NCBI GenBank assembly: GCA_016699875.1
Contig: CP064989.1
Span: 456,788-520,787, forward strand
Source: Candidatus Moraniibacteriota bacterium
GTDB taxonomy: Bacteria > Patescibacteriota > Minisyncoccia > Moranbacterales > UBA1568
Direction: 5' to 3'
DNA length: 64,000 nt
Part shown: positions 1-64,000 of the stretch, piece by piece
How positions within the stretch are numbered: position 1 is the stretch's first letter
Layout of the letters: every line of letters starts with the position of its first letter
Notes under the pieces: generated by a model
The model's input: the letters and a program-made list of their open reading frames with translations, nothing else
Databases searched by the model: none
What the model was told of the DNA's origin: nothing
Made by a program: the position numbers and the translations under genes

Positions 1-3000
1 AAGAGTGGCAAACACAAACACATATCTCTTCCGAGCCAAGTGATAGGTGACGATAATAGTTGAAAGCGTAAAGAACGCGATAGCAACAGCATATATCGGG
101 AGAAAGGGCAAGACGGCCGATATTTTCTCGCCAAAGAGAAATTTCGAGAACACTCCGTCAAAAAATCCCAGGAGCAAAACACTCCCGGCAACAACAATTG
201 AAGAAAGCCCGTAGATAATCCAGAATACTTTCTTCGTTCCCTTCCCGAGCCCGCGATTCCTCCCCACAAATGTCACCATGAACATATTCGGCATGGTGCC
301 GAGAAAGAAAATCACTTTGCCGACCAGCGAGAGAAGCGCATACTCCCCGGCACCGCGTTCAGACATGAAGTGCTTTGCCAGAAGCACATCCACTGTGGTA
401 AACATCGCCGTCGAAACCGTTACTAAGATCGCCGCGGAAAAGAACTCTATCGGAAAAGATCGCGACTGCGGGTCGCGAATCAAAGATCTTCCCGCACCGG
501 GAATGAGGAAAAAAGATAAGAATGCGGCAAAGACCACACTTGCCGGTATAGAAAGATATGCATATTCACTTGAACCAAAGAATACAAATCCTAAAGCAAA
601 AACTAACTTACTCCCAGCTTCGATAAGAGAGAGAATCGCCGCAGCTCGAAAACGAAGAGATCCCTGCAGATATCCGAAATTCCCGAATGCCAGAAGTCCG
701 CCTGCGAGAAGCGGCGTAAAAGAAAGCAGAAGCAATGCGTCAGCAACGTGAAAAAACCGAGAAAGTGCCGGAACAGCAAAAAGCCAGAGTGCGGTCACAA
801 AGACAGAAGCGATCAAGCCTATCCGCATGACAGACGCCCAAAAAGTAAGCGCTTCCTTTTCTCCACTTCTCGCAGAGAGATAAGAAACCTCACGATTGAT
901 CGTGGTAGCGAATGGACTGATGAAAACCAATGCAAGATACCAGAGCGTATTCAAAAGTGCAACCATTCCAAGCACCTCAAACGACAACACTCGCCCCAGA
1001 AACGCATTGAATGCAAAATTCAAAATATTGGAAAGAAAGGTGGCCACCACAAAGAGCCCCTCCGCAGAAATCGCGAATGCGATCAGTATCTTTGAGTACG
1101 CACCGGAGGAAATCCCCCGCGATATACGATCAATAAATTGAGACTTCGCAGAAATCCCAGGAACAAACCAAGAGAAACGATTCTGAATTCCCAGGACACG
1201 CTTGTTCCAAGGTGATACGCTCGCGCTTATTGGCAACACGCTGCCCGGCAGATTAGCAGCATCTTCCGGAGAAGCTTTTTTCGAAACCGCATCGACTGGC
1301 TTCTTCTTTCGCTTCAAGAGATGAAGTCCGTGCGTCGTCTTCTCCCAATAGTGCGGCTTCACAAAGAGCTGATATGCCGCCATAACCGCCGCCACCGATA
1401 CCAAGAGCCAATAGAATGGAATCAAGAATACCCACTTCATCAGTTCCCATTTTTCCCGTTTTGCGCAACCGATCATGTAGTAGTACATCGCCAGGAAATT
1501 CCCGAAGATAAGCGAGACTATCGCCATATAGAAGATTGCCGGAGGATAGAGTGCCTCGATGGTCGGACCAACTATTGATCTCAGAGAAAAATACAGAATC
1601 GTCTGAAGCCACAAGATCGGGTTAATAAGCATGAACGCGATTTTCCCGCCGACAATAAACTGGAAAAGCAGCGCGTGAATGCCATTGTCTCGGAAAAATT
1701 TCAGCGGATGCCGCATGTGGACCAAATACGTCTGCATGTATCCCTTAATCCACCGCGATCGCTGGCGAATCCAGTTCCCGACTTTGCTGTTCGCCTCTTC
1801 AAGCGTTACCGAGTCGATAATGGATGTCCGATGTCCGCGCGTGAAAATCCGCGCTCCCAAATCGCAGTCTTCCGTCACATTGAAGGGGTCCCATCCTTCA
1901 AGCGAGAGAAGATCTTCCCGCCGGAAATGATTGCTCGTCCCTCCGAGCGGGATGGACGTCGCGACCGACTGCAAGCCCGGAAGCGTCACATCGAACCACA
2001 GCGAGTATTCCGCCGTGAAAAGCCGGGTCAGAATATTCTGATCGGAGTTGAAATAGTTGAGCTTCGCCTGAAGACACCACACATCGCGCGAGAGGGTTTG
2101 AAAACCGAGATACGCTTTCTTGAGCTGGAGCGGATCAGGAATATCTTCCGCATCGTAGATCACAACATACTCGCCGCGCGTCATCGAAAGACCGTAATTG
2201 CACGCTTTCGGCTTCGTCTTCGGTTCGGAGTGCGGCACCACCACTACGCGCACGAAAGACGGGAGATTCATATCCGTCGCCGCTTGTATCGTTTCCTGGT
2301 CGTTTTCTTCGAGAAGAAGCAGCGCTTCGAGTTTCTCTTTCGGCCAGTCGATTTTCCCAATCGCCTCGAGGAATCCGGGAAGAATATGCGCCTCGCGATA
2401 GAGCGGACAAAGTATGGAATACATCGGGAGATCCTCATCGCGCAGCGCGGCGAGTTCTTTGTCCGAAAAAGAAACTTCCGGTGGCCGTTTAAGACTCCGC
2501 ACCACGAAGAAAGCATTGAACAACACATCGAAGAAATAGATGCTTGTCAGCACCGCTGTCGCCGCAACCAGTGTCGACATCGGACGAACAAAGATGCCGA
2601 CCAAAAGCGCGAGCACAATGCCGGCGAGAACTATTCGCTGCCACGGCATAAACGTGTGAAGTGCCGAGGCATGATGCGGCAGTGTCGAGTGCGTCACGAA
2701 CCGCTTGCGCCGATGGGCAACGCCCGCGCCAATCATGCCGGATACCTTCCCGGCGCCAGCTCCCTCCGGATGGATGTGAAGCGGCTGCCGTTCCCGGAAA
2801 CGCAGCTTCAGAGCATTCCACCCGATTTCTCGAATCGCCTTCCAGAAAACAATTTTCGATTCTCCCGACTTCCGCTCCGCAAACACGATAGAATGTCCGC
2901 CTATTTCATAGCCGTAATTCCGCGCCGTCAGCAAAAACTCGAGATCGAATGTCCATGGATCCGGAGTAATCTTCACTTCGCGAGCGATACGCGCACGAAA

Positions 3001-3477
3001 CACCTTCATGCCGGACTGCACATCAACATCCAGACCGTGCAAAAATTTTGAAAAGACCAGCGCGAATCCTCGACTCAAAATCTTTCGCAATGCGCTTGTC
3101 TCTCGCTCGATCCGATTGGCAACGACGATGTCGGCTCCACCTTGCAACTTCGCATACATCTCGGGAAGCGCCTCGGGCGGATACTGCAGATCGGCATCAA
3201 TCATGGCGATCGTTTCGAAACGCACGTAGTCGAATCCTTCAAGGATAGAATGTGCCTTCCCTCGATGGCCTTTCTTGAGATAAAAAGAAGCGGGGTACGA
3301 TAGCGAAAGTTTTTCAACTTCCGACCGTGTCCCGTCCGTCGAATGATCATCGATGAAAATCACCTCGTACTCGATGTCCGCCGAGCGGAAAGACGCATCA
3401 AGACGGCGGACCAAGTCCGCCACATTGCCCTCCTCATTCAATGTCGGCACCAAAACCGAGATTCGCTCCCGCAGCAT
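1..3477 (-). CDS. Giant fused exopolysaccharide synthase, C-terminally truncated by the window edge. N-terminal GT2 (DPM1-like); central processive GT2 with D,D,D and QRSRW motifs; C-terminal MOP/Wzx-like multi-TM flippase domain.
   Basis: Manual reverse-complement translation from ATG at 3477..3475 (MLRERISVLVPTLNEEGNVADLV...) stays open with no stop down to position 1 (>1150 codons). Motifs seen: ...FIDDHSTDGT (GT2), ...YDAEDIPDPLQL..., NWIRQRSRWIKG (QxxRW), then a hydrophobic region with ...LLAKHFMSERGAGEYALLSLVGK... typical of Wzx/polysaccharide-biosynthesis (MOP) proteins. Not in the ORF track, presumably because no in-window stop exists. Confidence 0.7.
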   Translation of the reverse strand, partial: MLRERISVLVPTLNEEGNVADLVRRLDASFRSADIEYEVIFIDDHSTDGTRSEVEKLSLSYPASFYLKKGHRGKAHSILEGFDYVRFETIAMIDADLQYPPEALPEMYAKLQGGADIVVANRIERETSALRKILSRGFALVFSKFLHGLDVDVQSGMKVFRARIAREVKITPDPWTFDLEFLLTARNYGYEIGGHSIVFAERKSGESKIVFWKAIREIGWNALKLRFRERQPLHIHPEGAGAGKVSGMIGAGVAHRRKRFVTHSTLPHHASALHTFMPWQRIVLAGIVLALLVGIFVRPMSTLVAATAVLTSIYFFDVLFNAFFVVRSLKRPPEVSFSDKELAALRDEDLPMYSILCPLYREAHILPGFLEAIGKIDWPKEKLEALLLLEENDQETIQAATDMNLPSFVRVVVVPHSEPKTKPKACNYGLSMTRGEYVVIYDAEDIPDPLQLKKAYLGFQTLSRDVWCLQAKLNYFNSDQNILTRLFTAEYSLWFDVTLPGLQSVATSIPLGGTSNHFRREDLLSLEGWDPFNVTEDCDLGARIFTRGHRTSIIDSVTLEEANSKVGNWIRQRSRWIKGYMQTYLVHMRHPLKFFRDNGIHALLFQFIVGGKIAFMLINPILWLQTILYFSLRSIVGPTIEALYPPAIFYMAIVSLIFGNFLAMYYYMIGCAKREKWELMKWVFLIPFYWLLVSVAAVMAAYQLFVKPHYWEKTTHGLHLLKRKKKPVDAVSKKASPEDAANLPGSVLPISASVSPWNKRVLGIQNRFSWFVPGISAKSQFIDRISRGISSGAYSKILIAFAISAEGLFVVATFLSNILNFAFNAFLGRVLSFEVLGMVALLNTLWYLALVFISPFATTINREVSYLSARSGEKEALTFWASVMRIGLIASVFVTALWLFAVPALSRFFHVADALLLLSFTPLLAGGLLAFGNFGYLQGSLRFRAAAILSLIEAGSKLVFALGFVFFGSSEYAYLSIPASVVFAAFLSFFLIPGAGRSLIRDPQSRSFPIEFFSAAILVTVSTAMFTTVDVLLAKHFMSERGAGEYALLSLVGKVIFFLGTMPNMFMVTFVGRNRGLGKGTKKVFWIIYGLSSIVVAGSVLLLGFFDGVFSKFLFGEKISAVLPFLPIYAVAIAFFTLSTIIVTYHLARKRYVFVFATL

Positions 3478-3822
3478 GAACTTCACTCGTGGACAACCGT
3501 TTCAATACCAAAGAAATTCCCGAAAGACAGCCCTCTCAGTTTTTGTCTTTTCTGTATTTCCAACTGAAACGCGACGCAGCGTGCCCGAATATATGGATGA
3601 ACTCTGATGATATACTCTCGACTCCATGAGTGTCAATGTTGACGCGAATCGACTATTGGGATATGATCGCACCCTAAACAATTCCGTCCCTGAAAATTCC
3701 AGTAACTTCCCAGCTCAAAAAAGGAGCGCGTCATGCCCTCGCCTGGCAGTCATCCGCCAGCAAAAAGATCACTTCTCAAACAAACACACCCTGCCGAGAC
3801 AAATCGTTTCGGCAGTATTTTT

Positions 3823-5760
3823 TTATCGAATATCGCGGAAACTTTTCGTGAACGGCCGCTTAAAAAAGAGCACCCACAAATGGTTCACGGTATACACGGA
3901 TGCAGCACGAAACACGCCCTCGCGATTCAATCGGCGTCCCGATGTCCGCATCGGAAGAGAAAAGGTGAATCGAACACGCCCCTCCTTCTGAATACGGCGT
4001 GCAATATCCGTATCCTCTCCAAAAAAAGTGATAGTAACATCAAACCCGCCTATTTTTTCCAGAGCTGACCGTCTCAACACAAAGTTTCCACCTTGAATCA
4101 GCGCGCCCGATCGAAGCACGTGATGATTGAATAAATGAAAGAGAAAACCCGCCGAATAGTAGAGCCGTATGAAGAAATTCGTCACCGGCGAAATATCATA
4201 ATAAATGTATGGGCCGCTCAATGCCACTAAATTATTCTTCCTTGCAAACTCAGCCAAGACCCGATCAATCCACCCCTTCGGTATCAGAGAGTCCGCGTCG
4301 ATATTGGCGATAAGAGCGCCTCTCGACGCGAGGAATCCGGCCTGTCGTGCTCGAGAGAGACCCTTTTGCCATTCGTCTACGACGACAACTCCGGGAAACC
4401 AAAGCGCAATCTCCCGCGTTCGATCCGTACTCGCGTTGTTCACCACGATCACTTCGATACTCCGGCGACTCTCACTCACTCTCTGCAAGACCGTCCGAAG
4501 CGTTGTCTCAAGAAATTTCTCCTCATTGTATGCGGGAATGACAATACTGAGAACCGGCTCACCTGTCTCGGACACTTCTCCCAGAATCGTTCGGAATATT
4601 CGCTCCCATTCATTCGCAACCGCCGATGCGGAAAACTCGCGCACAAAGTTTCTCCCGTTCTCACCAAGCCGCATCATCTCTTCCGGATAAGAAAAAAGAT
4701 AGACCATTCTCTCCGCAAGACCAGCCGTATCGCCGGGAGCAACAATAAACCCGGCATTCTTTGGTACGTATTCCGGCAACCCATACGCATCCGCGGCAAT
4801 CACCGGCAATCCCGAAGCAAACGCATGCATCATGCTAAGGCACTGCGTCTCCGCTGTACTCATCACCGTAAAAATATCCGCCGCCCGATACACGTCGGAA
4901 AATTCCTCGCACTCCAAATAACCCAGAAAATGCACGCTTTCCTCTATGCCAAGCTTCTTTGCCAATTGTCGAAGCGACGGCTCGGCAGAGCCATGACCGG
5001 TAATGGCACACGAGATATCCGGAATCGATTTCTTAGCAATCGCCATCGCTCGAAGCACGACATCGATATTCTTTTCCTGCGCAAGCCGACCCGTGTAAAG
5101 AAGCGCATGTTCGGACAATCCGAATTTTTTCTTCAGTGCGACCTTTTCATCCGGAGAACCGCTTGAAGAAAAATCCGAAAGCTCCAACGGATTGGAAAGC
5201 ACGCGCGACTTCGAGCGAAAACCAAACGATTCCATTTCAGAGAGAAGCGCGCGGCACGGCGCACTTACGAAGACACAGTGCCGATAATACCAGTTCACAT
5301 ATTTCATCCCGGCGTTCTCGAGTCGCTTCCATCGGACCGGCGCATACTTGAGAAATTCGAGAAGCGGCGTGTGATTCGTTCCGACAATCATCTTTTTGAG
5401 AAGCTTCGATAGAAGAAGCGCTTCGAGTCCGGCGCCGAAGAAGAGCTGCGTATATATAATATCCGGATCAAATCTTTTGATATGCCGATAACTCGAAAGT
5501 ATCGGGAGTACGAGCCGCCCCTGCTTGGTCGGAGCCGCTTTGTACGGAAGTGAGAACAGTCGAAAAATTTCGATATTCTCGCCGAGATCCAATTCGCGAA
5601 ACGGCAATTTCGAAACAGCAAAATCGCGCCGCGAGTACCGCGGGACATAAAAAACGATTTTGTGTCCGCGTGCCGCGAGCTCCCTCGCGAGAGAGATAAT
5701 GGAATCGGATATCCCGCTCATCTCCGGATAGAAGTTGTCCGAAAATATCGCGATTTTCAT
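3823..5760 (-). CDS. Bifunctional glycosyltransferase: N-terminal GT4 (GT-B fold), C-terminal GT2 (GT-A, ...VLSIVIPAYNEEKFLETTLRTV...)
   Basis: ORF track frame 3823..5805. Start refined to MKIAIFSDNFYPEMSGISD at 5760 with GAGGTGA RBS 7 nt upstream. GT4 and GT2 signature stretches seen. Confidence 0.75.
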   Translation of the reverse strand: MKIAIFSDNFYPEMSGISDSIISLARELAARGHKIVFYVPRYSRRDFAVSKLPFRELDLGENIEIFRLFSLPYKAAPTKQGRLVLPILSSYRHIKRFDPDIIYTQLFFGAGLEALLLSKLLKKMIVGTNHTPLLEFLKYAPVRWKRLENAGMKYVNWYYRHCVFVSAPCRALLSEMESFGFRSKSRVLSNPLELSDFSSSGSPDEKVALKKKFGLSEHALLYTGRLAQEKNIDVVLRAMAIAKKSIPDISCAITGHGSAEPSLRQLAKKLGIEESVHFLGYLECEEFSDVYRAADIFTVMSTAETQCLSMMHAFASGLPVIAADAYGLPEYVPKNAGFIVAPGDTAGLAERMVYLFSYPEEMMRLGENGRNFVREFSASAVANEWERIFRTILGEVSETGEPVLSIVIPAYNEEKFLETTLRTVLQRVSESRRSIEVIVVNNASTDRTREIALWFPGVVVVDEWQKGLSRARQAGFLASRGALIANIDADSLIPKGWIDRVLAEFARKNNLVALSGPYIYYDISPVTNFFIRLYYSAGFLFHLFNHHVLRSGALIQGGNFVLRRSALEKIGGFDVTITFFGEDTDIARRIQKEGRVRFTFSLPMRTSGRRLNREGVFRAASVYTVNHLWVLFFKRPFTKSFRDIR

Positions 5761-5777
5761 AGTGTTCACCTCAAGAA

Positions 5778-8129
5778 TCAGTCCCGCTCCCCGCGAGCAA
5801 ACCAACGCGCAAGAACATATTGGAGAAGCGTATAGACGAATAATACCAAAGAAAACCTGACTGAGGCATCAGGAGAAATCGGCGGAATATCGATTTCAAA
5901 GAATCGCAAAACCAACGGGACATGAAGAGCTATCGGAAGCAATATCGCCTCGAAGAGCGCGAGCAGTACCAAATCTCTCATCTCCGAAGGCGCGAGCTTT
6001 CCCCGGAAAACCCTCGGGACAAAGAGGAAGAAAATAAATCCCAAAATAAGCGAAGCCAGAACGATGAGGAAATTCGACGGCGAATTTTTCAGCTGTTCGC
6101 CACTCAGAGCAAAGATAAATCCCAGAGCAACCGCCTGCAGCAATGACGACGAGACTACGAAAGGAAGTACTTTTCTCAAGAAATTTCCCGCATGCGCAGC
6201 AACTGCTTTCCCTGCCGGACGGATCGTCCAGTATGAGATAAGAATACTCGGGAAGCCGATAGTAAAATAATTGATAAGCGTCATATTGAGCGGCGTGAGC
6301 GGAAAGGCGTAGCCCAAAATACTGACCCACACGAAGAGAAAAAATCCCGTAAATGAAAAACTGAAAAAGATGCTTGCAAAAATCTCCGCGTTTTTGATAA
6401 TGCTGTCCGCCAATTCCACGCCGCCCGGAAGCGCCGTGAAACTATTGTTTGTCAACACAATCGAAGCAACCTGACGTGTCGCCGGAGCACCTTCAAACAT
6501 CGCGATACCGAGATCCGATTTCTTGAGCGCCAAAGCATCGTTCGCGCCGTCGCCCACCATCGCCGTAAATCCATCGTCTTTCAACGCTTCAACAATCCGC
6601 TCTTTCTGCTCGGGAAATATTCGCGCAAAAATAGTCGTATTCCGCACGCGATCTCCGAATTCTTCCTCTGTCCACTGATCGATATCCGCACCCGAGACCA
6701 CGCTGTCGGTTTCAAGAACACCTGCCGACCGAGCAATGGCCCGTACCGTCTCCGCATGATCGCCCGAGAGGATGCGAATACGCACTCCACGCTTCTGAAA
6801 GAACTCGATTGCTTCACGGATGCCCGGACGAAGCCGGCTCGAGAGAACGAAAACGCCGAGCAGAGAAAGTTTCGACTGCGCGATATCCTGAGGAATACCC
6901 ATACCATCCGAAAGGGCGATACAAAGAAGCCGATTCCCCTCACGAGCTTCCCGAGACAGGATGTCCTGCAGCCACGATTGTTCCGATGCGGCAATGAGCT
7001 GCGGGATCATTACTTCGGCAGCTCCCACCACGAGCACCATCGTATCTCCCGATACATCCCTAAATGACACTGCACCAAACCGACGCCACGAAGAGAAAGG
7101 CAGTCCATCAATTTTAACCCCCTTGAAAGAGTCATTGGTAAGAAGCTTCCGTACAGCAAGAGCGGTCTGAGATGTGTCATTTGTCCCATCAAGATATGCC
7201 GTCATGTATTCGAACGACTTCGCCTCCGGCGCACCGTCAACAGACAAAAACCGCTCCGCCGTGAGCCCGTTCTCACAAAGCGTTCCCGTCTTGTCCAGGC
7301 AGAGATTCTTGATACGCCCGAGTTTCTCCGTCGCATTCACTTCCTGCAGAAGCACGTGCCGGCGAAAAAGATGCGCCGCTCCATAAGCGAAGAGAAGCGT
7401 CATGCCGAATGCCAACCCCTGCGCCACGATCACGCTCGCGAGCGCGCCGACATGCTTCACGATATTCACATTCGACTCATGTGCCATGACACCGCGAAGA
7501 ACCGCAAAAGCAATGACAACGACCAGTACATACCCGGAATATCGGATCACCATATTGACCGACTTCTGTATCGGACTCTCGGCAACCGATGATCGCTGCA
7601 CTCCCTCCGTCATACGCGCAATGCGACTCTCGGCAAACACCGTCTCCGCCCGCATCAGACCGGCACCGGAGGTAATAATGCTTCCCGCAAGCACCCGCTC
7701 CCCCGCTCCGCGCGGCAACGATGTCGACTCGCCCGTAATAAGCCCCTCATTCAGCTCAAGTGATTCCGACGATACCAATACGCCGTCACACGGTATCTGA
7801 TCGCCCAAGCCGAGACGAAGCATATCTCCCTTCCGAACATCTTCCGTAAGAACGGATTCCTCGACACCGTCGCGAATACGATTCACATGCGGCGCCGTCA
7901 AAAGCTGGAGCTTTTCAAGCGCGCGCCACGCACGAATATCCTGTCCGAGACCAAGCAGCATATTGATCACGGTCACCAGCCCCAAGAACAATCCTGCCTG
8001 CCGATCACCAAATACAAAGAGAAGCGCCACGACTGTCAGGATAACGCCGTTTGTCAAAAGGAATACATTCCTCGATACGATATACCACAAATCCCGAATT
8101 TTTTTCACGCGCGGTGTCAGCATAAGCAC
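5778..8129 (-). CDS. P-type cation-transporting ATPase (P2-like; short N-terminus starting near TM1)
   Basis: Motifs ITGES (A-domain), CLDKTGTLCENG (DKTGT phosphorylation site), MVGDGANDALALKKSDLGIAM (hinge), multiple TM helices. 783 aa. Confidence 0.9.
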   Translation of the reverse strand: MLMLTPRVKKIRDLWYIVSRNVFLLTNGVILTVVALLFVFGDRQAGLFLGLVTVINMLLGLGQDIRAWRALEKLQLLTAPHVNRIRDGVEESVLTEDVRKGDMLRLGLGDQIPCDGVLVSSESLELNEGLITGESTSLPRGAGERVLAGSIITSGAGLMRAETVFAESRIARMTEGVQRSSVAESPIQKSVNMVIRYSGYVLVVVIAFAVLRGVMAHESNVNIVKHVGALASVIVAQGLAFGMTLLFAYGAAHLFRRHVLLQEVNATEKLGRIKNLCLDKTGTLCENGLTAERFLSVDGAPEAKSFEYMTAYLDGTNDTSQTALAVRKLLTNDSFKGVKIDGLPFSSWRRFGAVSFRDVSGDTMVLVVGAAEVMIPQLIAASEQSWLQDILSREAREGNRLLCIALSDGMGIPQDIAQSKLSLLGVFVLSSRLRPGIREAIEFFQKRGVRIRILSGDHAETVRAIARSAGVLETDSVVSGADIDQWTEEEFGDRVRNTTIFARIFPEQKERIVEALKDDGFTAMVGDGANDALALKKSDLGIAMFEGAPATRQVASIVLTNNSFTALPGGVELADSIIKNAEIFASIFFSFSFTGFFLFVWVSILGYAFPLTPLNMTLINYFTIGFPSILISYWTIRPAGKAVAAHAGNFLRKVLPFVVSSSLLQAVALGFIFALSGEQLKNSPSNFLIVLASLILGFIFFLFVPRVFRGKLAPSEMRDLVLLALFEAILLPIALHVPLVLRFFEIDIPPISPDASVRFSLVLFVYTLLQYVLARWFARGERD

Positions 8130-8186
8130 TGCTTTTTATAATCTTGTCGCAAAGATTTTTTGGTATTGCTAACTTCAGAGAGATCT

Positions 8187-8220
8187 TAGTTTTCTGTCAT
8201 TCCCGTGAAGACGGGAATCC
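8187..8220. repeat. Hairpin repeat family copy 1 (GTCATTCCCGtGAAGaCGGGAATCCcGGTTCCAC)
   Basis: Near-identical to copies at 61263, 61674 (inverted) and 62082. 8-bp stem ATTCCCGC/GCGGGAAT with 4-nt loop. Lies 3' of the metalloprotease gene stop. Confidence 0.7.
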
Positions 8221-8401
8221 CGGTTCCACAAACCAAAAGTTACAAAAAACGAGAGCGACTCGCAGAGAGATTTTCGTTTCAGGTATGAGTAGGCATACTC
8301 GCTCCTTCGTGTATTTCCTGAACCTGTCCGCATCGCTTGTGCGAAGCACTACGGGCAGGCGTGCCAACTGTGAAAATCTTAACACGCAACGATCGTATGC
8401 T

Positions 8402-9460
8402 CTACTCTTTACAGAGCTCCTCAAACAGCCTTCGATCTTCATCGGTCAGTACCGGTTTCTGCTCGCCAACGGACGGATACATAATGGACGTACTCTCCGC
8501 CGCATGTCCAATGCCAAGCGCGTGCCCCATCTCATGCGCCAGAATAAGCACCAAGTCGTCGTGATCGTAGAACTGGAACACGTCGATATTCGCGCCGGAA
8601 GCATCTTTGGTATAGAGTCCGGTTGTAAATTCCTCGCGCGCGCCGGACACCTGGTTATACGTATCAACGGTCAAGTTGAGCGCGCTTGCCATGCGATTGA
8701 GACTCCCCGCCGCCGTATTCACCTGCCCGGAAAGCACATTGAGCGCAGCATATTCCTTCGCGAGCGCCGACTTCTCATCATTCAATCGCTTGCGTTCGTC
8801 ATCGATATCAGATGCCTCCTTCTTGAGATCCTTCCGCTCATCTTCCAATTCCTCATACTCGTCGGGAGGTGCACCGCCTTCGGCATTCCACTGCGCAACC
8901 AATCGCTCATACGATGCCAGTCGATCTTGATATTTCTCGACACGCCGTTCATAGTCGCGGAGCTTCTTCTCATACGAAGACACGTGTCCGTCATAGGCGA
9001 ATTTCTTCCCATCAAACTCTTTGCGGAGTGCATTATACTCGGAACGCAGCGACTCATAGGCGGATTTCCGGCTCTCGATATCCGATGATGTTTCTTTGAG
9101 AGAATCTGTTTCCGCCTGCCGATCATCAAAGACAAGATTGATCGGGATCGCATCGGTATCGGTGCTTTCCATAAGAAGGTCTCGACCGGTCCCCGATTCC
9201 CATATCGCCTCGGCCTCATGAATCGCCTTCAAAAACTCCGCTTCCGAGAGATGGAAATTCGGATCAATAGTCCCCACCCGATACTCAAGCGGAAACCGAC
9301 ACGAATCATCAAGTGCCGGAATCACTTTGGAGAGCACTGCCCGAGAAGAAGACACTGTTGGCATCTTCCCCGTCTTCAGAGCAAATACGACTGCAAATGA
9401 AGACGCCAAGACAACTAAGGAAAGAAGAACAGCTCGAATCGTTCGAAAGAAGAATGCCAT
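8402..9460 (-). CDS. Secreted or membrane-anchored zinc metalloprotease, metzincin/matrixin-like, with central coiled-coil region
   Basis: N-terminal hydrophobic signal/anchor (MAFFFRTIRAVLLSLVVLASSFAVVFA). Long charged heptad-like segment (KEFDGKKFAYDGHVSSYEKKLRDYERRVEKYQDRLASYERL...). C-terminal HEMGHALGIGH (HExxHxxGxxH) followed by Met-turn SIMYP. Confidence 0.7.
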   Translation of the reverse strand: MAFFFRTIRAVLLSLVVLASSFAVVFALKTGKMPTVSSSRAVLSKVIPALDDSCRFPLEYRVGTIDPNFHLSEAEFLKAIHEAEAIWESGTGRDLLMESTDTDAIPINLVFDDRQAETDSLKETSSDIESRKSAYESLRSEYNALRKEFDGKKFAYDGHVSSYEKKLRDYERRVEKYQDRLASYERLVAQWNAEGGAPPDEYEELEDERKDLKKEASDIDDERKRLNDEKSALAKEYAALNVLSGQVNTAAGSLNRMASALNLTVDTYNQVSGAREEFTTGLYTKDASGANIDVFQFYDHDDLVLILAHEMGHALGIGHAAESTSIMYPSVGEQKPVLTDEDRRLFEELCKE

Positions 9461-9574
9461 ACGAAAAACACCTCACTCAAATGGAAATCCCTTAGCGGAG
9501 TCAAAAGTATGCGGACCAACCACAATCAGCTCTTGTTGTCCCGCCTATTAAAACCATGCTACCATACCGGTACT

Positions 9575-10096
9575 ATGAATAAAATATCCAAGAAATTGCG
9601 CATCGGCTGGTTCACCTTCACCTGCTGCGAAGACAGTACCGTCATCTTCACCGAGATCATGAACGATCACTTCGAGACCTGGCGCAAAGTGCTTGATATC
9701 CGCCATGCGCGCGTCCTCCAGACCAAGAACGTGCTCGACGAACTCGACGTCGCCTTCGTCGAGGGTGCGATCAATTCCGCCGAGCAAGAAGAAAAACTCA
9801 AAGAAATCCGCGCCAAGTCCAAGAAGCTCGTCGCGATCGGTGCCTGCGCCTGTACCGGCATGCCAAGCGCGCAAAGAAACGCCTTCCCTCCCGAACTCAA
9901 AGACAAGATTCAGTTTCTCCTCGACCGCTTCAACCAAGGCGAAAAGGTAAAGAAACTCGACGAAGTCGTCACCGTCGACGAACGCGTCCAGGGCTGTCCC
10001 ATGACCGAATCCGCCTTCCTCGCCGTCGTCAACAAAATGCTCACCGAATTCGACATCATCCCTCAGGCAGAGACGGAAGCAAAAGATCAGGCATGA
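9575..10096 (+). CDS. [NiFe]-hydrogenase small subunit, minimal with proximal cluster only; NuoB-like CC motif
   Basis: Internal start MNKISKKLRIGWF at 9575 (ORF track frame 9509..10096). Motifs FTFTCCEDS, VAIGACACTGMP, VQGCPMTE, parallel to the NuoB/group-4 small-subunit CC...GxCAxxG...GCPP pattern. 174 aa. Confidence 0.7.
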   Translation: MNKISKKLRIGWFTFTCCEDSTVIFTEIMNDHFETWRKVLDIRHARVLQTKNVLDELDVAFVEGAINSAEQEEKLKEIRAKSKKLVAIGACACTGMPSAQRNAFPPELKDKIQFLLDRFNQGEKVKKLDEVVTVDERVQGCPMTESAFLAVVNKMLTEFDIIPQAETEAKDQA

Positions 10097-10209
10097 GGAT
10101 CCGGCAGAGGCAACACATTCCATGCCCAATTTCTTTGCAGGAAAGAATTCATTTCAAATTTCCCAACTTCCTGTCGTCAGTTGTTCATTGTAAGTTGTGA
10201 GTTAATCCT

Positions 10210-11589
10210 ATGCATCAAATATCCGAACTCAGCCAATTCTCAATCGAAGAGCTTACCAAAGTGGAAGGCGCTGCCGGACTCAATGTGTTTATCGAAAATG
10301 GAAAGGTGCAAAAAGTGGAATTCGCCATCAAAGAATTCAAGCGTTTCTACACGCACGCCATGGAAGGCAAACCGATCGCAGCGATTCCTCAGCTCCTTGC
10401 GCGCATCTGCGGTACCTGTTCGAACGCACACCTCGTCGCAAGCATCGAAGCCGTCGAGAAGACGCTCGGCATTGTTCCGAGCGAGCAGACCATGCTTCTG
10501 CGCACCCTTACCTATCATGGACTCATCATTCGCGATCATGCGCTCCACCTCTACCTCTTCTGTCTTCCCGACTTCTTCGGCAAAGACTCGCTCTTGGGAT
10601 TTGATGATGACGACCCCATACAACACCAGCTCCTCCATGACGCCTTCGCCGTGAAAGCCGCCGGCAACCACCTCGCAATCGCCGTCGCCGGGCGAAGCGT
10701 CCATGCGCCCCTCCCCATGCCCGGCGGCTTCGGAAAAACTCCCGATACGAAGTCCATCACTGAAGTCATCATCGAACTGGAAAACATTCGCCCGGCAGTG
10801 CTCCGCCTCATCAAAGTCTTTACCGACGATCCGTCATCACTCGTCCGAAAAAGCAACTACGCCGCCCTCCGCAACAGCAAATTTTCCTACCTCGAAGGCG
10901 ACCTCTGGGATATGAAAGGATTCGTCGTTGACGAGGCGGGCTATCGCGACCATCTAGAGCACGTTGTCCTGCCATACTCCCAAGCTTCCGCCTACACGTT
11001 CGACGGCGAAACCTACCGCGTCGGCGCGATCGCTCGACTCAACATCAATAGCTCCGGCCTCCACCCACGCACCAAACACGACGCCGCAGAGGCGATCGCA
11101 CTGTTCCCTTCCAACAATATCTTTCACAACAATCTCGCCCAGGCGATCGAAATCCTCCACTCCGTCGACGAAGCGATTGATCTCCTCAAACAGAAAACCT
11201 TCCAGCCCGAACCGCCACAGAAAATCGTCCCGAAAGCCGGCATCGGCGTAGGACTTGTCGAGGCGCCCCGTGGCGCGCTCTACCACAAGCTCGAAGTAAA
11301 CGACAAAGGCATCGTCGAGCGCGGCGAGGTCGTCGTCCCGACCGGTCAAAACCAGATCGCCATCGAACTCGACCTCATCCAATTCATCAATGAGCACATG
11401 GACATGGAGGAGTCCGCCATAAAACTCGAGTGCGAAAAAATAATCCGCGCCTACGACCCCTGCATGTCCTGCGGCGCCCACTTCCTCGAACTCAAAATGA
11501 GCACCAACGGCTCGAGGCTCAAAAAGGTAATTTCAAAGAAACAAGCCGCCAAAAGTGACCCACAAAAACATCTCCCACATCATCACTAG
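10210..11589 (+). CDS. [NiFe]-hydrogenase large subunit
   Basis: N-terminal L1 motif RICGTCSNAH (RxCGxCxxxH) and C-terminal L2 motif DPCMSCGAH (DPCxxCxxH), followed by a ~35 aa C-terminal extension, the usual substrate of the maturation endopeptidase. Confidence 0.9.
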   Translation: MHQISELSQFSIEELTKVEGAAGLNVFIENGKVQKVEFAIKEFKRFYTHAMEGKPIAAIPQLLARICGTCSNAHLVASIEAVEKTLGIVPSEQTMLLRTLTYHGLIIRDHALHLYLFCLPDFFGKDSLLGFDDDDPIQHQLLHDAFAVKAAGNHLAIAVAGRSVHAPLPMPGGFGKTPDTKSITEVIIELENIRPAVLRLIKVFTDDPSSLVRKSNYAALRNSKFSYLEGDLWDMKGFVVDEAGYRDHLEHVVLPYSQASAYTFDGETYRVGAIARLNINSSGLHPRTKHDAAEAIALFPSNNIFHNNLAQAIEILHSVDEAIDLLKQKTFQPEPPQKIVPKAGIGVGLVEAPRGALYHKLEVNDKGIVERGEVVVPTGQNQIAIELDLIQFINEHMDMEESAIKLECEKIIRAYDPCMSCGAHFLELKMSTNGSRLKKVISKKQAAKSDPQKHLPHHH

Positions 11590-11613
11590 AAGGCATTCTC
11601 AACCGAGAAAGAA

Positions 11614-11650
11614 AAACGCCCGCTAAAAAAGCTGGCGTTTTATCGTTTGC
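11614..11650 (+). terminator. Intrinsic terminator after the hydrogenase genes
   Basis: Hairpin AAACGCC...GGCGTTT followed by a T-rich tract (tatcgtttg) immediately after the large-subunit stop. Confidence 0.5.
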
Positions 11651-11688
11651 ACTATACTATTACAATTCAGTAGGTTTTCTTGAAAACT

Positions 11689-12009
11689 TTATCGAAGCGG
11701 AAATAGCATCCTCTCCCATTCGCTTCTTCCGGGAAGAACACCGAGAGGTGCCATAATTGCCAGTCCACCGAAATAGCAGACTATCAGTGAAAGCGAGAAA
11801 AAACCTCTCCATGGAAATTTGTTCCAGTCAGAATCAGACAGAAGAAAAAGAGCAAAGTAGAAGAAAAGAACAAACAACATTATACAGAGACATACAAACC
11901 AAACCCACCCGTAGAAAGTAGGTGGCAAGTCTCCCTGGCTAGATCGCCATCCTTTCAATTCAAGACAACGCTTCTCGACCCCGCGAGAAAAGAACCGCCC
12001 TTCCGCCAT
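11689..12009 (-). CDS. Small hypothetical membrane protein
   Basis: ORF track. Two hydrophobic helices (WVWFVCLCIMLFVLFFYFALFLL; FFSLSLIVCYFGGLAIMAPLGVL). No recognisable domain. Confidence 0.3.
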   Translation of the reverse strand: MAEGRFFSRGVEKRCLELKGWRSSQGDLPPTFYGWVWFVCLCIMLFVLFFYFALFLLSDSDWNKFPWRGFFSLSLIVCYFGGLAIMAPLGVLPGRSEWERMLFPLR

Positions 12010-12189
12010 GCAAACAAGTGAAGTAATAAAAGTGACAAAAGGCGAGAATGAAGTCCATGCTATCTTAAATACGGACGCTTGAAACGCAGAGAATCCCGCG
12101 AAAAACAGTATGGAATAAACCTAGAAAATTCTATTTGGAGTAAATACTCGCTTCAAGACAGACTGTAAACGAACCATTTCTATCACCTC

Positions 12190-12609
12190 TCATCTTAGCA
12201 CTGTCGCCAGCTCCCGAATGACATCCGGAAGCGCCTGTTCCTCACTCATACTTTCCGGCACGCCGAGGATATTCGGTTCAAAGGACGGATCGAGCTTCTT
12301 CGCGAGGAGAAGCAATGTCGAGAGATCGTAGTCGTGTGCCGTCATCCCGGCATTGCGGGATCGGGCAATGTCATCGACTGAGAGCCACGATACTTTCTCA
12401 AGTCCTCGAACCGTGTCGAGGATAACCCACTTTCCCCGCTTCGGCAAGTCTATTTCATTGGGGTCTTCAATAACAAAACGTGCGTGCGGAAATCGTATCC
12501 GAAGATTCGGAACCAATTGCACCGGCACGCTATCCGAAGAAAGATCCGGATTGCCAAAAACCGATACCGAAAACGCCTCGTTATTTCTTTCGCTCATAGG
12601 CATTGGCAA
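12190..12609 (-). CDS. Putative hydrogenase maturation endopeptidase (HycI/HybD/HoxW family, peptidase A31-like), divergent
   Basis: Alignment-by-eye to the family pattern. SVFGNPDLSSD matches the GxGN..D N-terminal motif; VILDTV matches the conserved D in ..DAI.; MTAHDYDL matches the PHQ/H..L His motif; NILGVPESMSE matches the VGVxPESL motif. About 139 aa, as expected for the family. Confidence 0.5.
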   Translation of the reverse strand: MPMPMSERNNEAFSVSVFGNPDLSSDSVPVQLVPNLRIRFPHARFVIEDPNEIDLPKRGKWVILDTVRGLEKVSWLSVDDIARSRNAGMTAHDYDLSTLLLLAKKLDPSFEPNILGVPESMSEEQALPDVIRELATVLR

Positions 12610-13423
12610 AGGCGATGCTCTTCAATGTATATGCACGCAATCGAGCGACGGTTTGCTCCGAAAGCGTCTCGCACGGCACGCCCCAGTGAATCGACACCCA
12701 TGCGCCGGGCGCGAGCAAATCGATATCGATATCCGCGGAAAGATCGCGCACCAGCCGGCGAGAAACAGGGTGGCCAAGAAAAAACGCTCCGCGCTCATCG
12801 CGAACAAGCGGCTCCGTAACGACATCGATAAACGGCCCGGAAACGGCAGCAACCTTCCCCCAGCTCACGATGCACTCGGCAACCGCCGTCCAGTCACCAT
12901 CATGAAGCAACTCGTGATTTGTCTCACGCCACACATTGAGCACATGAAATGAGTGGTGTGGAAAACCGCCTCGCACCACCTTTTGCCCGATCGTGTCGAA
13001 TCGCTCCCGCCCCGTCTTTTTCTTCACCTCGAGCGCATCGAGCAATCCCAAATATTTTCTCGGTGAAAATGCGTCGAGCAAACGATTACCGATCCAATAT
13101 GCCTCGACCACCTTGTCATCAAACGGATCACGAATACCGTTCCCCTCCGCGATATGTGAGAGATACGGATAAAGATTTTGAAATCGCTCAAGGATAGCCG
13201 AAAGTCGCGGATCGCTCTCGCCCGCGTCCAAATATTCCTTCATCGTTTTGTTCGCGTCGGGCCCGCAGTAGTGCAGCCGATTCGGCCCGAATGCATACCG
13301 GCTGCATCGAAACACTCCATCCATATCTTTCCACTCTACGCGAACCCCAAAAAAAGCGCAAAAAACACGCCTAACCAGAAACCAGTTAGGCGCATGCCGA
13401 ATGCTAGAGTCAGACTGACGCAA
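12581..13423 (-). CDS. Hypothetical protein with conserved Cys/His clusters (CSRYAFGPNRLHYCGP; FPHHSFHVLNVW; HELLHDGDW)
   Basis: ORF track. Probable true start is the internal M at MDGVFRCSRY (~13324). No family recognised. Adjacent to, and co-oriented with, the putative hydrogenase protease. Confidence 0.4.
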   Translation of the reverse strand: MRQSDSSIRHAPNWFLVRRVFCAFFGVRVEWKDMDGVFRCSRYAFGPNRLHYCGPDANKTMKEYLDAGESDPRLSAILERFQNLYPYLSHIAEGNGIRDPFDDKVVEAYWIGNRLLDAFSPRKYLGLLDALEVKKKTGRERFDTIGQKVVRGGFPHHSFHVLNVWRETNHELLHDGDWTAVAECIVSWGKVAAVSGPFIDVVTEPLVRDERGAFFLGHPVSRRLVRDLSADIDIDLLAPGAWVSIHWGVPCETLSEQTVARLRAYTLKSIAFANAYERKK

Positions 13424-13775
13424 CGATGCGACTCACCAGAGCACGGATATCTGCACGGCATTCACCTATCCTCTTAAGGATGTTCCCCTCACCCAAGAAG
13501 AAACAACCAAGAATCTCCCTATTACACTCCATGGCCAGTGCATTTATCTTGAATTCCAGCAAAATGAAGTCTGTCCGAGTAAAAGGTATCCTCCCATCCA
13601 AACACGCATAATGATTGCCATCATCAACAAGTTCTTCAAGAGAACTCAGGGTATTTACGACAAAACTATGTAATCCTCCCAACGCCAGCAAAGTAGCAGC
13701 CGCAGGATCTCGCTTGAAACTTATAGAGGAAGATACATCTAAAGGAAAAAGGGTGCCGCGGGAAGCCGGAGTCAT
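13410..13775 (-). CDS. Hypothetical protein (weak call)
   Basis: ORF track only. No motifs. Region GC slightly low. Confidence 0.2.
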   Translation of the reverse strand: MTPASRGTLFPLDVSSSISFKRDPAAATLLALGGLHSFVVNTLSSLEELVDDGNHYACLDGRIPFTRTDFILLEFKINALAMECNREILGCFFLGEGNILKRIGECRADIRALVSRIVASV

Positions 13776-13894
13776 GACATTCTCTCCTTTCTTTTGGTTG
13801 ATGTTAAGAAACGTAAAACAAACTCAATTCGTGGATATTATACATCGAAATATACGTTGTGTCAATGAGCATAAACAGATGTACTGAGGTCATC

Positions 13895-14194
13895 CTATTT
13901 CTCCCCATCGAGACGGCGAATCAAATCTCGCATCGTCCAAATACCAGCAAGGAGCAGTCCGGCAAAGATAACTTTGAATATTGCCGAAAGAATTGTAAAA
14001 AAAATCGTCTCCGAGAAAATCTTCCCGACGAATTCCGAGAGAAGCAAAAAAACAAGCGCTCCTACGAAGAACTTGTACGATACATCCAGTTCTTTCTCCA
14101 CTCGCCAGACAATACCGACCGCAAACACGAGCGACACAAAAAGCAACAACATCACCATAACATCCAGAGCCACTATAACGAGAGGCATGTTCAT
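13895..14194 (-). CDS. Small 2-3 TM membrane protein, translationally coupled (ATGA overlap) to the upstream FN3 surface protein gene
   Basis: Internal start MNMPLVIVALDVMVMLLLFVSLVF at 14194 overlaps the stop of 14191..15675 in an ATGA arrangement. Strongly hydrophobic. Confidence 0.4.
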   Translation of the reverse strand: MNMPLVIVALDVMVMLLLFVSLVFAVGIVWRVEKELDVSYKFFVGALVFLLLSEFVGKIFSETIFFTILSAIFKVIFAGLLLAGIWTMRDLIRRLDGEK

Positions 14195-15675
14195 GGTCGA
14201 TCCACCCCCTTTCCTTTCCGAGCCGTTAAGAAGCGAAAGAACGATTCTTCGTTCACCTGTTTCGTCGCATGCGCATATCTCCAATACTCGCGAACAAAAA
14301 GCAAAAGCACCAGCAGAAGAGAAAGAACCGACCCAAGAGACGCCCAGCCAAGGAATCGCAAAGTGTCATCCCGGGTCACAACAATTCCGCCGCCAAAATC
14401 GAAGAGCGGAAGTTCGATAACTCGAAATGACATCTCCGCTTCAATATTCATATCATGGACATGAAGTCGTGCGACAACAGAATAATCGCCCGATGCCCAC
14501 TCACGAGGAATCGGGATAGTCTCGCGATACTCTCCCCCACGACGCATCGCTATTGTACGCGTGGATTCAAAAACCTTCTCATGAGAAACGTCATACACCG
14601 TATATGAAATATCTCCGGACTGATTTTCGAGCGATCGATCCAATCGATTGATCGAAAGCAGCGTTTCGAGTGTGCGTGATTGGAAAACCCATCCGCCGGC
14701 ATTTACCACACCGAGAGACATCGATAGCGGCGCACCCAGAATCGTCCCCGACAAACCCTCAGCAGGGATTGGCTGAAATATCGGCAGCGCCGGAGGAACA
14801 CGATAGATCGGAGAGGCAACTGAAACAGCAGGGGTCTTTTTCTTCTTTTTCTTTCTATGCTCACCGTCGTCATCGTCCGATCCGGACGAAACAGAAACGG
14901 AGAGCATCAAAGAATCGCTTGCGGTTTGAAGCGAATACAAAGGATGCGTCACCGTCACCGTAAGCGTATAGTCACCGGAAGAAAGCGAGGTACTCGGCGT
15001 CCACTCCCAATAACCATTTGAGTTTGTCAGGAATGTCACATAGACCGATGTGGCACCGACAATCGACACCGAAACGCTCGCGTTCGGCATGTTACTCGTC
15101 CCAGTGAGCATCGGCGTCGCATCAGAAATGGAAACACTGGAGAGCGAAGAAACATTCGTACCCGCAACTGTCACAATGGTAAGTGTTGGGGAAAGCGAAG
15201 AAAGACAGTCGGACGGAGTTAGCACCGAAACCGGATCCGACGAAGCAACACCCGCACCCATCGGACCGTACGCAACTACCACGTAGGAATACTCCGTTCC
15301 CGGAGAAAGGTTCGTATCGATATACGATGAGCTCGTAAGTCCCGAAACAAGAAGCAAACTATCGCGGTAGATATCAAACGATGTCGAACCACTGTCATCC
15401 GCCCAATCAAGACTCACCGAAAGCACATCGGAAAGACATGCCGCATCGACAGTAACAACCGGCGAAACCGGCGGTTCCGGCACAACCGCCGACACTGTCA
15501 CATCATCTGCAAATACACTCCATGTTTTTTGAAAATCAGCAAAAGAAAACCTCGGTCCCCAGAGAAACCCGAGAAACGCATAAAAAACCAGAATGCCCAC
15601 AGTCACCCCTATGTGCATTCGAAGTGCCAGCCGTACTCGCCGAAACCGCGTCGCGCGCCGCTGAGAATATCCCAT
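14191..15675 (-). CDS. Cell-surface protein: signal-anchor, FN3 domain, Ig-like/Big-like Ser/Thr-rich region, poly-Lys linker, C-terminal TM anchor
   Basis: FN3 signature DWADDSGSTSFDIYRDSLLLVSGLTSSSYIDTNLSPGTEYSYVVVAYGP. S/T-rich beta-rich repeats. KKKKKK. C-terminal hydrophobic LGSVLSLLLVLLLFV. Confidence 0.7.
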   Translation of the reverse strand: MGYSQRRATRFRRVRLALRMHIGVTVGILVFYAFLGFLWGPRFSFADFQKTWSVFADDVTVSAVVPEPPVSPVVTVDAACLSDVLSVSLDWADDSGSTSFDIYRDSLLLVSGLTSSSYIDTNLSPGTEYSYVVVAYGPMGAGVASSDPVSVLTPSDCLSSLSPTLTIVTVAGTNVSSLSSVSISDATPMLTGTSNMPNASVSVSIVGATSVYVTFLTNSNGYWEWTPSTSLSSGDYTLTVTVTHPLYSLQTASDSLMLSVSVSSGSDDDDGEHRKKKKKKTPAVSVASPIYRVPPALPIFQPIPAEGLSGTILGAPLSMSLGVVNAGGWVFQSRTLETLLSINRLDRSLENQSGDISYTVYDVSHEKVFESTRTIAMRRGGEYRETIPIPREWASGDYSVVARLHVHDMNIEAEMSFRVIELPLFDFGGGIVVTRDDTLRFLGWASLGSVLSLLLVLLLFVREYWRYAHATKQVNEESFFRFLTARKGKGVDRP

Positions 15676-15736
15676 GAGCACAGTATACCATTTCACCCGC
15701 TACTTCCCGTCATACATTCCAAACCCGGGAAGTTTT

Positions 15737-17647
15737 TCATTCTCCCGTAAGACTCTTGAGCAGAGCGCTAAGTCGCATCGATGCGACGCCGACCACGCGA
15801 TCAGCACCGCCATAATATATGAAGATTTTTCCGGCATGAAGCGTCGCACCGCAAGGAAAAACAACATTCGGAACAATGCCGACTTTCTCGTATTCCATTT
15901 CCGGCTCGAAAAGAGGCGAATCACTCCTTGCGAGCACGCGCTCCGGGTGATCGATATCGAGCAAGGCCGCGCCCAGCCGATACACCGACCCCTCGCTCGA
16001 AACACCGTGATACAAAAGAAGCCATCCGCGATCAGTCCGGATCGGAACCGTATTGAGTCCGATTTTTTGATCATCCCACATACCCTGCCTCGGCAGAATA
16101 AATGGGCTTTGCGATAACATCGATCCTCCGGAAAACTCCAGATCATCAAAGAAGTTAATGTCTATCGACGGTTGTATCCGATGAAGCACCACGTATTTCC
16201 CACGAATCTTCTCCGGGAAAACACAAGCGTCCTTGTCATCGATACCCGGTGGCGATATAAGCTTCGGCAATGTCCAACGATGCCACTGTTTCGCGAGAAA
16301 TTCTTTTCGCCCAAGAGAAGTAATCGCCACACGGGGAGCATTCGCCCCATCCACTGCCGTGTAGAACATAAAAATCGTATCGTCGATGCGTGTGAGTCGC
16401 GGGTCCTCGCATCCGGAATAGCCTCCGCCAGCCCGCATCTCAAAAGGCTCCCGCGGCACATAGGCCGGCTCCGAGCTTCGCTCGTCAATGGTCAAACCGT
16501 CACGGCTCGACGCATATCCAAAGACCGATGTATCGCCATTCGAAAGCGCGCGATACATAATATGCGTTCTCCCGCCATCCCGGATAACCCCCGGATTGAA
16601 TACTCCTTTCGCCTCCCAAGCATGCTCCGAAACAGGCGAGAGAACGGGATTCTTCGGAGCGCGCTCGAAGGAGAGTTTTCTGTTTGGATACGAAAGCGAC
16701 CGAAGCAACTTCTTCGCGTCACACGTGGCAACACAGCAAGTCGAGTCGGCTGCACCGTAGTAAAGAAACAATTTTCCACGACGAAGAATAGCTCCTGACG
16801 GAAAAACAATATTCGGAACCTTTCCATACAATTCATACTCTTCTTCGGGCACAAGAAGCGGCGCATCGGTCCTCGCAAGTATTTTTCGCGGGTCACTTCG
16901 ATCAAGGAGAACCGCCTCAATGCCGAATATCTTTCGCTCAGTAAAATAATTCCGTATATGCGAATAAATCAAAAGCCACCCGTCTTCCGTGAGGAGAGGT
17001 GAAGCACCGATCTCAACATGATCGGAATCGCCCCGTTGAAGTCGAATCTCATGCGCCGAAAGATTCGAATACCATGCATTCCAATATGCTTCGGACCATA
17101 TATCTTCAATGCTATCAAACAAAGCAAGCCCGATGGTGGATGGCGGACGATCGGTATTTGCCGTCAATATCGCCGCAAATTTCCCATTCACCTTCTCCGG
17201 GAAAAGCGTCATGGCTTTCGCATTGAAAGGCGTTACCAAGTGCTTCTCATCCACTCTTCGGAGATCTTTTGAAAGCGCTACCGCCACTTTTATTCCTTCT
17301 GCTGAAAACGGGTATGTCGAAAGCGCCGTATAGAAAATATAATAGGTTCCATCTATCGCTGTGACACGGGGATCCTCGCATCCGAATCGTTCCCATGATT
17401 CTTCAGGAAGAATAAATTGGCGATGTTTCTCAAAATGAATCCCATCAGCACTCATGGCACATCCGATCGAAGACACTTCATACGTTTCTCCTTCGTGCAG
17501 TACTCGCGACGACTGCGCCCGATACACCAGATCAATCCACTTTCCCCTCTGCACCGGACAGCCGTTAAACGCTGCGGATCGCTCCCAAAAATTTCCACTC
17601 TCCCCAACCAGAACCGGATTCTCATTCGATCGTTCAACTCGAATCAT
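15737..17647 (-). CDS. Double-module GH130 family glycoside hydrolase/phosphorylase (two tandem GH130 beta-propeller modules in one 636 aa protein)
   Basis: Two copies of GH130-like signatures: FNGCPV...GCEDPRVTAIDGTYYIFYTA, and GVFNPGVIRDGGRTHIMYRA...GCEDPRLTRIDDTIFMFYTAVDG...DKDACVFPEKI. Confidence 0.75.
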   Translation of the reverse strand: MIRVERSNENPVLVGESGNFWERSAAFNGCPVQRGKWIDLVYRAQSSRVLHEGETYEVSSIGCAMSADGIHFEKHRQFILPEESWERFGCEDPRVTAIDGTYYIFYTALSTYPFSAEGIKVAVALSKDLRRVDEKHLVTPFNAKAMTLFPEKVNGKFAAILTANTDRPPSTIGLALFDSIEDIWSEAYWNAWYSNLSAHEIRLQRGDSDHVEIGASPLLTEDGWLLIYSHIRNYFTERKIFGIEAVLLDRSDPRKILARTDAPLLVPEEEYELYGKVPNIVFPSGAILRRGKLFLYYGAADSTCCVATCDAKKLLRSLSYPNRKLSFERAPKNPVLSPVSEHAWEAKGVFNPGVIRDGGRTHIMYRALSNGDTSVFGYASSRDGLTIDERSSEPAYVPREPFEMRAGGGYSGCEDPRLTRIDDTIFMFYTAVDGANAPRVAITSLGRKEFLAKQWHRWTLPKLISPPGIDDKDACVFPEKIRGKYVVLHRIQPSIDINFFDDLEFSGGSMLSQSPFILPRQGMWDDQKIGLNTVPIRTDRGWLLLYHGVSSEGSVYRLGAALLDIDHPERVLARSDSPLFEPEMEYEKVGIVPNVVFPCGATLHAGKIFIYYGGADRVVGVASMRLSALLKSLTGE

Positions 17648-17691
17648 ATCGTTTCCATTTAGAAAAATCTTGAACGTCGAACACCTGCAAC

Positions 17692-19548
17692 CTACTCGTC
17701 CCCCAATTTCACATACCGTGTCGGCACTACCTTATTCGAATGAAGCAGCGCATCAAGCAACCGAGCAATCGGCACAGTCGCCACACACGTCACCGTATCG
17801 GCACTTCCATAGTATACAAAAAGTGTTTCATCCTTCACAACCGCCCCACAACTATAGACAATGCGAGGCTTTGTCCCCTCGTTTTCATACCACACCTTCG
17901 GTTCAAGAATTGCCGCCTTTGATCGGGCAATCACTTTCGTCGGATCCTTCTTATCAAGAATCATCGCTCCGAGTTTGTATCCGCAGTCCCGAGTTGTCGC
18001 ATGGTAGAGCACGAGCCACCCCTCTTTTGTTTTTATCGGCGACGGACCGACACCGCGCACAAGCAATTCCCATCGTCCCTTAAGTGGCGTCTTAACATGC
18101 TCGCTTTTGATAAAAGTCTCTCCGTCAAAATCGAGATTGTCGAGATAATCGATGCGCACTTCGGGGCTGATGCTATGAAGCACAGCAAACCTCCCGTGAA
18201 TTTTCTCGGGGAATATGGTCCAGTTTTTGTGAATTTCCCCAGGCGGCGAAATCATCACCGGGCGCGACCAATTCCATTTTTTCGCCAAAAAGTCATCAAC
18301 GGAAATCTTTGTAAGCGCCACTCGCGGAAAATTATACCCATCAAATGCAGTGTACGTCATATAGAGCGTATCCTCGATACAGGTCACTTTCGGATCCTCG
18401 CTTCCTCCCCATCCGCTACCGGAAGCATACGGCGTCGTACATGACTCTTGAATCCTCGTTACCTTCACATCATCGAGGGTTGGCGAAGAAACATAGATGG
18501 GCACATCAAGTCGCTCATGTATCGAGAAACCGTCACGACTATTGGCGTAGCCGACCGTCGACAAACCATTCTTTCCGATCGCACGGTAGAGAATATGCAC
18601 CATGCCATCATCAGAAAGGAACGCTGCCGGATTAAAGACCTCGCCCGCCTCCCAATCATACTCCTTTCGAGAAGCAAGAATGGGATTTCCCGCATAACGT
18701 TCGAGCTTCATGCTATCGGGAACAACGGACACCGAAGCATTTCTGGAAACTTTCCAAAATTGAGCGATTTCTTCCACAAACAGCTTCCCATCAACACTCC
18801 AATACACGAGGACTTTCTTCGCCCGCAAGACAGACCCGATATACCGCACATCCTTCCCAATCCACGAATCGGGAGACTCCCACAGAGCTTCCTCCGACCG
18901 CCAGAGAATCGTTTTCGGATTCTCTTTCTCTGCCAAAGCAGAACCGAGAAGCCATCGCCCATCATGAGTTTCGGAAGCGTACAGAAGAATAATTCCATTC
19001 CCGGCAGGAATCGCCGCCACAAGACGTATCGGCCCCTCGTCGAAATATCCTTCGCGAGGTTTCAAAATTGCCGAGCGCTTTATATTCCAATGTTTCAAAT
19101 CGGTCGATACTGCCAATTTCACAGTACGCTCGCCAAAGAAAAACCCATACTTTTCTCGCCCTGCTTGCAAAGAAACAACTCTTCCCGTCTCGCGCAAACC
19201 TTCTATGTCCGAGATATCGCTCCATTCAATGCCATCGGAAGAAAACCCTGATGCACTTCGAAAAGTACCATCACTTGTCTTTCTCTTACAAGAAAGAAAA
19301 AAAGAATCTTCCGCAGAAGAAATTTCCGAAATACAAAAAACATCCGAAATATCCGGACGCAGACGAAGACTCCCCAAAAGTCTCGTAAAAATAAACTCTT
19401 TCTGTATTGGCTCAAAGGAGATTCCGTCCAAACTACTCAGAACAGATATTGGCCGATTCGATTTCCCTTGGGAATCACGCACATAGAGATATACATTCTT
19501 CCCAACTGACGAAACTCCAAGAACCGAACGGTCCAGAGAACGCTCCAT
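17692..19548 (-). CDS. Second double-module GH130 family protein (paralogue of 15737..17647)
   Basis: EVFNPAAFLSDDGMVHILYRA...GSEDPKVTCIEDTLYMTYTAFDG...HKNWTIFPEKI, plus an N-terminal second module. 618 aa. Confidence 0.75.
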   Translation of the reverse strand: MERSLDRSVLGVSSVGKNVYLYVRDSQGKSNRPISVLSSLDGISFEPIQKEFIFTRLLGSLRLRPDISDVFCISEISSAEDSFFLSCKRKTSDGTFRSASGFSSDGIEWSDISDIEGLRETGRVVSLQAGREKYGFFFGERTVKLAVSTDLKHWNIKRSAILKPREGYFDEGPIRLVAAIPAGNGIILLYASETHDGRWLLGSALAEKENPKTILWRSEEALWESPDSWIGKDVRYIGSVLRAKKVLVYWSVDGKLFVEEIAQFWKVSRNASVSVVPDSMKLERYAGNPILASRKEYDWEAGEVFNPAAFLSDDGMVHILYRAIGKNGLSTVGYANSRDGFSIHERLDVPIYVSSPTLDDVKVTRIQESCTTPYASGSGWGGSEDPKVTCIEDTLYMTYTAFDGYNFPRVALTKISVDDFLAKKWNWSRPVMISPPGEIHKNWTIFPEKIHGRFAVLHSISPEVRIDYLDNLDFDGETFIKSEHVKTPLKGRWELLVRGVGPSPIKTKEGWLVLYHATTRDCGYKLGAMILDKKDPTKVIARSKAAILEPKVWYENEGTKPRIVYSCGAVVKDETLFVYYGSADTVTCVATVPIARLLDALLHSNKVVPTRYVKLGDE

Positions 19549-19628
19549 AGCGATGTGATAGGTGTGTTTCTTTTATTATATCACCGAATCAAAGTGACCT
19601 TTCTTCGCACTGTCAAGAGTCGCGTCTT

Positions 19629-20882
19629 CTATTCGTATCGAAGCGCTTCAATCGGATTCAGACTCGACGCACGACGCGCCGGATACCACCCAAAGAGCAC
19701 ACCGATAGCCGCAGAAACTCCGAAAGCTACTAGAACCGATGACAGAGATACTTGCGTTGTCATACTGCCGAACTTCGAAAAAAGAAAAGCAGCAAGCCAC
19801 CCGAGCAACACACCAAGAACACCTCCACAGAATGTCAGTACGATTGATTCAACGAGAAATTGCCGACTGATATCTCGCCGCTTCGCACCGATCGCCTTGC
19901 GCAATCCGATCTCACGCGTCCGCTCTGTCACTGTCGTGAGCATCATATTCATAATGCCGATACCGCCGACCAAGAGCGATATGCCGGCAACGGCGCCGAG
20001 CAACAATGTGAACGTGCTCGTTACCGACGTTGCTGTTTGAACAATATCGGATTGGTTCATGACGCGAAAATCGGAAGCGTCATCCCCAGAGAGTCCGTGA
20101 CGCTCTCGTAAGAGCGCCGTAATTTCTTCTGACGCCGCATCCATTTCCGACTCATGGGCAATAGTAATATTGATAAGTGACAACGCATCGCTCCCCGAGA
20201 GATACTGCATAGCCGTCGAGATCGGCACATAGATGACATCATCTTCACTACCAAACCCGCTTCCGCCCTTCGAAGCCGTCGTACCGATCACCGTGAAATC
20301 AATGCCGCCTATACGTATTTTCTTCCCGACAACATCGGCGGAATCAACTATGGAGGTATCAGTCGACGACCCATCTCCAAACAAGGAATCCACGACATCC
20401 GGACCAAGAACGGCAACTTTGGCAAGCCGAGTATTCTGTTCCGCGGTAAAAAATTGTCCCGCATCAATCCCGAGATTTCGAACAGAAACATAGTCCGGCG
20501 TCGTACCACTTATGGATGTCCGTGTATTTTGTCCGTTGGCTATAACTTGAGAGTTACTCGAAACCACCGGAGCAATCGCCTCAATAGAAGAAACGGCGTC
20601 TTTGATGGCATCGGAATCCTCCAGTGTCAGCGTTACTGCCGATCCCTGACCCTGACTCACTGGCTGTCCGGGACCGCGTTGCGACCCGGGACGCACCATG
20701 AGAAGATTCGATCCAATAGACTGAATACTCTCCTGAACAGACTGCTGCGCACCAGTCCCGATAGCCACCATTGCAATCACCGAGCCGATACCGATCACGA
20801 TACCAAGCACCGTCAGCCCGGTTCGCACTTTGTTCGCAAGAAGCGCTGTTGTCGTCTCAAAGAAAATATCAGAGAAGAACAT
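19629..20882 (-). CDS. ABC transporter permease, MacB/FtsX family
   Basis: N-terminal TM, large periplasmic/extracytoplasmic MacB-like domain, C-terminal FtsX-type 3-TM bundle (...TFTLLLGAVAGISLLVGGIGIMNMMLTTVTERTREIGLRKAIGA...). Start refined to MFFSDIFFETT. Confidence 0.8.
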   Translation of the reverse strand: MFFSDIFFETTTALLANKVRTGLTVLGIVIGIGSVIAMVAIGTGAQQSVQESIQSIGSNLLMVRPGSQRGPGQPVSQGQGSAVTLTLEDSDAIKDAVSSIEAIAPVVSSNSQVIANGQNTRTSISGTTPDYVSVRNLGIDAGQFFTAEQNTRLAKVAVLGPDVVDSLFGDGSSTDTSIVDSADVVGKKIRIGGIDFTVIGTTASKGGSGFGSEDDVIYVPISTAMQYLSGSDALSLINITIAHESEMDAASEEITALLRERHGLSGDDASDFRVMNQSDIVQTATSVTSTFTLLLGAVAGISLLVGGIGIMNMMLTTVTERTREIGLRKAIGAKRRDISRQFLVESIVLTFCGGVLGVLLGWLAAFLFSKFGSMTTQVSLSSVLVAFGVSAAIGVLFGWYPARRASSLNPIEALRYE

Positions 20883-20907
20883 AGCATCTGTACAATTCAA
20901 AAGATAA

Positions 20908-21645
20908 TCAGCGACGAGAAGACCGATATGAATTCGACACATCGCTCACCAGTTCACCGTCTCGAATAGAGATAATCCGATCGGTATGCGCTGCGACATC
21001 TGGTTCATGCGTGATCAGCACAATCGTATGCCCCTGCTCGGTATTCAATCTTCGGAATGCCTCGAGCACCAAAACACCCGTCTTGGTATCGAGATTCCCC
21101 GTCGGCTCATCGGCAAGAATAAGTGACGGGTGATTCACAAGCGCCCGAGCGATAGCAACGCGTTGCATCTGCCCGCCCGAAAGCTGATTCGAGAGATGGT
21201 TCCACCGATCTTCCGGAAAGCCCACCGCGCGAAGCGCTTCTTCTGCGCGAGACAATCGATCACTCCTTGGCACACCCTCATAAATGAGCGGCAACATCAC
21301 ATTCCGCAGCACAGTCGTCCGTGGCAAAAGGTTGAACGCCTGGAAAACGAAACCGATCTTCCGCACGCGAATATCGGCAAGCTCATCTTCGGAAAGCTTC
21401 GAGACATCTTTTCCATCAAGAAAATATTCGCCACTCGTCGGAGAGTCCAAGAGGCCAAGAATATGCATCAAGGTCGACTTTCCCGATCCAGATGGCCCCA
21501 TAATGGAAACAAATTCCCCATCACGAATGGAAAGCGATGCCCCCTGAAGCGCAAGCGTTTCCGAATCGCCGTTCACATACGTTTTCTTCAGATTTGAACA
21601 CTCGATCACACGCGTAAGACAAATAAATAAATCTGCTCGAGCCAT
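20908..21645 (-). CDS. ABC transporter ATP-binding protein (MacB/LolD-like)
   Basis: Walker A GPSGSGKST, signature LSGGQMQRVAIARAL, Walker B LILADEPTGNLD. True start uncertain (M at 21645 or a GTG nearby). Confidence 0.85.
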   Translation of the reverse strand: MARADLFICLTRVIECSNLKKTYVNGDSETLALQGASLSIRDGEFVSIMGPSGSGKSTLMHILGLLDSPTSGEYFLDGKDVSKLSEDELADIRVRKIGFVFQAFNLLPRTTVLRNVMLPLIYEGVPRSDRLSRAEEALRAVGFPEDRWNHLSNQLSGGQMQRVAIARALVNHPSLILADEPTGNLDTKTGVLVLEAFRRLNTEQGHTIVLITHEPDVAAHTDRIISIRDGELVSDVSNSYRSSRR

Positions 21646-21770
21646 TACAGGAGACGCCCTGGAATACAACCTTCCGAAAATCGCAAGAACAACACCGATC
21701 CATGACCTCCGCGAAATATCTAAGCTCACAATACAGAGATATTCGGAATCCCCAACACGAAACTATTTTT

Positions 21771-22904
21771 TTAGAAAGGAAACATGCCGCCACCCGTCCT
21801 TCGGGAGGAAGAAGAGGTTGTTGAATTGGAAGCTGAAGAAGATGACTTTGTGGTCATAATCACATCGCCCTCGCTCAAACCACTCCGCACCTCTGTTGAA
21901 ACATCATCGGAATTCCCAAGAGTCACTGTAACTTTCCGAAACATGTCTTCGGTAAGAGAAGAATTTCCTTTATTTTTGGAAGCATCCAAGGCAAGTACAT
22001 ACTTCGCATTCCCATCCGAACGAAGCGCAGATGTGGGAATATACAAGACATTCTTTGCTTCGCTCAAAATAATCTCGACATCAGCGCTCATGCCCGGTTT
22101 CAAATTTTCCGGGACATCATCGAAACCAATCTCGGCATTATACGACACAACGCCGCTACTCACCGTCCCAATCGTATCGATTTTCGAGACAACCCCGGGA
22201 ACATCTGAAGCCTCAACCGCGCTAAAAGAAATCTTGGTTTGCTGTCCGACGGAAACACTTGCCGCATCCACTTCATTGAGCAAAACCTTTGCATAGAGTT
22301 TTTTGGAGATAATCGTCGCCAAGATATCATCTCGCGAAACAGAGTCCCCCGCAGACACCGAAAGCCCGGTTACGACCCCGTCAAACGGCGCACGAATGAG
22401 ATACTTCTGCAAATCTTCCTTCGCGTCCGAGAGACGATTCTCCGCATCTCGAACAACAACCTCTTGCAACTGGCGAGTCCGACGATCATCTTCGGTTTCA
22501 TGCTTGTACAGCTTCTCTGTCTGCGCCATCTTAATCTCGGCACTCCGCAAAGAAAGTTCCGCATCGCGGACAGATTTCTGCGCATCTTCCATATCAAGTG
22601 TCGCGATAAGATCGCCCTTTTTCACTTCCTGGTCATTCTTCACCGAAACACTTACCACGTCGATAGCATCACCCGCAACTACCGATTTCAAATCGACCGA
22701 GGACTCGGCATACACCTGTCCGCTCCCCGTCACAGATGACACAAGATCGCCCCGCTTCACCGTCGTTGTTTTGATTGTCGACGCACTGCTCGTCGTATCA
22801 GTCGATCGAAACCAAAAGTAGTAAGCGCCACCCAATACTGCCAAGACAATGAGAGTCGGAATAACAAATCTCCGAAACTTCGCCAACCCTGTTCGCTCAT
22901 TCAT
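21771..22904 (-). CDS. HlyD/MacA-family periplasmic adaptor (membrane fusion protein)
   Basis: N-terminal TM anchor, coiled-coil hairpin region (DAQKSVRDAELSLRSAEIKMAQTEKLYKHE...), beta-barrel/lipoyl-like segments typical of MFPs. Confidence 0.8.
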   Translation of the reverse strand: MNERTGLAKFRRFVIPTLIVLAVLGGAYYFWFRSTDTTSSASTIKTTTVKRGDLVSSVTGSGQVYAESSVDLKSVVAGDAIDVVSVSVKNDQEVKKGDLIATLDMEDAQKSVRDAELSLRSAEIKMAQTEKLYKHETEDDRRTRQLQEVVVRDAENRLSDAKEDLQKYLIRAPFDGVVTGLSVSAGDSVSRDDILATIISKKLYAKVLLNEVDAASVSVGQQTKISFSAVEASDVPGVVSKIDTIGTVSSGVVSYNAEIGFDDVPENLKPGMSADVEIILSEAKNVLYIPTSALRSDGNAKYVLALDASKNKGNSSLTEDMFRKVTVTLGNSDDVSTEVRSGLSEGDVIMTTKSSSSASNSTTSSSSRRTGGGMFPF

Positions 22905-23031
22905 AAGAAGAATCTAAAAACAAGCCCAGCTCTCTCTTTCAGCAGGATATCAAAAACAAAGAAGCCTCACAATCAACATCACTATTCCGATATAACACCG
23001 TCACAATGTTTCTCCGCCTCAAAATTCAAAC

Positions 23032-23382
23032 TTACTGAGAGGAAGAGCTACTCCGAGGCCCACTCCCCATTCCGGTTCCATTGCCATTCCCTCCCATCGG
23101 ACGGTCCGGCATGCATGAGAGCGTATCGCTGTTTTTCATCTGCTTACATGACCCGGATACAGTCGAATTTCCATCTCGAGAAGGAAACTCGCAAGAATCA
23201 CCCGCGGATTTCCCTGAACATGCGGCAACATTCTCTGCAGACGAAAACCCGCCATTTCCCAATCCCTGCGGAGCGCCCGAATCACTTCCGGAGAAGCTGC
23301 ATCCCGAAAGCATCAAAACACCCGCCGAGAGACCTGCGAACGCAGCTCCGAAAATAGCTGCTTTTGTTGTATGTATCGACAT
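23032..23382 (-). CDS. Small Gly/Ser-rich, Cys-containing putative lipoprotein
   Basis: Signal peptide with lipobox-like LSGC. 6 Cys. Low-complexity G/S/N-rich. Confidence 0.45.
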   Translation of the reverse strand: MSIHTTKAAIFGAAFAGLSAGVLMLSGCSFSGSDSGAPQGLGNGGFSSAENVAACSGKSAGDSCEFPSRDGNSTVSGSCKQMKNSDTLSCMPDRPMGGNGNGTGMGSGPRSSSSSQ

Positions 23383-23506
23383 AAATACAATGTGAGATCA
23401 CCCGAGTTAAATACCAGCGCACAAAACTCTGCAATACCCCAGCATATCCTTAATACGCGCCCGCTCCTGAGAGTTTGCACATACATCAAAAGCGCGAAAA
23501 CTCAAA

Positions 23507-23529
23507 AGCAAAAAGCCGGAACCTCCGGC
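23507..23529 (-). terminator. Intrinsic terminator after the ABC-F gene
   Basis: GCCGGA-acc-TCCGGC hairpin with A5 on the plus strand (U-tract on minus), directly 3' of the ABC-F stop. Confidence 0.55.
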
Positions 23530-23553
23530 ACAGAAAACAAACTATTAGTTTCG

Positions 23554-25008
23554 TCATGCAATCGACTCTAAGTCAATCGCTTCATCGATGCGAATTTGCG
23601 CGACGAAATTGTAGTCGTGACTCACGAGAATCATCGTGCCCGCATACCGATCGAGCGCCTCAGCAATAATCGGCAAATGACGGAAGTTAATATGATTCGT
23701 CGGCTCGTCAAGAATGAGTAAATCCGGTTCTTCAAGGAAAAGCTTGGCAAACATAAGAAGTCCCTTTTGCCCCTCGGACAAACTCTCGATTTTATTTTGA
23801 ATGAGCGACGCCGGCAAGAGAAACCGCGCCGCCGTTTTGTAGACATCTTCCATACCGCCGCCCTTCATCGAAGCACGGAGCGATTCCGCAACCGTTTCAT
23901 TAAAGTCCAGCGTCGAAAAATCTTGCCGATAGTAGCCGACTTTCACGCCCTCAGAAATTTCCGCGACACGATTGTCTCCCGACGCAAGCGCTTCAAGAAA
24001 CGTACTTTTCCCAATACCGTTGGGTCCCGAAATCAAGAGATGCGTCTTCCTCTTGAGCACAAGGTTGATCGGGCGGAGTGTGGCCTTGCCATCTCGAACT
24101 ACTGACGCCGCGAGAATATTCACGATCGGACCCGTCATATCCGATGATGCCATGTCGAACGACGGCAGTGTTTTGTCTTCGCGACGAATATCCGCCTTAT
24201 TCTCCTCCAAATCATCCGCGAGGGTCCGCATACGCTTTGCAACGCTGCGAAGCTTCCCGCCCTTGTGTGCGAACACATTCGCCTGCGCGCGCTTCTCTTT
24301 GATCGTATGCTCGCGACGCGCGTTCTCGCGCTCAGCCTTTTCGATGCGGCGCGCTATCTCTTCAACCACATCGTAGTAATCGCCCGCGTACTGTTCCACC
24401 TTCTGCGTAAAAATGTCCAGATAGAGAACACCCTGCGTAAACGCATTCAAAAAATCAGCATCGTGCGAAATCACCAAGCAAGTCTTTCTATAGTCGATGA
24501 GAAATTGCGTAAGATGCGCGATACCATCGGCATCCAGATTATTCGTCGGCTCATCAAGCAAGAGAATATCCGGATTCTGAATAAGTGCGGAAGCAAGCAA
24601 GAGTCGAGCCTGCTGCCCGCCGGAGAACGATCGAAGCTTCTTAGTTAAAGGCGGCACTGGCAAATGCACCACCTCAAGCACCTTTTGAATAAGCGCCGGG
24701 AGATTCCATTTCTTCTCGGAAAAACACTTCGCAAAAAACTCCTCCACCGTAAGATCAAGCTCGTCGCGCGATACCGTCTGCCGCGCAATTGCAACACTCG
24801 CCCCGGAGTCAATCGAGATCCGTCCCCCGGTCGGCACTAGCTCACCCATGATGAGCTTGAAGAGCGAGCTCTTCCCTGCGCCATTCTGCCCCATCAAGAC
24901 CGCTTTGAACCCCGCCCGCACCGAAAAACTCACCTCGTCCAAAACGGGCTTCTTGTGACTATATTCAAATGACACGTTCTCAAACCGCAAAACAATATTG
25001 TCGGACAT
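23554..25008 (-). CDS. ABC-F family ATPase (translation-associated, two tandem ABC domains, no TM)
   Basis: Two Walker A sites (GQNGAGKSSL; GPNGIGKSTF), two signatures (FSGGQQARLLLA; LSEGQKGLLMFA), inter-domain charged linker. Start refined to MSDNIVLRFENVSFEY. Confidence 0.85.
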   Translation of the reverse strand: MSDNIVLRFENVSFEYSHKKPVLDEVSFSVRAGFKAVLMGQNGAGKSSLFKLIMGELVPTGGRISIDSGASVAIARQTVSRDELDLTVEEFFAKCFSEKKWNLPALIQKVLEVVHLPVPPLTKKLRSFSGGQQARLLLASALIQNPDILLLDEPTNNLDADGIAHLTQFLIDYRKTCLVISHDADFLNAFTQGVLYLDIFTQKVEQYAGDYYDVVEEIARRIEKAERENARREHTIKEKRAQANVFAHKGGKLRSVAKRMRTLADDLEENKADIRREDKTLPSFDMASSDMTGPIVNILAASVVRDGKATLRPINLVLKRKTHLLISGPNGIGKSTFLEALASGDNRVAEISEGVKVGYYRQDFSTLDFNETVAESLRASMKGGGMEDVYKTAARFLLPASLIQNKIESLSEGQKGLLMFAKLFLEEPDLLILDEPTNHINFRHLPIIAEALDRYAGTMILVSHDYNFVAQIRIDEAIDLESIA

Positions 25009-25123
25009 ATGAAAACCCCCAAGAAAAATTCCAAGGTGTCTTTCAGAATGACAGAAAAAGAGAGAAAAAAGGCAAACAAAAAGAGCGCCGCACAAAGACC
25101 GACCATCGTTACATCCTCATTCT

Positions 25124-25768
25124 TTACGCTCCGTCGAAATGACACCCAAGAAAGAGTCCGCCACTATCCCCTATCAGCTGTTGCCCTCGATCCGTCACAA
25201 AGATCGCCTGTTCATCCGTTATAGCCGCAATCGGCTTCCCGATTTCCTTTTGCAGACGTTCTATTTTTCCTCCAAGTCGCTCAACAAAGTGAGGAGCCAT
25301 ACAAAACGGAACGAGATTGAACCCGCTCAAATCTTCAAGATGAATATCATTTTCATCTCCGGCCTCTCCGGAAACTCCGGCAGTCTGAATATTGGGGCCA
25401 ACAACAATAGAGCCTGCGCTTACACCGATATAAAACTTTCCTTTTTCGATCTCTTCCACGAGCCTTTTGTTGAGATGCGTTTTTCTGAGTCGATCCAAGA
25501 TATAAAAGGTGTTGCCGCCACAAATATAGTAGATATCGTACGCTGGCAGGCCAGAAAGATCTTTCTCTTCGGATATATTCACCGCATCATACGCGAGTCC
25601 GATATCCTTCAATTCTTCATCGTACAAATCAAGCCATTTCCAATCATCTTCCGTTCGAACCGTAAAAACCAAGCAGACTTTCTTATCTTCAAGCGTATCA
25701 AATTGAGACACAAAGAAATCCCGAACTTTTTTATGTGTCAGCCCCACAGAAGTAAGAAGAAGTTTCAT
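25124..25768 (-). CDS. Peptidase E (S51, alpha-aspartyl dipeptidase) / class-I glutamine amidotransferase-like
   Basis: Family-typical ICGGNTFYIL and GVSAGS (Ser nucleophile) motifs. ~214 aa. Confidence 0.7.
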   Translation of the reverse strand: MKLLLTSVGLTHKKVRDFFVSQFDTLEDKKVCLVFTVRTEDDWKWLDLYDEELKDIGLAYDAVNISEEKDLSGLPAYDIYYICGGNTFYILDRLRKTHLNKRLVEEIEKGKFYIGVSAGSIVVGPNIQTAGVSGEAGDENDIHLEDLSGFNLVPFCMAPHFVERLGGKIERLQKEIGKPIAAITDEQAIFVTDRGQQLIGDSGGLFLGCHFDGA

Positions 25769-25853
25769 AGAGAAGTGCCTTTTGCTTATTTGAAATACTT
25801 TCAGCTATTCACAAGCCGCGCACTAACCGCCCTGGAAAAATCGCTCCGACATT

Positions 25854-27779
25854 CTATTTCTCTCCCCCAACCCGAACCAATTCCGCAATAAGCTGACGTT
25901 CTTTCGCGGTATCATTTCGTTCGCGAGCAACACGCATAGCGCGTTCTATTGATTGCATGTCTTCCTTGCGAAGCGCGTCAACGAAGTGCTGCCACGTTGC
26001 ATCGAAAAATGCGCGCGCCTTCCCAACATCAATATCTGACGTATCTCCAGAAATCCCCAAGAGCTTCTCTCCAACAAAAGAAAGTGCCGCCGCGTCATCT
26101 TTGAGTTCGCTCGGGATATTGGCAAAAGAGAAACTTTCCGGGGTTTCACCGGCAAGAAACGAGAGAATTGGCAGTGTTGCAACCGCCGAGAACACGCGCT
26201 CCGCCGCGCCCTCGAGCGAGAGTGGCAAGAGTGCCGGGCACGCAAGGAGTATCCCTGCCACATCGCGCCCGAGCTTTTCCGATTGCCGCTCAAAGGACAT
26301 GGTCCCTGGAGAAAGACTCTGATTTGATTGATTGGCATACACCTCACGGGAAACATGCTGCGATACCGACAGAGACTGAAGTATTGTCACAACTGTTTGC
26401 TCGGGAACACCAATACGATCGGCAAGCACATGCGCCCAATGCATCTGCTCGATGCGCTGTGGGACAAGCGAAACAAGCCCCAAGAAATCATCAGCAATGC
26501 GCCGCTTCCCTTCCGCTGATTTTGCGTCATATGTCACAAGTGCCGCCTCGAGAAAGTATTCCGGTGCCGGCTTCGGATGAGAAACCGCCTCTCGCAAAGC
26601 ATCGATATTTTCTTTCGCCATCTCCGCCGCATCCTTCCCCGAAGGAAGTGAAATGATCGACACTGAGAATCCGAGAGATATCGCCATCTCCGCGCTTTTT
26701 CTCGCCGCTTTCTGTCCAGCACTGTCCATGTCAAAGAAAAGTCGGAGCGTATCCGTATACCGTTTGATCAGACGAAGCTGTTCATCCGTGAGCGCCGTTC
26801 CCGACACAGCCATCGTATTTGAAAATCCTGCTTGGTGCATCGCGATCACATCCATATTCCCCTCGACCAGAAGTGCAAAGCCCTCTGATCGGAGCGCCTG
26901 CCGCGACGGAAATATTCCGTAGAGCGCCCGCGATTTGTGGTACACCGGCGTCTCCGGCGTATTGATGTATTTCGCCGATCCGCCAGCTGGCGGATCATCC
27001 GCCCCCGGCAATACGCGCGCCGAAAACCCCAGCACGCGCCCCGACGTATCGAGGATCGGAAACGTCACCCGATCCCGAAATCGGTCGTATCCGCTCATAT
27101 CACTCCGTGAAGCGTTGCGAGCGAGGCCGCCCTGCAATACGACAGCATCTGAGTTTCCCGTTTGTTGTTTTCGAATCATCATTCCCGCTGTTTCTATTTC
27201 CAACAAAGAAAAACCCTTACCCGCCAGGAAATCCGAGAGCATCCGCCATCCGGGAAGCGCATAGCCAAGCCGGAACATGCGGATGCTCTCATCCGAAAGC
27301 CCGCGGCCTTGCAAATACGGAAGCGCTATTTTTTTCCCCGCACCATCCCACAATTGCTTCTCAAAAAACTTCGACGAGAGATCGAGTATCCTCAACATCC
27401 TCTCCTTGGCAACGCCCTCGCTGCCTTCAAAACTTCCAGACGCTGCTCCGCCATCGAAATCCGCGCTCGATCGCCTGGGATCAAATCGGCGCGTCCGACG
27501 CTCCAGCACAACCCCAGCCCGCTCCGCAAGAAGCGCAAGCGCCTCCGGAAACGAGAGTCCGTCCATCTCCATGACGAATGAGAAGATATCTCCGCCCTTG
27601 TTGCAACCGAAACAATGCCAACTTGCCCGCTCCTCATTCACGACGAACGACGGGCTCTTCTCATTATGAAACGGACAAAGCCCCTTCCAGCTCACACCCG
27701 CCTTCGTAAGCTGGACATATCCGCCAATCACATCTTTAACAGACAGTCGCGCTTTGATGTCTTCAACTTCAGTATTCAT
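25854..27779 (-). CDS. dnaG: DNA primase DnaG
   Basis: CHC2 zinc finger CPFHNEKSPSFVVNEERASWHCFGCNKGGD. TOPRIM region (EGNMDVIAMHQAG...DMDSAGQKAA). C-terminal helical domain. Confidence 0.9.
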   Translation of the reverse strand: MNTEVEDIKARLSVKDVIGGYVQLTKAGVSWKGLCPFHNEKSPSFVVNEERASWHCFGCNKGGDIFSFVMEMDGLSFPEALALLAERAGVVLERRTRRFDPRRSSADFDGGAASGSFEGSEGVAKERMLRILDLSSKFFEKQLWDGAGKKIALPYLQGRGLSDESIRMFRLGYALPGWRMLSDFLAGKGFSLLEIETAGMMIRKQQTGNSDAVVLQGGLARNASRSDMSGYDRFRDRVTFPILDTSGRVLGFSARVLPGADDPPAGGSAKYINTPETPVYHKSRALYGIFPSRQALRSEGFALLVEGNMDVIAMHQAGFSNTMAVSGTALTDEQLRLIKRYTDTLRLFFDMDSAGQKAARKSAEMAISLGFSVSIISLPSGKDAAEMAKENIDALREAVSHPKPAPEYFLEAALVTYDAKSAEGKRRIADDFLGLVSLVPQRIEQMHWAHVLADRIGVPEQTVVTILQSLSVSQHVSREVYANQSNQSLSPGTMSFERQSEKLGRDVAGILLACPALLPLSLEGAAERVFSAVATLPILSFLAGETPESFSFANIPSELKDDAAALSFVGEKLLGISGDTSDIDVGKARAFFDATWQHFVDALRKEDMQSIERAMRVARERNDTAKERQLIAELVRVGGEK

Positions 27780-27914
27780 ATATCCCTAGCCTATCGCCTT
27801 TTGCACAAAAAGATCAAGCGACAAAAAAAGAAGGGCGTAGCCCTTCCATGCTCCAGCTCGATTCAACAGTTCAATACGTCTCTTATCAATAAAATAAGCT
27901 CGCGTTCGTTTCCA

Positions 27915-29036
27915 TCACTTCTCCCACGTGTATATAACATCACCGCCGACACCGCCCTTTGATTTTAGAGGCCCTTTCTTTTGCCCCTGAGTCAAGGTTC
28001 CTTGCAACTCGAGAGCGCCATTCTCTCCAACATCCTTTTTATAGAGAGGAATATCAACCGTATTGCCCACCGGTTCATCGATCACCCCTCCTGATGCCTC
28101 GAACGAACGGCGGGAAGATCCTCGCTTCTCCCCAAAGGTAATAGCAGCTTGAACAGCAGCGCCCTTCACAGCGTCAACAGCCAAATCAGCCATCGATCTC
28201 TGCTGATCCCGAAATCGTTCATCAACCGTAACCCCATAGAGCACTTCATCATGCTCTTCTTGCTGAGTCTTCTCTCTTTCCTTCGGGATTTTTGCACCAA
28301 CGAACTCTACATCCGAAGAAGTATTGATCTTTCCATCATCCGCGTTTTCTTTGTCGACAATACCGCCAGGACTCGAAGATTCATCCCCGTTTTCCGTCAG
28401 TTGTTCTTCTAACGCTGCCGTTTCTTCTTTTAATCTCTTTGTCAATTGTTCTGCCGAACTTCCCGAAGCATCAGCAACCTGAAGTCCAATTCGATTCGCA
28501 TCCTTCCTTATCCCAGGCGTCATCTTCCCTATTGCTTCCACCAAAACGGAATTGACAGGAACGCCTCCGGCAATCCTCTTCGTTGCTTTCTGTGCCACTC
28601 CTCCTGTATCCACCCCCATTTCAAGCGCCTTTACTGTCCCTGGCATTCCCACACCACCAGCAGCAAGAGCAACTCCCAAAATTTTCGCAACCATCTGCTT
28701 GTGATCCTCTTTAACACTGTCCATTGCCACAGAGATACCTCGGAGATTCCTCGATTCCCGCCTCAGCACTTCCTCTACAGCTTCGGGAGGGACGCCAATT
28801 CCTTGCGCTTTCTCCAAAAAATGAGATTCCAAACCATCCCCTTCTCCAGTAACCCGCGCAACATCCTCTTCAGATTCTTGCGCCGCACTACGAAGCTCCC
28901 GAATCCGCTCTGCCTCAGTTGACGCCCCTCCTTCAATTCCCTCCCTTTCAGTATCTTCAATGTGCCTCGACTCTACTTTTACTTCCCCCTCTTTTCCTCC
29001 AAGAAGACCTGCGCCGAAGGACTCTCGTTTACTCAT
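27915..29036 (-). CDS. Hypothetical acidic, low-complexity protein of unknown function
   Basis: ORF track. E/G/A-rich, no TM, no recognised motif. First gene (transcription order: last) of a tight 4-gene minus-strand cluster. Confidence 0.5.
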   Translation of the reverse strand: MSKRESFGAGLLGGKEGEVKVESRHIEDTEREGIEGGASTEAERIRELRSAAQESEEDVARVTGEGDGLESHFLEKAQGIGVPPEAVEEVLRRESRNLRGISVAMDSVKEDHKQMVAKILGVALAAGGVGMPGTVKALEMGVDTGGVAQKATKRIAGGVPVNSVLVEAIGKMTPGIRKDANRIGLQVADASGSSAEQLTKRLKEETAALEEQLTENGDESSSPGGIVDKENADDGKINTSSDVEFVGAKIPKEREKTQQEEHDEVLYGVTVDERFRDQQRSMADLAVDAVKGAAVQAAITFGEKRGSSRRSFEASGGVIDEPVGNTVDIPLYKKDVGENGALELQGTLTQGQKKGPLKSKGGVGGDVIYTWEK

Positions 29037-29045
29037 AGCGTTTTC

Positions 29046-29246
29046 TTATTTTTCAGTCTTTCCTCCTGCGATTTTCCTCTCAAGATCCCGTATCTTCGCC
29101 ACTTCAAGGTCATGAAAAAGACGGTCATAAACCACTCGTTTCTTTGCATTCAGCCGTTTAAGCTCTGCGATCGCGCATTCTGTAGCCTCCCGTATCGCAT
29201 GTAACGCTTCATCATGAGTCATACGCGAGTAATATTCATCGCACAT
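29046..29246 (-). CDS. Small helical hypothetical protein (66 aa)
   Basis: ORF track. 10-nt spacing to the downstream gene. Charged helical sequence. Confidence 0.35.
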   Translation of the reverse strand: MCDEYYSRMTHDEALHAIREATECAIAELKRLNAKKRVVYDRLFHDLEVAKIRDLERKIAGGKTEK

Positions 29247-29357
29247 AGAATTTCCTCGCCGGAGTCTCCGAGGGGACTCTGACAGAGGAAAATGCTCGTC
29301 TCCAGTTCAGCAGAAACAACCGAAGGGTCGCGTTTTGCTTTTATTTTGTTTTTCAGC

Positions 29358-29801
29358 TTATTGAACAGGTGTTGGCTGAATTTCTTCAGCTGGCGTGTTA
29401 TGAACGTATTTTTTGCTGAATAGGTAGAAAGCAATAACGATGCCAACAAATAGAATAAAATCTACAGCCATTTCCAATGAAATACCTTTATCCATTTTAT
29501 TGATCCTGAAAAGCCCACCCAAAACAGCCGCGTAAATAGTGGCTAATTTTATAACCTTGTTACTGTCGTTTACAATGTAAGTTTTTGCAAGATATTTTGC
29601 AGAATATCTAACGCCGAGCCAGATACCAAGAAACCAGAGCGCAGAATTCGCGATAACTACCAATAGAGCATCGTCTTTTCCAATAAGCAAAAACGTTGGG
29701 ATGCCGAGAACAAGTGCTACCAAGAATGGCATAGCTAAACCCGACGTCAAATAATGGGTTGCTGCAATGTTCCAATTTGCAGACTGCTTTTTCTCTTTCA
29801 T
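29358..29801 (-). CDS. Hypothetical 4-TM membrane protein (AT-rich gene)
   Basis: ORF track. Four hydrophobic helices. Local GC visibly lower than the window average. Confidence 0.5.
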   Translation of the reverse strand: MKEKKQSANWNIAATHYLTSGLAMPFLVALVLGIPTFLLIGKDDALLVVIANSALWFLGIWLGVRYSAKYLAKTYIVNDSNKVIKLATIYAAVLGGLFRINKMDKGISLEMAVDFILFVGIVIAFYLFSKKYVHNTPAEEIQPTPVQ

Positions 29802-29826
29802 TTGGTTTATGATTATTTATCCTAGA

Positions 29827-30903
29827 TCACGCTGACTGATACTTTTTAGTCTTTTGCAATAGGAAATCTCTCAAAATTTCAGCATTTTCTTTTTTGAGCC
29901 CCGTAACTGTTATAGAGCCATCACCCGTACTCTCAGCGGCTGTTTCCATAGTAACCTCATAAAGCCCTAAAAATCTTTCCACTATTGATTGTGAGATGTC
30001 TATGTTTTGAACTCTATTAAAGTAAACGTGGGTAGTTCTGGCTGATAGAACTTTTTCTGTTATTATGCCTCCTTGGCTATCAAATTTGAAATAGTAGTTC
30101 TTATACCAAATCAATTCCATAACATAGCTAACAATAAGCGTTAGGATAGGAATTACAACAATTCCATATCCAAATACCGAAAGCGGAAGTTTGAGAGCAT
30201 CACTCACAGCGTTTCCAATATAACCAAGTCCGATTATAAGAACTACTGAGTAAAAAATTGTTCTTACAACAACATCAGCAAAAATGATCTTCTTTTCAAT
30301 TGGCATATTCTCTCGCGTGAGCACTCTTTGATCATTTTCATTTATCGTTGCACCTTCCACTTCTTTTTCTACTGCAATGCTTGTTGTTTGAGGATTTTGG
30401 TAGCCTTTGTTTTGAACTCTTTCATTCAAAAATTTCACCAATTTATCAGCATTTTCTTTTTCCAACCCATCCACGTGTGAATAAAAATCAGAGCTTTCAC
30501 CAGCAGTTTCATAGTGCACATCGTAAAGACCGAAAACTCTATCAAGAAAATCTTGATCAACAAAGATATTTTGGATTTTACCATATCTTACATGTCCAGT
30601 AGCATTTGAAATAACACCTTTCTTGATCTCAGCCCCGTCCATTTCAAAATTGTAGTAGTAATACTTGTAGTATAAATACTGCCAACCGAGTGCAATGAGC
30701 AAGATAATAAGGGATGGAACAAAAAGAACCAAAAAAGCAATCAGAGCAGCTTTGTTTCCAATATGAAAATCTAAACTACTCCCCATAAAGGAAACTATCG
30801 GGAATAAAACCAAAAGCAAGATCATTGGCAATATTCCAACTGAATTTATTGTCTTTTTGATTATCTTCTTTTTGCTCAGGGGAAGATTTTGAGAGTTATA
30901 CAT
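29827..30903 (-). CDS. Membrane protein with two tandem bacterial PH (bPH_2/YdbT-like) repeats (AT-rich gene)
   Basis: Two repeats of TM-hairpin plus ...GxVxYxxIQNI.V.Q.FLDR.FGLYDV..ETAGES... (VRYGKIQNIFVDQDFLDRVFGLYDVHYETAGES and VYFNRVQNIDISQSIVERFLGLYEVTMETAAES). Start refined to 30903. Confidence 0.6.
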   Translation of the reverse strand: MYNSQNLPLSKKKIIKKTINSVGILPMILLLVLFPIVSFMGSSLDFHIGNKAALIAFLVLFVPSLIILLIALGWQYLYYKYYYYNFEMDGAEIKKGVISNATGHVRYGKIQNIFVDQDFLDRVFGLYDVHYETAGESSDFYSHVDGLEKENADKLVKFLNERVQNKGYQNPQTTSIAVEKEVEGATINENDQRVLTRENMPIEKKIIFADVVVRTIFYSVVLIIGLGYIGNAVSDALKLPLSVFGYGIVVIPILTLIVSYVMELIWYKNYYFKFDSQGGIITEKVLSARTTHVYFNRVQNIDISQSIVERFLGLYEVTMETAAESTGDGSITVTGLKKENAEILRDFLLQKTKKYQSA

Positions 30904-31072
30904 ATATGTATTATACCAACTGATTCCTTCGGAGAAGGAAAAATTATGGCAAAGAAAAGGAAGGGAAGGGAAGGGACCAGTTCCCAATAAAAATAGATAA
31001 TTTTTTAAAATGCCTCTTCATAAGTCTCCTTAAGGGGTAAGTTACCCTCCCTCACCAGAGTCTCCGAAGAAT

Positions 31073-31603
31073 TCACGATCCCAATATCACGACGATTGGC
31101 GCGCTTCCCGCGTCTTTGTTCTGCGCGTCTTTTGCCGGAGAAGCGGTGACACCTTTGTAGCTGTCGAGAAGCACGAGCTGAAGCGCCTTCGCTTCGTCTT
31201 CCATATCTTCCGAATAGTAGACGACAATGCCAACATTCGACCCATTCGTATTCCCCGCCTTTGCTTTTTTGTATCCTTTTGACTGGAGATAGGTCGTCAC
31301 TTTCCCCGCGCTTCCGCCCGCCGCACCGCCATTCAGAACCGACACTGCAATTGTTTCCGGGTCATCCGGACGAGAAGGCGAGTCCTCCGATCCTGCCGCA
31401 TCACCAGACACATCGGTTCCATCGCTCATCGAAGGATCCCCTGCCGAAGCACTGTCATCTTCTGGCAGATCCGCCGACGAAAACTCAGCAATAGACGGAC
31501 GAACATCCGCTGCCTCTTTTACCTGCTCGCGATATCGAAGCCCGAGAACGATCCCGCCTCCGATAATTGCAAACACCAACAATGCCATGAAAACCTCCTT
31601 CAT
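31073..31603 (-). CDS. LytR_C domain protein (N-terminal TM anchor, disordered acidic linker, LytR C-terminal domain)
   Basis: IAVSVLNGGAAGGSAGKVTTYLQSKGY...NVGIVVYYSEDMEDEAKALQ matches the LytR_C pattern. Confidence 0.6.
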   Translation of the reverse strand: MKEVFMALLVFAIIGGGIVLGLRYREQVKEAADVRPSIAEFSSADLPEDDSASAGDPSMSDGTDVSGDAAGSEDSPSRPDDPETIAVSVLNGGAAGGSAGKVTTYLQSKGYKKAKAGNTNGSNVGIVVYYSEDMEDEAKALQLVLLDSYKGVTASPAKDAQNKDAGSAPIVVILGS

Positions 31604-31629
31604 GTTTTCATTGTATCACAAACTTTTGA

Positions 31630-31700
31630 GCGAGTGACGGGAATCGGACCCGTGCCCCAACCTTGGGAAGGTTATGTACTGCCACTATACTACACTCGCA
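31630..31700 (-). tRNA. tRNA-Gly (anticodon CCC), no encoded CCA
   Basis: Hand-folded cloverleaf: acceptor GCGAGUG/CACUCGC, D-stem GUAU/GUAC, anticodon stem UAACC/GGUUG with loop UUCCCAA, T-arm ACGGG-UCCGAUU-CCCGU, discriminator U. 71 nt. Confidence 0.85.
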
Positions 31701-31948
31701 TACAAACAAACCAAAATACTATCGTCGCCAATCTATCACAAACGCGATGATAAATCAAAAAGACGCACGGAAAAAATCGCTTTTGACTACGCATAACAAG
31801 AGGACGCTGAAACGATACGACAATGAAACAATGAAGCCACGCAACAATGGTAATCATGCAACCGTACAACAACTAGCACCTTCCACCTTCATCGTTCCCA
31901 TGCTACTATTCCTCATGCCCTCGTCGGTTTTTTCTTTCGCAATACCAT

Positions 31949-33403
31949 ATGAATCTCCCTTCACTCACACCTCCCGCGTGGCTTACCAAAAAACGCATTC
32001 TTAGCGCACTCATTACAATCACACTCATCGGAGGGGGATTTTTTGTTTTCTCCTACAGCACATCGCACAAGACAGAGATAGCACTCCATACGCTCGACGT
32101 TTTTGAAAAAGTCTCCAAACTTCTTCCCCTCGAACCCGATACCAAGAAAGAAGTCTCCGTTGCCAATACACTCATCCAGACATTCACCGCACACGACGAC
32201 AAGACATACACTTTCTTCATACTGCTCCAGAACAACTACGAGCTCCGCCCGGGCGGTGGCTTTTTGGGACAATACGCTATTGTCAAAATAAAAAACGGCG
32301 AGCTCGTTTCCACTTTTGTTGAAGATGCAAACCTCCTCGATCAGCGTATTAAAAATGCCGGGATTACCATCACTCCGCCCTGGCCACTCACTCGCTACAT
32401 GCAAATTCGCAAGTGGATGCTCCGCGATTCGAATTTCTCTCCCGACTTCCCCACCAACGCACAAAAGGCGGAATATTTCTACCGCTTGGGCGGCGGCCGG
32501 GAGAAGTTCGACGCCGTCATCGCAGTCGACGCCGTCGTTTTCGATCATGTGCTCGAACTTACCGGACCTATCTCAATTCCCGGATACCCTGGAACATATT
32601 CATCGGACGGCGGCGCACTTCAACTCGAAGAAGCGGTTGAAAAAAACTATCTCGGCGACGACGTCTCGGCAACTGCCAAAGAAAACCGCAAAACTATCAT
32701 GAAAAAGCTCGCCGCCGAAATCATGAGCCGCCTCGCGACGGTCAACAATATTCCAAAAATCGCCACTCTCATCCAAGAAGAACTTCGCAACAAAGACATC
32801 ATGCTCTTCTTTCATGATGAAACCTTGCAATCGCTTATTGCAAGCGTCTACTGGGACGGATCGGTCACCAAAGACTGGGGCAGTGATTCGCTCATGGTCG
32901 TCGATGCCAACTTGGGCGCACTTAAAAGCGATGCTTACATAAAACGCTCTCTCGAATACACCGTCGACTTCACCTCGGGCGAACACCCCAAAGCGACACT
33001 CCTCTACACCTACGCGCACACAGCAACTCACGGCGACTGGCGCACGAGCGACTATCACACCTATACGCGCGTCTACGCGCCCCTTGGTTCTACCTATATC
33101 GAGAACAGCCGTGTCAAAACCGGCGGTGTCGGCACTCAAGATGATGCAGCCTTCAAGAAAACCGTTTTCGGCTACAAAGTAGACGCTCTCATCGGACAAA
33201 CACTCCCCACCGGCATTTCCTATGAGTTGCCCGCAACGATCACCGAAGACAACTACCGACTTCTCATTCAAAAGCAATCCGGCATCGGCACCATTCCCGT
33301 CACAGTCAACCTGAAAACATCCAAAGGCGATTTTACCGCCCACTACGACCTCAAAAAAGACCTCATTCTTGAAATACAGGAGATCGAGGAGAAAAAACAA
33401 TAG
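31949..33403 (+). CDS. DUF4012-like secreted/anchored protein (cell-envelope associated)
   Basis: N-terminal signal-anchor. Conserved NNYELRPGGGFLGQYA motif typical of DUF4012. Confidence 0.55.
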   Translation: MNLPSLTPPAWLTKKRILSALITITLIGGGFFVFSYSTSHKTEIALHTLDVFEKVSKLLPLEPDTKKEVSVANTLIQTFTAHDDKTYTFFILLQNNYELRPGGGFLGQYAIVKIKNGELVSTFVEDANLLDQRIKNAGITITPPWPLTRYMQIRKWMLRDSNFSPDFPTNAQKAEYFYRLGGGREKFDAVIAVDAVVFDHVLELTGPISIPGYPGTYSSDGGALQLEEAVEKNYLGDDVSATAKENRKTIMKKLAAEIMSRLATVNNIPKIATLIQEELRNKDIMLFFHDETLQSLIASVYWDGSVTKDWGSDSLMVVDANLGALKSDAYIKRSLEYTVDFTSGEHPKATLLYTYAHTATHGDWRTSDYHTYTRVYAPLGSTYIENSRVKTGGVGTQDDAAFKKTVFGYKVDALIGQTLPTGISYELPATITEDNYRLLIQKQSGIGTIPVTVNLKTSKGDFTAHYDLKKDLILEIQEIEEKKQ

Positions 33404-33427
33404 ATCAAGCGGACCACGCAAACAAAA

Positions 33428-33457
33428 AGCCCTCACATCAAGTGGGACTTTTTTTTC
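33428..33457 (+). terminator. Intrinsic terminator after the DUF4012 gene
   Basis: Imperfect hairpin CCCTCAC...GTGGG followed by T8. Confidence 0.5.
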
Positions 33458-33507
33458 ATCAAAATGTGTGCAAGAATACGCCATATAATCCCCTTTCCGA
33501 GACCGGT

Positions 33508-35253
33508 ATGAGCCAATCCCCCATCGATGCCATTCGCCATTCACTCGCCCATCTCCTCGCCATGAGCGTTCTCGAACTCGACCCGGATGCAAAGCTCGGC
33601 ACCGGACCCGCAACCGAAACCGGATTCTTCTACGACTTCGCATTTTCACAAGGAAGAACCGTTTCAGAAAATGACTTCAAAGCGCTCGAGAAAACCATGC
33701 GCAAATTTATCAATCGAAAGCTTGACTTCACGCGCGAAGAAATTTCCGAAAGTGAAGCTAGGAAACTTCTCAAAAACCAACCGCACAAGCTCGAACTTAT
33801 CGATGAAATAGTCGCTCGAAACGAAACAATCTCCGTATACAAGACAGCAGACTTTGTCGATCTTTGCGAGGGTCCGCACATCAAGAACACCGGTGAAATT
33901 CCAGCCGATGCTTTTGCGCTCACCCGCATCGCCGGCGCCTACTGGAAAAGTGACGAATCACGAGAGCAGCTCACTCGCATCACTGGCATCGCTTTTGAGA
34001 GCAAAGCCGCACTCGAAAAATACCAGTGGCAACAAGAAGAAGCCAAGAAACGTGATCACCGAAAGCTCGGCAAGGAACTCAAACTCTTTACTATCTCCGA
34101 TCTTGTCGGCTCAGGACTTCCGCTTCTTCAGCCGCATGGCATGATTATCCGCCAAGAGATCGAAAATTATCTCTGGAACCTCCATAAGAATAAAGGGTAT
34201 TCTCGTGTCTGGACGCCGCACATCGCCAAAGAAACCCTGTATCAAACCTCGGGACACGCGGAAAAATTCGGTGATGAACTCTTCCGCGTTCAGGGGAAAG
34301 AAGAAAAGTTTTTCCTGAAGCCCATGAACTGCCCGCACCATATGCAAATATTCGCGGACAATGACTGGAGTTATCGCGACATGCCCGTTCGCTACTTTGA
34401 ACCGGCGACTGTCTATCGCGACGAAAAATCGGGTCAGCTTGCCGGTCTCACTCGCGTCCGATCCATCACACAAGACGACGGGCATCTCTTCTGCCGCGCA
34501 TCGCACATAGGAGAAGAAGTTTCCGTCATTGTTTCCATCATCAAAGAATTCTACACCACCTTCAACATGATAGACGGTTATTGGGTTCGACTTTCCGTCC
34601 GCGGGAAAGATGGAAAATACCTCGGCTCCGACGAAATATGGAATACCGCCGAGAACGCTCTCGAAGCTTCTGCGAAAGAAAATTATCTCCCGTATGAGCG
34701 CATCGAAGGCGAAGCCGCATTCTACGGACCCAAGCTCGACTTTATGTTCAAGGATGCTCTCGATCGAGAGTGGCAACTCGCCACCATTCAATGTGACTTC
34801 AATCTCCCGGAACGCTTCAACCTCTCGTTCGCAAACGAAAAAGGCGAAAAGGAACGCCCAGTCGTCATCCATCGCGCTATTTCCGGATCGCTCGAGCGCT
34901 TTATGGGAATCATGATTGAACACTGCGCCGGGTCATTTCCGTTTTGGCTTTCGCCTGTTCAAATCGCCATACTCCCCATCGGCGAAGCGCACCGATCATA
35001 TGCGGAAAAACTCGTCAACACGCTTCGCAACGAAAACTTTCGCGTCGAAATACACGCCGACGAAAGTCTCGGCAAACGCATCCGTGAGACAAAAATAAAG
35101 AAAGTCCCCTACACGCTCGTTATCGGAGACCAAGAAGTCGAATCCGACACCGCTACCGTTGAATCACGAGACATCGGAAAACTCGGCACAGTCCCGCTCA
35201 AAGAAATTCTCGCCCGCCTAACAGAAGAGCGAGAGAGAATGAAAGGGAACTGA
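33508..35253 (+). CDS. thrS: Threonyl-tRNA synthetase (lacks N-terminal TGS domain; retains editing-domain HxxxH, class II core and anticodon-binding domain)
   Basis: IRHSLAHLLAMSV (editing domain), class-II motifs (...FRVQGKEEKFFLKPMNCPHH..., ...GRVRSITQDDGHLF..., ...HRAISGSLERFMGIMIEH...). Start MSQSPIDAI at 33508, preceded by TATAAT at ~33486. Confidence 0.9.
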   Translation: MSQSPIDAIRHSLAHLLAMSVLELDPDAKLGTGPATETGFFYDFAFSQGRTVSENDFKALEKTMRKFINRKLDFTREEISESEARKLLKNQPHKLELIDEIVARNETISVYKTADFVDLCEGPHIKNTGEIPADAFALTRIAGAYWKSDESREQLTRITGIAFESKAALEKYQWQQEEAKKRDHRKLGKELKLFTISDLVGSGLPLLQPHGMIIRQEIENYLWNLHKNKGYSRVWTPHIAKETLYQTSGHAEKFGDELFRVQGKEEKFFLKPMNCPHHMQIFADNDWSYRDMPVRYFEPATVYRDEKSGQLAGLTRVRSITQDDGHLFCRASHIGEEVSVIVSIIKEFYTTFNMIDGYWVRLSVRGKDGKYLGSDEIWNTAENALEASAKENYLPYERIEGEAAFYGPKLDFMFKDALDREWQLATIQCDFNLPERFNLSFANEKGEKERPVVIHRAISGSLERFMGIMIEHCAGSFPFWLSPVQIAILPIGEAHRSYAEKLVNTLRNENFRVEIHADESLGKRIRETKIKKVPYTLVIGDQEVESDTATVESRDIGKLGTVPLKEILARLTEERERMKGN

Positions 35254-35309
35254 CATCAAAAACCGCCGGCGCACTTGCCGGGGTTTTTATTTCCGAAAAC
35301 TTTGACCAA

Positions 35310-36236
35310 CTATGCCGGATTCGACAATATCTCTCTCCGCGACTTCCAAAAGAAATACCCTACGACGATAAATGTGATGCACGGAGCAGCAAACGGCGGG
35401 ACATGCATACCGAAGGCTTCAAGCAGCATAATCGTTCCCAGTGACAGAACCGAATACATAGCTCCATTCTTGAGATAGGCATAGCGTTTGATGCGCTCGA
35501 TATTCCCCATGGTAAATTGCCGAACCGCAAGCGCTCCCAAACTGTTCCCGATAAGAATGAGCGGTACCGAAAAAGTGAAGGCGAACGCACCGAGAACGCC
35601 GTCGATCGAGAAGGTCATATCGATCGCCTCGAGATAGAGAAGTTTACTGAGATCCGAAAGCCCGCCAGACGCATTGATCATTCGCTGTTCACTTTGCTCG
35701 GCCTGTTGCTTGAATCCATGCGTGATAAAGAAGACTGTTGATCCGACAACCGCTCCAAATGCTACGATCGGGTCCTGCTTCAATGCAAACCACACAATCG
35801 CCGTCAAAAGCACCGACACCGTGGCATAGAACCACACACCCTGCGAGTAGAAAAACTTCTCACCGATAAGTCCGAACGACTTCTCTTCCATGAAAAGCCA
35901 ATGAAAAAACAAAAACACGAGAAAAACCCCGCCACCCATAAGAAGTATCGGCGCAGCTGTTTCGATTGCCGTTTGAACCATTTCATCGCCGGAAAACGTC
36001 GAGAGAAATGCATCCACCGGTCCAAGCCCCGGTGCCGCCGCCCAGATAATCGCCCACGGCAAGAGCCCGCGTACCACAAAGACCGCAAAGAACAATCCCC
36101 ACGTCAGAAACCACCGTTTCGATTTTTCTCCCATCGTCCCCAAGACTTGTGCATTGATGATGGCATTGTCGATACTCGATACCACCTCAAACAAAAACAG
36201 TCCGAGAACAATGAGAATAAGTGAAGTAATATCCAT
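35310..36236 (-). CDS. TerC-family integral membrane protein
   Basis: N-terminal SIDNAIINA motif and multi-TM topology typical of the TerC/Alx family. Confidence 0.75.
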   Translation of the reverse strand: MDITSLILIVLGLFLFEVVSSIDNAIINAQVLGTMGEKSKRWFLTWGLFFAVFVVRGLLPWAIIWAAAPGLGPVDAFLSTFSGDEMVQTAIETAAPILLMGGGVFLVFLFFHWLFMEEKSFGLIGEKFFYSQGVWFYATVSVLLTAIVWFALKQDPIVAFGAVVGSTVFFITHGFKQQAEQSEQRMINASGGLSDLSKLLYLEAIDMTFSIDGVLGAFAFTFSVPLILIGNSLGALAVRQFTMGNIERIKRYAYLKNGAMYSVLSLGTIMLLEAFGMHVPPFAAPCITFIVVGYFFWKSRREILSNPA

Positions 36237-36272
36237 ACGCGTATTATATCAGACTCAACCAAAAAACCATGC

Positions 36273-38276
36273 TTATTTCTTCTTTTTCTTTTTCGATTTT
36301 TTTATATCAGTCTTTTTCATATCAATCGACGTATCATCTGATATATTTTTCCCGAATCGTTCCGCAAGCGCATGAATATCTGTCGGAATCGGATCATAGG
36401 AAGCAAATGATTCTGCTGGCAATCGATCCATCACTCGATCGAGAAAATCACGCCATATGGGCGCCGCCGCAAAAACACCGTCTGCGCCGTATCGAAGCGG
36501 CGAATTATCATTATTCCCCGCCCACACCGCGACTGCGATCGACGGCGTATATCCAACCGTCCAGGCATCATGAAAATCCTGCGTCGTCCCCGTCTTTGCC
36601 GCAACCGTTCCTTTCGGGAAAGCAAGTGGACTATTCGCACCGAATATGGGGGCACGAAGCGAATTATCCGAGAGGATCGTATTGATACGTCTCGCAATCT
36701 CCGTATTCAAGACGCGCTTCTCCTGCACAGGGAATTCATCATGAATGGATCCGCCCACATTTTCCACAGAGAGAACAAGCCGATACTCACGGTGAATGCC
36801 TTCCGATGCAAACGTGGCAAACGCACTCGCCATATCCAAAGGCAACACTTCTGCACCACCGAGAACCAACGCGAGTCCATAGAGTCTTCCATCATCGAGT
36901 GTTGAAATACCAAGGCGTTGCGCGAGATCGATCACATTCGACACACCCGCAACCGCAAGCGTCTGGACAGCGGGAATATTCAGTGATTGCGGAAGCGCCT
37001 CTTTCATTGAGAGTGCGCCACGGTACTTTCCATCGTAATCCTTTGGCGTATAGTCCCGTCCGGATCCATCCGGACCGAAATTCGTTGGCACATCATAGAC
37101 CAGCGTCTCTGGCTGGTATCCCTCCTCGAAGGCTTTCGCATACACAAACGGTTTAAATGCCGATCCCGGTTGTCGCGGCCGCATCGTGACATTCACTGCG
37201 CCATCAATAGTCGTGTCAAAATAATCTCGGCTCCCCACCATGGACAGCACATCCCCAGTTGCCACATCAACCGCCACCAAAGATGCATTTTCCGCATCGT
37301 ACTTCGCATTTCTCTGAACACCATCTTCAACAGATTGCTCCGCGGCATCCTGCAGAGAGAGATCGATCGTCGTCCGGATACGCAAGCCTCGCGTTTCGAG
37401 GAATTCTCGACCGTACTGTTTCTCAAGCGCATCGATCACTGCAAAAACAAAGTGCGGCGCTCGAATCGACGCCTCGATCGGACGGAGCTTTGCAAACGTA
37501 TTCGCATCAATCGCCAGCTGAGCATCATACGCGCTCACAAATCCGTCTGACTCCATATATCGCAGTATCGACTCCTGCCGATCACGAAGGTCATCTCGAT
37601 GCGATCCGTACGGCGAATAGTGTGTCGTCGCCCGCGGAAGCGCCGCAAGAAATGCCGCTTCGTCGAGCGTCAATTCTTTTGCATGTTTTCCGAAGAACGA
37701 CTCCGCCGCCCGCTCGATGCCATACGCATTCGAACCGTATGGAACCGTATTGAGATACAAATCGAGAATCTGATCCTTCGAAAACGTCCGCTCGATTTTG
37801 AGAGCGAGTATCGCCTCACGTATTTTTCGCACAACCGTTTTCTCTCGCGAGAGAAAAGCGATGCGAGCCAGCTGCTGCGTTATCGTTGAAGCGCCTTGCT
37901 CGATATGTCCCGCCTGAAAATTCGCACGAAGCGCACGAACGATAGAAATCGGATCGACACCGAAGTTTCTATAGAATGACCGATCTTCTGCCGCTACCGT
38001 TGCAAATCGGACCGCATCGGGAATATCATCATGCCCTACGACGGTCCGATTTTCTTCTCCATGCAATTCGTAGAGCGGAATCTCTCCGGTACGATCCAAA
38101 ATAACCGATGTTTCCGCAAGCGGACGCTCAAGCAATTGAGACACATCCGTCTCATCGGAAAAATATATCGCCGAGAGCCCAAGCATTCCTCCGATTCCGA
38201 CAAGAAACACGATATAGGTACCCTCCCAGATAATCGAGAAAAAAGCGGAAGAAAGCTTCCGTATCCAGACATTCAT
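36273..38276 (-). CDS. Class A penicillin-binding protein (GT51 transglycosylase plus transpeptidase), C-terminal poly-Lys tail
   Basis: GT51 motifs EDRSFYRNFGVD, GASTITQQLAR, RKIREAILA. Transpeptidase SAFKPFVY (SxxK), SLN, KTGT. C-terminal KKSKKKKKK. Confidence 0.9.
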   Translation of the reverse strand: MNVWIRKLSSAFFSIIWEGTYIVFLVGIGGMLGLSAIYFSDETDVSQLLERPLAETSVILDRTGEIPLYELHGEENRTVVGHDDIPDAVRFATVAAEDRSFYRNFGVDPISIVRALRANFQAGHIEQGASTITQQLARIAFLSREKTVVRKIREAILALKIERTFSKDQILDLYLNTVPYGSNAYGIERAAESFFGKHAKELTLDEAAFLAALPRATTHYSPYGSHRDDLRDRQESILRYMESDGFVSAYDAQLAIDANTFAKLRPIEASIRAPHFVFAVIDALEKQYGREFLETRGLRIRTTIDLSLQDAAEQSVEDGVQRNAKYDAENASLVAVDVATGDVLSMVGSRDYFDTTIDGAVNVTMRPRQPGSAFKPFVYAKAFEEGYQPETLVYDVPTNFGPDGSGRDYTPKDYDGKYRGALSMKEALPQSLNIPAVQTLAVAGVSNVIDLAQRLGISTLDDGRLYGLALVLGGAEVLPLDMASAFATFASEGIHREYRLVLSVENVGGSIHDEFPVQEKRVLNTEIARRINTILSDNSLRAPIFGANSPLAFPKGTVAAKTGTTQDFHDAWTVGYTPSIAVAVWAGNNDNSPLRYGADGVFAAAPIWRDFLDRVMDRLPAESFASYDPIPTDIHALAERFGKNISDDTSIDMKKTDIKKSKKKKKK

Positions 38277-38348
38277 AAGCAGACACTTCGGAGAAAACAG
38301 TCGTTTTGAATACTTCAGTATAGGCGATTCACGCTGTGAAGGGAAATA

Positions 38349-38377
38349 TTGACACGCGTATTTTTTTGAGGTATACT
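38349..38377 (+). promoter_or_regulatory. Near-consensus sigma70-type promoter (TTGACA-17-TATACT)
   Basis: TTGACA at 38349..38354, 17-nt spacer, TATACT at 38372..38377. Drives a short leader and sORF on the plus strand. Confidence 0.5.
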
Positions 38378-38396
38378 AGAGTTGTTGGAAGATAGA

Positions 38397-38431
38397 AACG
38401 GGTGAGGTCGAAAGACCGCGCCCGTTTTTTG
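38397..38431 (+). terminator. Leader hairpin plus U-tract (attenuator-like) between promoter and sORF
   Basis: AACGGG-tga-GGTC-GAAA-GACC-gcg-CCCGTT followed by TTTTT, ~20 nt downstream of the predicted TSS and ~30 nt upstream of the sORF ATG. Confidence 0.5.
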
Positions 38432-38462
38432 TCTTCCGTCTTAATTCGTTAAGGTATGTCGT

Positions 38463-38642
38463 ATGGATGAAGAGATGAAGGAAGGTACGGAGGAATCCGC
38501 TTGCAACCATGAAGGCGGTTGCAACTGCGAAACACCCTCGACGTCCCAGAGCGGAGAGAGAGAAGAAATCGCACTCGCATTTCTTCTTGCCCTCATGCCA
38601 CTGGTTGTTCTCACCTTCTTCGGACAAGTCGGCCTCATATAA
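38463..38642 (+). CDS. sORF (59 aa): acidic Cys-motif N-terminus (CNHEGGCNC) plus C-terminal TM helix. Below the ORF-track size cutoff.
   Basis: ATG at 38463 with AAGG 7-8 nt upstream. MDEEMKEGTEESACNHEGGCNCETPSTSQSGEREEIALAFLLALMPLVVLTFFGQVGLI. Followed by a clean terminator at 38682..38707. Confidence 0.35.
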   Translation: MDEEMKEGTEESACNHEGGCNCETPSTSQSGEREEIALAFLLALMPLVVLTFFGQVGLI

Positions 38643-38681
38643 AATATAGCCGACTCTCCCCGAACTTTCCCCTTGCAAAAA

Positions 38682-38707
38682 ATCTCCCCGAAAGAGGAGA
38701 TTTTTTG
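38682..38707 (+). terminator. Intrinsic terminator after the sORF
   Basis: ATCTCC-ccgaaaga-GGAGAT followed by TTTTTT. Confidence 0.6.
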
Positions 38708-38825
38708 TTGAGACAATACATATCTCTTGGAATGCGTGCTAGACTATTTGGTAAGAAAAAGGCCTCACTCGTTTTATTGCAAGCAAGGCACATTTTTGAG
38801 ACAAACCTCAAGTAAGATGAGGTCA

Positions 38826-39404
38826 TTACCAGTGATATTGGATTGCTATTGCAGAATTGATTTCGCCACCATCGGAAAATGTCATACCCTGTATCGAGAT
38901 ATTCTCGCTAAGCGCATACTCAGCTCGAACGCCCGTGCCAAGAAACGCTTGATTAATCAACCCGAAATTCCATTCGGAATTGATGGCGTACGTCATCACT
39001 ACCTTGTGCCAACTATTGCCGGATTGCCCGACTTCGAAAATACCAAGAGCAAAAAACTTCTCTTTACTCAAAGCAACGTAACCAGCACGACGCAATGTCC
39101 ACGTATCTCCTGACCCAGGAACATGTTCAACGCCAGCAGCAATACCAAACTCAAAGGCGTTTACCCGAAAATGAGGTCCGGCATATATCTGCGCGTAACC
39201 ACCCTCAACCGCCTGTCCGAAAACATAATACCCGACAGCGCTATTCGATTGGCTCCATCCGGATACACCTCCCATAACCGATCTCGAGTAAACCCCTTTA
39301 GGATCCCGAGCTACGTCGAGCTCAAACCAACCTCCAGCAACGCACACCAATGGCAATAGCCACGAGGAAATTAGCGCAACCACCACGACAGTCTTTCGCT
39401 TCAT
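38826..39404 (-). CDS. Secreted beta-rich protein, possible small beta-barrel (signal peptide; alternating amphipathic strands; C-terminal ...IQYHW)
   Basis: Signal peptide MKRKTVVVVALISSWLLPLVCVAG, alternating hydrophobic patterns, aromatic C-terminus. Confidence 0.5.
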   Translation of the reverse strand: MKRKTVVVVALISSWLLPLVCVAGGWFELDVARDPKGVYSRSVMGGVSGWSQSNSAVGYYVFGQAVEGGYAQIYAGPHFRVNAFEFGIAAGVEHVPGSGDTWTLRRAGYVALSKEKFFALGIFEVGQSGNSWHKVVMTYAINSEWNFGLINQAFLGTGVRAEYALSENISIQGMTFSDGGEINSAIAIQYHW

Positions 39405-40129
39405 GAAATCCTACCTCCCGAGAAAATAATCAATGAAGTACCGTCAAACTCAGAGGGACATTGCCAACAAAGATTTCCAAGACCAGCGGATTGTGCAATC
39501 CTTTCCAAAGTTTCTTTCCGCCAATAATAGTTCTGGAAACTACATATCTCCCCACCATCCACCCCATAGAGCGTGGTATGAATTCTCGATCCATCAACCA
39601 TCGCACAATCAATCCACGTTGATACTGCCTGAACCTCCGGAATTGGATGCCCCGGATGAATCAGAACAGCCACAAACTGGACCGTATTCTCCAACTTTCC
39701 AACAGACACATTTAGCAGACTCTGGACATTCTGAAAAAACGTTCGAAGCTGATCTTCACTACTAGCGCATTGAATCACATTATATGCGGTCACAAAGCGA
39801 AAAATTCCGCGACACCATTGTTCAGGGATCTTCTCGAAAATATCCTGCTGAACGAAAGATAGGCCAGGAATCCTTCTCTCAACCCCAATACGAAGCATCT
39901 CTGCACTACCATCAAACCCAACAACAAGATTCACCTTTCCAGTATCAATCAACTCCTTACCAAAACGACCAGAACCACATCCAAAGTCAGCAACAACCGC
40001 AGAACAATCCGATAGAGAAGGGCTTCCCCCAACCATGCGCCCAACAACAGCGTACATCTTATTCCAGAGAGGCTGATCCTCCCTCTTCGGAGAAGAGAAC
40101 TGCTCTGCAATAACATCATACTCACCCAT
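39401..40129 (-). CDS. Class I SAM-dependent methyltransferase
   Basis: Motif I VADFGCGSGRFG. Acidic motif II region VGFDGS. ATGA overlap with the downstream gene. Confidence 0.8.
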   Translation of the reverse strand: MGEYDVIAEQFSSPKREDQPLWNKMYAVVGRMVGGSPSLSDCSAVVADFGCGSGRFGKELIDTGKVNLVVGFDGSAEMLRIGVERRIPGLSFVQQDIFEKIPEQWCRGIFRFVTAYNVIQCASSEDQLRTFFQNVQSLLNVSVGKLENTVQFVAVLIHPGHPIPEVQAVSTWIDCAMVDGSRIHTTLYGVDGGEICSFQNYYWRKETLERIAQSAGLGNLCWQCPSEFDGTSLIIFSGGRIS

Positions 40130-40235
40130 TTGTCTATATCCTCCTAAACATTTCGAGGTAAAGTCCGCTCTTGAGAGCTCTCAATACAATCACTGCAATT
40201 CTCAATCCATTGTTAATGAACATCCTCATTAAACA

Positions 40236-40285
40236 AGCTATACACAGTGAATCACAGAACTTGAGGCAAGTCAATACGCAGCTAA
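40236..40285. repeat. Direct repeat A (~45 bp, ~85% identical to 42046..42095), contains imperfect palindrome CAGTGAATCACAG
   Basis: Direct sequence comparison: atacacagtgaatcacagaacttgaggcaagtcaatacgcagcta versus atacgcagtgaatcacagaacttgaaacaaatcaatatgcactag. Confidence 0.7.
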
Positions 40286-40291
40286 GTACAT

Positions 40292-40789
40292 TCAATCTTC
40301 AAGTGCAACACCTGTTAATTCATAAAATACCTCATAAGGAGTCTTCCAGCCAAGGCGTTTTCTCGGTCTTGAATTGAGGAGATGCTCAACCCTTCGTATC
40401 TCCTCATCGGAGACGATACGAAAGTCCGTTTTCTTCGGGAAGAATCGTCGAATAAGTCCGTTGAGGTTTTCGTTCGATCCCCGTTCCCAGGAATGGTAGG
40501 CGTGAGCGAAGAAACAACGGATGTCGAGTTCCTTTTCAAGTTCCTCGTATCCGAGATTCTCGCTTCCACGATCACGAGTGAGGGTTTTTCGTACGTGTTT
40601 TGGCAGTATGCCGAGTCGTTTCCGAGTTATCCGATTCGCTTCTTTCATAGTCCGACTCTTCGTTCTCTCAATGAGTACTACTCCGGAAACCCGTTCGTTC
40701 GTAGTTCGAAGGCGGACAGGGTTCGTCGGGGAGGAAACAATGGAATCATCTTCCCAGTGACCAATCTCTTTCCGTGCTTCAACGGTCAT
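40292..40789 (-). pseudogene. IS30-family transposase remnant (C-terminal DDE catalytic half only)
   Basis: GHWEDDSIV (HWEGD-like), DRGSEN, HAYHSWERGSNENLNGLIRRFFPKKTDF (IS30 C-terminal signature). Only ~165 aa, N-terminal HTH half missing. Followed by an AT-rich junk region at 40800..40960. Confidence 0.7.
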
Positions 40790-41003
40790 CGGTCTGGATT
40801 CTATGGATGGAAGCGGGCCTAGATGTAAAATATGAAAAGCATTTTATTGTATTGCATACAGCAGTTCAAAATGAAATTTTGAACATATGTAAAAAGAGAA
40901 AGGAGCTATCCACGATGTGTTGTGAATAGCCCCGATTTTTCGATCCGCTGTCGGCGGAATTCAAGGGATCAAAATCCCCAAGAATTCAAGATTTCGGGGT
41001 CGA

Positions 41004-41897
41004 CTACTGCACAAGGAAGCCAGACACCGAACCGAAGCCACGGCAAGGAAAAACAACGGCATTTGCATCAAACCTAACCTCACCACCGTCAAAGTCGAGA
41101 CAGGGACACCCGGGAAAGTCACCATTAGCATTTGGAGAGAACTCGTCACCGGAGCAGTTCATATTCAGTTCTGCCCAGCGAGCAAGCCGTTCGGGATGAG
41201 TCAGAACAATGGAACAGACCGCGAGACTTCCGAGATCAAACTCGTTGGCTGCGAAGACCTTGCGAGCCCGACGAACGGACTTGCCGCGATGGCGCATGCC
41301 GAGCTGGGCGGCGACGATCAGGATGTCGCCCTTCTGCGTTTCGGTGAGAGACGCCAGCGCGTGCGCCGTGCGAGCATGAACCCGAAACTGCGCCGGCGTG
41401 ATCTGTCCATCGCGGTAGTTGTAGAACGGCCGGGAGGCCGCGATCTTGGCATGGACGAGCTGGACCGCCTGGCAGCACATCTCCGCCGGATCGGTCACTT
41501 TAGGGAAATGCTTCTTGGCCAGCGCTTCAACGGACGGGATGGCAAACCATCCTTCGGCACTGTCAGGGAGTGCAGGTAAGTTATTGGCGAACTCGAGAGC
41601 GCTCGCCGGATCGAGATCGAAGATCTTGGCGATTACATTAATCTGATCCGCGATCAGCTCGGGTCCTTTGTATGCCTCCGGGTACGTGTAGCTGGAATAA
41701 AGTTCCTCGTCGGCGTACTGGTTGGACATGGTCAGCTCAGTGATGAGCTTCGCGATCCCGTCCTGCAGTTCGCCACCGCGCTCGTTAAGCCGCTGTGCGC
41801 GCACATCGTCGAGCTCGGACTTGTCGTAGGCGGCCTTGAAGAGACCGACTGCGTGGAGACCTTTCGAGTCTCGGCTGGTGATCAATGTCTGTGACAT
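41004..41897 (-). CDS. Hypothetical protein, compositionally foreign (GC clearly higher than surroundings); Cys-rich C-terminus (CSGDEF...GCPCLDFDGGE...FPCRGFG)
   Basis: ORF track frame. Start refined to MSQTLITS with AAGGAGG RBS. Local GC ~60% against a ~50% background. Confidence 0.5.
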   Translation of the reverse strand: MSQTLITSRDSKGLHAVGLFKAAYDKSELDDVRAQRLNERGGELQDGIAKLITELTMSNQYADEELYSSYTYPEAYKGPELIADQINVIAKIFDLDPASALEFANNLPALPDSAEGWFAIPSVEALAKKHFPKVTDPAEMCCQAVQLVHAKIAASRPFYNYRDGQITPAQFRVHARTAHALASLTETQKGDILIVAAQLGMRHRGKSVRRARKVFAANEFDLGSLAVCSIVLTHPERLARWAELNMNCSGDEFSPNANGDFPGCPCLDFDGGEVRFDANAVVFPCRGFGSVSGFLVQ

Positions 41898-41957
41898 CGT
41901 CATCCTCCTTCTTTCTTTAAGTTTGCCGGGGTCGTTCCGGCTAACGACTTCCTCTGC

Positions 41958-42011
41958 ATGAGGTAGCGCGCTAGGCATAAAAACTGTCTTACGCCCAATG
42001 CGCTACCTCAT
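41958..42011. promoter_or_regulatory. 12-bp perfect inverted repeat (ATGAGGTAGCGC ... GCGCTACCTCAT, 30-nt spacer) upstream of the GC-rich gene
   Basis: Read directly. Located 60-110 nt upstream of start 41897 on the minus strand. Confidence 0.4.
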
Positions 42012-42045
42012 AGATAAATCGTTTCAAAGAACTCGCTTCAAAAGA

Positions 42046-42095
42046 GCACCATACGCAGTGAATCACAGAACTTGAAACAAATCAATATGCACTAG
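42046..42095. repeat. Direct repeat B (partner of 40236..40285)
   Basis: See repeat A. Confidence 0.7.
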
Positions 42096-42160
42096 CAGCA
42101 CTCACAAACATAAAGAGGGACGAATGTCCCTCTGAAAATCCAAAATATTTTGGAACAAGA

Positions 42161-43867
42161 TTACTGCCCCGATTCTCCATTTGTTTCACTGACTGGCAAT
42201 TCATTTGACGACGCTACTACCCGCACCTCAATGTTCTTCGACTCCTCACCAAACCATTCCTGCCCTTCACGAAGCATGCGCCACTGAAAATCATAGGTGC
42301 CGGGTTTTTCCGGTGCAGTCACCGTGAATCCAAATTCAACCTTCTTCCCCGGTTCGATAGTCTTCCCCGAAAAGAGGAAGACCCGCCCGCCCCACATCGC
42401 ATTGTCCTGTGGATTTTGCGAACCAAGCCGATAACCAAGATCGTCTGACCATGTGGTTGTACCCGTATTTTTCATAGTTACTGACACGGAATATTTCTGC
42501 CCAGCAATCATCGTATCAGGCACATCTTGATCATCAAACTTGGCGTCATCTTCCTCCTCTTTCTTGCCATTTTCCGAAATGGAAATACCTTTCATTTGTA
42601 CCGAGTCTTGAATTGATACAGCATTCTTCATATCAATACCCTCGAAAGGAACCGCCCGCAGAAGCGTATTCATAACATCCTCATCTTTGCACGAATATCG
42701 ATTGTCCGGAGAATAAAAACTTTTCTTGGCACCATAACAACCGCCGTTCTTGTCATACAGCGTCGCAAGAAATGGGAAAAGGAATCCTGTCTTCTTCGTA
42801 GCATCGTTGAACTTCTCAGCAAGCTTCTCGAGAGTCTTGGCTCGATCATCTCGACTCATAGCGGCAAACACACTCATATCATCTCCGGCAATACCACTCC
42901 AGTCGAGGTGGAGAAGCACCATATTTGCATGGGGAAGGTACCGATTATTCCAGAGAAGCGCCCAGCACCATCCCTGCGATTCGTATCGGGAAGCGCACGG
43001 CTTTTCTTCAACATCGCCATCTTTGGTGACGCCGACTCCGCCCTCGATATAATCGAAGAGGTCGAGATACGAAGCGCTGGTGATGGTATTCGTCTGAGCA
43101 CCAATGGCAATCTTCATGCGCTTCGATCGAGCATAGCGATGCATCTCTTCAAGAATACCGGAAGCATTGCTTCGATCAACATCCTGGAAAGCTATCTGTC
43201 CGAAGAGAAAACTTCGGATTCCCATATCCATCGCCTTCTGCGTAATATCACGCACATAGGCGCGGTATTCTTTGCTCGCAAAAGAGGCTTTGCACGTATT
43301 ATTTCCCCAAAATCCCTCGCTCTTCGGCTGACACATATCTGAAAAATTGAGCACGCGATTCTCAAGAGAAGAGTAGTATTCCGCCTCCGTATTGAGTGCT
43401 TCGGATATGAACATGCCATACACCATATCTGGTTTGGTGATGAGCTGTTTTGTCCGACGAGCAAGCTCGAAATCGGGAGGATTGAGCCACGATTCAAGTG
43501 CGCGATGAAGGTAGAGGCACTCGGAGCGATTGATCAGATCGACAGATGCTCGAGTATCACCGCCATATCCGGAAAGAAGCCCATCGGCTACGCAGCCGCG
43601 GCGCTTCATAATCTCAAGCAAATCGGCAGGGCGATTCACGCTCGCACTCGATTCCGTTTCGATATCAAGAGAGACAATCCAAATCAGACTCACTACGGTA
43701 CCCGCGATAAACGCCAAGAGAAGAGCTCCTTTCCACGTCTTCACGCGAGTTCTCTTCATAGAAACATACGTTCGTCCCCACCAACTGTGGATTTCCCGAA
43801 CGACCGTATCGATTTCACGAATTTTCGGCTTCCGATTCTCTTCGGAAAAACGAGGTATTTGATCCAT
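42161..43867 (-). CDS. Membrane-anchored extracytoplasmic protein with glycoside-hydrolase-like TIM-barrel-type central region and C-terminal NBR1-like Ig domain
   Basis: N-terminal TM (ALLLAFIAGTVVSLIWIV). C-terminal KYSVSVTMKNTGTTTW...GKKVEFGFTVTAPEKPGTYDFQWRM matches the NBR1-like/CARDB-like fold pattern. Start refined to MDQIPRF with GGAGG RBS. A terminator hairpin AGAGGGAC-gaat-GTCCCTCT sits 3' of the stop. Confidence 0.5.
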   Translation of the reverse strand: MDQIPRFSEENRKPKIREIDTVVREIHSWWGRTYVSMKRTRVKTWKGALLLAFIAGTVVSLIWIVSLDIETESSASVNRPADLLEIMKRRGCVADGLLSGYGGDTRASVDLINRSECLYLHRALESWLNPPDFELARRTKQLITKPDMVYGMFISEALNTEAEYYSSLENRVLNFSDMCQPKSEGFWGNNTCKASFASKEYRAYVRDITQKAMDMGIRSFLFGQIAFQDVDRSNASGILEEMHRYARSKRMKIAIGAQTNTITSASYLDLFDYIEGGVGVTKDGDVEEKPCASRYESQGWCWALLWNNRYLPHANMVLLHLDWSGIAGDDMSVFAAMSRDDRAKTLEKLAEKFNDATKKTGFLFPFLATLYDKNGGCYGAKKSFYSPDNRYSCKDEDVMNTLLRAVPFEGIDMKNAVSIQDSVQMKGISISENGKKEEEDDAKFDDQDVPDTMIAGQKYSVSVTMKNTGTTTWSDDLGYRLGSQNPQDNAMWGGRVFLFSGKTIEPGKKVEFGFTVTAPEKPGTYDFQWRMLREGQEWFGEESKNIEVRVVASSNELPVSETNGESGQ

Positions 43868-43962
43868 AGAATATGCCTCCACTATACCAAAAAAATCCTT
43901 CCGGTGGAAAGATTTCTTTGCAGAGAAGCACGCACCTCGAGAGCACAGAAACAATCCATGCG

Positions 43963-44514
43963 CTACCTCGAGAACTTCCCAGCATAGTACGAAACATCAG
44001 AAACCCACTTTTCCTCAGACGCATCAAGCGGCGAACTCAGAAACCCTCGCTTCCACACAATCAACTCCCGAGGCGTATCAAGTCCTTGATCCGCAATGAG
44101 TGTCCGCAGCCTCAAGCCCACCACGGAAACCGCTTCCTGTGGCGATGAGAAACAGCTATATCCGGAATCCGTTGCATTCTCCGGTCCGCGATATCCCCAA
44201 TAATTAAAGCAGTCTCGTCCGTCCTTCCATGGCGCATTCACTCCCCAATTACTCTCTTTTTTTGCAATAGCAACGAGGAAAACGGCAACCTTGCGATCCT
44301 GTTCCAGGAGAGACGGAACCATCCTCCGCATCGGATATCCGAAAACCAAAGCCCGTAGTTTGAGTTCAAAGAAACTTTTCGGAAAACGCATGCTGGCAAC
44401 CTCGTCGGAAACCTGCTTGCCAAATGACACCAGAAACACCGCCACGCCGAGCGACAAGAAAAGAATCACTGCCAAAAAAATATGCCCTTGATCAGAGTGT
44501 CGGAAAAATGTCAT
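43963..44514 (-). CDS. Membrane-anchored hypothetical protein, possible lysozyme-like/transglycosylase-like (RPF-like) domain
   Basis: TM anchor. AKKESNWGVNAPW...NYWGYRG is loosely similar to the ESGGNW...GYYGGLQF transglycosylase-like pattern. Weak. Confidence 0.4.
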   Translation of the reverse strand: MTFFRHSDQGHIFLAVILFLSLGVAVFLVSFGKQVSDEVASMRFPKSFFELKLRALVFGYPMRRMVPSLLEQDRKVAVFLVAIAKKESNWGVNAPWKDGRDCFNYWGYRGPENATDSGYSCFSSPQEAVSVVGLRLRTLIADQGLDTPRELIVWKRGFLSSPLDASEEKWVSDVSYYAGKFSR

Positions 44515-44614
44515 CGAGAAGCGAGGTTTTATTTTTGGCACACGAGGTCTACAAAAAATAACGCCGCCTCTGCAGAACGGAGGGCTTCACCACAAAAAGA
44601 ACTCCGCGAAAACA

Positions 44615-44688
44615 TGGAGCGAGAGACGGGAATCGAACCCGCATATCTAGCTTGGAAGGCTAGCGTACTACCACTGTACTACTCTCGC
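44615..44688 (-). tRNA. tRNA-Gly (anticodon UCC) with encoded CCA
   Basis: Hand-folded: acceptor GCGAGAG/CUCUCGC, D-arm GUAC-AGUGGUA-GUAC, anticodon stem CUAGC/GCUAG with loop CUUCCAA, T-arm GCGGG-UUCGAUU-CCCGU, discriminator U, CCA. 74 nt. Confidence 0.85.
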
Positions 44689-44829
44689 ATATTTAACCAA
44701 TCAAAGCCCGACATTCCATCCCAAACAGAGACAAGTACCTCCCCATATCTCTTACCTGTCAATTCCTCATCCGAACTGTGCCGACAGTATATCGTCTGAC
44801 AAACCGTATTGTAAAGACCTTCCGCAGAA

Positions 44830-45546
44830 CTACAGACCGACAAACGGATCCTGTTTGGTGTCCTTCTTCTCGATACCATACCCGGCAAGTAGCGTCTCCA
44901 TCGCCTTCGTAAAGCTCGGCGTACCTACCAGGTAATAGATCGGGGCGCTTACCTCCGGAAGATATTTTTTGAGCATATCATCGCAAATGAATCCACGATC
45001 GGCATCCCACACACAAACCGACCGATCCGTCTCCGTCATGGTGAATACGGGGTGATACTGAATATTCGGAAACGTTTTCAATTCATCAAGAAATGGGGTA
45101 TCCTCAGGGCGATAATTCGAATAAAAAAGGAAAAATTCACGCGAATCGCCATCGTGGTTCGCCTGCCGCAAAATACTGCGTGCCGGCGTAATACCGATAC
45201 CGCCAACAAGAAAAGCAATCGGCCGCGAATCACCAGGAAGAAGTGTGAAATGCCCAATCGGGGCGCCGACCAGCATTTCGTCACCCGGGACAAGCTGAGC
45301 GATTGTTTGCTTGTATCCACTCTCAGATACCCGCATAGCAAAGAGGAGATGATCTTCATAGGGTGCCGACGCAATTGACATACAGCGATTCGCACCCCGC
45401 GAATCCTCCGCTGCCAGTTTTGGAACCGAAAGCACGCTGTATTGCCCCGCTTCAAACGAAAACCCTGCCGGCTTCTCAAGCTTTATCGCAAGCGTTTTCT
45501 CTGCAATTTCCGAAATTTCGAGCACCTTTGTTGAAAATGTTTGCAT
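44830..45546 (-). CDS. FNR-like FAD/NAD(P)-binding oxidoreductase (ferredoxin-NADP reductase family, no Fe-S domain)
   Basis: FAD-binding RxYS-like (RCMSIAS), GAPIGHF, NAD-binding FLVGGIGITP. Start refined to MQTFSTKV at 45546, because the longer ORF-track frame would overlap tRNA-Pro. Confidence 0.7.
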   Translation of the reverse strand: MQTFSTKVLEISEIAEKTLAIKLEKPAGFSFEAGQYSVLSVPKLAAEDSRGANRCMSIASAPYEDHLLFAMRVSESGYKQTIAQLVPGDEMLVGAPIGHFTLLPGDSRPIAFLVGGIGITPARSILRQANHDGDSREFFLFYSNYRPEDTPFLDELKTFPNIQYHPVFTMTETDRSVCVWDADRGFICDDMLKKYLPEVSAPIYYLVGTPSFTKAMETLLAGYGIEKKDTKQDPFVGL

Positions 45547-45581
45547 ATTTCCGAACCAACAAGTAACACATCTTTTCTCTG

Positions 45582-45652
45582 TCGGGCCGCTGGGAATCGA
45601 ACCCAGTCTACATGCTCCCAAAGCACGCGTACTACCGGTATACGACGGCCCG
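45582..45652 (-). tRNA. tRNA-Pro (anticodon UGG), no encoded CCA
   Basis: Hand-folded: acceptor CGGGCCG/CGGCCCG, anticodon stem CGUGC/GCAUG with loop UUUGGGA (G37), T-arm ...GGGUUCGAUUCCC..., discriminator A. 71 nt. Confidence 0.8.
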
Positions 45653-45698
45653 AACCTTCCTATCACCTCTCCGACTTTTCCAGAGTACCAGCGAGTCC

Positions 45699-45728
45699 GA
45701 AAAAGCACAAATCCCCCGGAAGGGGGAC
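45699..45728 (-). terminator. Intrinsic terminator after HU
   Basis: TCCCCC-ggaa-GGGGGA hairpin with an A-rich tract on the plus strand (U-tract on minus) 3' of the HU stop. Confidence 0.55.
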
Positions 45729-45753
45729 TGTATGCTTCTATCTTTTGTTTTGT

Positions 45754-46038
45754 CTACTTCACAGCATCCTTCAGAGTCTTTCCAGCGGTAAATTTGGGAA
45801 CCGTCATTGCCGGGATATTGATCTTCGCTTTGGTTTGCGGGTTAATACCCACGCGAGCGGCGCGCTTTGAAACGCGGAATGTTCCGAAGCCCGTAACCGT
45901 CACCTTGTTTCCAGCACGCAATTCCGCTGTTACCACATCCACAAACGCCTCGATCACCGCGCTCACATCTCTTTTTGAAAGATCCGTCTTCTCGACAATC
46001 GCATGCGTCAGCATATCTTTGTTAATATTCTTCGCCAT
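45754..46038 (-). CDS. hup: HU-family DNA-binding protein
   Basis: MAKNINKDMLTHAIVEKTDLSKRDVSAVIEAFVDVV...TVTGFGTFRVSKRAARVGINPQTKAKINIPAMTVPKFTAGKTLKDAV is a canonical HU/IHF fold sequence. Confidence 0.85.
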   Translation of the reverse strand: MAKNINKDMLTHAIVEKTDLSKRDVSAVIEAFVDVVTAELRAGNKVTVTGFGTFRVSKRAARVGINPQTKAKINIPAMTVPKFTAGKTLKDAVK

Positions 46039-46295
46039 AGTCTCCACCTGCCTTTCTAGATTGTCCGCAAACGAAAAAAGTTCTTTCGTTCTCTTTTCGC
46101 TCAGGGTTTCGTTTTATGCCCCATCATTCTAGCCCTTCCCAAAAAAGAAAGCAAATGCGCGAAATTTTTTATCTGTTCAAGATACATCTTCAAACATCGT
46201 TCAGAAATATTAGGAGCAACAGTAAACCGCAGAGAGTCGCACATCGTCAAGTACCGAAGTTCAGACAAAGAAACCCGTTCGGCAAGAGCATTGTG

Positions 46296-47828
46296 CTACC
46301 GCGCATATTCTACCGCACGCATTTCACGAAACACGATAACGCGGATTTCCCCCGGATATTTCAGCTCCTCTTCAATGCGCTTGGAAATATCTTTTGCCAG
46401 TTTCATAGCACCAAGATCATTCGTCTTCTCAGGACTCACAAAGATGCGCACCTCTCGCCCGGCCGAAAGCGCATATGAACGCTCCACCTCGTCAAAAGTA
46501 TTGATAAGCGCTTCGAGTTCTTCCAGTCGTTTGATATATTTCTCCGCCGTCTCTTTGCGCGCACCGGGACGAGCTGCGGAAATCGCATCGGCCGCCGTTA
46601 CTATGTATGACTCGAGAGATGAGTGCGGAAATTCATCATGATGACAACGCATTGCTTCAGCCACTTCCTTTGCAACGCCGAATTTTTCCAAGATGCGAAT
46701 ACCGATCTTCACATGCGTTCCTTCAATCTCATGATCGACCGCTTTACCGATATCATGAAGAAGACCCGCTTTCTTTGCCACGGCTACATTGCCACCAAGC
46801 TCCGACGCCAATGCGCCAGAAATCGCAGATACCTCAAGCGAATGCGTCAGAACATTCTGCTTGTAGCTATAGCGAAAACGAAGCCGTCCGAGAATATAGA
46901 GGAGCTTCGGATGAAGCCCGGGAACACCGGCATCATATGCTGCCGTCTCCCCCGCCTCGCGAATATTTTCGTCCACTTGTTTCTTGGCTTCCTCTACCAC
47001 CTCTTCGATACGCGCCGGATGAATACGTCCGTCAGCAATAAGTTTCTCAAGAGCAATTTTCGCCGTTTCACGACGTACCGGATCAAAACCGGAGATCAGC
47101 ACGGTTTCAGGCGTATCATCAACAATAAGCTCCACACCCGTTAGCTTTTCCAACGTCCTGATATTCCGCCCTTCCTTCCCAATGATTTTCCCCTTCACAT
47201 CATCTGAAGGAAGCTGCACGGTTGTCGTGGTAAATTCCGATACATGCGAACGGGAATACCGCTGAATGACCTGCGCCATAACGGACATAGCCTTCCGCTC
47301 CATCTCCTCTTCGCCCTCTTTCTGAAGCTTCGCCATCCGCTTCACAATCACATCTTGATTCTCCTCCTCCATGAGCTGAAAGAGGATATTTTTCGCATCT
47401 TCTTTGCTGAGTCCCGCTATTTTTTGCAGACGAAGCATTTCCTCTTCGCGAGTTTTCTCCGCCTCCGCACGAATCGCCTGGACCTCCTCCGCCCGCTTCT
47501 CCACAGCCTTCTGAGAACGTTCCAGCTCGGAATTCCTCTTATCCAAGGCCTCTTCTCTCGACTCAATACGACGTTCCAACCGGAGTATCTGATCCTCCCG
47601 ATCTTTTTCTTTCTGCTTCGTTTCCTCAAGAATCTGCACCGACTTCTTCTTTGCCTCAAGCACAATATTTTCCGCCCGCTTTGCGGCATCAGACGTCATT
47701 TGTTCAGCCTTTCCTTCAGCGGTCGAGAGCTGTCGCTTAGCAATGCTCTGCCGCGCGAAATAACCCAAGACAGAGCCCGCGGAAAGCGTCAGCATGGTTA
47801 AAAGTACCAACGTAAGATCGGAGGACAT
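46296..47828 (-). CDS. rny: Ribonuclease Y
   Basis: N-terminal TM, long coiled-coil, KH domain (GKIIGKEGRNIRTLEKLTGVELIVDD), HD domain (HSLEVS...LLHDIGK). Confidence 0.9.
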   Translation of the reverse strand: MSSDLTLVLLTMLTLSAGSVLGYFARQSIAKRQLSTAEGKAEQMTSDAAKRAENIVLEAKKKSVQILEETKQKEKDREDQILRLERRIESREEALDKRNSELERSQKAVEKRAEEVQAIRAEAEKTREEEMLRLQKIAGLSKEDAKNILFQLMEEENQDVIVKRMAKLQKEGEEEMERKAMSVMAQVIQRYSRSHVSEFTTTTVQLPSDDVKGKIIGKEGRNIRTLEKLTGVELIVDDTPETVLISGFDPVRRETAKIALEKLIADGRIHPARIEEVVEEAKKQVDENIREAGETAAYDAGVPGLHPKLLYILGRLRFRYSYKQNVLTHSLEVSAISGALASELGGNVAVAKKAGLLHDIGKAVDHEIEGTHVKIGIRILEKFGVAKEVAEAMRCHHDEFPHSSLESYIVTAADAISAARPGARKETAEKYIKRLEELEALINTFDEVERSYALSAGREVRIFVSPEKTNDLGAMKLAKDISKRIEEELKYPGEIRVIVFREMRAVEYAR

Positions 47829-48168
47829 AGTATTACTGTCCGCCAGCAACAAGATAGAAAGACTAGAATACCGATGGAAAGCGCAAGACAGAAAAATGCT
47901 GTCTTATGCAAGACTTTCTCCTAAAAACACTGAAAAGGAAAACAAAGAAAATCAAAAAGTATCATAGACAGGAACCCTTGTTGAAAGCGGAGAACTAATT
48001 GAGTTAAATACAAGCTGCGCTTCATCATAAACCGGGGCATTCATTTTGTCAAAGAGACACCGGAATGATAGGATGAGAAAAGCTGTCATATTACATGAGC
48101 CATTTTCAAGCGCTTTGGCAATTTTTCGGAAAGCTCCGGCTGGAAACTTCCTCTTTTACGACGCGTCT

Positions 48169-49740
48169 ATGTACCGACCAATCGTACTCATCGTTCTCGA
48201 CGGATGGGGCTTGAGCAGTAGCACTCAAGGAAACCCGATTCGCGAAGCCACACTCCCCACCATCGACAAGCTCAATAAATATTACCCCATGACTGCACTC
48301 CAGGCGTCTGGCATCGCCGTTGGGCTCCCCTGGAATACTCCGGGAAACAGCGAGGTCGGACACATGACTATCGGCTCGGGACGCGTCATCTACCAAAACC
48401 TCCCTCGGATATCGCTCGCCGTACAAGACGGATCGTTCTTCAAGAATGAAGCCTTCGCCAATGCCATGCTTCGCGTCAAAGAAAACGGTGGCGCACTCCA
48501 CATCATGGGACTGGTCGGCGAAGGATCCGTCCATTCCAACAAAGATCATCTCTACATGCTCCTTCAAATGGCGGCACAGAACGAACTCAAGAAGGTATTC
48601 GTCCACGCTTTTACTGACGGACGCGACTCCCCGCCGACATCCGGCATACGTACGCTCAAAGAAGTCATGTCCCGAACTGAGATGCTGGGCGTCGGCACAC
48701 TGGCAAGTATTGGCGGCCGAAACTGGGGCATGGACCGCAACAACAACTGGAACCGCATAGAAAAAGCCTATCAAGTCTTTACCGAAGGCACTCCTGCTAC
48801 AGAAGATCTTCTTGCCTATATGGAGGCGTCGTATCAAAAAGGCGTCACCGACGAATACATCGAGCCCGTCGCACTCTCCCAAGGAGGCGCGCCTGTCGGA
48901 CTTATCCATGACGGAGACTCAATTATTTTCTTCAACTACCGAGAAGACCGTGCCCGAGAGATGACCAAAGCATTTTCAGTGCCCGACTTCGATGGATTTC
49001 CACGCCCAAAAAAACTCGAGGTCGACTTCGTCACCATGACCGAATACGAACGAAATCTCCCCGTTCACGTTGCATTCGCTCCGGAAAAAGTCACCAATAC
49101 GCTCGGAGAAGTGCTGAGTAAGCATGGAAAAGCACAGCTTCGCATTGCGGAAACTGAAAAGTACGCCCATGTCACCTATTTTTTTAATGGCGGCGTCGAA
49201 AAAGCCTGGCCGGGAGAAGAGCGAATGCTGGTGCCTTCTCCCTCAGTCGCTCATTTCGACGAAGTCCCCGAAATGAGTTCCGCCGAAACAACCAACAAGA
49301 CCATGGAAGCCGTACAGTCGGGAAAATACGACTTCATTCTTCTCAACTACGCGAGTCCGGACATGGTAGGACACACCGGAAATGAGCAGGCCTCGATCGA
49401 AGCGGTTGAATCGACTGATAAATGCCTCTCACTCCTCATTCCCGCCGTACTCCAAGCAGGCGGGGCACTCCTTATTACTGCCGACCACGGCAATGTCGAA
49501 GAAGTCCGAAATCTCAAAACCGGAGAGAAAGACACGGAACATTCCAAGAATCCGGTTCCGCTCTGGTTTGTCACTGCCAACAACCACCGAGAAAAAAGCG
49601 CCGAGGAGATGGTACGGGAAGAAACGCAAATCGAAGGACTCCTCTCCGATGTCGCCCCCACCATTCTCGAGCTCATGGACATCGAAAAACCCGAAGAAAT
49701 CCACAGCCAAAGCCTCCTCCACCTCTTCGAGAAGAAATGA
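48169..49740 (+). CDS. gpmI: 2,3-bisphosphoglycerate-independent phosphoglycerate mutase
   Basis: IVLIVLDGWG (metal-binding/phosphatase domain), ...SGRVIYQN..., C-terminal ITADHGN. ~520 aa after start refinement to MYRPIVLIV. Confidence 0.9.
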   Translation: MYRPIVLIVLDGWGLSSSTQGNPIREATLPTIDKLNKYYPMTALQASGIAVGLPWNTPGNSEVGHMTIGSGRVIYQNLPRISLAVQDGSFFKNEAFANAMLRVKENGGALHIMGLVGEGSVHSNKDHLYMLLQMAAQNELKKVFVHAFTDGRDSPPTSGIRTLKEVMSRTEMLGVGTLASIGGRNWGMDRNNNWNRIEKAYQVFTEGTPATEDLLAYMEASYQKGVTDEYIEPVALSQGGAPVGLIHDGDSIIFFNYREDRAREMTKAFSVPDFDGFPRPKKLEVDFVTMTEYERNLPVHVAFAPEKVTNTLGEVLSKHGKAQLRIAETEKYAHVTYFFNGGVEKAWPGEERMLVPSPSVAHFDEVPEMSSAETTNKTMEAVQSGKYDFILLNYASPDMVGHTGNEQASIEAVESTDKCLSLLIPAVLQAGGALLITADHGNVEEVRNLKTGEKDTEHSKNPVPLWFVTANNHREKSAEEMVREETQIEGLLSDVAPTILELMDIEKPEEIHSQSLLHLFEKK

Positions 49741-49757
49741 CGTCTAATATATAAAAA

Positions 49758-49793
49758 GCAGCAAGCCGCATCCTGCAGCTTGCTGTATTTTTT
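49758..49793 (+). terminator. Intrinsic terminator for gpmI
   Basis: GCAGCAAGC-cgcatcctg-CAGCTTGCTG followed by TATTTTTT. Confidence 0.6.
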
Positions 49794-49800
49794 GCTGTTC

Positions 49801-49843
49801 TTATTTAAAAAAGAAGAAGGGGCGTATTGCAACATGCCCCTTC
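49801..49843 (-). terminator. Intrinsic terminator for the minus-strand gene 49869..50189 (back-to-back with the gpmI terminator)
   Basis: GAAGGGGC-gtattgcaacat-GCCCCTTC with A-rich tract on the plus strand (U on minus). Confidence 0.5.
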
Positions 49844-49868
49844 GTACAAGCTCAGTATCCTTCCCTAT

Positions 49869-50189
49869 TCAAAACTCCCTGAGAAGACTCCAAAGCACTT
49901 CCTGCTCCCTCATCGTGAGAGGAATATGTCTCCGAGGCATGCCATAGTCGCTACCCGGACATTCTATGGAGCATGGGAGCAAGAAGTCTATTTCCACAGA
50001 TTGCCTTCTCTTCTTCTTTCCCTTCTCAAGCCAAAAATGCTTGATATGATTTGCTGCCAGCCGAAGATTAGAATAAGCAACAAATGGACGTCCGGAATCC
50101 AGCCCTCTCGATGCACGTTCTACTCGATAGCCAAAAGACCGCCAACCAGAAGAGCTACAATCCTCCGTCTTGAATACTCGAAGTTTCAT
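49869..50189 (-). CDS. Hypothetical small protein (106 aa)
   Basis: Start MKLRVFKTED with GGAGG RBS 7 nt upstream. Own terminator. Preferred over the overlapping plus-strand ORF 49827..50192. Confidence 0.4.
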   Translation of the reverse strand: MKLRVFKTEDCSSSGWRSFGYRVERASRGLDSGRPFVAYSNLRLAANHIKHFWLEKGKKKRRQSVEIDFLLPCSIECPGSDYGMPRRHIPLTMREQEVLWSLLREF

Positions 50190-50293
50190 TGAACACCCCT
50201 CCAAGGAGTTACAGAACAAACCGAAAAATTACAAAAGAACTCCTATGTCAGTACATCCTATCACTCCGGATAAGATCTCTTATCCTTAACTAC

Positions 50294-50887
50294 TCACAAC
50301 TTCTTGTCAAGCACCTTATCCACGATACCATAAGAAAGCGCTTCGCGGGCGCTCATGAAATGGTCGCGTTCGGTATCGAGCGCGATTTTCGATACCTTCT
50401 GTTTGGTATGTTTCGAGAGAATAGTATTCAACCGATCGCGCGTCGCCAGAATATGCCGCGCATGAATATCAATATCCGTCGCCTGCCCCTCAGCGCCACC
50501 AAGCACCTGGTGAATCATTACTTCGGCATTGGGAAGCGCCATACGCTTGCCGGAAGCACCCGATGCGAGGAGTATCGCTGCAGCACTCGCCGCCATGCCG
50601 ACGCAGATTGTCTGCACATCCGGCTTCACGTACTGCATAGTATCGTAGATTGCCAAAGCCGACGTCACCGATCCTCCTGGCGAGTTGATATACATCTTGA
50701 TGTCCTCTTTCGAATTTTCCGACTCAAGAAACAAGAGCTGTGCAATAAGAGCATTTGCCATCCCATCCTCGATTCGCGTCCCCACAAATACAATCCGGTC
50801 TTTCAAGAGGCGCGAATAGATATCATACGCCCGTTCGCCAGAGTGCGTCTTCTCTATCACAGTCGGAATAAAATATTCAGCGTTCAT
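50294..50887 (-). CDS. clpP: ATP-dependent Clp protease proteolytic subunit
   Basis: [19 protein letters not shown] (Ser site), MIHQVLGG (His), catalytic triad context. Start refined to [10 protein letters not shown]. Confidence 0.9.
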
Positions 50888-51093
50888 AGAAGATGGTACC
50901 AAAAAATTGAAAGGTATTTGCTCTTTGCGGCAAAGAGAAAGAAATAAACGAAGGGGCGAGCACACTCAAAAGCACATGGAACGAAAACTTCTTTGCATGG
51001 TTATTTCTTTCCAAAACACAGAGGCTCATCCACCAAGCCCTGGAGCATTTCTTGAACGTACTACGAAGAGTACATGGCCATCACTTATCTCAA

Positions 51094-52386
51094 CTATTTC
51101 AACCCCTCCAAAAATTCCAGCACCTTTTCATTTCTCAATCGTCCTTTTGAGTAGGCATGCAGCCGCTCAAGATCGACATCTTTCTCAACCTGTTTCATAG
51201 AACGGTAATACTGAAGCACGCGGTTCATTTCTTCCTCAATCTCCACAGCAGACGGCTCCAACTCTCGATCAGCCGCGATCTTCTCAAGCGCAAGCGCCGA
51301 GAGCGCCCGGCGATTCGCCTGCGGTGTCCAATCCTTCTCCAACTCCTCGCGCGTCTTCTTCGACTTCGCTAAAAAATCATCCAGACTCGTATTCATGTGC
51401 GAGAGCTGCAATTCGAATTCGGCGAGCATTTTCCCACGCTCTTCCGCAAGCAGCACATCCGGAATTTCCGCCTTCGATGCTTCAACGAGTGCCTCGATAA
51501 TATTGCCGCGACGCTCCTCCCGCAACGCAGACTTCTTTTCTTCAAACATTCCTTCTCGAATATTCTTTTTGAGAGCTTCGAGGTTCTCGAATTTCCCGAG
51601 AGACGATGCAAATTCATCGTCAATCGCAGGAATTTCCCGCTCTTCAACCACCTTCATCGTCACCTCGAAACGCGCCGGCTTTCCCGCCAAATGCGCCGCA
51701 TGATACTCCGATGGGAATGTAAGGTCAAACACTTTCTCTTCGCCGGCTTTCATACCAACGATCGCTTCTTCAAACCCGGGAATAAACGTCCCCTTTCCGA
51801 GAATCATATGATGCCCGCGCGACACCCCATTCTCTATCGGCACGCCGTCTTGCAAAACGCGGAAATCAATCTCAACACCGTCACCCGATCGAGCTTCGCG
51901 ATTCACTGTCACGAATTTCGCTCGACTCTCAGCGACCGCCCGCAACTCCTTGTCGATATCCTTCTCATCCACAGACAGATCTTTCTTCTCCGCCTCGGCA
52001 TTTGCCTTTTTCACTCCTTTCTCCCAGCCCGAAAGTGAAAGCTCCGGCATCACCGCCGTCGTGATGACATATTCAAATGCGCCATTCTCCTCGCTCTTTT
52101 TAATCTCCGCTTTCGGCCGTCCGATCGCATCGATATGGTGCAACTGCAACACCTGCTCATATGACTCATGCAGCGCGTGTTCCGCCGCCTCCGCAAGGAT
52201 CGCTCCCTTTCCCACTCTTTGCTCGATCATGTTTCTCGGCGCCTTCCCCGCACGAAACCCGGGGATCTTCACACTCTTTGCCACCTCCGCAGACGCATGA
52301 TCAAACGCCGACTTCCACTCATCCCACCCGAGCGACACCGATATTTCCACCTCCGACTTCGGGAGTTTCTTGATATCAACCTGCAT
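51094..52386 (-). CDS. tig: Trigger factor
   Basis: N-terminal ribosome-binding domain (MQVDIKKLPKSEVEISVSLGWDEW...GFRAGKAPRNMIEQRVGK), central FKBP-type PPIase region, C-terminal helical domain. Confidence 0.9.
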   Translation of the reverse strand: MQVDIKKLPKSEVEISVSLGWDEWKSAFDHASAEVAKSVKIPGFRAGKAPRNMIEQRVGKGAILAEAAEHALHESYEQVLQLHHIDAIGRPKAEIKKSEENGAFEYVITTAVMPELSLSGWEKGVKKANAEAEKKDLSVDEKDIDKELRAVAESRAKFVTVNREARSGDGVEIDFRVLQDGVPIENGVSRGHHMILGKGTFIPGFEEAIVGMKAGEEKVFDLTFPSEYHAAHLAGKPARFEVTMKVVEEREIPAIDDEFASSLGKFENLEALKKNIREGMFEEKKSALREERRGNIIEALVEASKAEIPDVLLAEERGKMLAEFELQLSHMNTSLDDFLAKSKKTREELEKDWTPQANRRALSALALEKIAADRELEPSAVEIEEEMNRVLQYYRSMKQVEKDVDLERLHAYSKGRLRNEKVLEFLEGLK

Positions 52387-52523
52387 ATATTTGATTCATT
52401 ACAAAAAACTGCCAACGACACATCATCCCATATATTTTTAACTTTGCCAATACCTCAAAAAGAAATACCGATTCATCCCTGAATCGGTATTATATACTGC
52501 AACCTCCAGTCAGTATATCGAGT

Positions 52524-52763
52524 TTAATAATATACCATACGATACTCACCAGTAATTTCATCTCGCGTCCACTCCCATTCCCATCTCTCCAGGTATACAT
52601 CTTGAAAAAGCATGTTGGTCCAAATATACCAAAGGCAAGGATTCATCCCTTCATCAATCTGCTCCAAAAGAGCTTGATGTTCTCTGCGGCCAAAGCCAAG
52701 CTTGTTGCCATGCCCGTTGGGGGTTATAGCCATGAGAAGTCTCCAAAGAAGAAAGATAGACAA
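52524..52763 (-). CDS. Hypothetical small protein (weak call)
   Basis: ORF track only. Trp-rich. No motif. Confidence 0.2.
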   Translation of the reverse strand: MSIFLLWRLLMAITPNGHGNKLGFGRREHQALLEQIDEGMNPCLWYIWTNMLFQDVYLERWEWEWTRDEITGEYRMVYY

Positions 52764-52972
52764 TCAGATTTACACAGACGATACATAAAAACAACTGTGA
52801 GAATAATAGACCAAAAACACATTTCTGTCAATAGTCACAGAAAAACAGGCCTCATCAGCCTGTTTTTGAGCATACTTACCAACCGTAAACCACACAGCAA
52901 CCGCCTATAAAACAGCGTCGTGACTAATTCAATTTCCAGTTTCCAAATTCCTCGCTTCCGATTGTCTATCAC

Positions 52973-53515
52973 TTACTTTCCATTCTTCCCAAACTTCTCC
53001 TCATACATCTTGATGCCTTTCTTCACAGCGACCAGCGCTTCCTTCTTTCCTTCGAAGCCTTTGATAACCACCGTCTTTCCATCCTCGATAGACTTATAGG
53101 TTTCAAAAAAGTGCCGTATCTCCTTGAGCGTATGCGGATTCACATCCTTCAAGGTTTTCACCATATCCCAGCGCGGATCCTTTGCGGGCACCGCAAGGAT
53201 TTTGTCATCGCTCTCGCCGCAATCCACCATATGCATCACGCCGACAACCCGCGCATCCACCAAGATGCCCGGCGCCAAAGGATACGTTGAGAGCAATACC
53301 ACATCCAGCGCATCGCCGTCTTCCCAGAGCGTCTGTGGCACGAAGCCATAATCAAATGGGTAGTCCTGTGAAGTCTTCATGGCCCGGTCGAGCTTGATCA
53401 GACCCGTTTTCTTGTCGATTTCGTACTTATTCTTCGATCCCTTCGGGCACTCTACAATAACATTCACCGTTTCCGGCGCCTTCTCCCCATATGAGATATC
53501 TTGCCACAAGTTCAT
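52973..53515 (-). CDS. ppa: Inorganic pyrophosphatase (family I)
   Basis: ...YEIDKKTGLIKLDR..., DGDALDVVLL, metal-binding Asp cluster. Start refined to MNLWQDISYG. Confidence 0.9.
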   Translation of the reverse strand: MNLWQDISYGEKAPETVNVIVECPKGSKNKYEIDKKTGLIKLDRAMKTSQDYPFDYGFVPQTLWEDGDALDVVLLSTYPLAPGILVDARVVGVMHMVDCGESDDKILAVPAKDPRWDMVKTLKDVNPHTLKEIRHFFETYKSIEDGKTVVIKGFEGKKEALVAVKKGIKMYEEKFGKNGK

Positions 53516-53599
53516 AAGATTCGTTTTAATGATACATTTGCACGATACAAGAGCTTCTGCAAACACCAGAGAGATTCCTCCGCCCCAATCGAGACAGCA

Positions 53600-55015
53600 C
53601 TATTTCTTCTCCTCCTCATCTCCAATAATCGGCTCCGACACCTCCTCGACAGGCTCGGTAATTTCTTCAGACACTTCCGCTGGAGACTCCTTGATCGAGT
53701 CATCTTCCGATGCCACATCACTTTCGACTGCGCCTTCGGCTTCAACATCGCCATCACCACTTTTCTTCGTACCGCTTCCGGCGATATCAATGCGAAGTCC
53801 GGTAAGCTTCGACGCCAATCGCACGTTCTGTCCCTTGCGACCGATAGCAAGCGAGAGCTGATCTTCCGGCACGTGCACCACCGCCGTCTTTGTCTCTTCA
53901 TCAAGATCGACTTTCGTCACTTTTGCCGGACTGAGCGCCGCCTTGATAAACTTGCGCACGTCCTCGTTCCACTCGATAATGTCGATTTTTTCGCCGCCAA
54001 GCTCATCGATCACAGCCTGCACGCGCGTCCCCTTCTGTCCCACGCACGATCCGATCGGATCAACACCCTCTTCCGCGGTGAAAACCGCGATCTTGGTACG
54101 CGAACCCGCCTCGCGAGCAACGCCCTTAATCTGAACTGTCCCCGCAAATATTTCCGGCACCTCAAGCGTAAAGAGATGGCGCACCATTTCCGCATGTGCA
54201 CGAGAGAGCGTAATGCCCGGTCCCTTTGCATCCGCCTCGACACGGAGAATATACACTTTGATACGCTGCCCGATACGGTAGTTCTCGCCTTCCATTTGCT
54301 CCGACGGAAAGAGTGCCCCCACTGATTTCCCGAGATCGACAAACACAATCCGACCATCGATACGCTGGATTGTTCCATTCACAATCGTTCCTTCTTTGCT
54401 CTTGTACTCAGCAAACATACTCTCGCGCTCCGCCTCGCGTATGCGCTGTATGATCACCTGCTTCGCTGTCTGCGCCGCCACCCGGCCAAATTCCTGTTGC
54501 TCCTCGAGCGGAATATCGATCGTCTCGCCAAGCGCCGCATCCGGCTTTATCGCACGCGCTTCATCAAGCGTCATATCCCGCTCCGCATTGAATCGCGGCA
54601 AGCGGTTCTCGTCTTCATCACCGGGAATCGACTCGGTTATCTCAACGGCTGATGATTTCTTGCCCTTTTTCTCCGGAACTATTTCTACCTCCTCCGGTTC
54701 ATCCTCGACAAACTCCCGCATCGTCTCATCAACCACTTCCTTCTCAAGGAAATATTTCGCCGATTTCGTCACTTTGTCGAACTCCGCACGAATCACCTGC
54801 CCACGCTTGCCATAGTCTTTCTTATACGCCGCAGCCAAGGCCGCTTCCACTACCTCGATCACTTTTTCTTCGGAAATGCCCTTCTCCTCGGCAAGCTGCA
54901 AAACCGCACTCCCAAATTCCCCAAGCCGAATAGACCCCGACTGCCCGGGAATCTTTTCTTCAACATCTTCTTCCTGCTCGATATCAACATCCAGCATTTT
55001 CTTCTTCCGTGCCAT
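53600..55015 (-). CDS. nusA: Transcription termination/antitermination factor NusA with acidic C-terminal tail
   Basis: NusA N-domain, S1 domain (GTIVNGTIQRIDGRIVFVDLG), two KH domains (...IGSCVGQKGTRVQ..., ...LAIGRKGQNVRLASKLTG...). Start MARKKKM. Confidence 0.9.
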   Translation of the reverse strand: MARKKKMLDVDIEQEEDVEEKIPGQSGSIRLGEFGSAVLQLAEEKGISEEKVIEVVEAALAAAYKKDYGKRGQVIRAEFDKVTKSAKYFLEKEVVDETMREFVEDEPEEVEIVPEKKGKKSSAVEITESIPGDEDENRLPRFNAERDMTLDEARAIKPDAALGETIDIPLEEQQEFGRVAAQTAKQVIIQRIREAERESMFAEYKSKEGTIVNGTIQRIDGRIVFVDLGKSVGALFPSEQMEGENYRIGQRIKVYILRVEADAKGPGITLSRAHAEMVRHLFTLEVPEIFAGTVQIKGVAREAGSRTKIAVFTAEEGVDPIGSCVGQKGTRVQAVIDELGGEKIDIIEWNEDVRKFIKAALSPAKVTKVDLDEETKTAVVHVPEDQLSLAIGRKGQNVRLASKLTGLRIDIAGSGTKKSGDGDVEAEGAVESDVASEDDSIKESPAEVSEEITEPVEEVSEPIIGDEEEKK

Positions 55016-55399
55016 ATCGTTGTGAATACACAATTATTCTGACAAAAAGCTAACATTCAAAATCCTATTTCTACTATCTTTACTATCTTCTTCATCAAAA
55101 AAGGCTCGCTCACGCGAACCCGTCCCACTTCACCCAAAAACTTACCCTTAAAATATAGCACCAATTCGAAGCCATGTCAAATTGCACCGAGCGCTGCCAC
55201 ACTCCAAGCAGCCCCCAGAAACACCCATAAGAAAGCCTCCTATTCCTCCAAGAAAAGCCGCCAAATAACATTGACATTTTGCAATAGATATGCTACATTT
55301 GAAGGCCACAACATATTCAGCCTTTCTTCTAGAAAGAGGGTGCTGTGAAATGAATAAGTGGTGAAACTCTTTAACAACTCAAGAAAAAGGTGGTGTCAG

Positions 55400-56167
55400 A
55401 TGGCTGAAAGAACACTATTCGGCATCAATATCGCAGAGCTTCTCAGTCTTGGACTGGACACTCTCACATGGCGAGCTCTCGGCATGAGAGTTCACGGGTC
55501 ACCAAAGGGGAGCACCAATAGTTCTGGAGATGGATCAAGCGGAACCGAAACGCAGAAAAGAGACCGTGTCGCCTTCGGATTCCTTTCAACAAAGGATGAG
55601 GAAAGATATGGGGAACTATGGCAAGCATTGGGCATACAGGAACAAAGGGCTCTTATTAGACTCAAGGAGAGTCTTCTCGCAGGGTTAGCGCCAGACATTT
55701 CAAATGGACTGGTTGCAAAGGCAGTCAGAGATCACCTATGGGATGGTCTTCGCAAAAAGATCACCAATATGGAAGTCTCTACTGTAAGCACAGAGGAAAA
55801 CGTCTCTGACGATCCGCAGACAGGCAAGAAACGAGTCGGAAAGAAAACGACCCGGCAAGAAAGCAAAGGGCTATTATACCTCAAATGGCTCGCGGGAATC
55901 GTCATCATGTATGGAACCGCGGAGGCGAAAGAACATCTCCGAACCGGAAACATGATTCCCGATGAAGCACCCTTCTTGTGGATTGCCACACATCTCTCGC
56001 CATCCAGTCTCGCAGAATTGAATCAGCATCTCCGCGGGAACGCACAGACAAAGATGGCTCTCCAGGAGGAACGAGGAAAAACTACCGAGACACTGCGATG
56101 GATCGGTATTGGAGCCTTCATTGCGGTTATCATTCTGATTGTTTCTATCGCCACTGGCACTAAGTAA
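55400..56167 (+). CDS. Hypothetical protein with C-terminal TM anchor
   Basis: Start MAERTLFG with GGTGG RBS. Putative -35 TTGACA at ~55271. Single C-terminal helix WIGIGAFIAVIILIVSIA. Confidence 0.5.
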   Translation: MAERTLFGINIAELLSLGLDTLTWRALGMRVHGSPKGSTNSSGDGSSGTETQKRDRVAFGFLSTKDEERYGELWQALGIQEQRALIRLKESLLAGLAPDISNGLVAKAVRDHLWDGLRKKITNMEVSTVSTEENVSDDPQTGKKRVGKKTTRQESKGLLYLKWLAGIVIMYGTAEAKEHLRTGNMIPDEAPFLWIATHLSPSSLAELNQHLRGNAQTKMALQEERGKTTETLRWIGIGAFIAVIILIVSIATGTK

Positions 56168-56182
56168 AGAGGAGACCGTATC

Positions 56183-57331
56183 ATGTGGGATCAACTGGAA
56201 ATCGCATCGGAACGAGTGAAGCGGCTCGTATGGCTGTTTCTTGCATTCCTAATAACAGCTCATATCATAGCCATCTTCTTTGTCTACATGAAGATGCAGA
56301 CCCTCATACCGATACTTGCAATCATTTCGGCATTCATCACGATTGCACAAGCCGCCAGGCTCAAAATATGGCTCGCCAGCGCCGGAGCAGGTATTGCCTT
56401 CGGACTTCTTCCTATCGCTCAGACAGCAAGAAGTGTCGGCGACTTTTCTCTCTGGGCATGGAAATCCATTACGCACGTTGCCCTCGGAACAAGCCTGGCA
56501 CTCTTCCTCATAGCTGAGATTCCCTGGAACGGAGATGCATCGCTAGCACTTGAGTTCGATACCGCGCTGATGATACTTGCCCTCGTAGCTCTCACCTACA
56601 TAGAGCGAGAGGTCGTATGGTATCCCACATTGGTTCGAAGCCTCATTGGATTCGTCATTGCAATCATCCTGATAAGCGTATTTCTCGGCATAGCCTATCC
56701 GGAAGCAAGCAAGGTGGAAAGATGGTGGAAATTCCTCGAATTTGCGAAAGATCACTGGCTCGGAATCCTCATCACCATCGGAGCAATCATCTTTCTCTGG
56801 AAAATCAAAGGGGCGCACATCACAGCCATTCCAGGATGGATCTTCATCCTTGCACTCATCCTCGCTGTAGGAGCGGCACTAATCTACGCCTACCGTGACT
56901 GGGATTCCGTGAAGCATGGCGCGAGGGAAGTGCAGGGATTCCTCAACAAGGCAACATCGAGAAACGTTGAATTCTCTCGTGTCGAAACTGTGTCAGTGAA
57001 AGCGGCGGGTCGCGGATACTTCGTTCTCACTGTACATCCAGACCAGCTGACCTATTGGGGCACATGTGGAAATGGTCGAAAACTGCACGGAATAGCCGTG
57101 AAGAATGATGAAACCAGAGCTATGCACGGCGCCGATGTAAACCTTGATCGAGGAAACATCGTTATAGGATCAGGAAGTGGTCAAGCATCAAGACACCAAG
57201 ATCTGATCTACATCGAAGATGAGAGTGCACCACTCTCTGTATACCTGGATTTCCCAGGAGAGAACCCATCGAGGTGCAAAATAGACAGATTGCTCAAAGC
57301 TACGCTGTATTTTACGCCAAAGGACGTATAA
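56183..57331 (+). CDS. Hypothetical polytopic membrane protein (~8 TM) with C-terminal soluble domain
   Basis: ORF track. Multiple hydrophobic helices. No family recognised. 16-nt gap from the preceding gene (operon). Confidence 0.55.
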   Translation: MWDQLEIASERVKRLVWLFLAFLITAHIIAIFFVYMKMQTLIPILAIISAFITIAQAARLKIWLASAGAGIAFGLLPIAQTARSVGDFSLWAWKSITHVALGTSLALFLIAEIPWNGDASLALEFDTALMILALVALTYIEREVVWYPTLVRSLIGFVIAIILISVFLGIAYPEASKVERWWKFLEFAKDHWLGILITIGAIIFLWKIKGAHITAIPGWIFILALILAVGAALIYAYRDWDSVKHGAREVQGFLNKATSRNVEFSRVETVSVKAAGRGYFVLTVHPDQLTYWGTCGNGRKLHGIAVKNDETRAMHGADVNLDRGNIVIGSGSGQASRHQDLIYIEDESAPLSVYLDFPGENPSRCKIDRLLKATLYFTPKDV

Positions 57332-57354
57332 ACACGCAGCGAACGCAACAACAA

Positions 57355-57398
57355 ACGGACGGAAGCCTTAGCTCCCGTCCGATTTTTTATTTTTTTAT
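57355..57398 (+). terminator. Intrinsic terminator (GGACGG...CCGTCC plus long T-tract) separating the convergent 56183..57331 and pilin-like array genes
   Basis: Read directly. Confidence 0.55.
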
Positions 57399-57426
57399 TG
57401 CGATATTCCAGAACACAAAAGCCACT

Positions 57427-58536
57427 CTACGTGCTAGCAAAGAAAGATGCAAGTTGTCGCACGATAACCAGCGAGGCAAGCGCCACCACGACGCCAAGGA
57501 GTGCATAGGTGACAATCTTTTTCCCGGTCGTGATGCGATCCTGACTCCCTGCCGCCATGAGAAACATCACCCCGCCCACAACGAGCATAATGATCGAGAG
57601 CGTCCCCACGATACCCAAGAGGAAATTCAATACCGAGAGCAATATATCTGCCGCACTCCGTGCATTTGATACTTCCGATGGCAACGCCGCCGTCGAGTTC
57701 CACCCCAAAACCGTAGCGATTTCCTTGAGAAAGGTCGGCGCGAGTATCCCAATCGCAAGCCCAATTAAGGCTGCCGTAATCGCTGTTTTCGCCATGGTCA
57801 CCCGCCCTTGATTGCCAGCCGACGTGATATAGAGCACCGCCCCGATCACAATGAAGACGAGTGACAAAACGACGATCACGCCCTGCAATGCATAGAGCAA
57901 TGCCATCAAGACCTGCTGCACGGTATTGTATTTCAGAGGATTCACCAGTGAAATATTCACCACCTGCCCCGCCGTTCCGCCCCCAGATCCACCAGTTGTC
58001 GAATTAGAAACACAGTAAAGAGGTTTTGTACTATCTTTCGTTGCACAGTCTTCAGAACATTTGGTGTCACCTTGCTTTTCCGTAGACGAATCACAACTTG
58101 CTTTACATGTTCCTCCGGTACAAGTAGAGGATGTCGTAGAGGTAGTAGAGGTAGTAGAGGTAGTAGAGGTAGTAGAGGTAGTAGAGGTAGTAGAGGTAGT
58201 AGAGGTAGAGGTGCCTGAACAATACTTCGTGCCACTCGGACACAAGTGACTTGTACACCAAGTATCACCTTCTCCACTGCTTCCGCAGTCTGACTTACAC
58301 TTCTCATTGAAATTAGAACATCGTGACGCTGACTTACTATCAGTACAGGCGCTCAAAGCACAGCTACTCTCGGCTTTGCACCCATTTGTTACTTCGATAT
58401 TACCATTATGGGAACAATCATAACCAGTAACATTGCAAAATACAGCGCTACATTCTGCAAAAACAGGCGTACTTACAAAAAATACACTCCATATGGCCAC
58501 CAATAATGCTCCTCCGAACTGTGGGGATTTTTTCAT
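57427..58536 (-). CDS. Pilin-like array member A: signal peptide, Cys-rich ectodomain, (TST)n linker, second Cys-rich segment, then TWO tandem TrbC/VirB2-like 2-TM pilin modules
   Basis: SP MKKSPQFGGALLVAIWSVFFVSTPVFA. >25 Cys. TSTTSTTSTTS... Pilin modules ...LYITSAGNQGRVTMAKTAITAALIGLAIGI... and ...MFLMAAGSQDRITTGKKIVTYALLGVVVAL... Confidence 0.65.
   Translation of the reverse strand: MKKSPQFGGALLVAIWSVFFVSTPVFAECSAVFCNVTGYDCSHNGNIEVTNGCKAESSCALSACTDSKSASRCSNFNEKCKSDCGSSGEGDTWCTSHLCPSGTKYCSGTSTSTTSTTSTTSTTSTTSTTSTTSTTSSTCTGGTCKASCDSSTEKQGDTKCSEDCATKDSTKPLYCVSNSTTGGSGGGTAGQVVNISLVNPLKYNTVQQVLMALLYALQGVIVVLSLVFIVIGAVLYITSAGNQGRVTMAKTAITAALIGLAIGILAPTFLKEIATVLGWNSTAALPSEVSNARSAADILLSVLNFLLGIVGTLSIIMLVVGGVMFLMAAGSQDRITTGKKIVTYALLGVVVALASLVIVRQLASFFAST
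58125..58212. repeat. 9-bp tandem repeat (GAGGTAGTA)n, ~9 units, encoding the (TST)n linker of member A
   Basis: Read directly: gaggtagtagaggtagtagaggtagta... Confidence 0.8.
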
Positions 58537-58633
58537 AATTACTTCACTTCATATGCTCTACTAAAACAAAAGGGGACAGAACAATCTATGCTATTTCCTC
58601 TTTTTCCATTACGGTCCCAGTGAACAACTATTC

Positions 58634-59455
58634 TCACCCGCCCCATGCTGTCGCTCGCAAGAGCGAGTCTATCGCGATAAGAATCACGAGCCCTGAAAGC
58701 GCGATGATCACGCCGATAATCGAATAGTTCATATTCCGCTTTGCCGTCTCGATCATATTCATATTTCCCGCCGCCGAGAGATATTGGATACCGGAAATCA
58801 CAAATGCGATAATCGCCAGGAATCCGAAAAGATAGAGCATCCATTTCATGAGATTGATGATAATGCTGGCGACCGACACTTCCGAAAGTCCCGTATTGAT
58901 CGGGAAGCACACCCCGGCATATTCCTTGAATTTCGTCGTATCACACTTCTCTGTCGTCGACGTAGTTGTGGTTGTTGTCGTCGTTGTCCCACTTCCGGAC
59001 CCACAGCACATCGTCTTGCCATTCGTATTTGCCGAACACGTCGCACTTGTCCCAAGGTTTGACCCACTACCCGGGCAAGCTCCGCTCACCGGAGTCTGAC
59101 ACGTCCCTGATCCGCCCGACGCACACGGATCCGTCGTTGTAGAGGTTTTGCAATACTTTGTCCCCGTTGGACAAGCAGCTAATGAACAGGCAGCGTCCTC
59201 CCCATTGGCACAACTTACCGCACATTGCGTATTAAAATTTGGGCAACTTGCCACAAAAGAACTCGGAATACACGCTTTCTCGGAGCAATTCAATTCTGTC
59301 TTGCAGGCATTAGTAACTTCTTGTTGCGTCCCGCAGGAAGACATGCACGTCACCTCACGGCATGCAGCAGATACAGAGTTAACACCCAACGACAGAATAA
59401 ATCCCAGTGCCACAAAAGACAGCACCAACGATTTCAAAAGAAACTTTTTTTTCAT
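58634..59455 (-). CDS. Pilin-like array member B: signal peptide, Cys-rich ectodomain, poly-Thr linker, one C-terminal pilin module
   Basis: Start refined to MKKKFLLKSLVLSFVALGF. TTTTTTTTTSTT. Module IQYLSAAGNMNMIETAKRNMNYSIIGVIIAL. Confidence 0.65.
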   Translation of the reverse strand: MKKKFLLKSLVLSFVALGFILSLGVNSVSAACREVTCMSSCGTQQEVTNACKTELNCSEKACIPSSFVASCPNFNTQCAVSCANGEDAACSLAACPTGTKYCKTSTTTDPCASGGSGTCQTPVSGACPGSGSNLGTSATCSANTNGKTMCCGSGSGTTTTTTTTTSTTEKCDTTKFKEYAGVCFPINTGLSEVSVASIIINLMKWMLYLFGFLAIIAFVISGIQYLSAAGNMNMIETAKRNMNYSIIGVIIALSGLVILIAIDSLLRATAWGG

Positions 59456-59492
59456 ATGCAAGAAAAAATCCGCATCACACAAGAGACATTCG

Positions 59493-59786
59493 CTAAAACT
59501 GTGTTCCGGCACTCAGCCACGTATCAACCGCGAGAACAACCACATACCCGACAAGCGCCACAATCACACCGATGATAGACCACTTCATGGCCTCCTTGGC
59601 TGTTTTCACCTGACCGTCGTTTCCGGCCGCGGTGAGATACATAATACCCGAAATCACAAAGCCGATAATGGCGATGAAGCCAAGGACCGCAAGAAGCCAA
59701 TCCATGGTCCCTGCGATGATGTCGTAAATAGGCGCATCGGGCAAAAGTGATTGATCGCCACCTTCGAAATAGGGTTTGTCTCCCAT
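59493..59786 (-). CDS. Pilin-like array member C: headless pilin (no signal peptide, no ectodomain; 97 aa)
   Basis: ...LAVLGFIAIIGFVISGIMYLTAAGNDGQVKTAKEAMKWSIIGVIVALVGYVVVLAV... Confidence 0.6.
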   Translation of the reverse strand: MGDKPYFEGGDQSLLPDAPIYDIIAGTMDWLLAVLGFIAIIGFVISGIMYLTAAGNDGQVKTAKEAMKWSIIGVIVALVGYVVVLAVDTWLSAGTQF

Positions 59787-59810
59787 ACGAGTAAAGCTAA
59801 AGAAAATAAA

Positions 59811-60641
59811 TCACGAACCGCGTAGCAAGAAATCCGCCGCCAAGATAATCACATATCCGACAAGTGCCACGACAACGCCCACGATAGACCATGTCATCGC
59901 TGTTTTCGCCGCCTTGATCTGTCCGTCATTCCCCGCCGCGGTGAGATACATAATACCGGAAATCACAAAGGCGATGATGGCGATAAACCCGAGAATCGTG
60001 AGAAGCCACGTCATAAATCCCGACACAATAGTCGCAACGGAAGAACTCGGCAACTCGGATTCGGATTTGACACTTTGAAGTCCCGATGTCCACCCGCCGC
60101 TCGTACTCGAAGAATCATTGGAAGAGCTTGTAGTATTACCGGTTCCTGAAGTAGTCTCGCTCGTCGGCTTACAGCAGTATCGTCCGGTCCCGCACGCATC
60201 ATCCCGACTACTCAAATGTTCATATCCCGTCCCGCCGCACGTGCTCGAAGCGGAGCAGAAATAGTTCGTCCCTGCGCTCGTGCAAGCATTCGTTGTCGAA
60301 CTCCCGCCACTCGTCGTACAGCAATCCGGCGTGGCACTCAGACAATCCGAACTGGTATGCACATACGTTCCCGTCGGACAAGAGAGCGACGCCGCACACG
60401 TCCCCGAACTTCCATTGTCAGACGCTGTACAAGCCGCACCGGCATTTCCCGTCGGGGTGGTACTGCCCTGACAGCAATACCGGTTTGGACAATTGTCATC
60501 GAGATTCCAATTCCCCGAACACGCCGCCGGATCGGATACGCAGTTCCCTCCCGAACACGTCTGCGCCCCGGCAGACGGAACAAAAAAAGCTCCTGCAAAG
60601 AAGAAAACTGACAACCCAAAAAGTTTCAGTCCGAATTTCAT
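59811..60641 (-). CDS. Pilin-like array member D: signal peptide, Cys-rich ectodomain, S/T-rich linker, pilin module
   Basis: SP MKFGLKLFGLSVFFFAGAFFVPSAGA. 20+ Cys. Module IMYLTAAGNDGQIKAAKTAMTWSIVGVVVALVGYVI. Confidence 0.65.
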   Translation of the reverse strand: MKFGLKLFGLSVFFFAGAFFVPSAGAQTCSGGNCVSDPAACSGNWNLDDNCPNRYCCQGSTTPTGNAGAACTASDNGSSGTCAASLSCPTGTYVHTSSDCLSATPDCCTTSGGSSTTNACTSAGTNYFCSASSTCGGTGYEHLSSRDDACGTGRYCCKPTSETTSGTGNTTSSSNDSSSTSGGWTSGLQSVKSESELPSSSVATIVSGFMTWLLTILGFIAIIAFVISGIMYLTAAGNDGQIKAAKTAMTWSIVGVVVALVGYVIILAADFLLRGS

Positions 60642-60823
60642 GAACTCAGTATATCACAATCACTGAAAACTCGAAAAAATACCACCTCTGTCAAGCGCCA
60701 GATTTACTCGAGCTCATATCTCCCACTCCCTATTTTCCATCTTCTGCACATTTCCAACTCCAAACCAAAACGCCCCCGACAGTATGCCGGAAGCGCCTTT
60801 GGAAAGAAACCTTCGAAGAATTC

Positions 60824-61204
60824 CTAAATACTCGAGTTCGAACTCGCATTGAGCCACGAATCCACCGCGCTCACGATCACATACCCGATAAGCGCTACGA
60901 TAACACCGATAATGGAAGCGGTCAGAGCGCTCTTGGCACTACCTATACGCTTTTCATCTCCCGCAGCGGTGAGGTACATGATACCGGCGATCACAAACCC
61001 GACGATCGCAATGAAGCCCAAGATTGCGAGGAGATAATTCATCGTCGTGTGAATGATGTCATATATGCTCGCATTCGGCGTCCCGCCACTCTGCGCATTG
61101 CTATCCCCGGCAGACCACTGTCCGAACGCCACCATCGGAACCGTCACAAACGTCGCGATAAGCGCAAACGCCCCGATATTCTTCAAAATGAGTGATTTTT
61201 TCAT
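60824..61204 (-). CDS. Pilin-like array member E: signal peptide, short ectodomain, pilin module (126 aa)
   Basis: Start refined to MKKSLILKNIGAFALIATFVTVPMVAFG at 61204 with AAGGAGGTGA RBS. Module IMYLTAAGDEKRIGSAKSALTASIIGVIVALIGYVIV. The longer ORF-track N-terminus reads through hairpin repeat copy 2 (WIPAFAGMT artefact). Confidence 0.65.
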   Translation of the reverse strand: MKKSLILKNIGAFALIATFVTVPMVAFGQWSAGDSNAQSGGTPNASIYDIIHTTMNYLLAILGFIAIVGFVIAGIMYLTAAGDEKRIGSAKSALTASIIGVIVALIGYVIVSAVDSWLNASSNSSI

Positions 61205-61262
61205 AGTAATTCTCTCACCTCCTTTCTGTTTTTGATAAATTATCAATTCCTCCCCCTCCCTC

Positions 61263-61296
61263 GTCATTCCCGCGAAGGCGGGAATCCAGGTTCCAC
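61263..61296. repeat. Hairpin repeat family copy 2 (GTCATTCCCGCGAAGGCGGGAATCCAGGTTCCAC)
   Basis: Read directly. 3' of the GIY-YIG gene stop. Confidence 0.75.
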
Positions 61297-61351
61297 TCGC
61301 TTCCACAGAAACACACACAAGATTTTCCCAACAAGACTCCATTCTCAATTT

Positions 61352-61636
61352 TCACAATTCATCGTATAAATCTCTCCACTTCGGATTTTTTTCTTCAATA
61401 AGTCGGATTTTCCACAGACGATTCCACTTTTTCAACTGTTTCTCTCTTTGAATAGCGCCAATAACACTTTCTCCTTGTTCATAATACACCAAAATATTCG
61501 CATCGTATTTTTCCGTAAACCCGGGAACTACTTTGTTTTTATGCTGCCAAACTCTTCCTTGCAAATTGGAAGTGACGCCGATATACAAGGTCCCATTTCT
61601 CTTACTTGCCAGCATGTACACACAGGGAGATTTCAT
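61352..61636 (-). CDS. Small GIY-YIG nuclease-domain protein (YhbQ/UPF0213-like, 94 aa)
   Basis: VYMLASKRNGTLYIGVTSNLQGRVWQHK...EQGESVIGAIQREKQLKKWNR matches the GIY-YIG pattern. Confidence 0.75.
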   Translation of the reverse strand: MKSPCVYMLASKRNGTLYIGVTSNLQGRVWQHKNKVVPGFTEKYDANILVYYEQGESVIGAIQREKQLKKWNRLWKIRLIEEKNPKWRDLYDEL

Positions 61637-61673
61637 GAAATTCTGTTCGATTTCCGGAAATTCTGAAGTTTTG

Positions 61674-61706
61674 CGGCAACTGGATTCCCGCCTTCGCGGG
61701 AATGAC
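61674..61706. repeat. Hairpin repeat family copy 3 (inverted orientation: GGATTCCCGCCTTCGCGGGAATGAC)
   Basis: Reverse complement of copies 2 and 4. Abuts the stop of 61714..61983. Confidence 0.75.
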
Positions 61707-61713
61707 GGGGACT

Positions 61714-61983
61714 CTATTCAAAAAACTTTGCCATAGCTCGAACCAGCACCAACGCTCCCAAACCAATCGCTATGCCAATAACCGCCCATGAAAACGACTT
61801 CTTCGCCATATCGAGCCTTGCCGAACTGCCAGCAGCCGTAAAGTACAAAATCCCCGAAAACACTAGCGCCAGTATAACAACAAATCCAAACACCGCCAAC
61901 AAAAAGTCAAGCACACGAAAGAGCACCATCGCCACCGTCGGCGCATCATCAATCACTCCGGCAGCATGAGCAATAGGAATCAT
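61714..61983 (-). CDS. Pilin-like array member F: headless pilin (89 aa)
   Basis: ...LLAVFGFVVILALVFSGILYFTAAGSSARLDMAKKSFSWAVIGIAIGLGALVLV... Confidence 0.6.
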   Translation of the reverse strand: MIPIAHAAGVIDDAPTVAMVLFRVLDFLLAVFGFVVILALVFSGILYFTAAGSSARLDMAKKSFSWAVIGIAIGLGALVLVRAMAKFFE

Positions 61984-62081
61984 AGAACACGTGTAGACAT
62001 TCGATGAGCCGAGATAAAAAGGCTAATTCTCTCCCATTATTATTCTCACTCGCCATTTTCGTCACTCCTTCTCCCTGCTTC

Positions 62082-62105
62082 GTCATTCCCGCGAAGGCGG
62101 GAATC
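62082..62105. repeat. Hairpin repeat family copy 4
   Basis: GTCATTCCCGCGAAGGCGGGAATC. 3' of the stop of 62164..62868. Confidence 0.75.
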
Positions 62106-62163
62106 TACGCCCTGCCAGAAGGAGAATCCAACCGAATGAATCAAAAAGTTCTCGAAAAAATAG

Positions 62164-62868
62164 CTACAACCCGTACCGCTTATTCCGCGCACGCAATCGA
62201 ATAAGCACAACGACACCAACACTGATTAATACCACTGCAATACCACCCACAATCACCAGAATGGAACCAGCTCCATTGTTCGCCATTGCCGTTCCGCCAG
62301 TCGAGGCGACTGCGCTCGCCTGCATACCACGCAGCACTACCTCTCCCGATTTCGGATCCCGAAGCACGTCATTATTCTGCTTGAGCAACTTTTTTGTTTC
62401 ATCACTGAAACTTCCGGAAATACAATCGGAAAGGCAGGTCAGTAACGTTTCGCCTTTTTCAAACTCACAAATGTTATCTGCATTGCACTGCACAAAATCT
62501 GCAAGAGACCCTTCAAGAAGCAATGCTCCGCTTCCCACAGAATAAATTTTATACCCATTCACAATACCAAAATGCGGAAACTCATATGAAAATTTACCCT
62601 TCTTTCCGGAGAATTCGTACTTAACCGCACTGGCTCCGGTAACATCAGAAAACTCTATACGATACTCCCCACGAACAACCTCCTGAGAAAATGCAACAAC
62701 CGAGAAATTCGGATCACTTTCTAAGACAATAGCTGGAGATTGCTGCGAATCAAGCCTGAGATTCCCATCCTGACTCTCAAAATGGAACACCAGAACGTCT
62801 TCCGCACGCGCAGAAGACGCAAATGCAAAAAATGTAACTACCACCAAACAGAAGACCAAAGACTTCAT
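62164..62868 (-). CDS. Secreted beta-rich surface protein with signal peptide, one Cys pair and C-terminal TM anchor (not pilin-like); embedded in the array
   Basis: Start refined to MKSLVFCLVVVTFFAFASSARA. C-terminal GSILVIVGGIAVVLISVGVVVLIRLRARNKR. Confidence 0.55.
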   Translation of the reverse strand: MKSLVFCLVVVTFFAFASSARAEDVLVFHFESQDGNLRLDSQQSPAIVLESDPNFSVVAFSQEVVRGEYRIEFSDVTGASAVKYEFSGKKGKFSYEFPHFGIVNGYKIYSVGSGALLLEGSLADFVQCNADNICEFEKGETLLTCLSDCISGSFSDETKKLLKQNNDVLRDPKSGEVVLRGMQASAVASTGGTAMANNGAGSILVIVGGIAVVLISVGVVVLIRLRARNKRYGL

Positions 62869-62899
62869 ATGATAGACGCTGGGAGAAACCTCAAACACA

Positions 62900-63997
62900 T
62901 CAAGACTTACAGCTCTTATAATATGTTTCCACACGATCACAGTAGCGATTTGTTGTACGGGCACAGTTATTCGGTTTACCGCTATTATAACACGAGGCGA
63001 CATTACGAATATCCATTCCACACCGACCAGCATTATCTTTTATAAGCCATGCTGCACAGTTAACATCCAGCTGCACATCATTTTGAATCTTCGTGCATGA
63101 CTCCGACGCCGATCCGGTAATTCCACATTTCGCACGAATAGCAGGAAGTGCCTGCGAATAGCCACAGGAACCATACCCATCAGTAGAAAGACTTTTGTTA
63201 CAACCCTCACCCGCATCAATGATTGCCATTACAATATCCGCCTCCACGTTGGAAGCATTGCTTTTTGTTGCACTTGATACATCTTGCTTATTCGCACACT
63301 TTCCATCCTTGCAATTCAAGTTCCCACCAGAACCGGTCGACGTCTCGCTTCCACTAGATGCTCCGTTTACCCCCGTTCGTGTATATTTTGATTTCGCGTC
63401 ACAACTATACGTAAACCACGATCCGTTTGTTTTAAAAGAAAACGTCGCCGTATCCGTCCCAAGTGCGCCGTCCGCCAAAACCATAAGGATCACATTGATC
63501 GCTACCCACCCCAGGAGCACGATGGCAAATCCGTAGAGCGCCGCTTTGATACCGCTTTTGGCAATACCGATCATCTGAGTATTCCCTGCGGAAATAATAT
63601 AGAAAATGCCCATCGCCACCAGTACCGCAAAGGCGATATAGGTCATCACGGTAAAAATCCAACTCGTGATATTCTTCATGAGCAAAAACAGGTGGCACAG
63701 AGTGCAAATCGCCGTTTCGTCATCAGGTGTCGTTGGGTCGTCGCAAGACCGTCCACACGGAACTATCCCCGCATTCTGAGATCCCGAACAATAACTCCCG
63801 CTCCCACCAGTAGTATTTTCACAATAATAGTACTCTCCTGATGTCCCATAATGAGATTTGCATTCTGCTGCACAGAATGAGTTGTTATTACCTTGCTCAC
63901 ACGCCGTTGTTGAACACTTTGACATATCGCACGATTCCCCAGCTACCGCCGTATAGCAACATGCCACACTGCCAGTGCATCCCGTTGCACCTGTCAA
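62900..63997 (-). CDS. Pilin-like array member G: large Cys-rich ectodomain plus pilin module; N-terminus probably continues beyond the window end
   Basis: No signal peptide in the in-window N-terminus. Frame open to the window edge. Module IFYIISAGNTQMIGIAKSGIKAALYGFAIVLLGWVAIN. >30 Cys. Confidence 0.6.
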   Translation of the reverse strand: MTGATGCTGSVACCYTAVAGESCDMSKCSTTACEQGNNNSFCAAECKSHYGTSGEYYYCENTTGGSGSYCSGSQNAGIVPCGRSCDDPTTPDDETAICTLCHLFLLMKNITSWIFTVMTYIAFAVLVAMGIFYIISAGNTQMIGIAKSGIKAALYGFAIVLLGWVAINVILMVLADGALGTDTATFSFKTNGSWFTYSCDAKSKYTRTGVNGASSGSETSTGSGGNLNCKDGKCANKQDVSSATKSNASNVEADIVMAIIDAGEGCNKSLSTDGYGSCGYSQALPAIRAKCGITGSASESCTKIQNDVQLDVNCAAWLIKDNAGRCGMDIRNVASCYNSGKPNNCARTTNRYCDRVETYYKSCKS

Positions 63998-64000
63998 GGC

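Follow-up and report, generated by a model that had tools for sequence, protein, structure and literature searches.

A four-module protein of Patescibacteria that combines a predicted polysaccharide synthase, a polyprenyl-phosphate glycosyltransferase-like domain and a MOP-type flippase fold

The window, a 64,000-nucleotide stretch of the Candidatus Moraniibacteriota contig CP064989.1, opens inside a large gene on the minus strand. Its open frame runs from position 3501 to position 1, 1,167 codons with no stop inside the window, in agreement with a sequence-only reading that had described an uninterrupted minus-strand frame of more than 1,150 codons. Translation probably starts at the ATG at 3475-3477 (MLRERISV...), which gives the same N-terminus as in the homologs P0001 and P0002. 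Full-length homologs are about 1,550-1,680 aa long, leaving roughly 440 codons beyond position 1; the window edge falls within the eleventh of the 12 helices of its flippase module. The features are as follows.

1..3477, minus strand: 5' part of the large gene, 1,159 codons (open frame; 86% identity and 100% coverage to the 1,602-aa P0001)
2773..3477, minus strand: GT2a, aa 1-235, polyprenyl-phosphate glycosyltransferase-like GT-A domain (Pfam, PDB sequence matches, Foldseek), with its DAD motif at 3190-3198
2638..2772, minus strand: linker with a beta-hairpin between GT2a and the first TM pair, aa 236-280 (AF2 secondary structure)
1324..2637, minus strand: GT2b, aa 281-718, BcsA/HAS-like synthase (Pfam, profile against BcsA, Foldseek)
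2143-2154, 1924-1950, 1867-1875, 1750-1764 and 1324-1350, minus strand: GT2b motifs DAED, PLGGTSNHF, TED, QRSRW and YWEKTTHGL, respectively
1108..1323, minus strand: Lys/Arg-rich, disordered, variable linker, aa 719-790 (pLDDT <50 at 722-790)
1..1107, minus strand: MOP-superfamily (Wzx/MurJ/MATE-fold) module, aa 791-1159, with helices 1-10 complete and helix 11 only begun (hydropathy, homologs, model)
3607..3636, minus strand: sigma-70-like promoter candidate TTGACA-18-TATCAT, about 130 nt upstream of the large gene's ATG (consensus scan 11/12, pattern match only)
3791..3815, no strand assigned: 10-bp GC-rich hairpin, a possible terminator, directly after the GT4-GT2 stop and between the two genes (scored on the plus strand; the T-tract is weaker on the minus strand)
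3823..5760, minus strand: GT4-GT2 glycosyltransferase gene, 645 aa (GT4 about 4576-5760; GT2 about 3889-4560; Pfam)

The closest relatives of the large protein are from Candidatus Moraniibacteriota. Because homologs of about 1,600 aa end in a GT4 domain, carried on the roughly 440 further residues past the window edge, the protein is a four-module fusion in the order GT2a - GT2b - MOP - GT4, the GT4 lying off-window. The window thus holds the N-terminal three quarters of a predicted four-module inner-membrane enzyme. The 'triple fusion' proposed earlier is one module short, and the flippase is not its C-terminal domain. The AF2 model is confident over all three in-window modules (mean pLDDT 86). 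We found no earlier description of such a four-module fusion; it is genuine, yet assembled entirely from known parts.

GT2a is predicted to be a polyprenyl-phosphate sugar synthase domain of the ArnC/GtrB/DPMS type. Pfam PF00535 (Glycos_transf_2) matches aa 7-137 of the frame at 2.9e-34; against PDB sequences the domain finds DPMS (5mlz, 1.1e-21) and ArnC (1.2e-18), by profile 1.2e-38 and 1.2e-32, respectively, and Foldseek superimposes it on ArnC, GtrB and DPMS at an rmsd of about 3 Å across about 225 columns. Weak matches to AglJ (TIGR04182, 9.1e-17) and a haloarchaeal dolichyl-phosphate hexose transferase score well under the cut-offs. In the linker that follows, low pLDDT is confined to aa 240-245, and its length is steady in homologs at about 40 aa.

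GT2b has the layout of a membrane-embedded synthase: a GT-A domain preceded by two TM helices and followed by interface helices and then further TM helices at the C-terminus. Pfam Glyco_tranf_2_3 / Glyco_trans_2_3 match aa 353-636 (5.7e-30 and 3e-17), and a profile of the module (A3) finds E. coli BcsA at 6.2e-22 with the hallmark motifs aligned: KPKACNYG with HAKAGN, DAED with DCDH, PLGGTS with FFCGS, TED, and QRSRW with QRIRW. Every BcsA hallmark is kept (KAxN, DxD, the G[ST] loop, TED, QxxRW). Foldseek matches hyaluronan synthase (HAS) and BcsA over about 450 columns, channel-forming helices included. The module, 435-437 aa long in essentially all of the best 120 homologs, scores far under all curated equivalogs (PgaC, 87 bits against a cut-off of 422; CelA, 59 against 699). 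We take it to be a predicted polymerase of the BcsA/hyaluronan-synthase type with transmembrane helices of its own. The joining of a DPM1-like GT2 to a QxxRW synthase-type GT2 in one polypeptide, which the sequence-only reading had seen, is upheld by the agreement of Pfam, PDB matches, Foldseek and the BcsA profile, and the DAD, DAED, TED and QRSRW motifs lie where that reading had put them.

From aa 791 onward the protein is predicted to adopt the 12-helix MOP-superfamily fold (Wzx/MurJ/MATE). On the window copy Pfam gives no match to the hydrophobic region (aa ~791-1159) even at E<=10. Among 20 diverse homologs, nine match PF01943, PF01554 or PF13440 in this region (MatE and Polysacc_synt match four each), and P0011 passes PF01943 (Polysacc_synt) with 32.7 bits, above the cut-off of 28.2. 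For the corresponding region of P0001, AF2 gives a model with a pLDDT of 87.7; its best 50 Foldseek matches in the PDB are all MOP transporters (MATE, MurJ, WzxE), with TM-scores to WzxE of 0.61-0.72. The claim of a MOP/Wzx flippase therefore stands on the homolog matches and the P0001 model, whereas the HMMs fail on the window copy and pass in some homologs only; by sequence, the module may equally be a Wzx-type flippase or a MATE-type exporter. In fusions that have no MOP module, the GT2b-GT4 linker is 60-94 aa with no TM helix, which would therefore place the GT2b C-terminus in the cytoplasm, the MOP module N-in/C-in and GT4 in the cytoplasm.

The enzyme is typical of, and conserved across, the ultrasmall Patescibacteria (CPR). 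Among the best 120 database relatives, 118 are complete and two truncated; all 118 complete proteins have the same four modules in the same order. More than 593 loci occur among species-representative genomes, and the MOP clade comprises 677 clusters at 50% identity (E<=1e-30). The proportion of invariant positions is 32% in GT2b, 23% in GT4, 16% in GT2a and 4% in the MOP module, a gradient that fits a constant backbone combined with a variable flipped substrate. Other CPR genomes carry the modules as split sets (a-b with a separate MOP-GT4, b with MOP-GT4, b with MOP) or in alternative fusions (a-b-GT4, b-MOP-GT4, MOP fused to a 298-aa GT2, and MOP-GT4 fused to that same GT2). Such combinations suggest that the modules work as a single functional unit centred on the flippase. 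The co-occurrence of MOP and GT2a within loci is not strict: some CPR genomes have b-MOP-GT4 with no GT2a nearby, others a-b-GT4 with no MOP. GT4 and the 298-aa GT2 are commoner fusion partners of MOP than GT2a is, so the flipped species may not be the direct product of GT2a.

The conserved partners lie off-window here and were identified from syntenic relatives: the 298-aa GT2, two polytopic membrane proteins that resemble GT-C enzymes and, in some cases, a CE4 deacetylase. Of all neighbours of the large gene in CPR loci, those encoding the GT-C-like proteins are conserved best, the downstream protein TM541 being present in 37 of 48. TM541 is homologous to PMT_2 proteins from outside the CPR (phmmer 1e-8 to 1e-16); pairwise homology to PMT_2-matching proteins and a weak NCBIfam match suggest that both downstream CPR proteins are GT-C-like. 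The annotation of the syntenic locus includes neither an initiating phosphoglycosyltransferase nor a Wzy or a chain-length regulator (Wzz/PCP). Relatives beyond the CPR keep comparable company. A Paenibacillus locus reads MshEN-GT2b, GtrB-like GT2, PMT_2 GT-C; Desulforamulus has two GT-C-like genes, MshEN-GT2b, a BcsB-like gene, GT2a fused to a GtrA/DPMS TM domain, ManC and PMM; Sporolactobacillus has GT2b, GT2a-GtrA_TM and PMT_2; and in a Solirubrobacterales locus a MOP-GT2a fusion adjoins GT2b.

We propose, at a probability of about 0.45, that two routes, synthase export and lipid-linked decoration, are combined in this one polypeptide. GT2b would polymerise a backbone glycan from nucleotide sugar and thread the product through its own channel. 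At the cytoplasmic face, where all the GT domains would lie, GT2a would load a sugar onto polyprenyl phosphate, which the GT4 of the same polypeptide and the 298-aa GT2 from the neighbouring gene would possibly extend. The MOP module would flip the lipid-linked sugar or oligosaccharide, and the two downstream GT-C-like proteins would transfer it, outside the membrane, to an acceptor, either the exported polymer or some other molecule of the envelope. The flippase is accounted for better by a GT-C decoration route of the GtrB type, with a lipid-monophosphate intermediate, alongside the synthase than by Wzx/Wzy. Such a combination is known already in the form of separate proteins, and for GacI/GacK/GacL it has been proposed that a flippase of the Wzx type carries a C55-P-monosaccharide (PMC8035078).

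An unlikely alternative is a single lipid-linked pathway, with GT2b a non-exporting, NodC-like enzyme that builds one polyprenyl-linked glycan together with GT2a, GT4 and the 298-aa GT2; MOP would flip this glycan, and the GT-C-like proteins would ligate or polymerise it outside. Enzymes handing one substrate to the flippase would be expected to be fused to it, and MOP does sit right after GT2b and right before GT4 and is often fused to the 298-aa GT2; moreover, the CPR loci examined showed no export partner, BcsB-like or otherwise. This reading sits poorly, however, with the full set of BcsA hallmarks and the channel-forming helices of GT2b, with the BcsB-like gene adjoining its Desulforamulus relative, and with the many CPR and non-CPR genomes in which GT2b has no MOP nearby.

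Somewhat less probable still is that the modules are functionally independent (serving, for example, separate envelope glycans, or with MOP a MATE-like exporter) and were fused by CPR genome streamlining for co-expression, not substrate channelling. All pairwise fusion and fission states exist and some lineages miss a module in the locus, the disordered linker before MOP ranges from 11 to 198 aa across homologs, and MatE matches are as frequent as those of Polysacc_synt. Against this, the order is fixed, more than 30 of the 48 CPR loci contain the module set together with the same genes downstream, and GT2b keeps company with GT2a and GT-C genes in several phyla, a distance over which independent activities should hardly remain linked.

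The sequence-only reading had taken the large gene and the GT4-GT2 gene together as a two-ORF exopolysaccharide machine in which the logics of the synthase-dependent and the Wzx/Wzy pathways are fused. The neighbour is indeed a GT4-GT2 fusion: Pfam finds Glyco_transf_4 (5.8e-22) and Glycos_transf_1 (9.2e-33), then the GT2 part (6.7e-28). The two genes lie side by side in the same orientation, both carry multiple GT domains, and they also adjoin in the two closest relatives. Yet strong GT4-GT2 orthologs occur in only 2 of the 48 related CPR loci, the hairpin, a strong one, and the promoter-like site lie between the genes, and the relative L001 has a PAP2_C gene inserted there. The gene starts 17 nt past the stop of a P-type ATPase gene (5778-8129), and the PDB matches of its product are generic GT4 and GT2 enzymes. 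With the large protein extending off-window into GT4, its conserved partners located elsewhere and the Wzx/Wzy components absent from the syntenic annotation, the two-gene machine is already contradicted by comparative data and highly improbable; the GT4-GT2 gene is a lineage-specific neighbour, not a conserved partner, and probably encodes an accessory glycosyltransferase, not half of a machine. Finally, we give almost no credence to a frameshift or missed stop having joined separate GT and flippase genes: split versions do occur in other genomes, but the frame is uninterrupted, matches independent assemblies from NCBI and Logan at 86% identity over its whole length, shares its fusion with 118 of the best 120 relatives and yields a confident model across the in-window modules.

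GT2b shares its GT-A core and flanking TM helices with BcsA, class I hyaluronan synthase and PgaC/IcaA. In a Firmicute relative of GT2b the N-terminus carries a c-di-GMP-binding MshEN domain and a BcsB-like gene lies alongside, whereas the CPR form has neither PilZ nor MshEN, no BcsB in the loci examined, and is covalently tied to a putative polyprenyl-phosphate sugar synthase, a MOP transporter and a GT4. The Wzx/Wzy pathway (O-antigen, capsule, ECA; WzxE) has in common with the CPR protein the 12-helix MOP fold, PF01943 matches in some homologs and the very low sequence conservation usual for Wzx; it differs in the components named above that the syntenic locus lacks, and the window copy fails the Pfam models. 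In Haloferax volcanii, Dol-P-based N-glycan assembly is started by AglJ. The concept of a monophosphate-linked sugar extended by soluble GTs, flipped and GT-C-transferred is shared by analogy only; here the host is bacterial and no AglB/PglB-type oligosaccharyltransferase was identified.

The Listeria Pss system pairs its GT2 synthase with an ortholog of BcsB and a receptor for c-di-GMP (PMC4125290), and its product is a ManNAc backbone with Gal branches (PMC13492145). The operon logic is comparable to that of the Firmicute GT2b relatives, while the CPR fusion carries no c-di-GMP module. The multi-component transmembrane glycosylation systems GtrA/GtrB/GtrC, CsbB/GtcA/YfhO and GacI/GacJ/GacK/GacL join a GtrB/ArnC/DPMS-like GT-A enzyme, a flippase (Wzx-type in the case of GacK; PMC8035078) and a multi-pass GT-C, as does the CPR set. 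In the CPR set the GT-C partners lie off-window and are putative by sequence, the polymer serving as acceptor would be supplied by a synthase-dependent and not an ABC-transporter or Wzy route, and the GT-A enzyme and flippase are domains of one protein together with the predicted backbone synthase and GT4.

The minus-strand frame at the left edge of the window is free of stops from position 3501 to position 1 (1,167 codons), in agreement with the uninterrupted frame of >1150 codons described in the sequence-only reading. Its first ATG lies at 3475-3477, the N-terminus (MLRERISVLVPTLNEEGN...) is identical to that of the closest database proteins, and 1,159 codons lie inside the window before the gene runs off the left edge. 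Pfam assigns Glycos_transf_2 to aa 7-137 (2.9e-34) and Glyco_tranf_2_3 / Glyco_trans_2_3 to aa 353-636 (5.7e-30, 3e-17). A homolog search in a database of 5.8 billion proteins returned relatives of 1,550-1,680 aa, with 100% coverage of the window protein and identities of up to 86%; the named ones are all Patescibacteria (CPR; Moraniibacteriota, Moranbacteria, Niyogibacteria, Parcubacteria), and their database records read merely 'glycosyltransferase'. Each carries an extra C-terminal GT4 domain pair (PF13439 + PF00534; 7.4e-14 and 9.6e-42 in the homolog P0002). Since the homologs extend into GT4, the big protein is a fusion of four modules and not of three, and its flippase-type module is internal and not C-terminal: the window edge falls at residue 1159, within helix 11 of that module. 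The four modules occur in identical order in 118 of the 120 best matches, the remaining two being truncated.

Segment lengths on the alignment of the best 120 matches to the big protein, N- to C-terminal
ArnC/GtrB/DPMS-like GT2 module (GT2a): ~235 aa
Linker after GT2a: ~40 aa
BcsA/hyaluronan-synthase-like GT2 module (GT2b), including TM helices: 435-437 aa, with hardly an exception
Variable linker before the MOP module: 11-198 aa
MOP (helical-bundle) module: ~400-430 aa
C-terminal GT4 module: ~370-390 aa

GT2a has its DAD motif at aa 94-96 and, when searched with phmmer against the PDB, matches DPMS (5mlz, 1.1e-21), ArnC (1.2e-18) and GtrB; with a family profile the values become 1.2e-38 (DPMS) and 1.2e-32 (ArnC). 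In the AlphaFold model of the 1,159-aa window protein (mean pLDDT 86) the domain superimposes on ArnC, GtrB and DPMS with an rmsd of ~3 A over ~225 columns at 23-27% identity (Foldseek), which bears out its earlier description as DPM1-like. It is followed by an amphipathic helix (211-227) and a TM pair (278-330) that doubles as the N-terminal pair of GT2b. Combining a GT-A fold, a DxD site and homology to solved polyprenyl-phosphate glycosyltransferases, GT2a is, judged by sequence and model, a domain of this type and presumably has this activity; its NCBIfam equivalog scores are all far under the cut-offs.

For GT2b, a profile of its stand-alone versions (A3) matches E. coli BcsA at 6.2e-22, pairing KPKACNYG with HAKAGN, DAED with DCDH, PLGGTS with FFCGS, TED with TED and RQRSRW with GQRIRW, and the alignment extends into the subsequent TM helices. 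The D, DxD, TED and QxxRW motifs and the acceptor-binding loop are in canonical order and invariant in 61 homologs. Three motifs lie in the window at:

2143-2154, minus strand: DAED
1867-1875, minus strand: TED
1750-1764, minus strand: QRSRW

Together with the Pfam and BcsA matches, these sites uphold the identification of a processive-type QxxRW GT2. Two TM helices precede the GT domain and three or four follow it; Foldseek aligns ~450-475 columns with the hyaluronan synthases of Chlorella virus (Cv-HAS) and Xenopus and with BcsA. A GT domain flanked in this predicted way is typical of the channel-building synthases (BcsA/HAS/PgaC). GT2b is the most conserved part of the family, with 32% invariant positions. 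Its scores against curated equivalogs are far under all cut-offs (PgaC, 87 bits vs 422), and the GT2b subfamily with GT-C partners matched no curated equivalog.

The hydrophobic region that follows had been read as a MOP/Wzx-type flippase, and of this reading the MOP fold is upheld. Pfam returned nothing relevant at E<=10 for the C-terminal 400 and 500 aa in the window, the 86% identical homolog P0001 has no Pfam match in this module even at permissive E, and PDB sequence searches with a single sequence or a 20-sequence profile retrieved no MOP chain. PDB matches to the orexin receptor (a GPCR) were discarded as compositional. Among 20 diverse homologs, nine match MOP-clan families (Polysacc_synt 4, MatE 4, Polysacc_synt_3 1; best E 1.8e-8), and the homolog P0011 scores 32.7 bits with Polysacc_synt (PF01943), above the cut-off of 28.2. 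The two GT2 domains dominate the Foldseek matches of the complete 1,159-aa model, and the MOP region was therefore modelled separately: the AlphaFold2 model of the complete module (P0001 aa 785-1225; pLDDT 87.7, pTM 0.87) has TM-scores of 0.57-0.72 to MATE, MurJ and WzxE structures over its full length. As its top 50 PDB matches are all MOP transporters (PfMATE, MurJ, WzxE), the predicted MOP-superfamily fold is solid. The window holds helices 1-10 and part of helix 11. R829, K957 and D1030 are among the conserved residues of the module. Sequence does not settle whether the module is Wzx-like or MATE-like: PF01943 or PF13440 is matched by only five of the 20 homologs and MatE instead by four, and the window copy does not reach the curated Wzx/PST threshold of PF01943 / PF13440. 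The fusion to GT domains and the nearby GT-C genes suggest that it flips a polyprenyl-(di)phosphate-linked sugar.

CPR versions without the MOP module inform the topology. In these, GT2b and GT4 are joined by a linker of 60-94 residues with no hydrophobic helix. GT4 enzymes require cytoplasmic nucleotide sugars, and so, to judge by these sequences, the C-terminus of GT2b has to lie in the cytoplasm. The MOP module would then be oriented N-in/C-in, as is usual, and every GT domain would face the cytoplasm. The linker preceding the MOP module is Lys/Arg-rich and disordered.

The closest complete genome, CP064974.1 (Moraniibacteriota, 1.11 Mb), is collinear with the window. The gene order of this locus (L001) is DUF6390, hydrogenase, M10 peptidase, P-type ATPase, GT4-GT2, PAP2_C and a 1,602-aa gene, followed by a 298-aa GT2, a CE4 deacetylase, methyltransferases with an SDR, a GT4, two polytopic ~540-aa proteins (TM541 and TM542) and a secreted protein with a CarboxypepD_reg domain. 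In L001 the PAP2_C membrane protein (217 aa) is thus encoded between GT4-GT2 and the big gene; comparison of window 3478-3825 with L001 9155-9834 revealed no remnant of it in the window and only ~180 bp of unalignable sequence. Several other genes accompany the locus in the window:

8402-9460, minus strand: M10 matrixin-like peptidase with a DUF4407-like region, syntenic with L001
10210-11589, plus strand: NiFe-hydrogenase large-subunit-like gene (PF00374, 9e-27), in an apparent ~1 Mb CPR genome; the L001 hydrogenase gene adjoins an Oxidored_q6 small-subunit gene
12581-13423, minus strand: DUF6390 protein, syntenic with L001
19629-22904, minus strand: MacB/FtsX permease with an HlyD-like adaptor

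Strong orthologs of neighbour genes among 48 CPR loci from species-representative genomes, with flanks shortened in many
TM541 (polytopic): 37/48
TM542 (polytopic): 32/48
298-aa GT2: 25/48
CarboxypepD_reg protein: 23/48
CE4 deacetylase: 14/48
GT4-GT2 gene: 2/48
P-type ATPase: 2/48

Pfam and PDB sequence searches with the two ~540-aa proteins of L001 gave no match. TM541 is homologous to Firmicute proteins that match PMT_2 (1e-8 to 1e-16), TM542 weakly matches the LA_3751/2 putative GT family, and we call both GT-C-like on the strength of homology to PMT_2-matching proteins. [quoted passage not shown] The link to a Wzx/Wzy pathway drawn earlier lost ground: within 10 kb on each side, the syntenic loci L001-L003 have no Pfam families for an initiating phosphoglycosyltransferase, Wzy or a chain-length regulator. 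The CarboxypepD_reg protein (L001 23004-24278, after the GT-C-like genes) is secreted or anchored, 424 aa long, and has a ~300-aa unassigned domain beside its C-terminal CarboxypepD_reg domain. Synthase systems usually include a glycoside hydrolase or binding protein, and it could be such a component.

We then considered how the modules are combined elsewhere, running domain HMMs from the family over all fetched loci and over the MOP clade (its 150 best representatives). At E<=1e-30 this clade counts 677 clusters of 50% identity. With a and b standing for GT2a and GT2b, the fused states are a-b-MOP-GT4, b-MOP-GT4, a-b-GT4 and b-GT4; the split ones, found for example in the loci L037, L044 and L046, are a-b then a separate MOP-GT4, b then MOP-GT4, and b then MOP alone. 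The MOP module is also fused to the 298-aa-type GT2 (MOP-GT2(298), MOP-GT4-GT2(298)), and it stands alone in 72 of the 150 representatives. Nearly every fusion and fission state occurs, a Rosetta-stone pattern that speaks for joint action of the modules and puts the flippase in the middle, with the synthase on one side and the soluble-type GTs on the other. Fusions of ~730 aa initially taken for MOP-GT2a proved to be MOP-GT2(298) when scored with a separate profile. Full CPR-type fusions also occur in many MAGs titled 'uncultured Gammaproteobacteria', 'Bdellovibrionales' and 'Verrucomicrobiia' (L004-L008, L013-L015, L024-L026 and others); given their gene content and ~1 Mb contigs, these titles look like placeholder or wrong taxonomic labels.

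Outside CPR, GT2b relatives (~45-57% identity, usually N-terminally extended) occur in several other phyla, with examples in Chloroflexota, Solirubrobacterales, Paraconexibacter, Aquificota and Bacillota; those of Chloroflexota, Actinomycetota and Bacillota have conserved GT-C neighbours, and none is characterised. Paenibacillus macquariensis (L079 7528-19959) encodes a nucleotidyltransferase, a DUF4388-MshEN-GT2b protein (~768 aa) and a GtrB/PgfS-like GT2, a three-gene set present in two tandem copies, with a PMT_2 GT-C gene after them. Its MshEN c-di-GMP-binding motif scores above the NCBIfam cut-off, and the set is apparently an uncharacterised c-di-GMP-controlled polysaccharide system of a cultured Firmicute. 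In Desulforamulus aeronauticus, two PMT_2-like proteins, MshEN-GT2b and a BcsB-like protein (PF03170, 8e-45) precede a GT2a fused to a GtrA/DPMS TM domain, with ManC and phosphomannomutase next. A 710-aa ORF beside a GT2b gene in a Solirubrobacterales MAG (L083 14158-16287, minus strand) is a MOP-GT2a-like fusion. Its MOP-type module, matched over the full length (48.8 bits, 1.3e-13), has no counterpart in the rest of the 35 non-CPR loci. Because non-CPR loci combine these parts and TM541 is homologous to their PMT_2 proteins, the association of BcsA-like synthase, lipid-phosphate sugar synthase, flippase-type module and GT-C enzyme is, by these sequence comparisons, older than the CPR fusion. 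Two window genes are possibly relevant because a Firmicute relative of the synthase operon has GDP-mannose synthesis genes; both encode members of the GH130 (beta-mannoside phosphorylase) family, in tandem, each with a ~300-aa N-terminal extension:

15737-17647, minus strand: GH130, 636 aa (PF04041, 7e-99)
17692-19548, minus strand: GH130, 618 aa (PF04041, 6e-49)

We propose that two routes meet in the big protein. GT2b would polymerise and export a backbone, while GT2a would load polyprenyl phosphate with a sugar that GT4 and the 298-aa GT2 may extend; the MOP module would flip the lipid-linked sugar, and the GT-C-like proteins would pass it on outside the membrane, with the polymer or a different molecule as acceptor. 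Direct support exists for the module identities, the topology argument and the conserved linkage; to the model as a whole we assign a probability of roughly 0.45. It removes the seeming clash between synthase and Wzx/Wzy logics in one polypeptide, because the flippase need not act for GT2b and can serve the GtrB-like enzyme. The much higher conservation of GT2b than of the MOP module fits a constant backbone and a lineage-variable flipped substrate. Against the model, some loci have only one of MOP and GT2a, fusions of MOP with GT4 or GT2(298) outnumber those with GT2a, and the partner genes lie beyond the window.

That GT2b does not export and the whole set serves one lipid-linked pathway is an unlikely alternative; the BcsB-like neighbour in Desulforamulus points, indirectly and by analogy, to processive polymerisation and export. 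Slightly less probable again is that independent activities were fused by streamlining.

The two-gene exopolysaccharide machine of the sequence-only reading comprised the big gene and its upstream neighbour. The relevant features are:

3823-5760, minus strand: ORF2, 645 aa, next gene upstream of the big gene on the same strand
3791-3815: 10-bp hairpin between ORF2 and the big gene
3636-3607: sigma-70-like site in the same interval, 11/12 matches
5778-8129: P-type ATPase gene

ORF2 is indeed a GT4-GT2 fusion, with Glyco_transf_4 (5.8e-22) and Glycos_transf_1 (9.2e-33) followed by a GT2. Its N-terminal half and the off-window C-terminal module of the big protein are assigned from sequence to GT4 (retaining enzymes of GT-B fold) by this domain pair, and their PDB relatives include MshA, PimA and BshA. 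The ATG of ORF2 lies 17 nt past the stop of the ATPase gene (window 5760-5780), and in L001 the called ATPase and GT4-GT2 genes overlap, so that ORF2 seems to share a transcript with the ATPase gene and not with the big one. As strong orthologs of ORF2 are so rare among the CPR loci, and as the hairpin and the promoter-like site separate the two genes, the pair is not the functional unit, and the two-gene machine is very improbable. That a frameshift or missed stop artificially joins GT and flippase genes can be dismissed, because the four-module order is conserved and independent assemblies carry the same fused gene.

To our knowledge, almost nothing about the cell envelope of Patescibacteria is known experimentally. 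These organisms live attached to other microbes and rely on surface contacts. At ~1,600 aa in genomes of ~1 Mb, the big protein is one of their larger conserved proteins, and its family is found in many CPR classes, Saccharibacteria included. If the two-route model is true, it offers a concrete candidate, open to testing, for the principal surface glycan of CPR bacteria and a natural case of synthase-dependent and lipid-carrier-dependent routes in one polypeptide. A more far-reaching version, which we regard as doubtful, is that a single 'assembly-line' membrane protein builds a major, phylum-wide envelope glycopolymer, its BcsA-type channel physically linked with an oligosaccharide route on lipid monophosphate that comprises AglJ/GtrB-like initiation, extension by GT4/GT2, a Wzx-like flip and transfer by GT-C. 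Such a protein would tie the export of the backbone to the delivery of side chains, in stoichiometry and in space. The natural split and fused variants are a ready guide to domain dissection, and this widespread and conserved system is open to experiment in Saccharibacteria (the loci L017, L027 and L043 among those above), which are now cultivable and mutable (PMC10633639).

Full-text literature searches found no paper describing this covalent fusion, and in the literature searched no bacterial glycan pathway is described in which a BcsA-type channel is coupled to a lipid-monophosphate route. The Lipocone paper mentions other patescibacterial systems, and the essential EPS cluster of Southlakia (SEML1_0079-0083) is of the ordinary Wzx/Wzy type and unrelated. 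All modules come from known superfamilies, and separate proteins already provide precedents for the logic; it is the covalent combination that these searches did not find described. Only a demonstration that the two routes are physically coupled would make the system a new principle. Lactococcus CflA, considered as a MOP-type precedent, is GtrA-type according to a review, which leaves GacK as the Wzx-type precedent cited here (PMC8035078). In the Gram-positive multi-component transmembrane glycosylation systems, the Wzx-type flippase GacK is proposed to act on C55-P-GlcNAc and so to serve a GtrB-like enzyme, the same role that we propose for the MOP module of the big protein (PMC8035078).

Follow-up and report, generated by a model that had tools for sequence, protein, structure and literature searches.

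A hyd2-type [NiFe]-hydrogenase locus in Candidatus Moraniibacteriota, with a tandem-cysteine small subunit and neighbouring candidate maturation genes

Our results show that a Candidatus Moraniibacteriota bacterium carries the genes of a two-subunit [NiFe]-hydrogenase that belongs to the hyd2 clade. This clade is specific to CPR bacteria and related to group 3b (Jaffe et al. 2020, BMC Biol 18:69, PMC7304191), and we place the enzyme there by its features rather than by a tree. We think it probable, at roughly 60%, that the genes encode a functional cytosolic hydrogenase that is matured by accessory proteins and exchanges electrons with a free-standing carrier, all of this taken together. Our analysis covered a 64-kb stretch of DNA (the window). 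The four proteins of the locus that are discussed below (QQS16165 to QQS16168) are exact NCBI matches from a 1.09-Mb metagenome-assembled genome of Candidatus Moraniibacteriota.

The small subunit is encoded at positions 9575 to 10096 of the plus strand (173 aa, QQS16165.1, a "hypothetical protein" at NCBI; PF01058). The large, catalytic subunit follows on the same strand at positions 10210 to 11589 (459 aa, QQS16166.1; PF00374). On the plus strand, 32 nt 3' of its stop codon, a consensus scan places a terminator-like hairpin with a T-run (11621 to 11647). Beyond it, 3' of the large subunit and convergent with the hydrogenase genes, lies an accessory operon on the minus strand. By position, its first gene is a 121-aa ORF (13410 to 13775), to which we assign no function: it has no Pfam or NCBIfam match and is not conserved beyond its own lineage, and its sole match among 87 loci is itself. 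Next comes a DUF6390 protein (12581 to 13324; 247 aa, QQS16168.1, annotated as hypothetical; PF19927), whose stop codon overlaps the start of the last gene by 17 nt. This last gene, p139, appears to encode a divergent HycI/HybD-type maturation endopeptidase (12190 to 12597; QQS16167.1, 135 aa and annotated as hypothetical, a 139-aa ORF in our calls). Upstream of all three minus-strand genes there is a sigma-70-type promoter, TTGACA-17-TATAAT (13837 to 13865, minus strand), which by consensus match alone agrees at 12 of 12 positions.

A preliminary description of this DNA had recognized a two-subunit [NiFe]-hydrogenase by its motifs, and rightly so: both ORFs are intact and every quoted motif can be located. 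In the large subunit these are RICGTCSNAH (aa 65–74) and DPCMSCGAH (aa 416–424), which by motif make C67, C70, C418, and C421 the Ni-Fe ligands. A tail of 35 aa, ending in HHH, follows H424. The protein matches the Pfam family NiFeSe_Hases (PF00374) with an E-value of 9e-27, and its residues 11–426 align with the solved group 3b alpha subunit 5yxy_A (E 1.7e-59). Among solved chains, group 3b ranks first (E 1e-57 to 1e-59), ahead of 3c (1e-43) and 3d (1e-29). The NCBIfam scores fall in a similar order, with ShyA at 237 bits, HydA at 212, VhuA at 132, and FrhA at 100, although the two best are well below their equivalog cut-offs (700 and 880 bits, respectively). In an alignment of 17 large subunits the four Ni-Fe cysteines and the EAPRG motif are invariant, as are T16, K17, E19, and G20 of TKVEG. 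By sequence, then, the large subunit is of the group 3 type and closest to 3b.

At least 595 species-level genomes encode a relative of the enzyme; wherever the record bears a usable name, the organism belongs to CPR/Patescibacteria. Across the best 80 of these genomes identity ranges from 53% to 95% and the catalytic residues do not vary. As described by Jaffe et al., hyd2 enzymes have a truncated small subunit (mean length 164 aa) and lack beta and gamma subunits, and their function was left open (PMC7304191). Our enzyme shares all of these features and differs in nothing essential: its host is a CPR bacterium, its catalytic subunit is related to group 3b, its small subunit has 173 aa, and no beta or gamma genes are close by on the same strand. 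Pfam searches of 48 long ORFs of the window found no beta- or gamma-like 3b subunit, nor is any such family conserved next to hyd2 in 84 related loci. Relatives that are 56% identical and share this architecture are present in two genomes of the Jaffe set, Azambacteria (L069) and Lloydbacteria (L082). Hence, where the preliminary description saw mixed signatures and an unclear classification, both subunits fit hyd2, which is a reduced relative of the sulfhydrogenase-type group 3b enzymes. For this window, our contribution is mainly to assign the locus correctly to a clade that had already been published. A limited literature search found no later work on hyd2 than that of Jaffe et al. Three observations on the family appear neither in their paper nor in what that search returned, namely the family-wide CCED motif, the opposite-strand module of protease, DUF6390, and EamA genes, and the adjacency of 2-oxoacid:ferredoxin oxidoreductase (OFOR) and acetyl-CoA synthetase genes.

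The best-scoring solved or curated relatives of both subunits are the group 3b sulfhydrogenases I and II of Pyrococcus furiosus and Thermococcus kodakarensis (5yxy, 9nez, 9e15). Like our enzyme, they have the L1 and L2 NiFe motifs, and their large subunit continues beyond DPCxxCxxH with a C-terminal peptide. They are, however, tetramers with a beta subunit (Fe-S) and a gamma subunit (FAD, NAD(P)), whereas only two subunits are present here. The small subunits differ as well. Group 3b delta subunits carry three clusters and have a CxxC proximal motif. They are 256–266 aa long, and our small subunit aligns only to their N-terminal, proximal-cluster part (residues about 4–160). The preliminary description had proposed a small subunit of 174 aa with a proximal-cluster domain only; the domain is as described, but the length is 173 aa. 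One cluster is predicted, and FTCCEDS stands where the 3b delta alignment has SCYGC, so that the adjacent cysteines are indeed unlike the CxxC of group 3 partners.

The FTCCEDS motif (aa 15–21) is followed by GACACTG (aa 89–95) and GCPM (aa 140–143). The candidate ligands of the proximal cluster are C17, C18, C91, and C141, all conserved in relatives of the small subunit. In the family, whose median length is 168 aa, 76 of 80 full-length small subunits have the tandem-Cys motif F(S/T)CCED(S/N). Adjacent cysteines are therefore routine in this known subgroup, as judged on features, and not a peculiarity of one enzyme. The actual ligand set is nevertheless uncertain, because a few relatives have CSED, with a single cysteine, at this place; the conserved Glu and Asp residues of the motif could take part in ligating the cluster. 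The tandem motif appears to be derived from the canonical CxxC, since CCxGC forms exist among group 3-like relatives of the small subunit.

One could also argue that the consecutive cysteines, elsewhere typically seen at cluster N2 of complex I, betray a group 4 or complex I-like module whose associated membrane subunits are encoded at another locus. CPR genomes do carry Ehr-type group 4-related genes as well (PMC7304191). We nevertheless regard this reading as very improbable. The small subunit, which matches Pfam Oxidored_q6 (PF01058) with an E-value of 6e-20, scores 71 bits against 3b delta and 57–61 bits against 3a, 3c, and 3d, but only 25 bits against Nqo6 and 20 against MbhJ. It lies below the NCBIfam equivalog cut-offs for ShyD (53 vs. 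500) and HydD (39 vs. 460). The large subunit is 3b-like over its whole length, no membrane subunit is conserved in the 84 loci, and the CCxGC forms speak for a local origin of the adjacent cysteines.

The likeness to NuoB/Nqo6/NDUFS7 that the preliminary description pointed out is real but local. It consists of the two adjacent cysteines at the place of the first ligand and, further along, of the motifs GxCA and GCP(P/M). NuoB has CCxxEM where hyd2 has CCED(S/N); its partner subunit lacks a NiFe site, and it rests on membrane subunits. The CCxGC forms suggest that the tandem cysteines of hyd2 and NuoB are of independent origin. The same description had extended the likeness to group 4 small subunits, and this part does not hold. 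E. coli HycG has CxxC instead of consecutive cysteines, and the paper on the structure of formate hydrogenlyase (FHL) states that consecutive cysteines are absent from membrane-bound hydrogenases (PMC9474812). Consecutive cysteines at the first ligand position are a mark of complex I NuoB and not of group 4 hydrogenases.

With what does such an enzyme exchange electrons? The preliminary description reported that no diaphorase, ferredoxin-like, or membrane subunits flank the genes. We likewise found none of the three anywhere in the 64-kb window, either with Pfam searches of the 48 long ORFs or with profile and motif scans. Profiles built from hyd2 neighbours in other lineages gave no match in the window for ferredoxin, ferredoxin reductase, OFOR, acetyl-CoA synthetase, NifU, or a short DUF6390 paralogue, and a regular-expression scan of the window for Fe-S motifs returned spurious ORFs only. 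Nor do genes for ferredoxin, ferredoxin reductase, or OFOR lie beside the enzyme in the closest Moraniibacteriota-type loci (L001–L027).

In other CPR lineages such genes do adjoin hyd2. A ferredoxin gene (Fer4_15) lies near hyd2 in 21 of 84 loci, and a gene for a ferredoxin-NAD+ reductase (Pyr_redox_2) in 28, often directly upstream and on the same strand. This flavoprotein is the commonest non-accessory neighbour, and its best NCBIfam matches are PadH, AndAa, and HcaD. Most loci with a Pyr_redox_2 gene also have a ferredoxin gene, directly upstream where coordinates were checked (e.g., in L034). OFOR alpha and beta genes are found in 16 and 15 of the 84 loci, respectively, and an ADP-forming acetyl-CoA synthetase gene in 14. 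Of the 35 loci flanked by 7 kb or more on each side, 17 have at least one of ferredoxin, reductase, and OFOR. Jaffe et al. had already noted a flavoprotein (PF07992) and an Fe-S protein near a subset of hyd2 loci (PMC7304191). Because ferredoxin-linked genes adjoin hyd2 in other CPR lineages, ferredoxin is the most likely partner of our enzyme as well.

Small subunits of about the same size (170–190 aa) are found in group 3d HoxHY (5xf9_C, 189 aa) and in HydABCSL of Acetomicrobium mobile (7t2r_E, 179 aa). These small subunits hold the proximal cluster only and pass electrons straight to the next protein. In both group 3d and the bifurcating enzyme of A. mobile they dock on diaphorase modules. 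Both chains are among the PDB matches of our small subunit, with weaker scores (59 and 39 bits, respectively) than 3b delta. HoxHY and HydABCSL belong permanently to NADH-dehydrogenase-like complexes whose genes share their operon; near hyd2 no module of this kind is conserved. The hydrogenase may couple directly to NAD(P)H, as a split 3b/3d-type enzyme without a ferredoxin intermediate, through a flavoprotein encoded elsewhere. The frequency of Pyr_redox_2 flavoprotein genes near hyd2, noted above, would be in line with this. We consider such direct coupling unlikely. In most of the loci that have the flavoprotein gene, a ferredoxin gene accompanies it, and by its best matches the flavoprotein is a ferredoxin-NAD+ reductase, an enzyme that requires ferredoxin. 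The one candidate that the preliminary description had named, the FNR-like gene at 44830, can be set aside. The gene is located among tRNA genes at a distance of 33 kb. Its product looks like an ordinary flavin reductase of the FNR family and has no Fe-S domain, and a homologue occurs near hyd2 in just 1 of the 87 loci searched.

To call the enzyme an orphan, as was done before, is correct in that no electron partner is linked to it in this window. It is not fully an orphan though, as two maturation-type genes stand alongside. The first is p139, which is present in 55 of the 57 hyd2 loci with at least 3 kb of downstream flank and lies on the strand opposite to the hydrogenase wherever it is found. 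The context plots of Jaffe et al. show same-strand genes only (PMC7304191).

The sequence likeness of p139 to known proteases is faint. Of 42 family members, 28 give a weak match to Pfam HycI (PF01750; E ≤ 1), the best with 4e-5; the protein of the window reaches 15.8 bits where the cut-off is 23. A search of PDB sequences with the family profile returned nothing relevant, so the likeness to HycI comes from fold comparison and the per-member Pfam scans. The AF2 model (pLDDT 78.6), built like all our models from shallow alignments of database matches, has HybD 5ija_A (E 6e-5, TM 0.65), 3pu6, and HycI 2e85_B as its top Foldseek matches. G18, N19, D25, D64, H91, D92, and D94 (numbered in the 139-aa ORF) are invariant in the family. 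Of these, D25, D64, and H91 are candidates for the metal-binding Asp/Glu-Asp-His triad; in the alignment, H91 falls on the histidine of THN in E. coli HycI, a metal ligand of that enzyme. The predicted fold and the position beside a large subunit with a C-terminal extension agree with HycI/HybD; the score below the Pfam threshold does not. Together these data suggest a divergent HycI/HybD-type endopeptidase.

The second accessory gene encodes the DUF6390 protein (E 3e-48 against PF19927), a family for which our literature search found no papers. An N-terminal helical domain rich in Cys and His precedes a C-terminal beta-barrel that looks like HypC. C7, C20, C151, C218, H18, H124, H127, and H213 are invariant, and H123 is nearly so. 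The AF2 model has a pLDDT of 77.5 overall and of 82–96 for most of residues 151–240, with a dip to 66 at 191–200. For the C-terminal domain, the top Foldseek match is the HypC structure 2z1c_B (E 1.6e-3, probability 1.0, target TM 0.65), and 2ot2 is matched as well. DUF6390 resembles HypC/HybG in its predicted OB-fold barrel with a C-terminal helix and in having a Cys and a His. It differs in the extra Cys/His-rich domain of 150 aa, in a sub-threshold Pfam score (PF01455 matches only 9 of 36 members, at best with E 0.012), and in the place of the equivalent cysteine. An HMM aligns C151 (CRVSWGKV) with Cys2 of HypC (MCLAVPGKV), so that this cysteine is internal rather than part of an N-terminal Met-Cys. 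To our knowledge, the cysteine is N-terminal in every characterized HypC. The model thus points to a HypC-like domain, and DUF6390 may act as a chaperone.

HypC-like proteins are mentioned in the hyd2 gene context by Jaffe et al. (PMC7304191). In our data DUF6390 and HypC do not occur together: none of the 48 hyd2 loci with DUF6390 has a canonical HypC within about 10 kb on each side, and DUF6390 is likewise missing, over the same distance, from all 7 non-redundant loci that have HypC. These counts are based on HMMs. An EamA transporter is a frequent neighbour or fusion partner of DUF6390, and such fusions link unrelated genes in clusters and inflate cluster-based counts. A 252-aa protein that adjoins the protease in L005-type loci does not belong to DUF6390. 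It is possible, though we hold it to be doubtful, that the tandem-Cys HydSL pair, DUF6390 in place of HypC, and the EamA transporter form a private, streamlined CPR system. The ligand swap, possibly via CCxGC, could then tune the potential or proton coupling of the cluster for direct exchange with ferredoxin, and DUF6390 would replace the canonical HypC as carrier of Fe(CN)2CO or as chaperone of the large subunit.

The preliminary description also stated that no hyp genes flank the enzyme. For canonical hyp genes this is borne out, as Pfam scans of the 48 long ORFs and profile and motif scans found none in the 64-kb window, but the statement passes over the HycI-like protease and the HypC-like DUF6390 protein that adjoin the large subunit. 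Queries with E. coli HypA and HypB found no counterpart across the 87 loci, and a literature search on hyp genes in CPR bacteria yielded nothing usable. In one Moraniibacteriota-type locus (L015), however, canonical HypC, D, E, and F genes lie directly beside hyd2, and in another (L021) those for HypD, E, and F. Hence, the standard cofactor pathway probably serves hyd2 enzymes.

The accessory genes also bear on the question of whether the enzyme takes part in energy metabolism at all. It could instead be an H2 sensor or regulator, or what is left of a decaying 3b operon after the loss of beta and gamma. No partner is linked to it in the Moraniibacteriota lineage, CPR genomes are reductive, and the function of hyd2 was left open by Jaffe et al. 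(PMC7304191). Against this, the enzyme keeps an identity of 53–95% and invariant catalytic residues over the best 80 of at least 595 genomes, and a putative dedicated protease and chaperone in nearly every locus. No regulator gene is conserved nearby, and the large subunit retains a C-terminal tail of the cleavable type. Regulatory hydrogenases, as far as we know, have no such tail. We find a sensor or a remnant improbable.

The reading we prefer is that of a working hydrogenase with a soluble partner. The large subunit would carry the standard NiFe(CN)2CO site, the DUF6390 protein would serve it as a HypC-type chaperone, and the HycI-like endopeptidase would remove its C-terminal tail once the metal is inserted. 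The small subunit would have lost the domain of the medial and distal clusters and kept one [4Fe-4S] cluster, held by the derived tandem cysteines C17 and C18 together with C91 and C141. With a single cluster, electrons would therefore enter or leave directly there, in exchange with a soluble, free-standing carrier, most probably a small single-cluster ferredoxin. This ferredoxin could link the enzyme to 2-oxoacid:ferredoxin oxidoreductase for fermentative H2 release, to NAD(P)H via the FAD-dependent ferredoxin-NAD+ reductase, or to both. Ferredoxin and reductase would then do, as separate proteins, the work of the beta/gamma module of group 3b.

A [NiFe]-hydrogenase with two subunits, a single cluster, and few accessory genes would be an attractive minimal scaffold for biochemistry, and its tandem-Cys cluster offers a natural comparison for cluster N2 of complex I. 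DUF6390 would gain a function if its HypC-like role proves true. In many Patescibacteria hyd2 is the only type of hydrogenase. If the enzyme is linked to ferredoxin and evolves H2, it would explain how these fermentative episymbionts shed the reductant from 2-oxoacid oxidation.

The two hydrogenase genes lie on the plus strand, as ORFs of 173 aa (small subunit, 9575..10096) and 459 aa (large subunit, 10210..11589). They contain every motif quoted in the preliminary description: RICGTCSNAH and DPCMSCGAH in the large subunit, and FTCCEDS, GACACTG and GCPM in the small one. In a Pfam scan the small subunit matches Oxidored_q6 (E 6e-20) and the large subunit NiFeSe_Hases (E 9e-27). The top curated and solved relatives of both subunits, in NCBIfam and the PDB, are group-3b sulfhydrogenases. 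For the large subunit these are ShyA (237 bits) and HydA (212 bits) as well as 5yxy_A (E 1.7e-59) and 9nez_D (3e-58), the latter two aligned over the whole chain. The small subunit is closest to the sulfhydrogenase delta chain, in an alignment that covers its N-terminal ~150 residues only. All scores of both subunits fall far below the NCBIfam equivalog cut-offs; the enzyme is thus related, but not orthologous, to sulfhydrogenase. The four Ni-Fe cysteines, the EAPRG motif and residues T16, K17, E19 and G20 of the N-terminal TKVEG motif are invariant in a 17-sequence alignment of large subunits. NCBI entries QQS16165-QQS16168 (Candidatus Moraniibacteriota) match the four locus proteins exactly; the large subunit alone is named there, and the small subunit, protease and DUF6390 protein are each a "hypothetical protein".

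The group-3b-related hydrogenases of the Candidate Phyla Radiation (CPR) have been divided into hyd1 and hyd2 (Jaffe et al. 2020, PMC7304191). There, hyd2 forms a long branch, has a truncated small subunit (mean 164 aa), lacks co-located beta and gamma subunits, has a PF07992 flavoprotein and an Fe-S protein near some of its loci, and its "function remains uncertain". The window locus shows each feature that defines hyd2. Therefore the enzyme, initially described as an orphan with mixed signatures, is by its features a member of this published clade. A pattern scan covering one genome for each GTDB species recovered relatives in at least 595 species genomes, the best 80 of which are 53-95% identical. 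All usably named records are Patescibacteria/CPR (Moranii-, Paceibacterota, WWE3, Uhr-, Komeili-, Azam-, Lloyd-, Kerfeld-, Wolfe-, Vogel-, Yanofskybacteria and others). Some records auto-labelled "uncultured Bdellovibrionales" or "uncultured Gammaproteobacteria" are evidently mislabelled MAGs.

For locus comparisons we used 87 loci: the window, six loci from exact-protein look-ups and 80 from the species-genome scan. Three are duplicates, leaving 84 non-redundant loci. Among the 80 small subunits that cover the adjacent-cysteine motif, 76 read F(S/T)CCED(S/N), so that, judged by features, members of a known subgroup routinely carry the tandem. Three read CSED and one is masked and unreadable; the cysteines of GxCA and GCPM show virtually no variation. 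The motif had been likened to both NuoB and group 4. Complex I NuoB of E. coli likewise has adjacent cysteines (SCCYVEM), whereas E. coli HycG of group 4 retains CxxC (CNGCEIE). According to the formate hydrogenlyase (FHL) structure paper (PMC9474812), membrane-bound hydrogenases lack the paired adjacent cysteines that characterise cluster N2 of complex I. The likeness is thus a local one and extends to NuoB alone. Against solved chains, the hyd2 small-subunit profile scores 71 bits for the 3b delta chain, 61 for MvhG (3c), 59 for HoxY (3d) and 57 for FrhG (3a), compared with 25 for Nqo6 of complex I and 20 for MbhJ of group 4.

An exhaustive search covering 1.84 billion representative proteins recovered a graded series of motifs at this position: CCED(S/N), the hyd2 type, in 43 representatives; canonical xCxxC in 42 (mostly 240-270 aa, some ~150-170 aa); CCxGC, which combines the tandem with CxxC, in 13 short and long forms; CSED, with a single cysteine at position 17, in six; and CDEGC (CxxxC) in five. 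The simplest reading of these sequences is a ligand swap inside group-3-like small subunits, in which Cys17 would have been gained and Cys21 then lost, the order being provisional. Such a swap would be convergent with NuoB. The CSED small subunits (P0347, P0349, P0353, P0373, P0388, P0400 and those of three loci) have lost the first-ligand cysteine, the one aligned with the universally conserved first ligand, and keep the "new" Cys17. Given these variants and a nearly invariant Glu-Asp after the tandem, the ligand set is not readable from sequence alone. Carboxylate ligation of the proximal cluster is known from the group-3a F420-reducing hydrogenase (Frh). Some small-subunit domains lie within much longer proteins of 289-859 aa (P0347, P0350, P0353, P0459), possibly as fusions or through errors of gene calling.

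The hydrogenase genes had appeared to lack flanking hyp genes, but a protease-like gene and a HypC-like DUF6390 gene adjoin them. A minus-strand operon of three genes runs from a perfect TTGACA-17-TATAAT promoter match (13865..13837, minus strand; a consensus match only) and converges on a terminator-like hairpin 3' of the large subunit (11621-11647, from a consensus scan). It comprises a lineage-specific 121-aa ORF of unassigned function, the DUF6390 gene (12581..13324) and the protease-like gene (12190..12597), with a 17-nt overlap between the DUF6390 stop and the start of the protease-like gene. Between hydrogenase and protease gene lies a 106-aa minus-strand ORF with two hydrophobic stretches (11689-12009). 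Its sole match among the 87 loci is itself, and it is probably spurious and probably absent from the NCBI annotation; the NCBI tags of the locus genes are consecutive (IPK84_02320, 02330, 02335), a single number in the series being left for the large subunit.

The minus strand carries most long ORFs of the window; the plus strand has few, the two hydrogenase genes included. Every 2-kb bin shows a negative GC skew (cumulative -5.3). Other minus-strand features are a tandem pair of ~620-640 aa proteins, each with a GH130 (mannooligosaccharide phosphorylase) domain (15737-19548), conserved in position in the related locus L001, and four paralogous genes in an array (57427-61348), all of which encode a T4SS_pilin (PF18895) domain.

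The protease-like family lies just 3' of the large subunit in 55 of the 57 loci whose downstream flank is 3 kb or longer, and on the strand opposite to the hydrogenase wherever it is found. Of 42 members, 28 are hit by Pfam HycI at E <= 1 (best 4e-5); for the window protein the score is 15.8 bits, below the cut-off of 23. The sequence signal for a HycI-related family is weak but consistent. An AF2 model of the protein (pLDDT 78.6) has as top PDB folds HybD of T. kodakarensis (5ija_A, E 6e-5, TM 0.65) and HycI of E. coli (2e85_B). D25, D64 and H91, all invariant in the family, plausibly correspond to the metal-binding triad of the endopeptidases; H91 lines up with the histidine of THN in E. coli HycI. 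The presumed substrate, the large-subunit C-terminus (11485-11589), continues after DPCMSCGAH with a Lys-rich 35-aa tail that ends in PHHH in the window lineage and in HTHHHHG in the relative P0002. In most relatives the tail is just ~9 residues (FLKVNWxx). The His-rich, presumably cleaved tail could aid nickel recruitment; no HypA or HypB homologues were seen near any of the 87 loci.

DUF6390 is present in 48 loci. C7, C20, C151, C218, H18, H124, H127 and H213 are invariant, and H123 nearly so. Its AF2 model has an overall pLDDT of 77.5, with values of mostly 82-96 in the C-terminal barrel (residues 151-240), falling to 66 at 191-200. The top fold match is HypC (2z1c_B, E 1.6e-3, prob 1.0, 27% identity over 96 columns). 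HMMER aligns "CRVSWGKVlevdGP" of DUF6390 with "CLAVPGKVIEVNGP" of HypC, pairing C151 with HypC Cys2, and "PGDlVSIHWG" with "PGDWVIVHTG". Pfam HupF_HypC weakly touches nine of 36 members. Sequence and model together suggest that DUF6390 is HypC-like in nature. Canonical short HypC adjoins hyd2 in seven non-redundant loci, none of which has DUF6390, and no HypC occurs within ~10 kb on either side in the 48 DUF6390 loci. The hypergeometric probability of this exclusion is ~0.002, uncorrected, and the seven HypC loci represent only about three clades, so the evidence for mutual exclusivity is suggestive, not strong. Two Moraniibacteriota-type loci without DUF6390, both with large subunits 67% identical to that of the window, have hyp genes directly adjoining hyd2: HypC, HypD, HypE and HypF in L015 (2630-7523), and HypD, HypE and HypF in L021 (16-3725). 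Therefore the standard cofactor pathway serves hyd2 enzymes in at least some genomes. L015 also carries a DsbD_2-cupredoxin-HMA fusion gene (8938-10281).

Further accessory genes occur in other lineages. In 12 loci (e.g., L042 5228-5686; L037 11367-11828), a ~150-aa family without a Pfam match follows the large subunit on the same strand, directly (16-200 bp) in nine and ~2-3 kb away in three. It is a distant DUF6390 paralogue (E 3e-4 to one member) with a similar motif pattern (C...GxV / IH), found mostly in loci without DUF6390. Of the 84 loci, 35 have an EamA-family (DMT) transporter gene close to the hydrogenase (e.g., L005 12393-13289; L058 11627-13318; L061 11705-13384; P0291). In about half of these it abuts, overlaps or is fused with DUF6390; where canonical HypC replaces DUF6390, it adjoins HypC. 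We know of no DMT-family nickel transporter. The window lineage has neither the ~150-aa paralogue nor the transporter. In Paceibacter-type and Komeilibacteria loci, a 252-aa protein without a Pfam match (L005 11648-12406; also L025, L027 and L028) stands where DUF6390 would be, between the protease and EamA/HypC genes; it has no detectable relationship to DUF6390 and was rejected as a member.

An FNR-like gene at 44830 had been proposed as redox partner. This ORF (44830-45708, minus strand) sits between tRNA-Gly (44615-44688) and tRNA-Pro (45581-45652, minus strand), and in its longest form runs over the latter. The real start is probably downstream of tRNA-Pro, at the Met of MQTFSTKV, giving ~238 aa. 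The product is a flavin reductase of generic FNR-family type that lacks an Fe-S domain. Only one of the 87 loci searched has a homologue near hyd2, and the proposal gained no support.

When the ORFs lying within 7 kb of the large subunit in the 84 non-redundant loci were clustered all against all, several neighbours outside the accessory set recurred. A Pyr_redox_2 flavoprotein occurs in 28 loci, frequently as the same-strand gene just 5' of the small subunit; its top matches are the ferredoxin-NAD+ reductases PadH, AndAa and HcaD. Upstream of it, directly so where checked (e.g., L034), 21 loci encode a ~86-aa single-cluster ferredoxin (Fer4_15/Fer4_13). Divergent from the small subunit are the alpha (16 loci) and beta (15 loci) genes of a 2-oxoacid:ferredoxin oxidoreductase, adjoined by an ADP-forming acetyl-CoA synthetase (14 loci); a NifU-like scaffold occurs in variable position in nine. 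These counts reproduce and extend the remarks of Jaffe et al. on fam013 and fam390. Of the 35 loci flanked by at least 7 kb on each side, 17 have one or more of the ferredoxin, reductase and oxidoreductase genes. The other 18 have none; among them are the window and every well-flanked Moraniibacteriota-type locus. Profile and motif scans found no partner-type gene anywhere in the 64-kb window.

Four points are, within a limited literature search, reported neither by Jaffe et al. nor elsewhere, and we infer them from sequences and models: the family-wide tandem-cysteine motif with its apparent derivation from CxxC; the convergent protease/DUF6390 module, often with an EamA transporter; the likeness of DUF6390 to HypC and its exclusion with canonical HypC; and the neighbourhood of oxidoreductase and acetyl-CoA synthetase genes. 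Since ferredoxin, reductase and oxidoreductase genes recur beside hyd2 in other loci, we infer that hyd2 exchanges electrons with free ferredoxin. Reductant from oxoacid oxidation would then be vented as H2, while acetate and ATP would be formed via acetyl-CoA synthetase. Alternatively, or additionally, the ferredoxin reductase would let hyd2 equilibrate with NAD(P)H. The ferredoxin and reductase pair would thus be an unbundled, non-homologous stand-in for the beta/gamma module of the 3b enzymes.

Follow-up and report, generated by a model that had tools for sequence, protein, structure and literature searches.

Here, we describe a short transcription unit in which a near-consensus promoter runs into a candidate intrinsic-terminator attenuator, where a putative factor recognising the RNA sequence CGGGUG would set the read-through into a gene for a tail-anchored microprotein. 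We give this reading about an even chance of being correct. The unit belongs to a member of the Moranbacteria and lies in the window, by which we mean the whole 64-kb stretch of DNA that was analysed. The window is chromosomal, as shown by the presence of PBP1A, ThrRS and tRNA genes; an exact-protein look-up with its PBP1A returned no record. The gap between the start of PBP1A on the minus strand (38276) and the end of the next gene (38826) measures 549 bp, in agreement with the PBP1A upstream region of ~550 bp reported in the preliminary description. In the window, as in many related loci, the sORF is flanked on both sides by minus-strand genes, and its locus is syntenic within clades. Relatives conserve promoter, hairpin, sORF and terminator, and hence the arrangement is not a product of chance. 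The features are collected in Table 1.

Table 1. Features of the microprotein locus, with positions in the window.
Feature	Position	Strand	Basis or remark
-35 hexamer TTGACA	38349..38354	+	consensus scan; TTGAC kept in 27/30 orthologous loci, spacing fixed
-10 hexamer TATACT	38372..38377	+	consensus scan and relatives
Long leader hairpin, terminator-like core stem with U6	38387..38437	+	fold energy, covariance model R1, pair counts
Invariant CGGGTG (RNA CGGGUG), 5' arm	38399..38404	+	30/30 loci
Inner stem-loop GGUC-GAAA-GACC	38406..38417	+	variable among relatives
U-tract (T6), directly 3' of the GC-rich stem	38425..38430	+	U side fixed in relatives
A/U-rich pre-start region, small hairpin CUUAA-UUCG-UUAAG and motif UAA-N4-UAAG	38440..38462	+	
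sORF, 59 codons and stop, tail-anchored microprotein	38463..38642	+	homologues, synonymous-codon pattern
CNHEGGCNC codons, residues 14-22	38502..38528	+	only C22 invariant in alignment A1
Invariant membrane segment AFLLALMPLVVLTFFGQVGLI, residues 39-59	38577..38639	+	invariant columns, AlphaFold helix, synonymous codons
Stem-loop around the stop codon, GTCGGC...GCCGAC	38629..38655	+	folds; kept in clade relatives
Terminator, A- and T-runs on both sides, A6-TCTCC(CCGAAAGA)GGAGA-T6	38677..38706	.	

The promoter, TTGACA-17-TATACT, had been called near-consensus and deserves the name: it matches the consensus at 11 of 12 positions and is the top site of a 2-kb scan. The 29-nt string TTGAC-N18-TATA[CA]T occupies the same position in 27 of the 30 orthologous loci, and in all 30 the promoter is followed by the hairpin and then by the start codon. 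Transcription is predicted to start at ~38384, an estimate taken from the ~7-nt distance between -10 element and ATG in apparently leaderless genes of the same window. At the other end of the unit the announced clean intrinsic terminator is present, and its sequence is identical in three of the related loci (L001, L008 and L012). At least 21 of the 30 loci have a hairpin with a T-run downstream of the stop codon. The stem-loop around the stop codon carries a compensatory change from C-G to U-A in L012.

To judge from its codon pattern, the sORF is a real protein-coding gene under strong purifying selection. As described before, it encodes 59 amino acids (MDEEMKEGTEESACNHEGGCNCETPSTSQSGEREEIALAFLLALMPLVVLTFFGQVGLI) with an acidic CNHEGGCNC motif and one membrane helix. 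A search for the peptide in related genomes had been suggested as a check, and the reading frame proved to be conserved: the searches gave 33 homologues with 45-98% identity, 29 genome loci from Moranbacteria/Patescibacteria, and 67 representative clusters among 1.84e9 proteins, nearly all of them 46-112 aa long. The C-terminal membrane helix, AFLLALxPxxxxTxFGQxGL, hardly varies, although all synonymous codons are in use. Each invariant residue has 2-5 different codons, and the entropy by codon position is 0.64 / 0.20 / 1.51. Conservation extends to the start codon context, M-[DET]-E. The distribution of the sORF looks vertical, mostly with one copy per contig. Seven MAGs among the 29 loci are labelled "uncultured Bdellovibrionales", which we take to be an error of the label.

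AlphaFold, run with the family alignment, predicts a helix at residues 32-56 only and a disordered N-terminal part (pLDDT 62). With a single C-terminal helix and no N-terminal signal peptide, this is a predicted tail-anchored membrane protein. The nearly invariant helix sequence suggests a specific binding partner within the membrane. The N-terminal part comprises ~35 aa and is acidic, with a mean net charge of -5.7. Neither the microprotein nor its family gave a match above threshold against Pfam, NCBIfam or the sequences of the PDB.

The N-terminal part usually bears two to four Cys/His residues, and the spacing of the cysteines varies. Among 121 family members 112 contain at least two cysteines, 64 contain CxxC and 8 contain none. 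The exact CNHEGGCNC motif is limited to the sub-clade of the window, and more distant members have CxxC, CxCx4CxH or CxHC in its place. Metal binding by the microprotein is thus only suggested by its sequence. A dimer could provide four metal ligands, and one may reasonably guess at thiol or metal chemistry on the surface of the membrane; the eight members that lack cysteine weaken an obligatory role of this kind. There is some likeness to the LITAF-like zinc ribbon (PF10601), where a CxxC knuckle also precedes a hydrophobic membrane segment. Weak matches to PF10601 were obtained for 5 of 34 members (best E 0.0025, below threshold) and none for the window protein. However, PF10601 has a second knuckle, HxCxxC, behind the hydrophobic segment, which the microprotein lacks because it ends with the helix. 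Zinc-binding anti-sigma factors (ZAS) have an H-x3-C-x2-C motif, and the gene for a sigma factor lies next to theirs. We rejected this identity, since the window protein has H-x3-C-x-C and the motif is not kept in relatives; no sigma factor gene is found among the neighbours, and those that were compared with Pfam contain no sigma domain.

Between promoter and start codon the leader RNA is predicted to fold into a long hairpin, GGAAGAUAGAAACGGGUG-A-GGUC-GAAA-GACC-G-CGCCCG-U6-GUCUUCC. The preliminary description had mentioned a GNRA-capped hairpin with a run of five U. The GAAA cap and the U-run are there, the run has six U, and the stem is longer than described, since the U-run and a 3' flank rich in pyrimidines form pairs with an A-run and a 5' flank rich in purines. 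The fold of the 79-nt leader has an energy of -36 kcal/mol, compared with -17.2 +/- 2.8 for shuffled sequences (z -6.75; 0/200 shuffles as good). Covariance model R1 scores the window leader with 54.1 bits (E 3e-11) as the sole significant match in the 64 kb, and the leader motif itself occurs there once. CGGG...CCCG as the usual terminator of this genome was tested and ruled out. The pre-start region contains no strong Shine-Dalgarno sequence; a UAA..UAA[CG] motif recurs there in relatives and position -1 is T in 29 of 30 loci.

Conservation of the leader is concentrated in the core. CGGGTG is invariant, at fixed spacing, in 30 of 30 loci that were retrieved via the protein and not via the RNA, and all 30 have the CCCG 3' arm and the U-tract on the 3' side. 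Of 48 metagenome sequences, 47-48 retain the core pairs CG, GC and GC, a count to be read with the caveat that the scan pattern used to fetch them itself demanded CGGGTG. The inner stem of the window leader is replaced by other stems or loops in relatives, or is missing; the GNRA loop and the GGUC/GACC stem are not conserved features. The smallest versions of the leader consist of a 5-bp stem, a 4-nt loop and A/U runs. Two candidate functions could be set aside on this basis: a DNA operator, given the palindrome ACGGG..CCCGT, because the spacing of the half-sites ranges from 3 to 30 nt, and an RNase III site, because the stems of short variants have only ~10-13 bp.

A covariation search had also been proposed for the leader. 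With Rfam 15 it came back empty: at gathering and permissive thresholds only tRNAs of the window reach threshold, the best local matches are terminator look-alikes far below it, and four related loci gave no relevant match. In alignments of the relatives themselves, the outer helix does covary. Over two alignments the long helix is 83-87% paired, compared with 77-80% in shuffled (0/500 reach this) and 44-61% in slid controls, and 10-11 pairs are altered on both sides. The duplex energy of the flanks is -4.97 kcal/mol for self and -2.97 kcal/mol for non-self combinations (0/2000 permutations). In the pairs from 14-94 to 22-86 the 3' partner is always U, whereas A and G replace each other on the 5' side. 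Such constancy of the U side is expected for a terminator U-tract. In the literature, we found neither the leader nor the protein family described.

The leader has the make-up of an intrinsic terminator, with a GC-rich stem-loop that is immediately followed by a U-tract and placed between promoter and start codon. In the reading that we prefer, the near-consensus housekeeping promoter would start a monocistronic transcript at ~38384, and within ~50 nt the RNA would fold into the GC-clamped hairpin with its U-tract and presumably terminate. Most transcripts would stop here by default, and the 59-aa protein would need read-through. In the clade of the window the distance from the U-run to the ATG is only ~33 nt, which we judge too short for a second promoter, so that expression of the sORF should depend on read-through. 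The latter may be set by a trans-acting factor, protein or RNA, that recognises the invariant CGGGUG arm together with the junction formed by the U.G pair and the first loop G. In the read-through RNA the purine-rich 5' end would pair with the pyrimidine-rich sequence past the U-tract, and burial of the 5' end in a helix of ~24 bp would probably protect the mRNA. The product would be an acidic tail-anchored microprotein, usually with Cys/His, bound to a membrane partner. The leader folds examined form one hairpin only, with no mutually exclusive antiterminator fold among them, and no candidate gene for an effector was found. It might be that the invariant GC core next to the U-tract partly reflects selection for a strong terminator or hairpin and not recognition by a factor. 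Three possibilities had been offered initially, a small RNA, an attenuation-controlled metal-binding membrane microprotein and a type-I-toxin-like element. The second is the best supported, with a coding gene and a conserved terminator-like leader in its favor and metal binding as the part that is only suggested.

The outer helix forms in read-through RNA only, and it fits a pure 5' stability element equally well. It is therefore conceivable, if rather unlikely in our view, that the hairpin is a 5'-terminal stabiliser or expression cassette that protects against 5'-end-dependent RNases, where the U-run merely pairs with the A-run and causes little termination. The predicted 5' end lies ~3 nt ahead of the helix, which runs past the U-tract with distal pairs that covary and that can matter in full-length RNA only. 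The near-consensus promoter found everywhere and the occurrence of the module in front of functionally unrelated genes, including those for Fe-ADH and MurA, would fit such a cassette. However, a purely structural helix should allow swaps from A-U to U-A or G-C, whereas the 3' side is always U and the GC core never flips. In addition, the 3' terminator of the gene is weaker than the leader hairpin, and thus RNA polymerase should by ordinary rules terminate at the latter.

A strong terminator immediately behind a consensus promoter would also suit a promoter that mainly yields a hairpin small RNA of ~45-50 nt (38384 to ~38430), for instance one that titrates a CGGGUG-binding protein, with the sORF expressed from rare read-through. 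Its terminated product would contain the invariant sequence, and the module is found before several genes. We consider this improbable, as the module always lies directly upstream of a coding gene in the same orientation, the distal covarying pairs fall outside the terminated RNA, and a fully paired hairpin exposes little single-stranded surface. A locus that makes a small RNA and nothing else, one of the initial possibilities, is at odds with the purifying selection on the reading frame and with the short distance from U-run to ATG. A short terminated by-product RNA is possible.

The orientation of the neighbours and the symmetric look of the A-run and T-run raise the question of whether the hairpin is a two-way terminator, an insulator that stops antisense transcription into the divergent PBP1A promoter region. 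This is very improbable. Plus-strand RNA folds more stably than minus-strand RNA in 77 of 79 cases, since G.U pairs turn into C.A mismatches on the other strand, and the T-run of the minus strand is interrupted and short. The stretch from the convergent gene to the hairpin already contains two further terminators for this strand. Such a role would also leave unexplained why the hairpin keeps a constant distance from the plus-strand promoter and why it is present regardless of how the neighbours are oriented. Least probable of all, and in practice negligible, is the type-I-toxin-like possibility, a membrane-damaging peptide silenced by a structured 5' UTR and an antisense RNA: the protein is small and hydrophobic, the 5' UTR highly structured and the transcription unit a lone one, but type I toxins have a patchy, fast-evolving distribution, whereas this helix stays nearly invariant across a phylum-level group, the acidic Cys-bearing domain is atypical for such toxins, synteny holds within clades, ordinary enzymes use the same leader, and between 38376 and 38720 a consensus scan, which a weak promoter could escape, detected no promoter-like site on the minus strand.

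The preliminary description had treated the micro-locus as self-contained. This holds for the gene but not for the leader, which is common to other genes elsewhere and thus is probably a regulon element. A covariance model trained on sORF leaders only found second and third copies of the leader with promoters of their own, located upstream of a GH73-like membrane protein in eight loci (L004, L014, L016, L018, L020, L036, L121 and L133) and, in L121, also before a CAP/YkwD protein. In a DNA pattern scan the sORF follows 84 of 120 matches, a ratio that is biased because the pattern was derived from sORF leaders; the genes behind the other matches include those for CAP, MurA, Fe-ADH and large secreted proteins. 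In the non-sORF matches from metagenomes the A-run is present and CGGGTG is followed by A, and several pass the covariance model built on sORF leaders. As a group they lack the distal flank complementarity, and some may therefore be unrelated. From these occurrences we infer that the sORF gene probably belongs to a small co-regulated set of mostly envelope-related genes, and that the hairpin is probably an undescribed gene-control element. The cytoplasmic Fe-alcohol dehydrogenases make the envelope theme incomplete. Neighbourhood links to PBP1A, DUF475/TerC and P-type ATPases are weak and exist within clades only. The DUF475/TerC link holds only in the window clade and in L003; the ATPase link was discarded, with the window ATPase ~30 kb away and 25% identical, and "cluster 4" heterogeneous.

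More tentatively, and with less confidence than in attenuation at this locus, we propose that the CGGGUG leader represents a new class of trans-factor-dependent antitermination switch that serves a small, mainly envelope-related regulon in Moranbacteria and other Patescibacteria. The regulon would comprise the microprotein as its most constant member, the GH73-like hydrolase, CAP/YkwD, MurA and surface proteins. One variant concerns the ribosome. The invariant arm GGGUGA is Shine-Dalgarno-like in sequence, and GAGGUGA serves as a canonical Shine-Dalgarno sequence in the window. The 3' tail of 16S rRNA in free ribosomal subunits could bind the nascent leader and compete with terminator folding. 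If this is true, envelope genes would be coupled to ribosome availability.

The Patescibacteria (CPR) are uncultivated bacteria with reduced genomes, and to our knowledge almost nothing is known about their gene regulation. The locus offers a conserved microprotein family outside Pfam, NCBIfam and the PDB. It also offers a compact RNA element outside Rfam with an invariant sequence, which recurs before a number of genes for the cell envelope. The case illustrates that cut-offs for ORF size hide core genes in these genomes. Should the leader prove to be a regulated terminator, it would provide a directly testable entry into CPR gene control and a marker for co-regulated envelope functions.

Several known systems resemble parts of the unit. 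Leader stabilisers such as those of ompA and aprE also start their helix a few nucleotides from the 5' end (predicted in our case). However, these have neither a conserved U-tract nor an invariant sequence, and the CGGGUG leader has both. The boxB hairpin of lambda nut sites, GCCCU-GAAAA-AGGGC, which acts with the N protein, is likewise short and promoter-proximal, and like the CGGGU-G... arm it has a fixed closing U pair and first loop G. In contrast to our leader, boxB is not itself a terminator, it is phage-borne and it acts with boxA and Nus factors, of which no counterpart was found at the window leader. The thiS/HMP-PP motif, a riboswitch within a terminator stem, is also very small, could at first sight pass for a simple terminator, and has invariant nucleotides in its left arm. 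The minimal CGGGUG leader seems too small for a selective ligand pocket, and no conserved unpaired pocket was seen in it. Closest in layout are the factor-dependent leader attenuators of Bacillus and E. coli that act on an intrinsic terminator, namely trp/TRAP, pyr/PyrR and the bgl-sac system with BglG-LicT and its RAT sequence. They share the succession of promoter, leader terminator hairpin with U-tract and gene, the overlap of a conserved sequence with the 5' arm of the terminator, and the reuse of the leader at several units. These systems employ a known protein, together with a defined antiterminator fold or a series of binding triplets, whereas the CGGGUG leader is a single hairpin. On the protein side, MgrB, MgtS, AcrZ, KdpF and phospholamban/sarcolipin have no sequence similarity to the microprotein, and MgrB relies on Cys residues outside its helix. 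In these proteins, as in the family described here, a chain of 50-65 aa has one membrane helix as its conserved part, and the conserved helix sequence implies, as for MgrB-type microproteins, binding to a larger membrane protein.

The arrangement set out in the preliminary description, with promoter, hairpin, short ORF (sORF) and terminator, is confirmed in the window sequence. These elements, with an A/U-rich stretch before the ORF, lie in a gap of 549 bp next to the PBP1A gene.

Features of the sORF locus (window positions)
Feature	Position	Strand	Remark
PBP1A gene, divergent	36273..38276	minus	Transgly and Transpeptidase domains
Promoter TTGACA-17-TATACT	38349..38377	plus	11/12 positions match; top-scoring site of the region
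Leader hairpin	38387-38437	plus	fold
Short A/U-rich stretch	between hairpin and ORF	plus	
sORF, 59 codons	38463..38642	plus	ORF call
Terminator A6-stem-T6	38677-38706		
Neighboring gene beyond the sORF	38826..39404	minus	bounds the gap with PBP1A

A minus-strand TATACT box precedes the PBP1A ATG by about 40 nt (38277-38350), back-to-back with the -35 region of the sORF, and this layout suggests candidate divergent promoters for both genes within about 70 bp in common. A stem-loop GTCGGC...GCCGAC surrounds the sORF stop codon (38629-38655). Clade relatives retain it, and in the related locus L012 a C-G pair is replaced by U-A, a compensatory change. The terminator AAAAAATCTCCCCGAAAGAGGAGATTTTTT is identical downstream of the sORF in the relatives L001, L008 and L012, yet their proteins are just 67-74% identical to that of the window, an unusually strong terminator conservation.

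We have next to no doubt that the sORF is a genuine gene. Among 5.8 billion proteins searched, 33 homologues emerged (45-98% identity, 56-101 aa), all unnamed or 'hypothetical' and, where organisms are named, from Candidatus Moranbacteria or Patescibacteria. A profile run against 1.84 billion representatives matched 67 clusters, nearly all 46-112 aa long, and scanning a single genome per species gave 29 sORF loci, in Moranbacteria/Patescibacteria MAGs except seven labelled 'uncultured Bdellovibrionales'. Loci of the MAGs L008, L010, L011, L014, L016 and L018 with this label are syntenic with the Moranbacteria ones, and the labels are probably taxonomic errors. Over the last 27 codons of 30 distinct loci every synonymous codon is in use for the invariant Ala, Gly, Pro and Leu, and entropy at the three codon positions comes to 0.64, 0.20 and 1.51. 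This pattern indicates purifying selection at the protein level and excludes an RNA-only element. The reading frame, whose conservation in relatives had been proposed as a test, is conserved, and the earlier sRNA-only reading is not supported.

In the homologue alignment the N-terminal part is variable and acidic (mean net charge -5.7 among 121 distinct members), while the C-terminal AFLLAL[MT]PLVVLTFFGQ[VA]GL[IL] is invariant; distant members retain EE-x-x-[LF]-AFLLAL-x-P-x4-T-x-FG-[QN]-x-GL-x-stop. AlphaFold predicts a single helix (residues 32-56) behind a disordered N-terminal part. Among the same 121 members, 112 have at least two Cys, 64 a CxxC and 8 no Cys at all; the CNHEGGCNC of the window represents one sub-clade's version of a Cys/His cluster that is loosely conserved. 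Searches of Pfam, NCBIfam and PDB with the microprotein gave no match above threshold. The sole weak echo is the LITAF-like zinc ribbon, hit by 5 of the 34 members at a best E of 0.0025; its second knuckle is absent from the sORF protein. Three MAGs carry two paralogous genes on separate contigs (L026/L030, L031/L035, L029/L034), with a leader at each copy.

The sORF stands alone as a gene. In most loci the flanking genes on both sides lie on the opposite strand, and in at least 21 of 30 loci a hairpin with T-run follows the stop codon. Neighbors differ from clade to clade: the order is DUF475/TerC, PBP1A and divergent sORF in the window clade, a divergent peptidyl-prolyl isomerase adjoins in others, and in the related locus L003 sORF, DUF475 and P-type ATPase follow on a single strand. 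Such links are weak and clade-level. Farther along the window, ORFs of 165 and 324 aa (40292-40789 and 41004-41978, both minus) lie downstream of a methyltransferase gene; neither matched in a Pfam scan, which did not bear out the resemblance by eye of the shorter one to an integrase/transposase core fragment.

Folding of the 79-nt leader yields -36 kcal/mol versus -17.2 +/- 2.8 for shuffles (z -6.75). The hairpin described earlier is present, but its stem is longer than was described, since GGAAGAUAGAAACGGGUG pairs with CGCCCGUUUUUUGUCUUCC around the inner stem-loop GGUC-GAAA-GACC. Among 30 loci retrieved via the protein, TTGAC-N18-TATA[CA]T lies upstream of the sORF in 27. In all 30, GGGTG starts 22-24 nt beyond the -10 box and belongs to the 5' arm of a hairpin with CCCGU and a U-run at its 3' end; depending on the locus, the ATG follows this hairpin after some 25 to 150 nt. 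In the alignment CGGGTG never varies, nor does one C of the 3' arm. The inner stem changes in length and sequence between loci and covaries (GGUC/GACC, GGCC/GGUC, GUCCUC/GAGGAC, CCCC/GGGG) and is absent in some leaders, e.g. CGGGUGACUCACCCG, so that the GNRA cap is incidental. Rfam holds no counterpart of the leader from the window or related loci. The element is single-copy within the 64-kb window, and the CGGGTG hairpin is not the standard terminator of this genome.

A hand-written helix of 20 pairs, from the 5' flank to past the U-run, was scored on two leader alignments, A2 (30 genome loci) and A3 (48 distinct metagenome sequences). Paired cells amount to 83% and 87%, respectively, against 76.8 +/- 1.0% (0 of 500 reach the observed value) and 80% in shuffles and 45-61% and 44-60% when slid; 11 and 10 pairs are changed on both sides. 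In A3, aligned by covariance model, swaps of distal pairs are clear (e.g. UA 18 / AU 12, GC 17 / AU 12). Distal flanks pair at -4.97 kcal/mol with their own partner versus -2.97 with others (0 of 2000 permutations), and in 77 of 79 cases plus-strand RNA is stabler than its minus-strand counterpart (-20.9 vs -15.5 kcal/mol). Both results identify the plus-strand transcript as the functional molecule, and the leader RNA is very probably functional on that strand. The three A-U pairs adjoining the core never turn into U-A or G-C, and at the six core-nearest positions (columns 14-94 to 22-86) standard pairs have U on the 3' side, bar a few G-C, and A or G on the 5' side. This asymmetry is a prediction of a terminator U-tract, not of a mere helix.

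At many long ORFs of the window (gene starts 36236(-), 15675(-), 30903(-), 60641(-) and others) TATA[AC]T lies about 7 nt before the ATG without a Shine-Dalgarno sequence; SD-like 4-mers occur at just 6 of 35 ORF starts, as canonical GGAGG or GAGGTGA. The genome appears heavily reliant on leaderless mRNAs, against which the 80-nt structured leader of the sORF stands out. Going by the same 7-nt distance, sORF transcription would start at about 38384. The majority of transcripts would terminate at about 38430. The roughly 33 nt from U-run to ATG in the window clade were judged too short for a separate promoter. Read-through would be conditional on a putative reader of the invariant CGGGUG arm, and the read-through RNA would close the outer helix and so protect its 5' end. 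The leader folds include no alternative fold; therefore a switch, if any, would need a trans-acting partner. We regard this account as a whole, from terminator-type leader through conditional read-through and 5'-protected mRNA to a protein-coding sORF, as an even bet, and attenuation as the mode of the leader as slightly short of that. The earlier proposal of an attenuation-controlled metal-binding membrane microprotein is partly right.

That the leader is purely a 5' stabiliser or expression cassette would agree with the conserved outer helix, less so with the U-side asymmetry, and we consider it unlikely. A short hairpin RNA as main product is improbable. A minus-strand insulator is, given the plus-strand stability, very improbable. 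The type-I-toxin-like reading of the preliminary description is not supported and deserves almost no credence.

The terminator-type leader also precedes other genes. R1, a covariance model trained on sORF leaders alone, found extra copies on the same contigs, every one with its own promoter and CGGGTGA. In L004, L014, L016, L018, L020, L036, L121 and L133 a copy lies directly upstream of a gene for a protein of about 200 aa, with an N-terminal membrane anchor, a conserved AIAKKESNWG...NYWGYRG domain and a resemblance to GH73 glucosaminidase and FlgJ muramidase that stays below threshold; in L121 a CAP/YkwD gene is preceded by a copy as well. This 6.6-kb metagenome contig has leaders at 2311-2381(+), 5262-5350(-) and 6068-6129(-), each with promoter and CGGGTG, for three neighboring genes, those of the sORF, CAP/YkwD protein and GH73-like membrane protein, and a sortase gene between them. 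The GH73-like homologue of the window (43969..44508, minus; 60% identity to L001) has no CGGGTG leader; it comes after tRNA-Gly(tcc) and a pair of hairpin/T-run elements (44560-44690). A metagenome scan for promoter, CGGGTG and CCGTNTTT gave at least 120 loci; among the matches listed, the sORF follows 172-411 nt downstream in 84 of 120 and the remainder mostly have other genes at 7-50 nt, proportions that are biased because the pattern was taken from sORF leaders. These other genes encode CAP proteins, MurA, two kinds of Fe-alcohol dehydrogenase, very large secreted proteins and unknowns. Several such matches clear R1 at E below 1e-3, and distal flank complementarity is absent from the non-sORF set as a group.

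As to the role of the protein, the fixed Pro, Thr, Gly-Gln and Gly-Leu of the helix argue for a specific, putative intramembrane partner. Thiol or metal chemistry may take place at the membrane surface, as the acidic part with its Cys/His residues suggests. Putative co-regulation with the putative wall hydrolase, CAP proteins and MurA, with PBP1A adjacency in the window clade, points loosely to the cell envelope. Leader and protein belong to no described RNA or protein family among those tested; in their proposed way of working, the leader resembles leader attenuators and the product single-helix regulatory microproteins.
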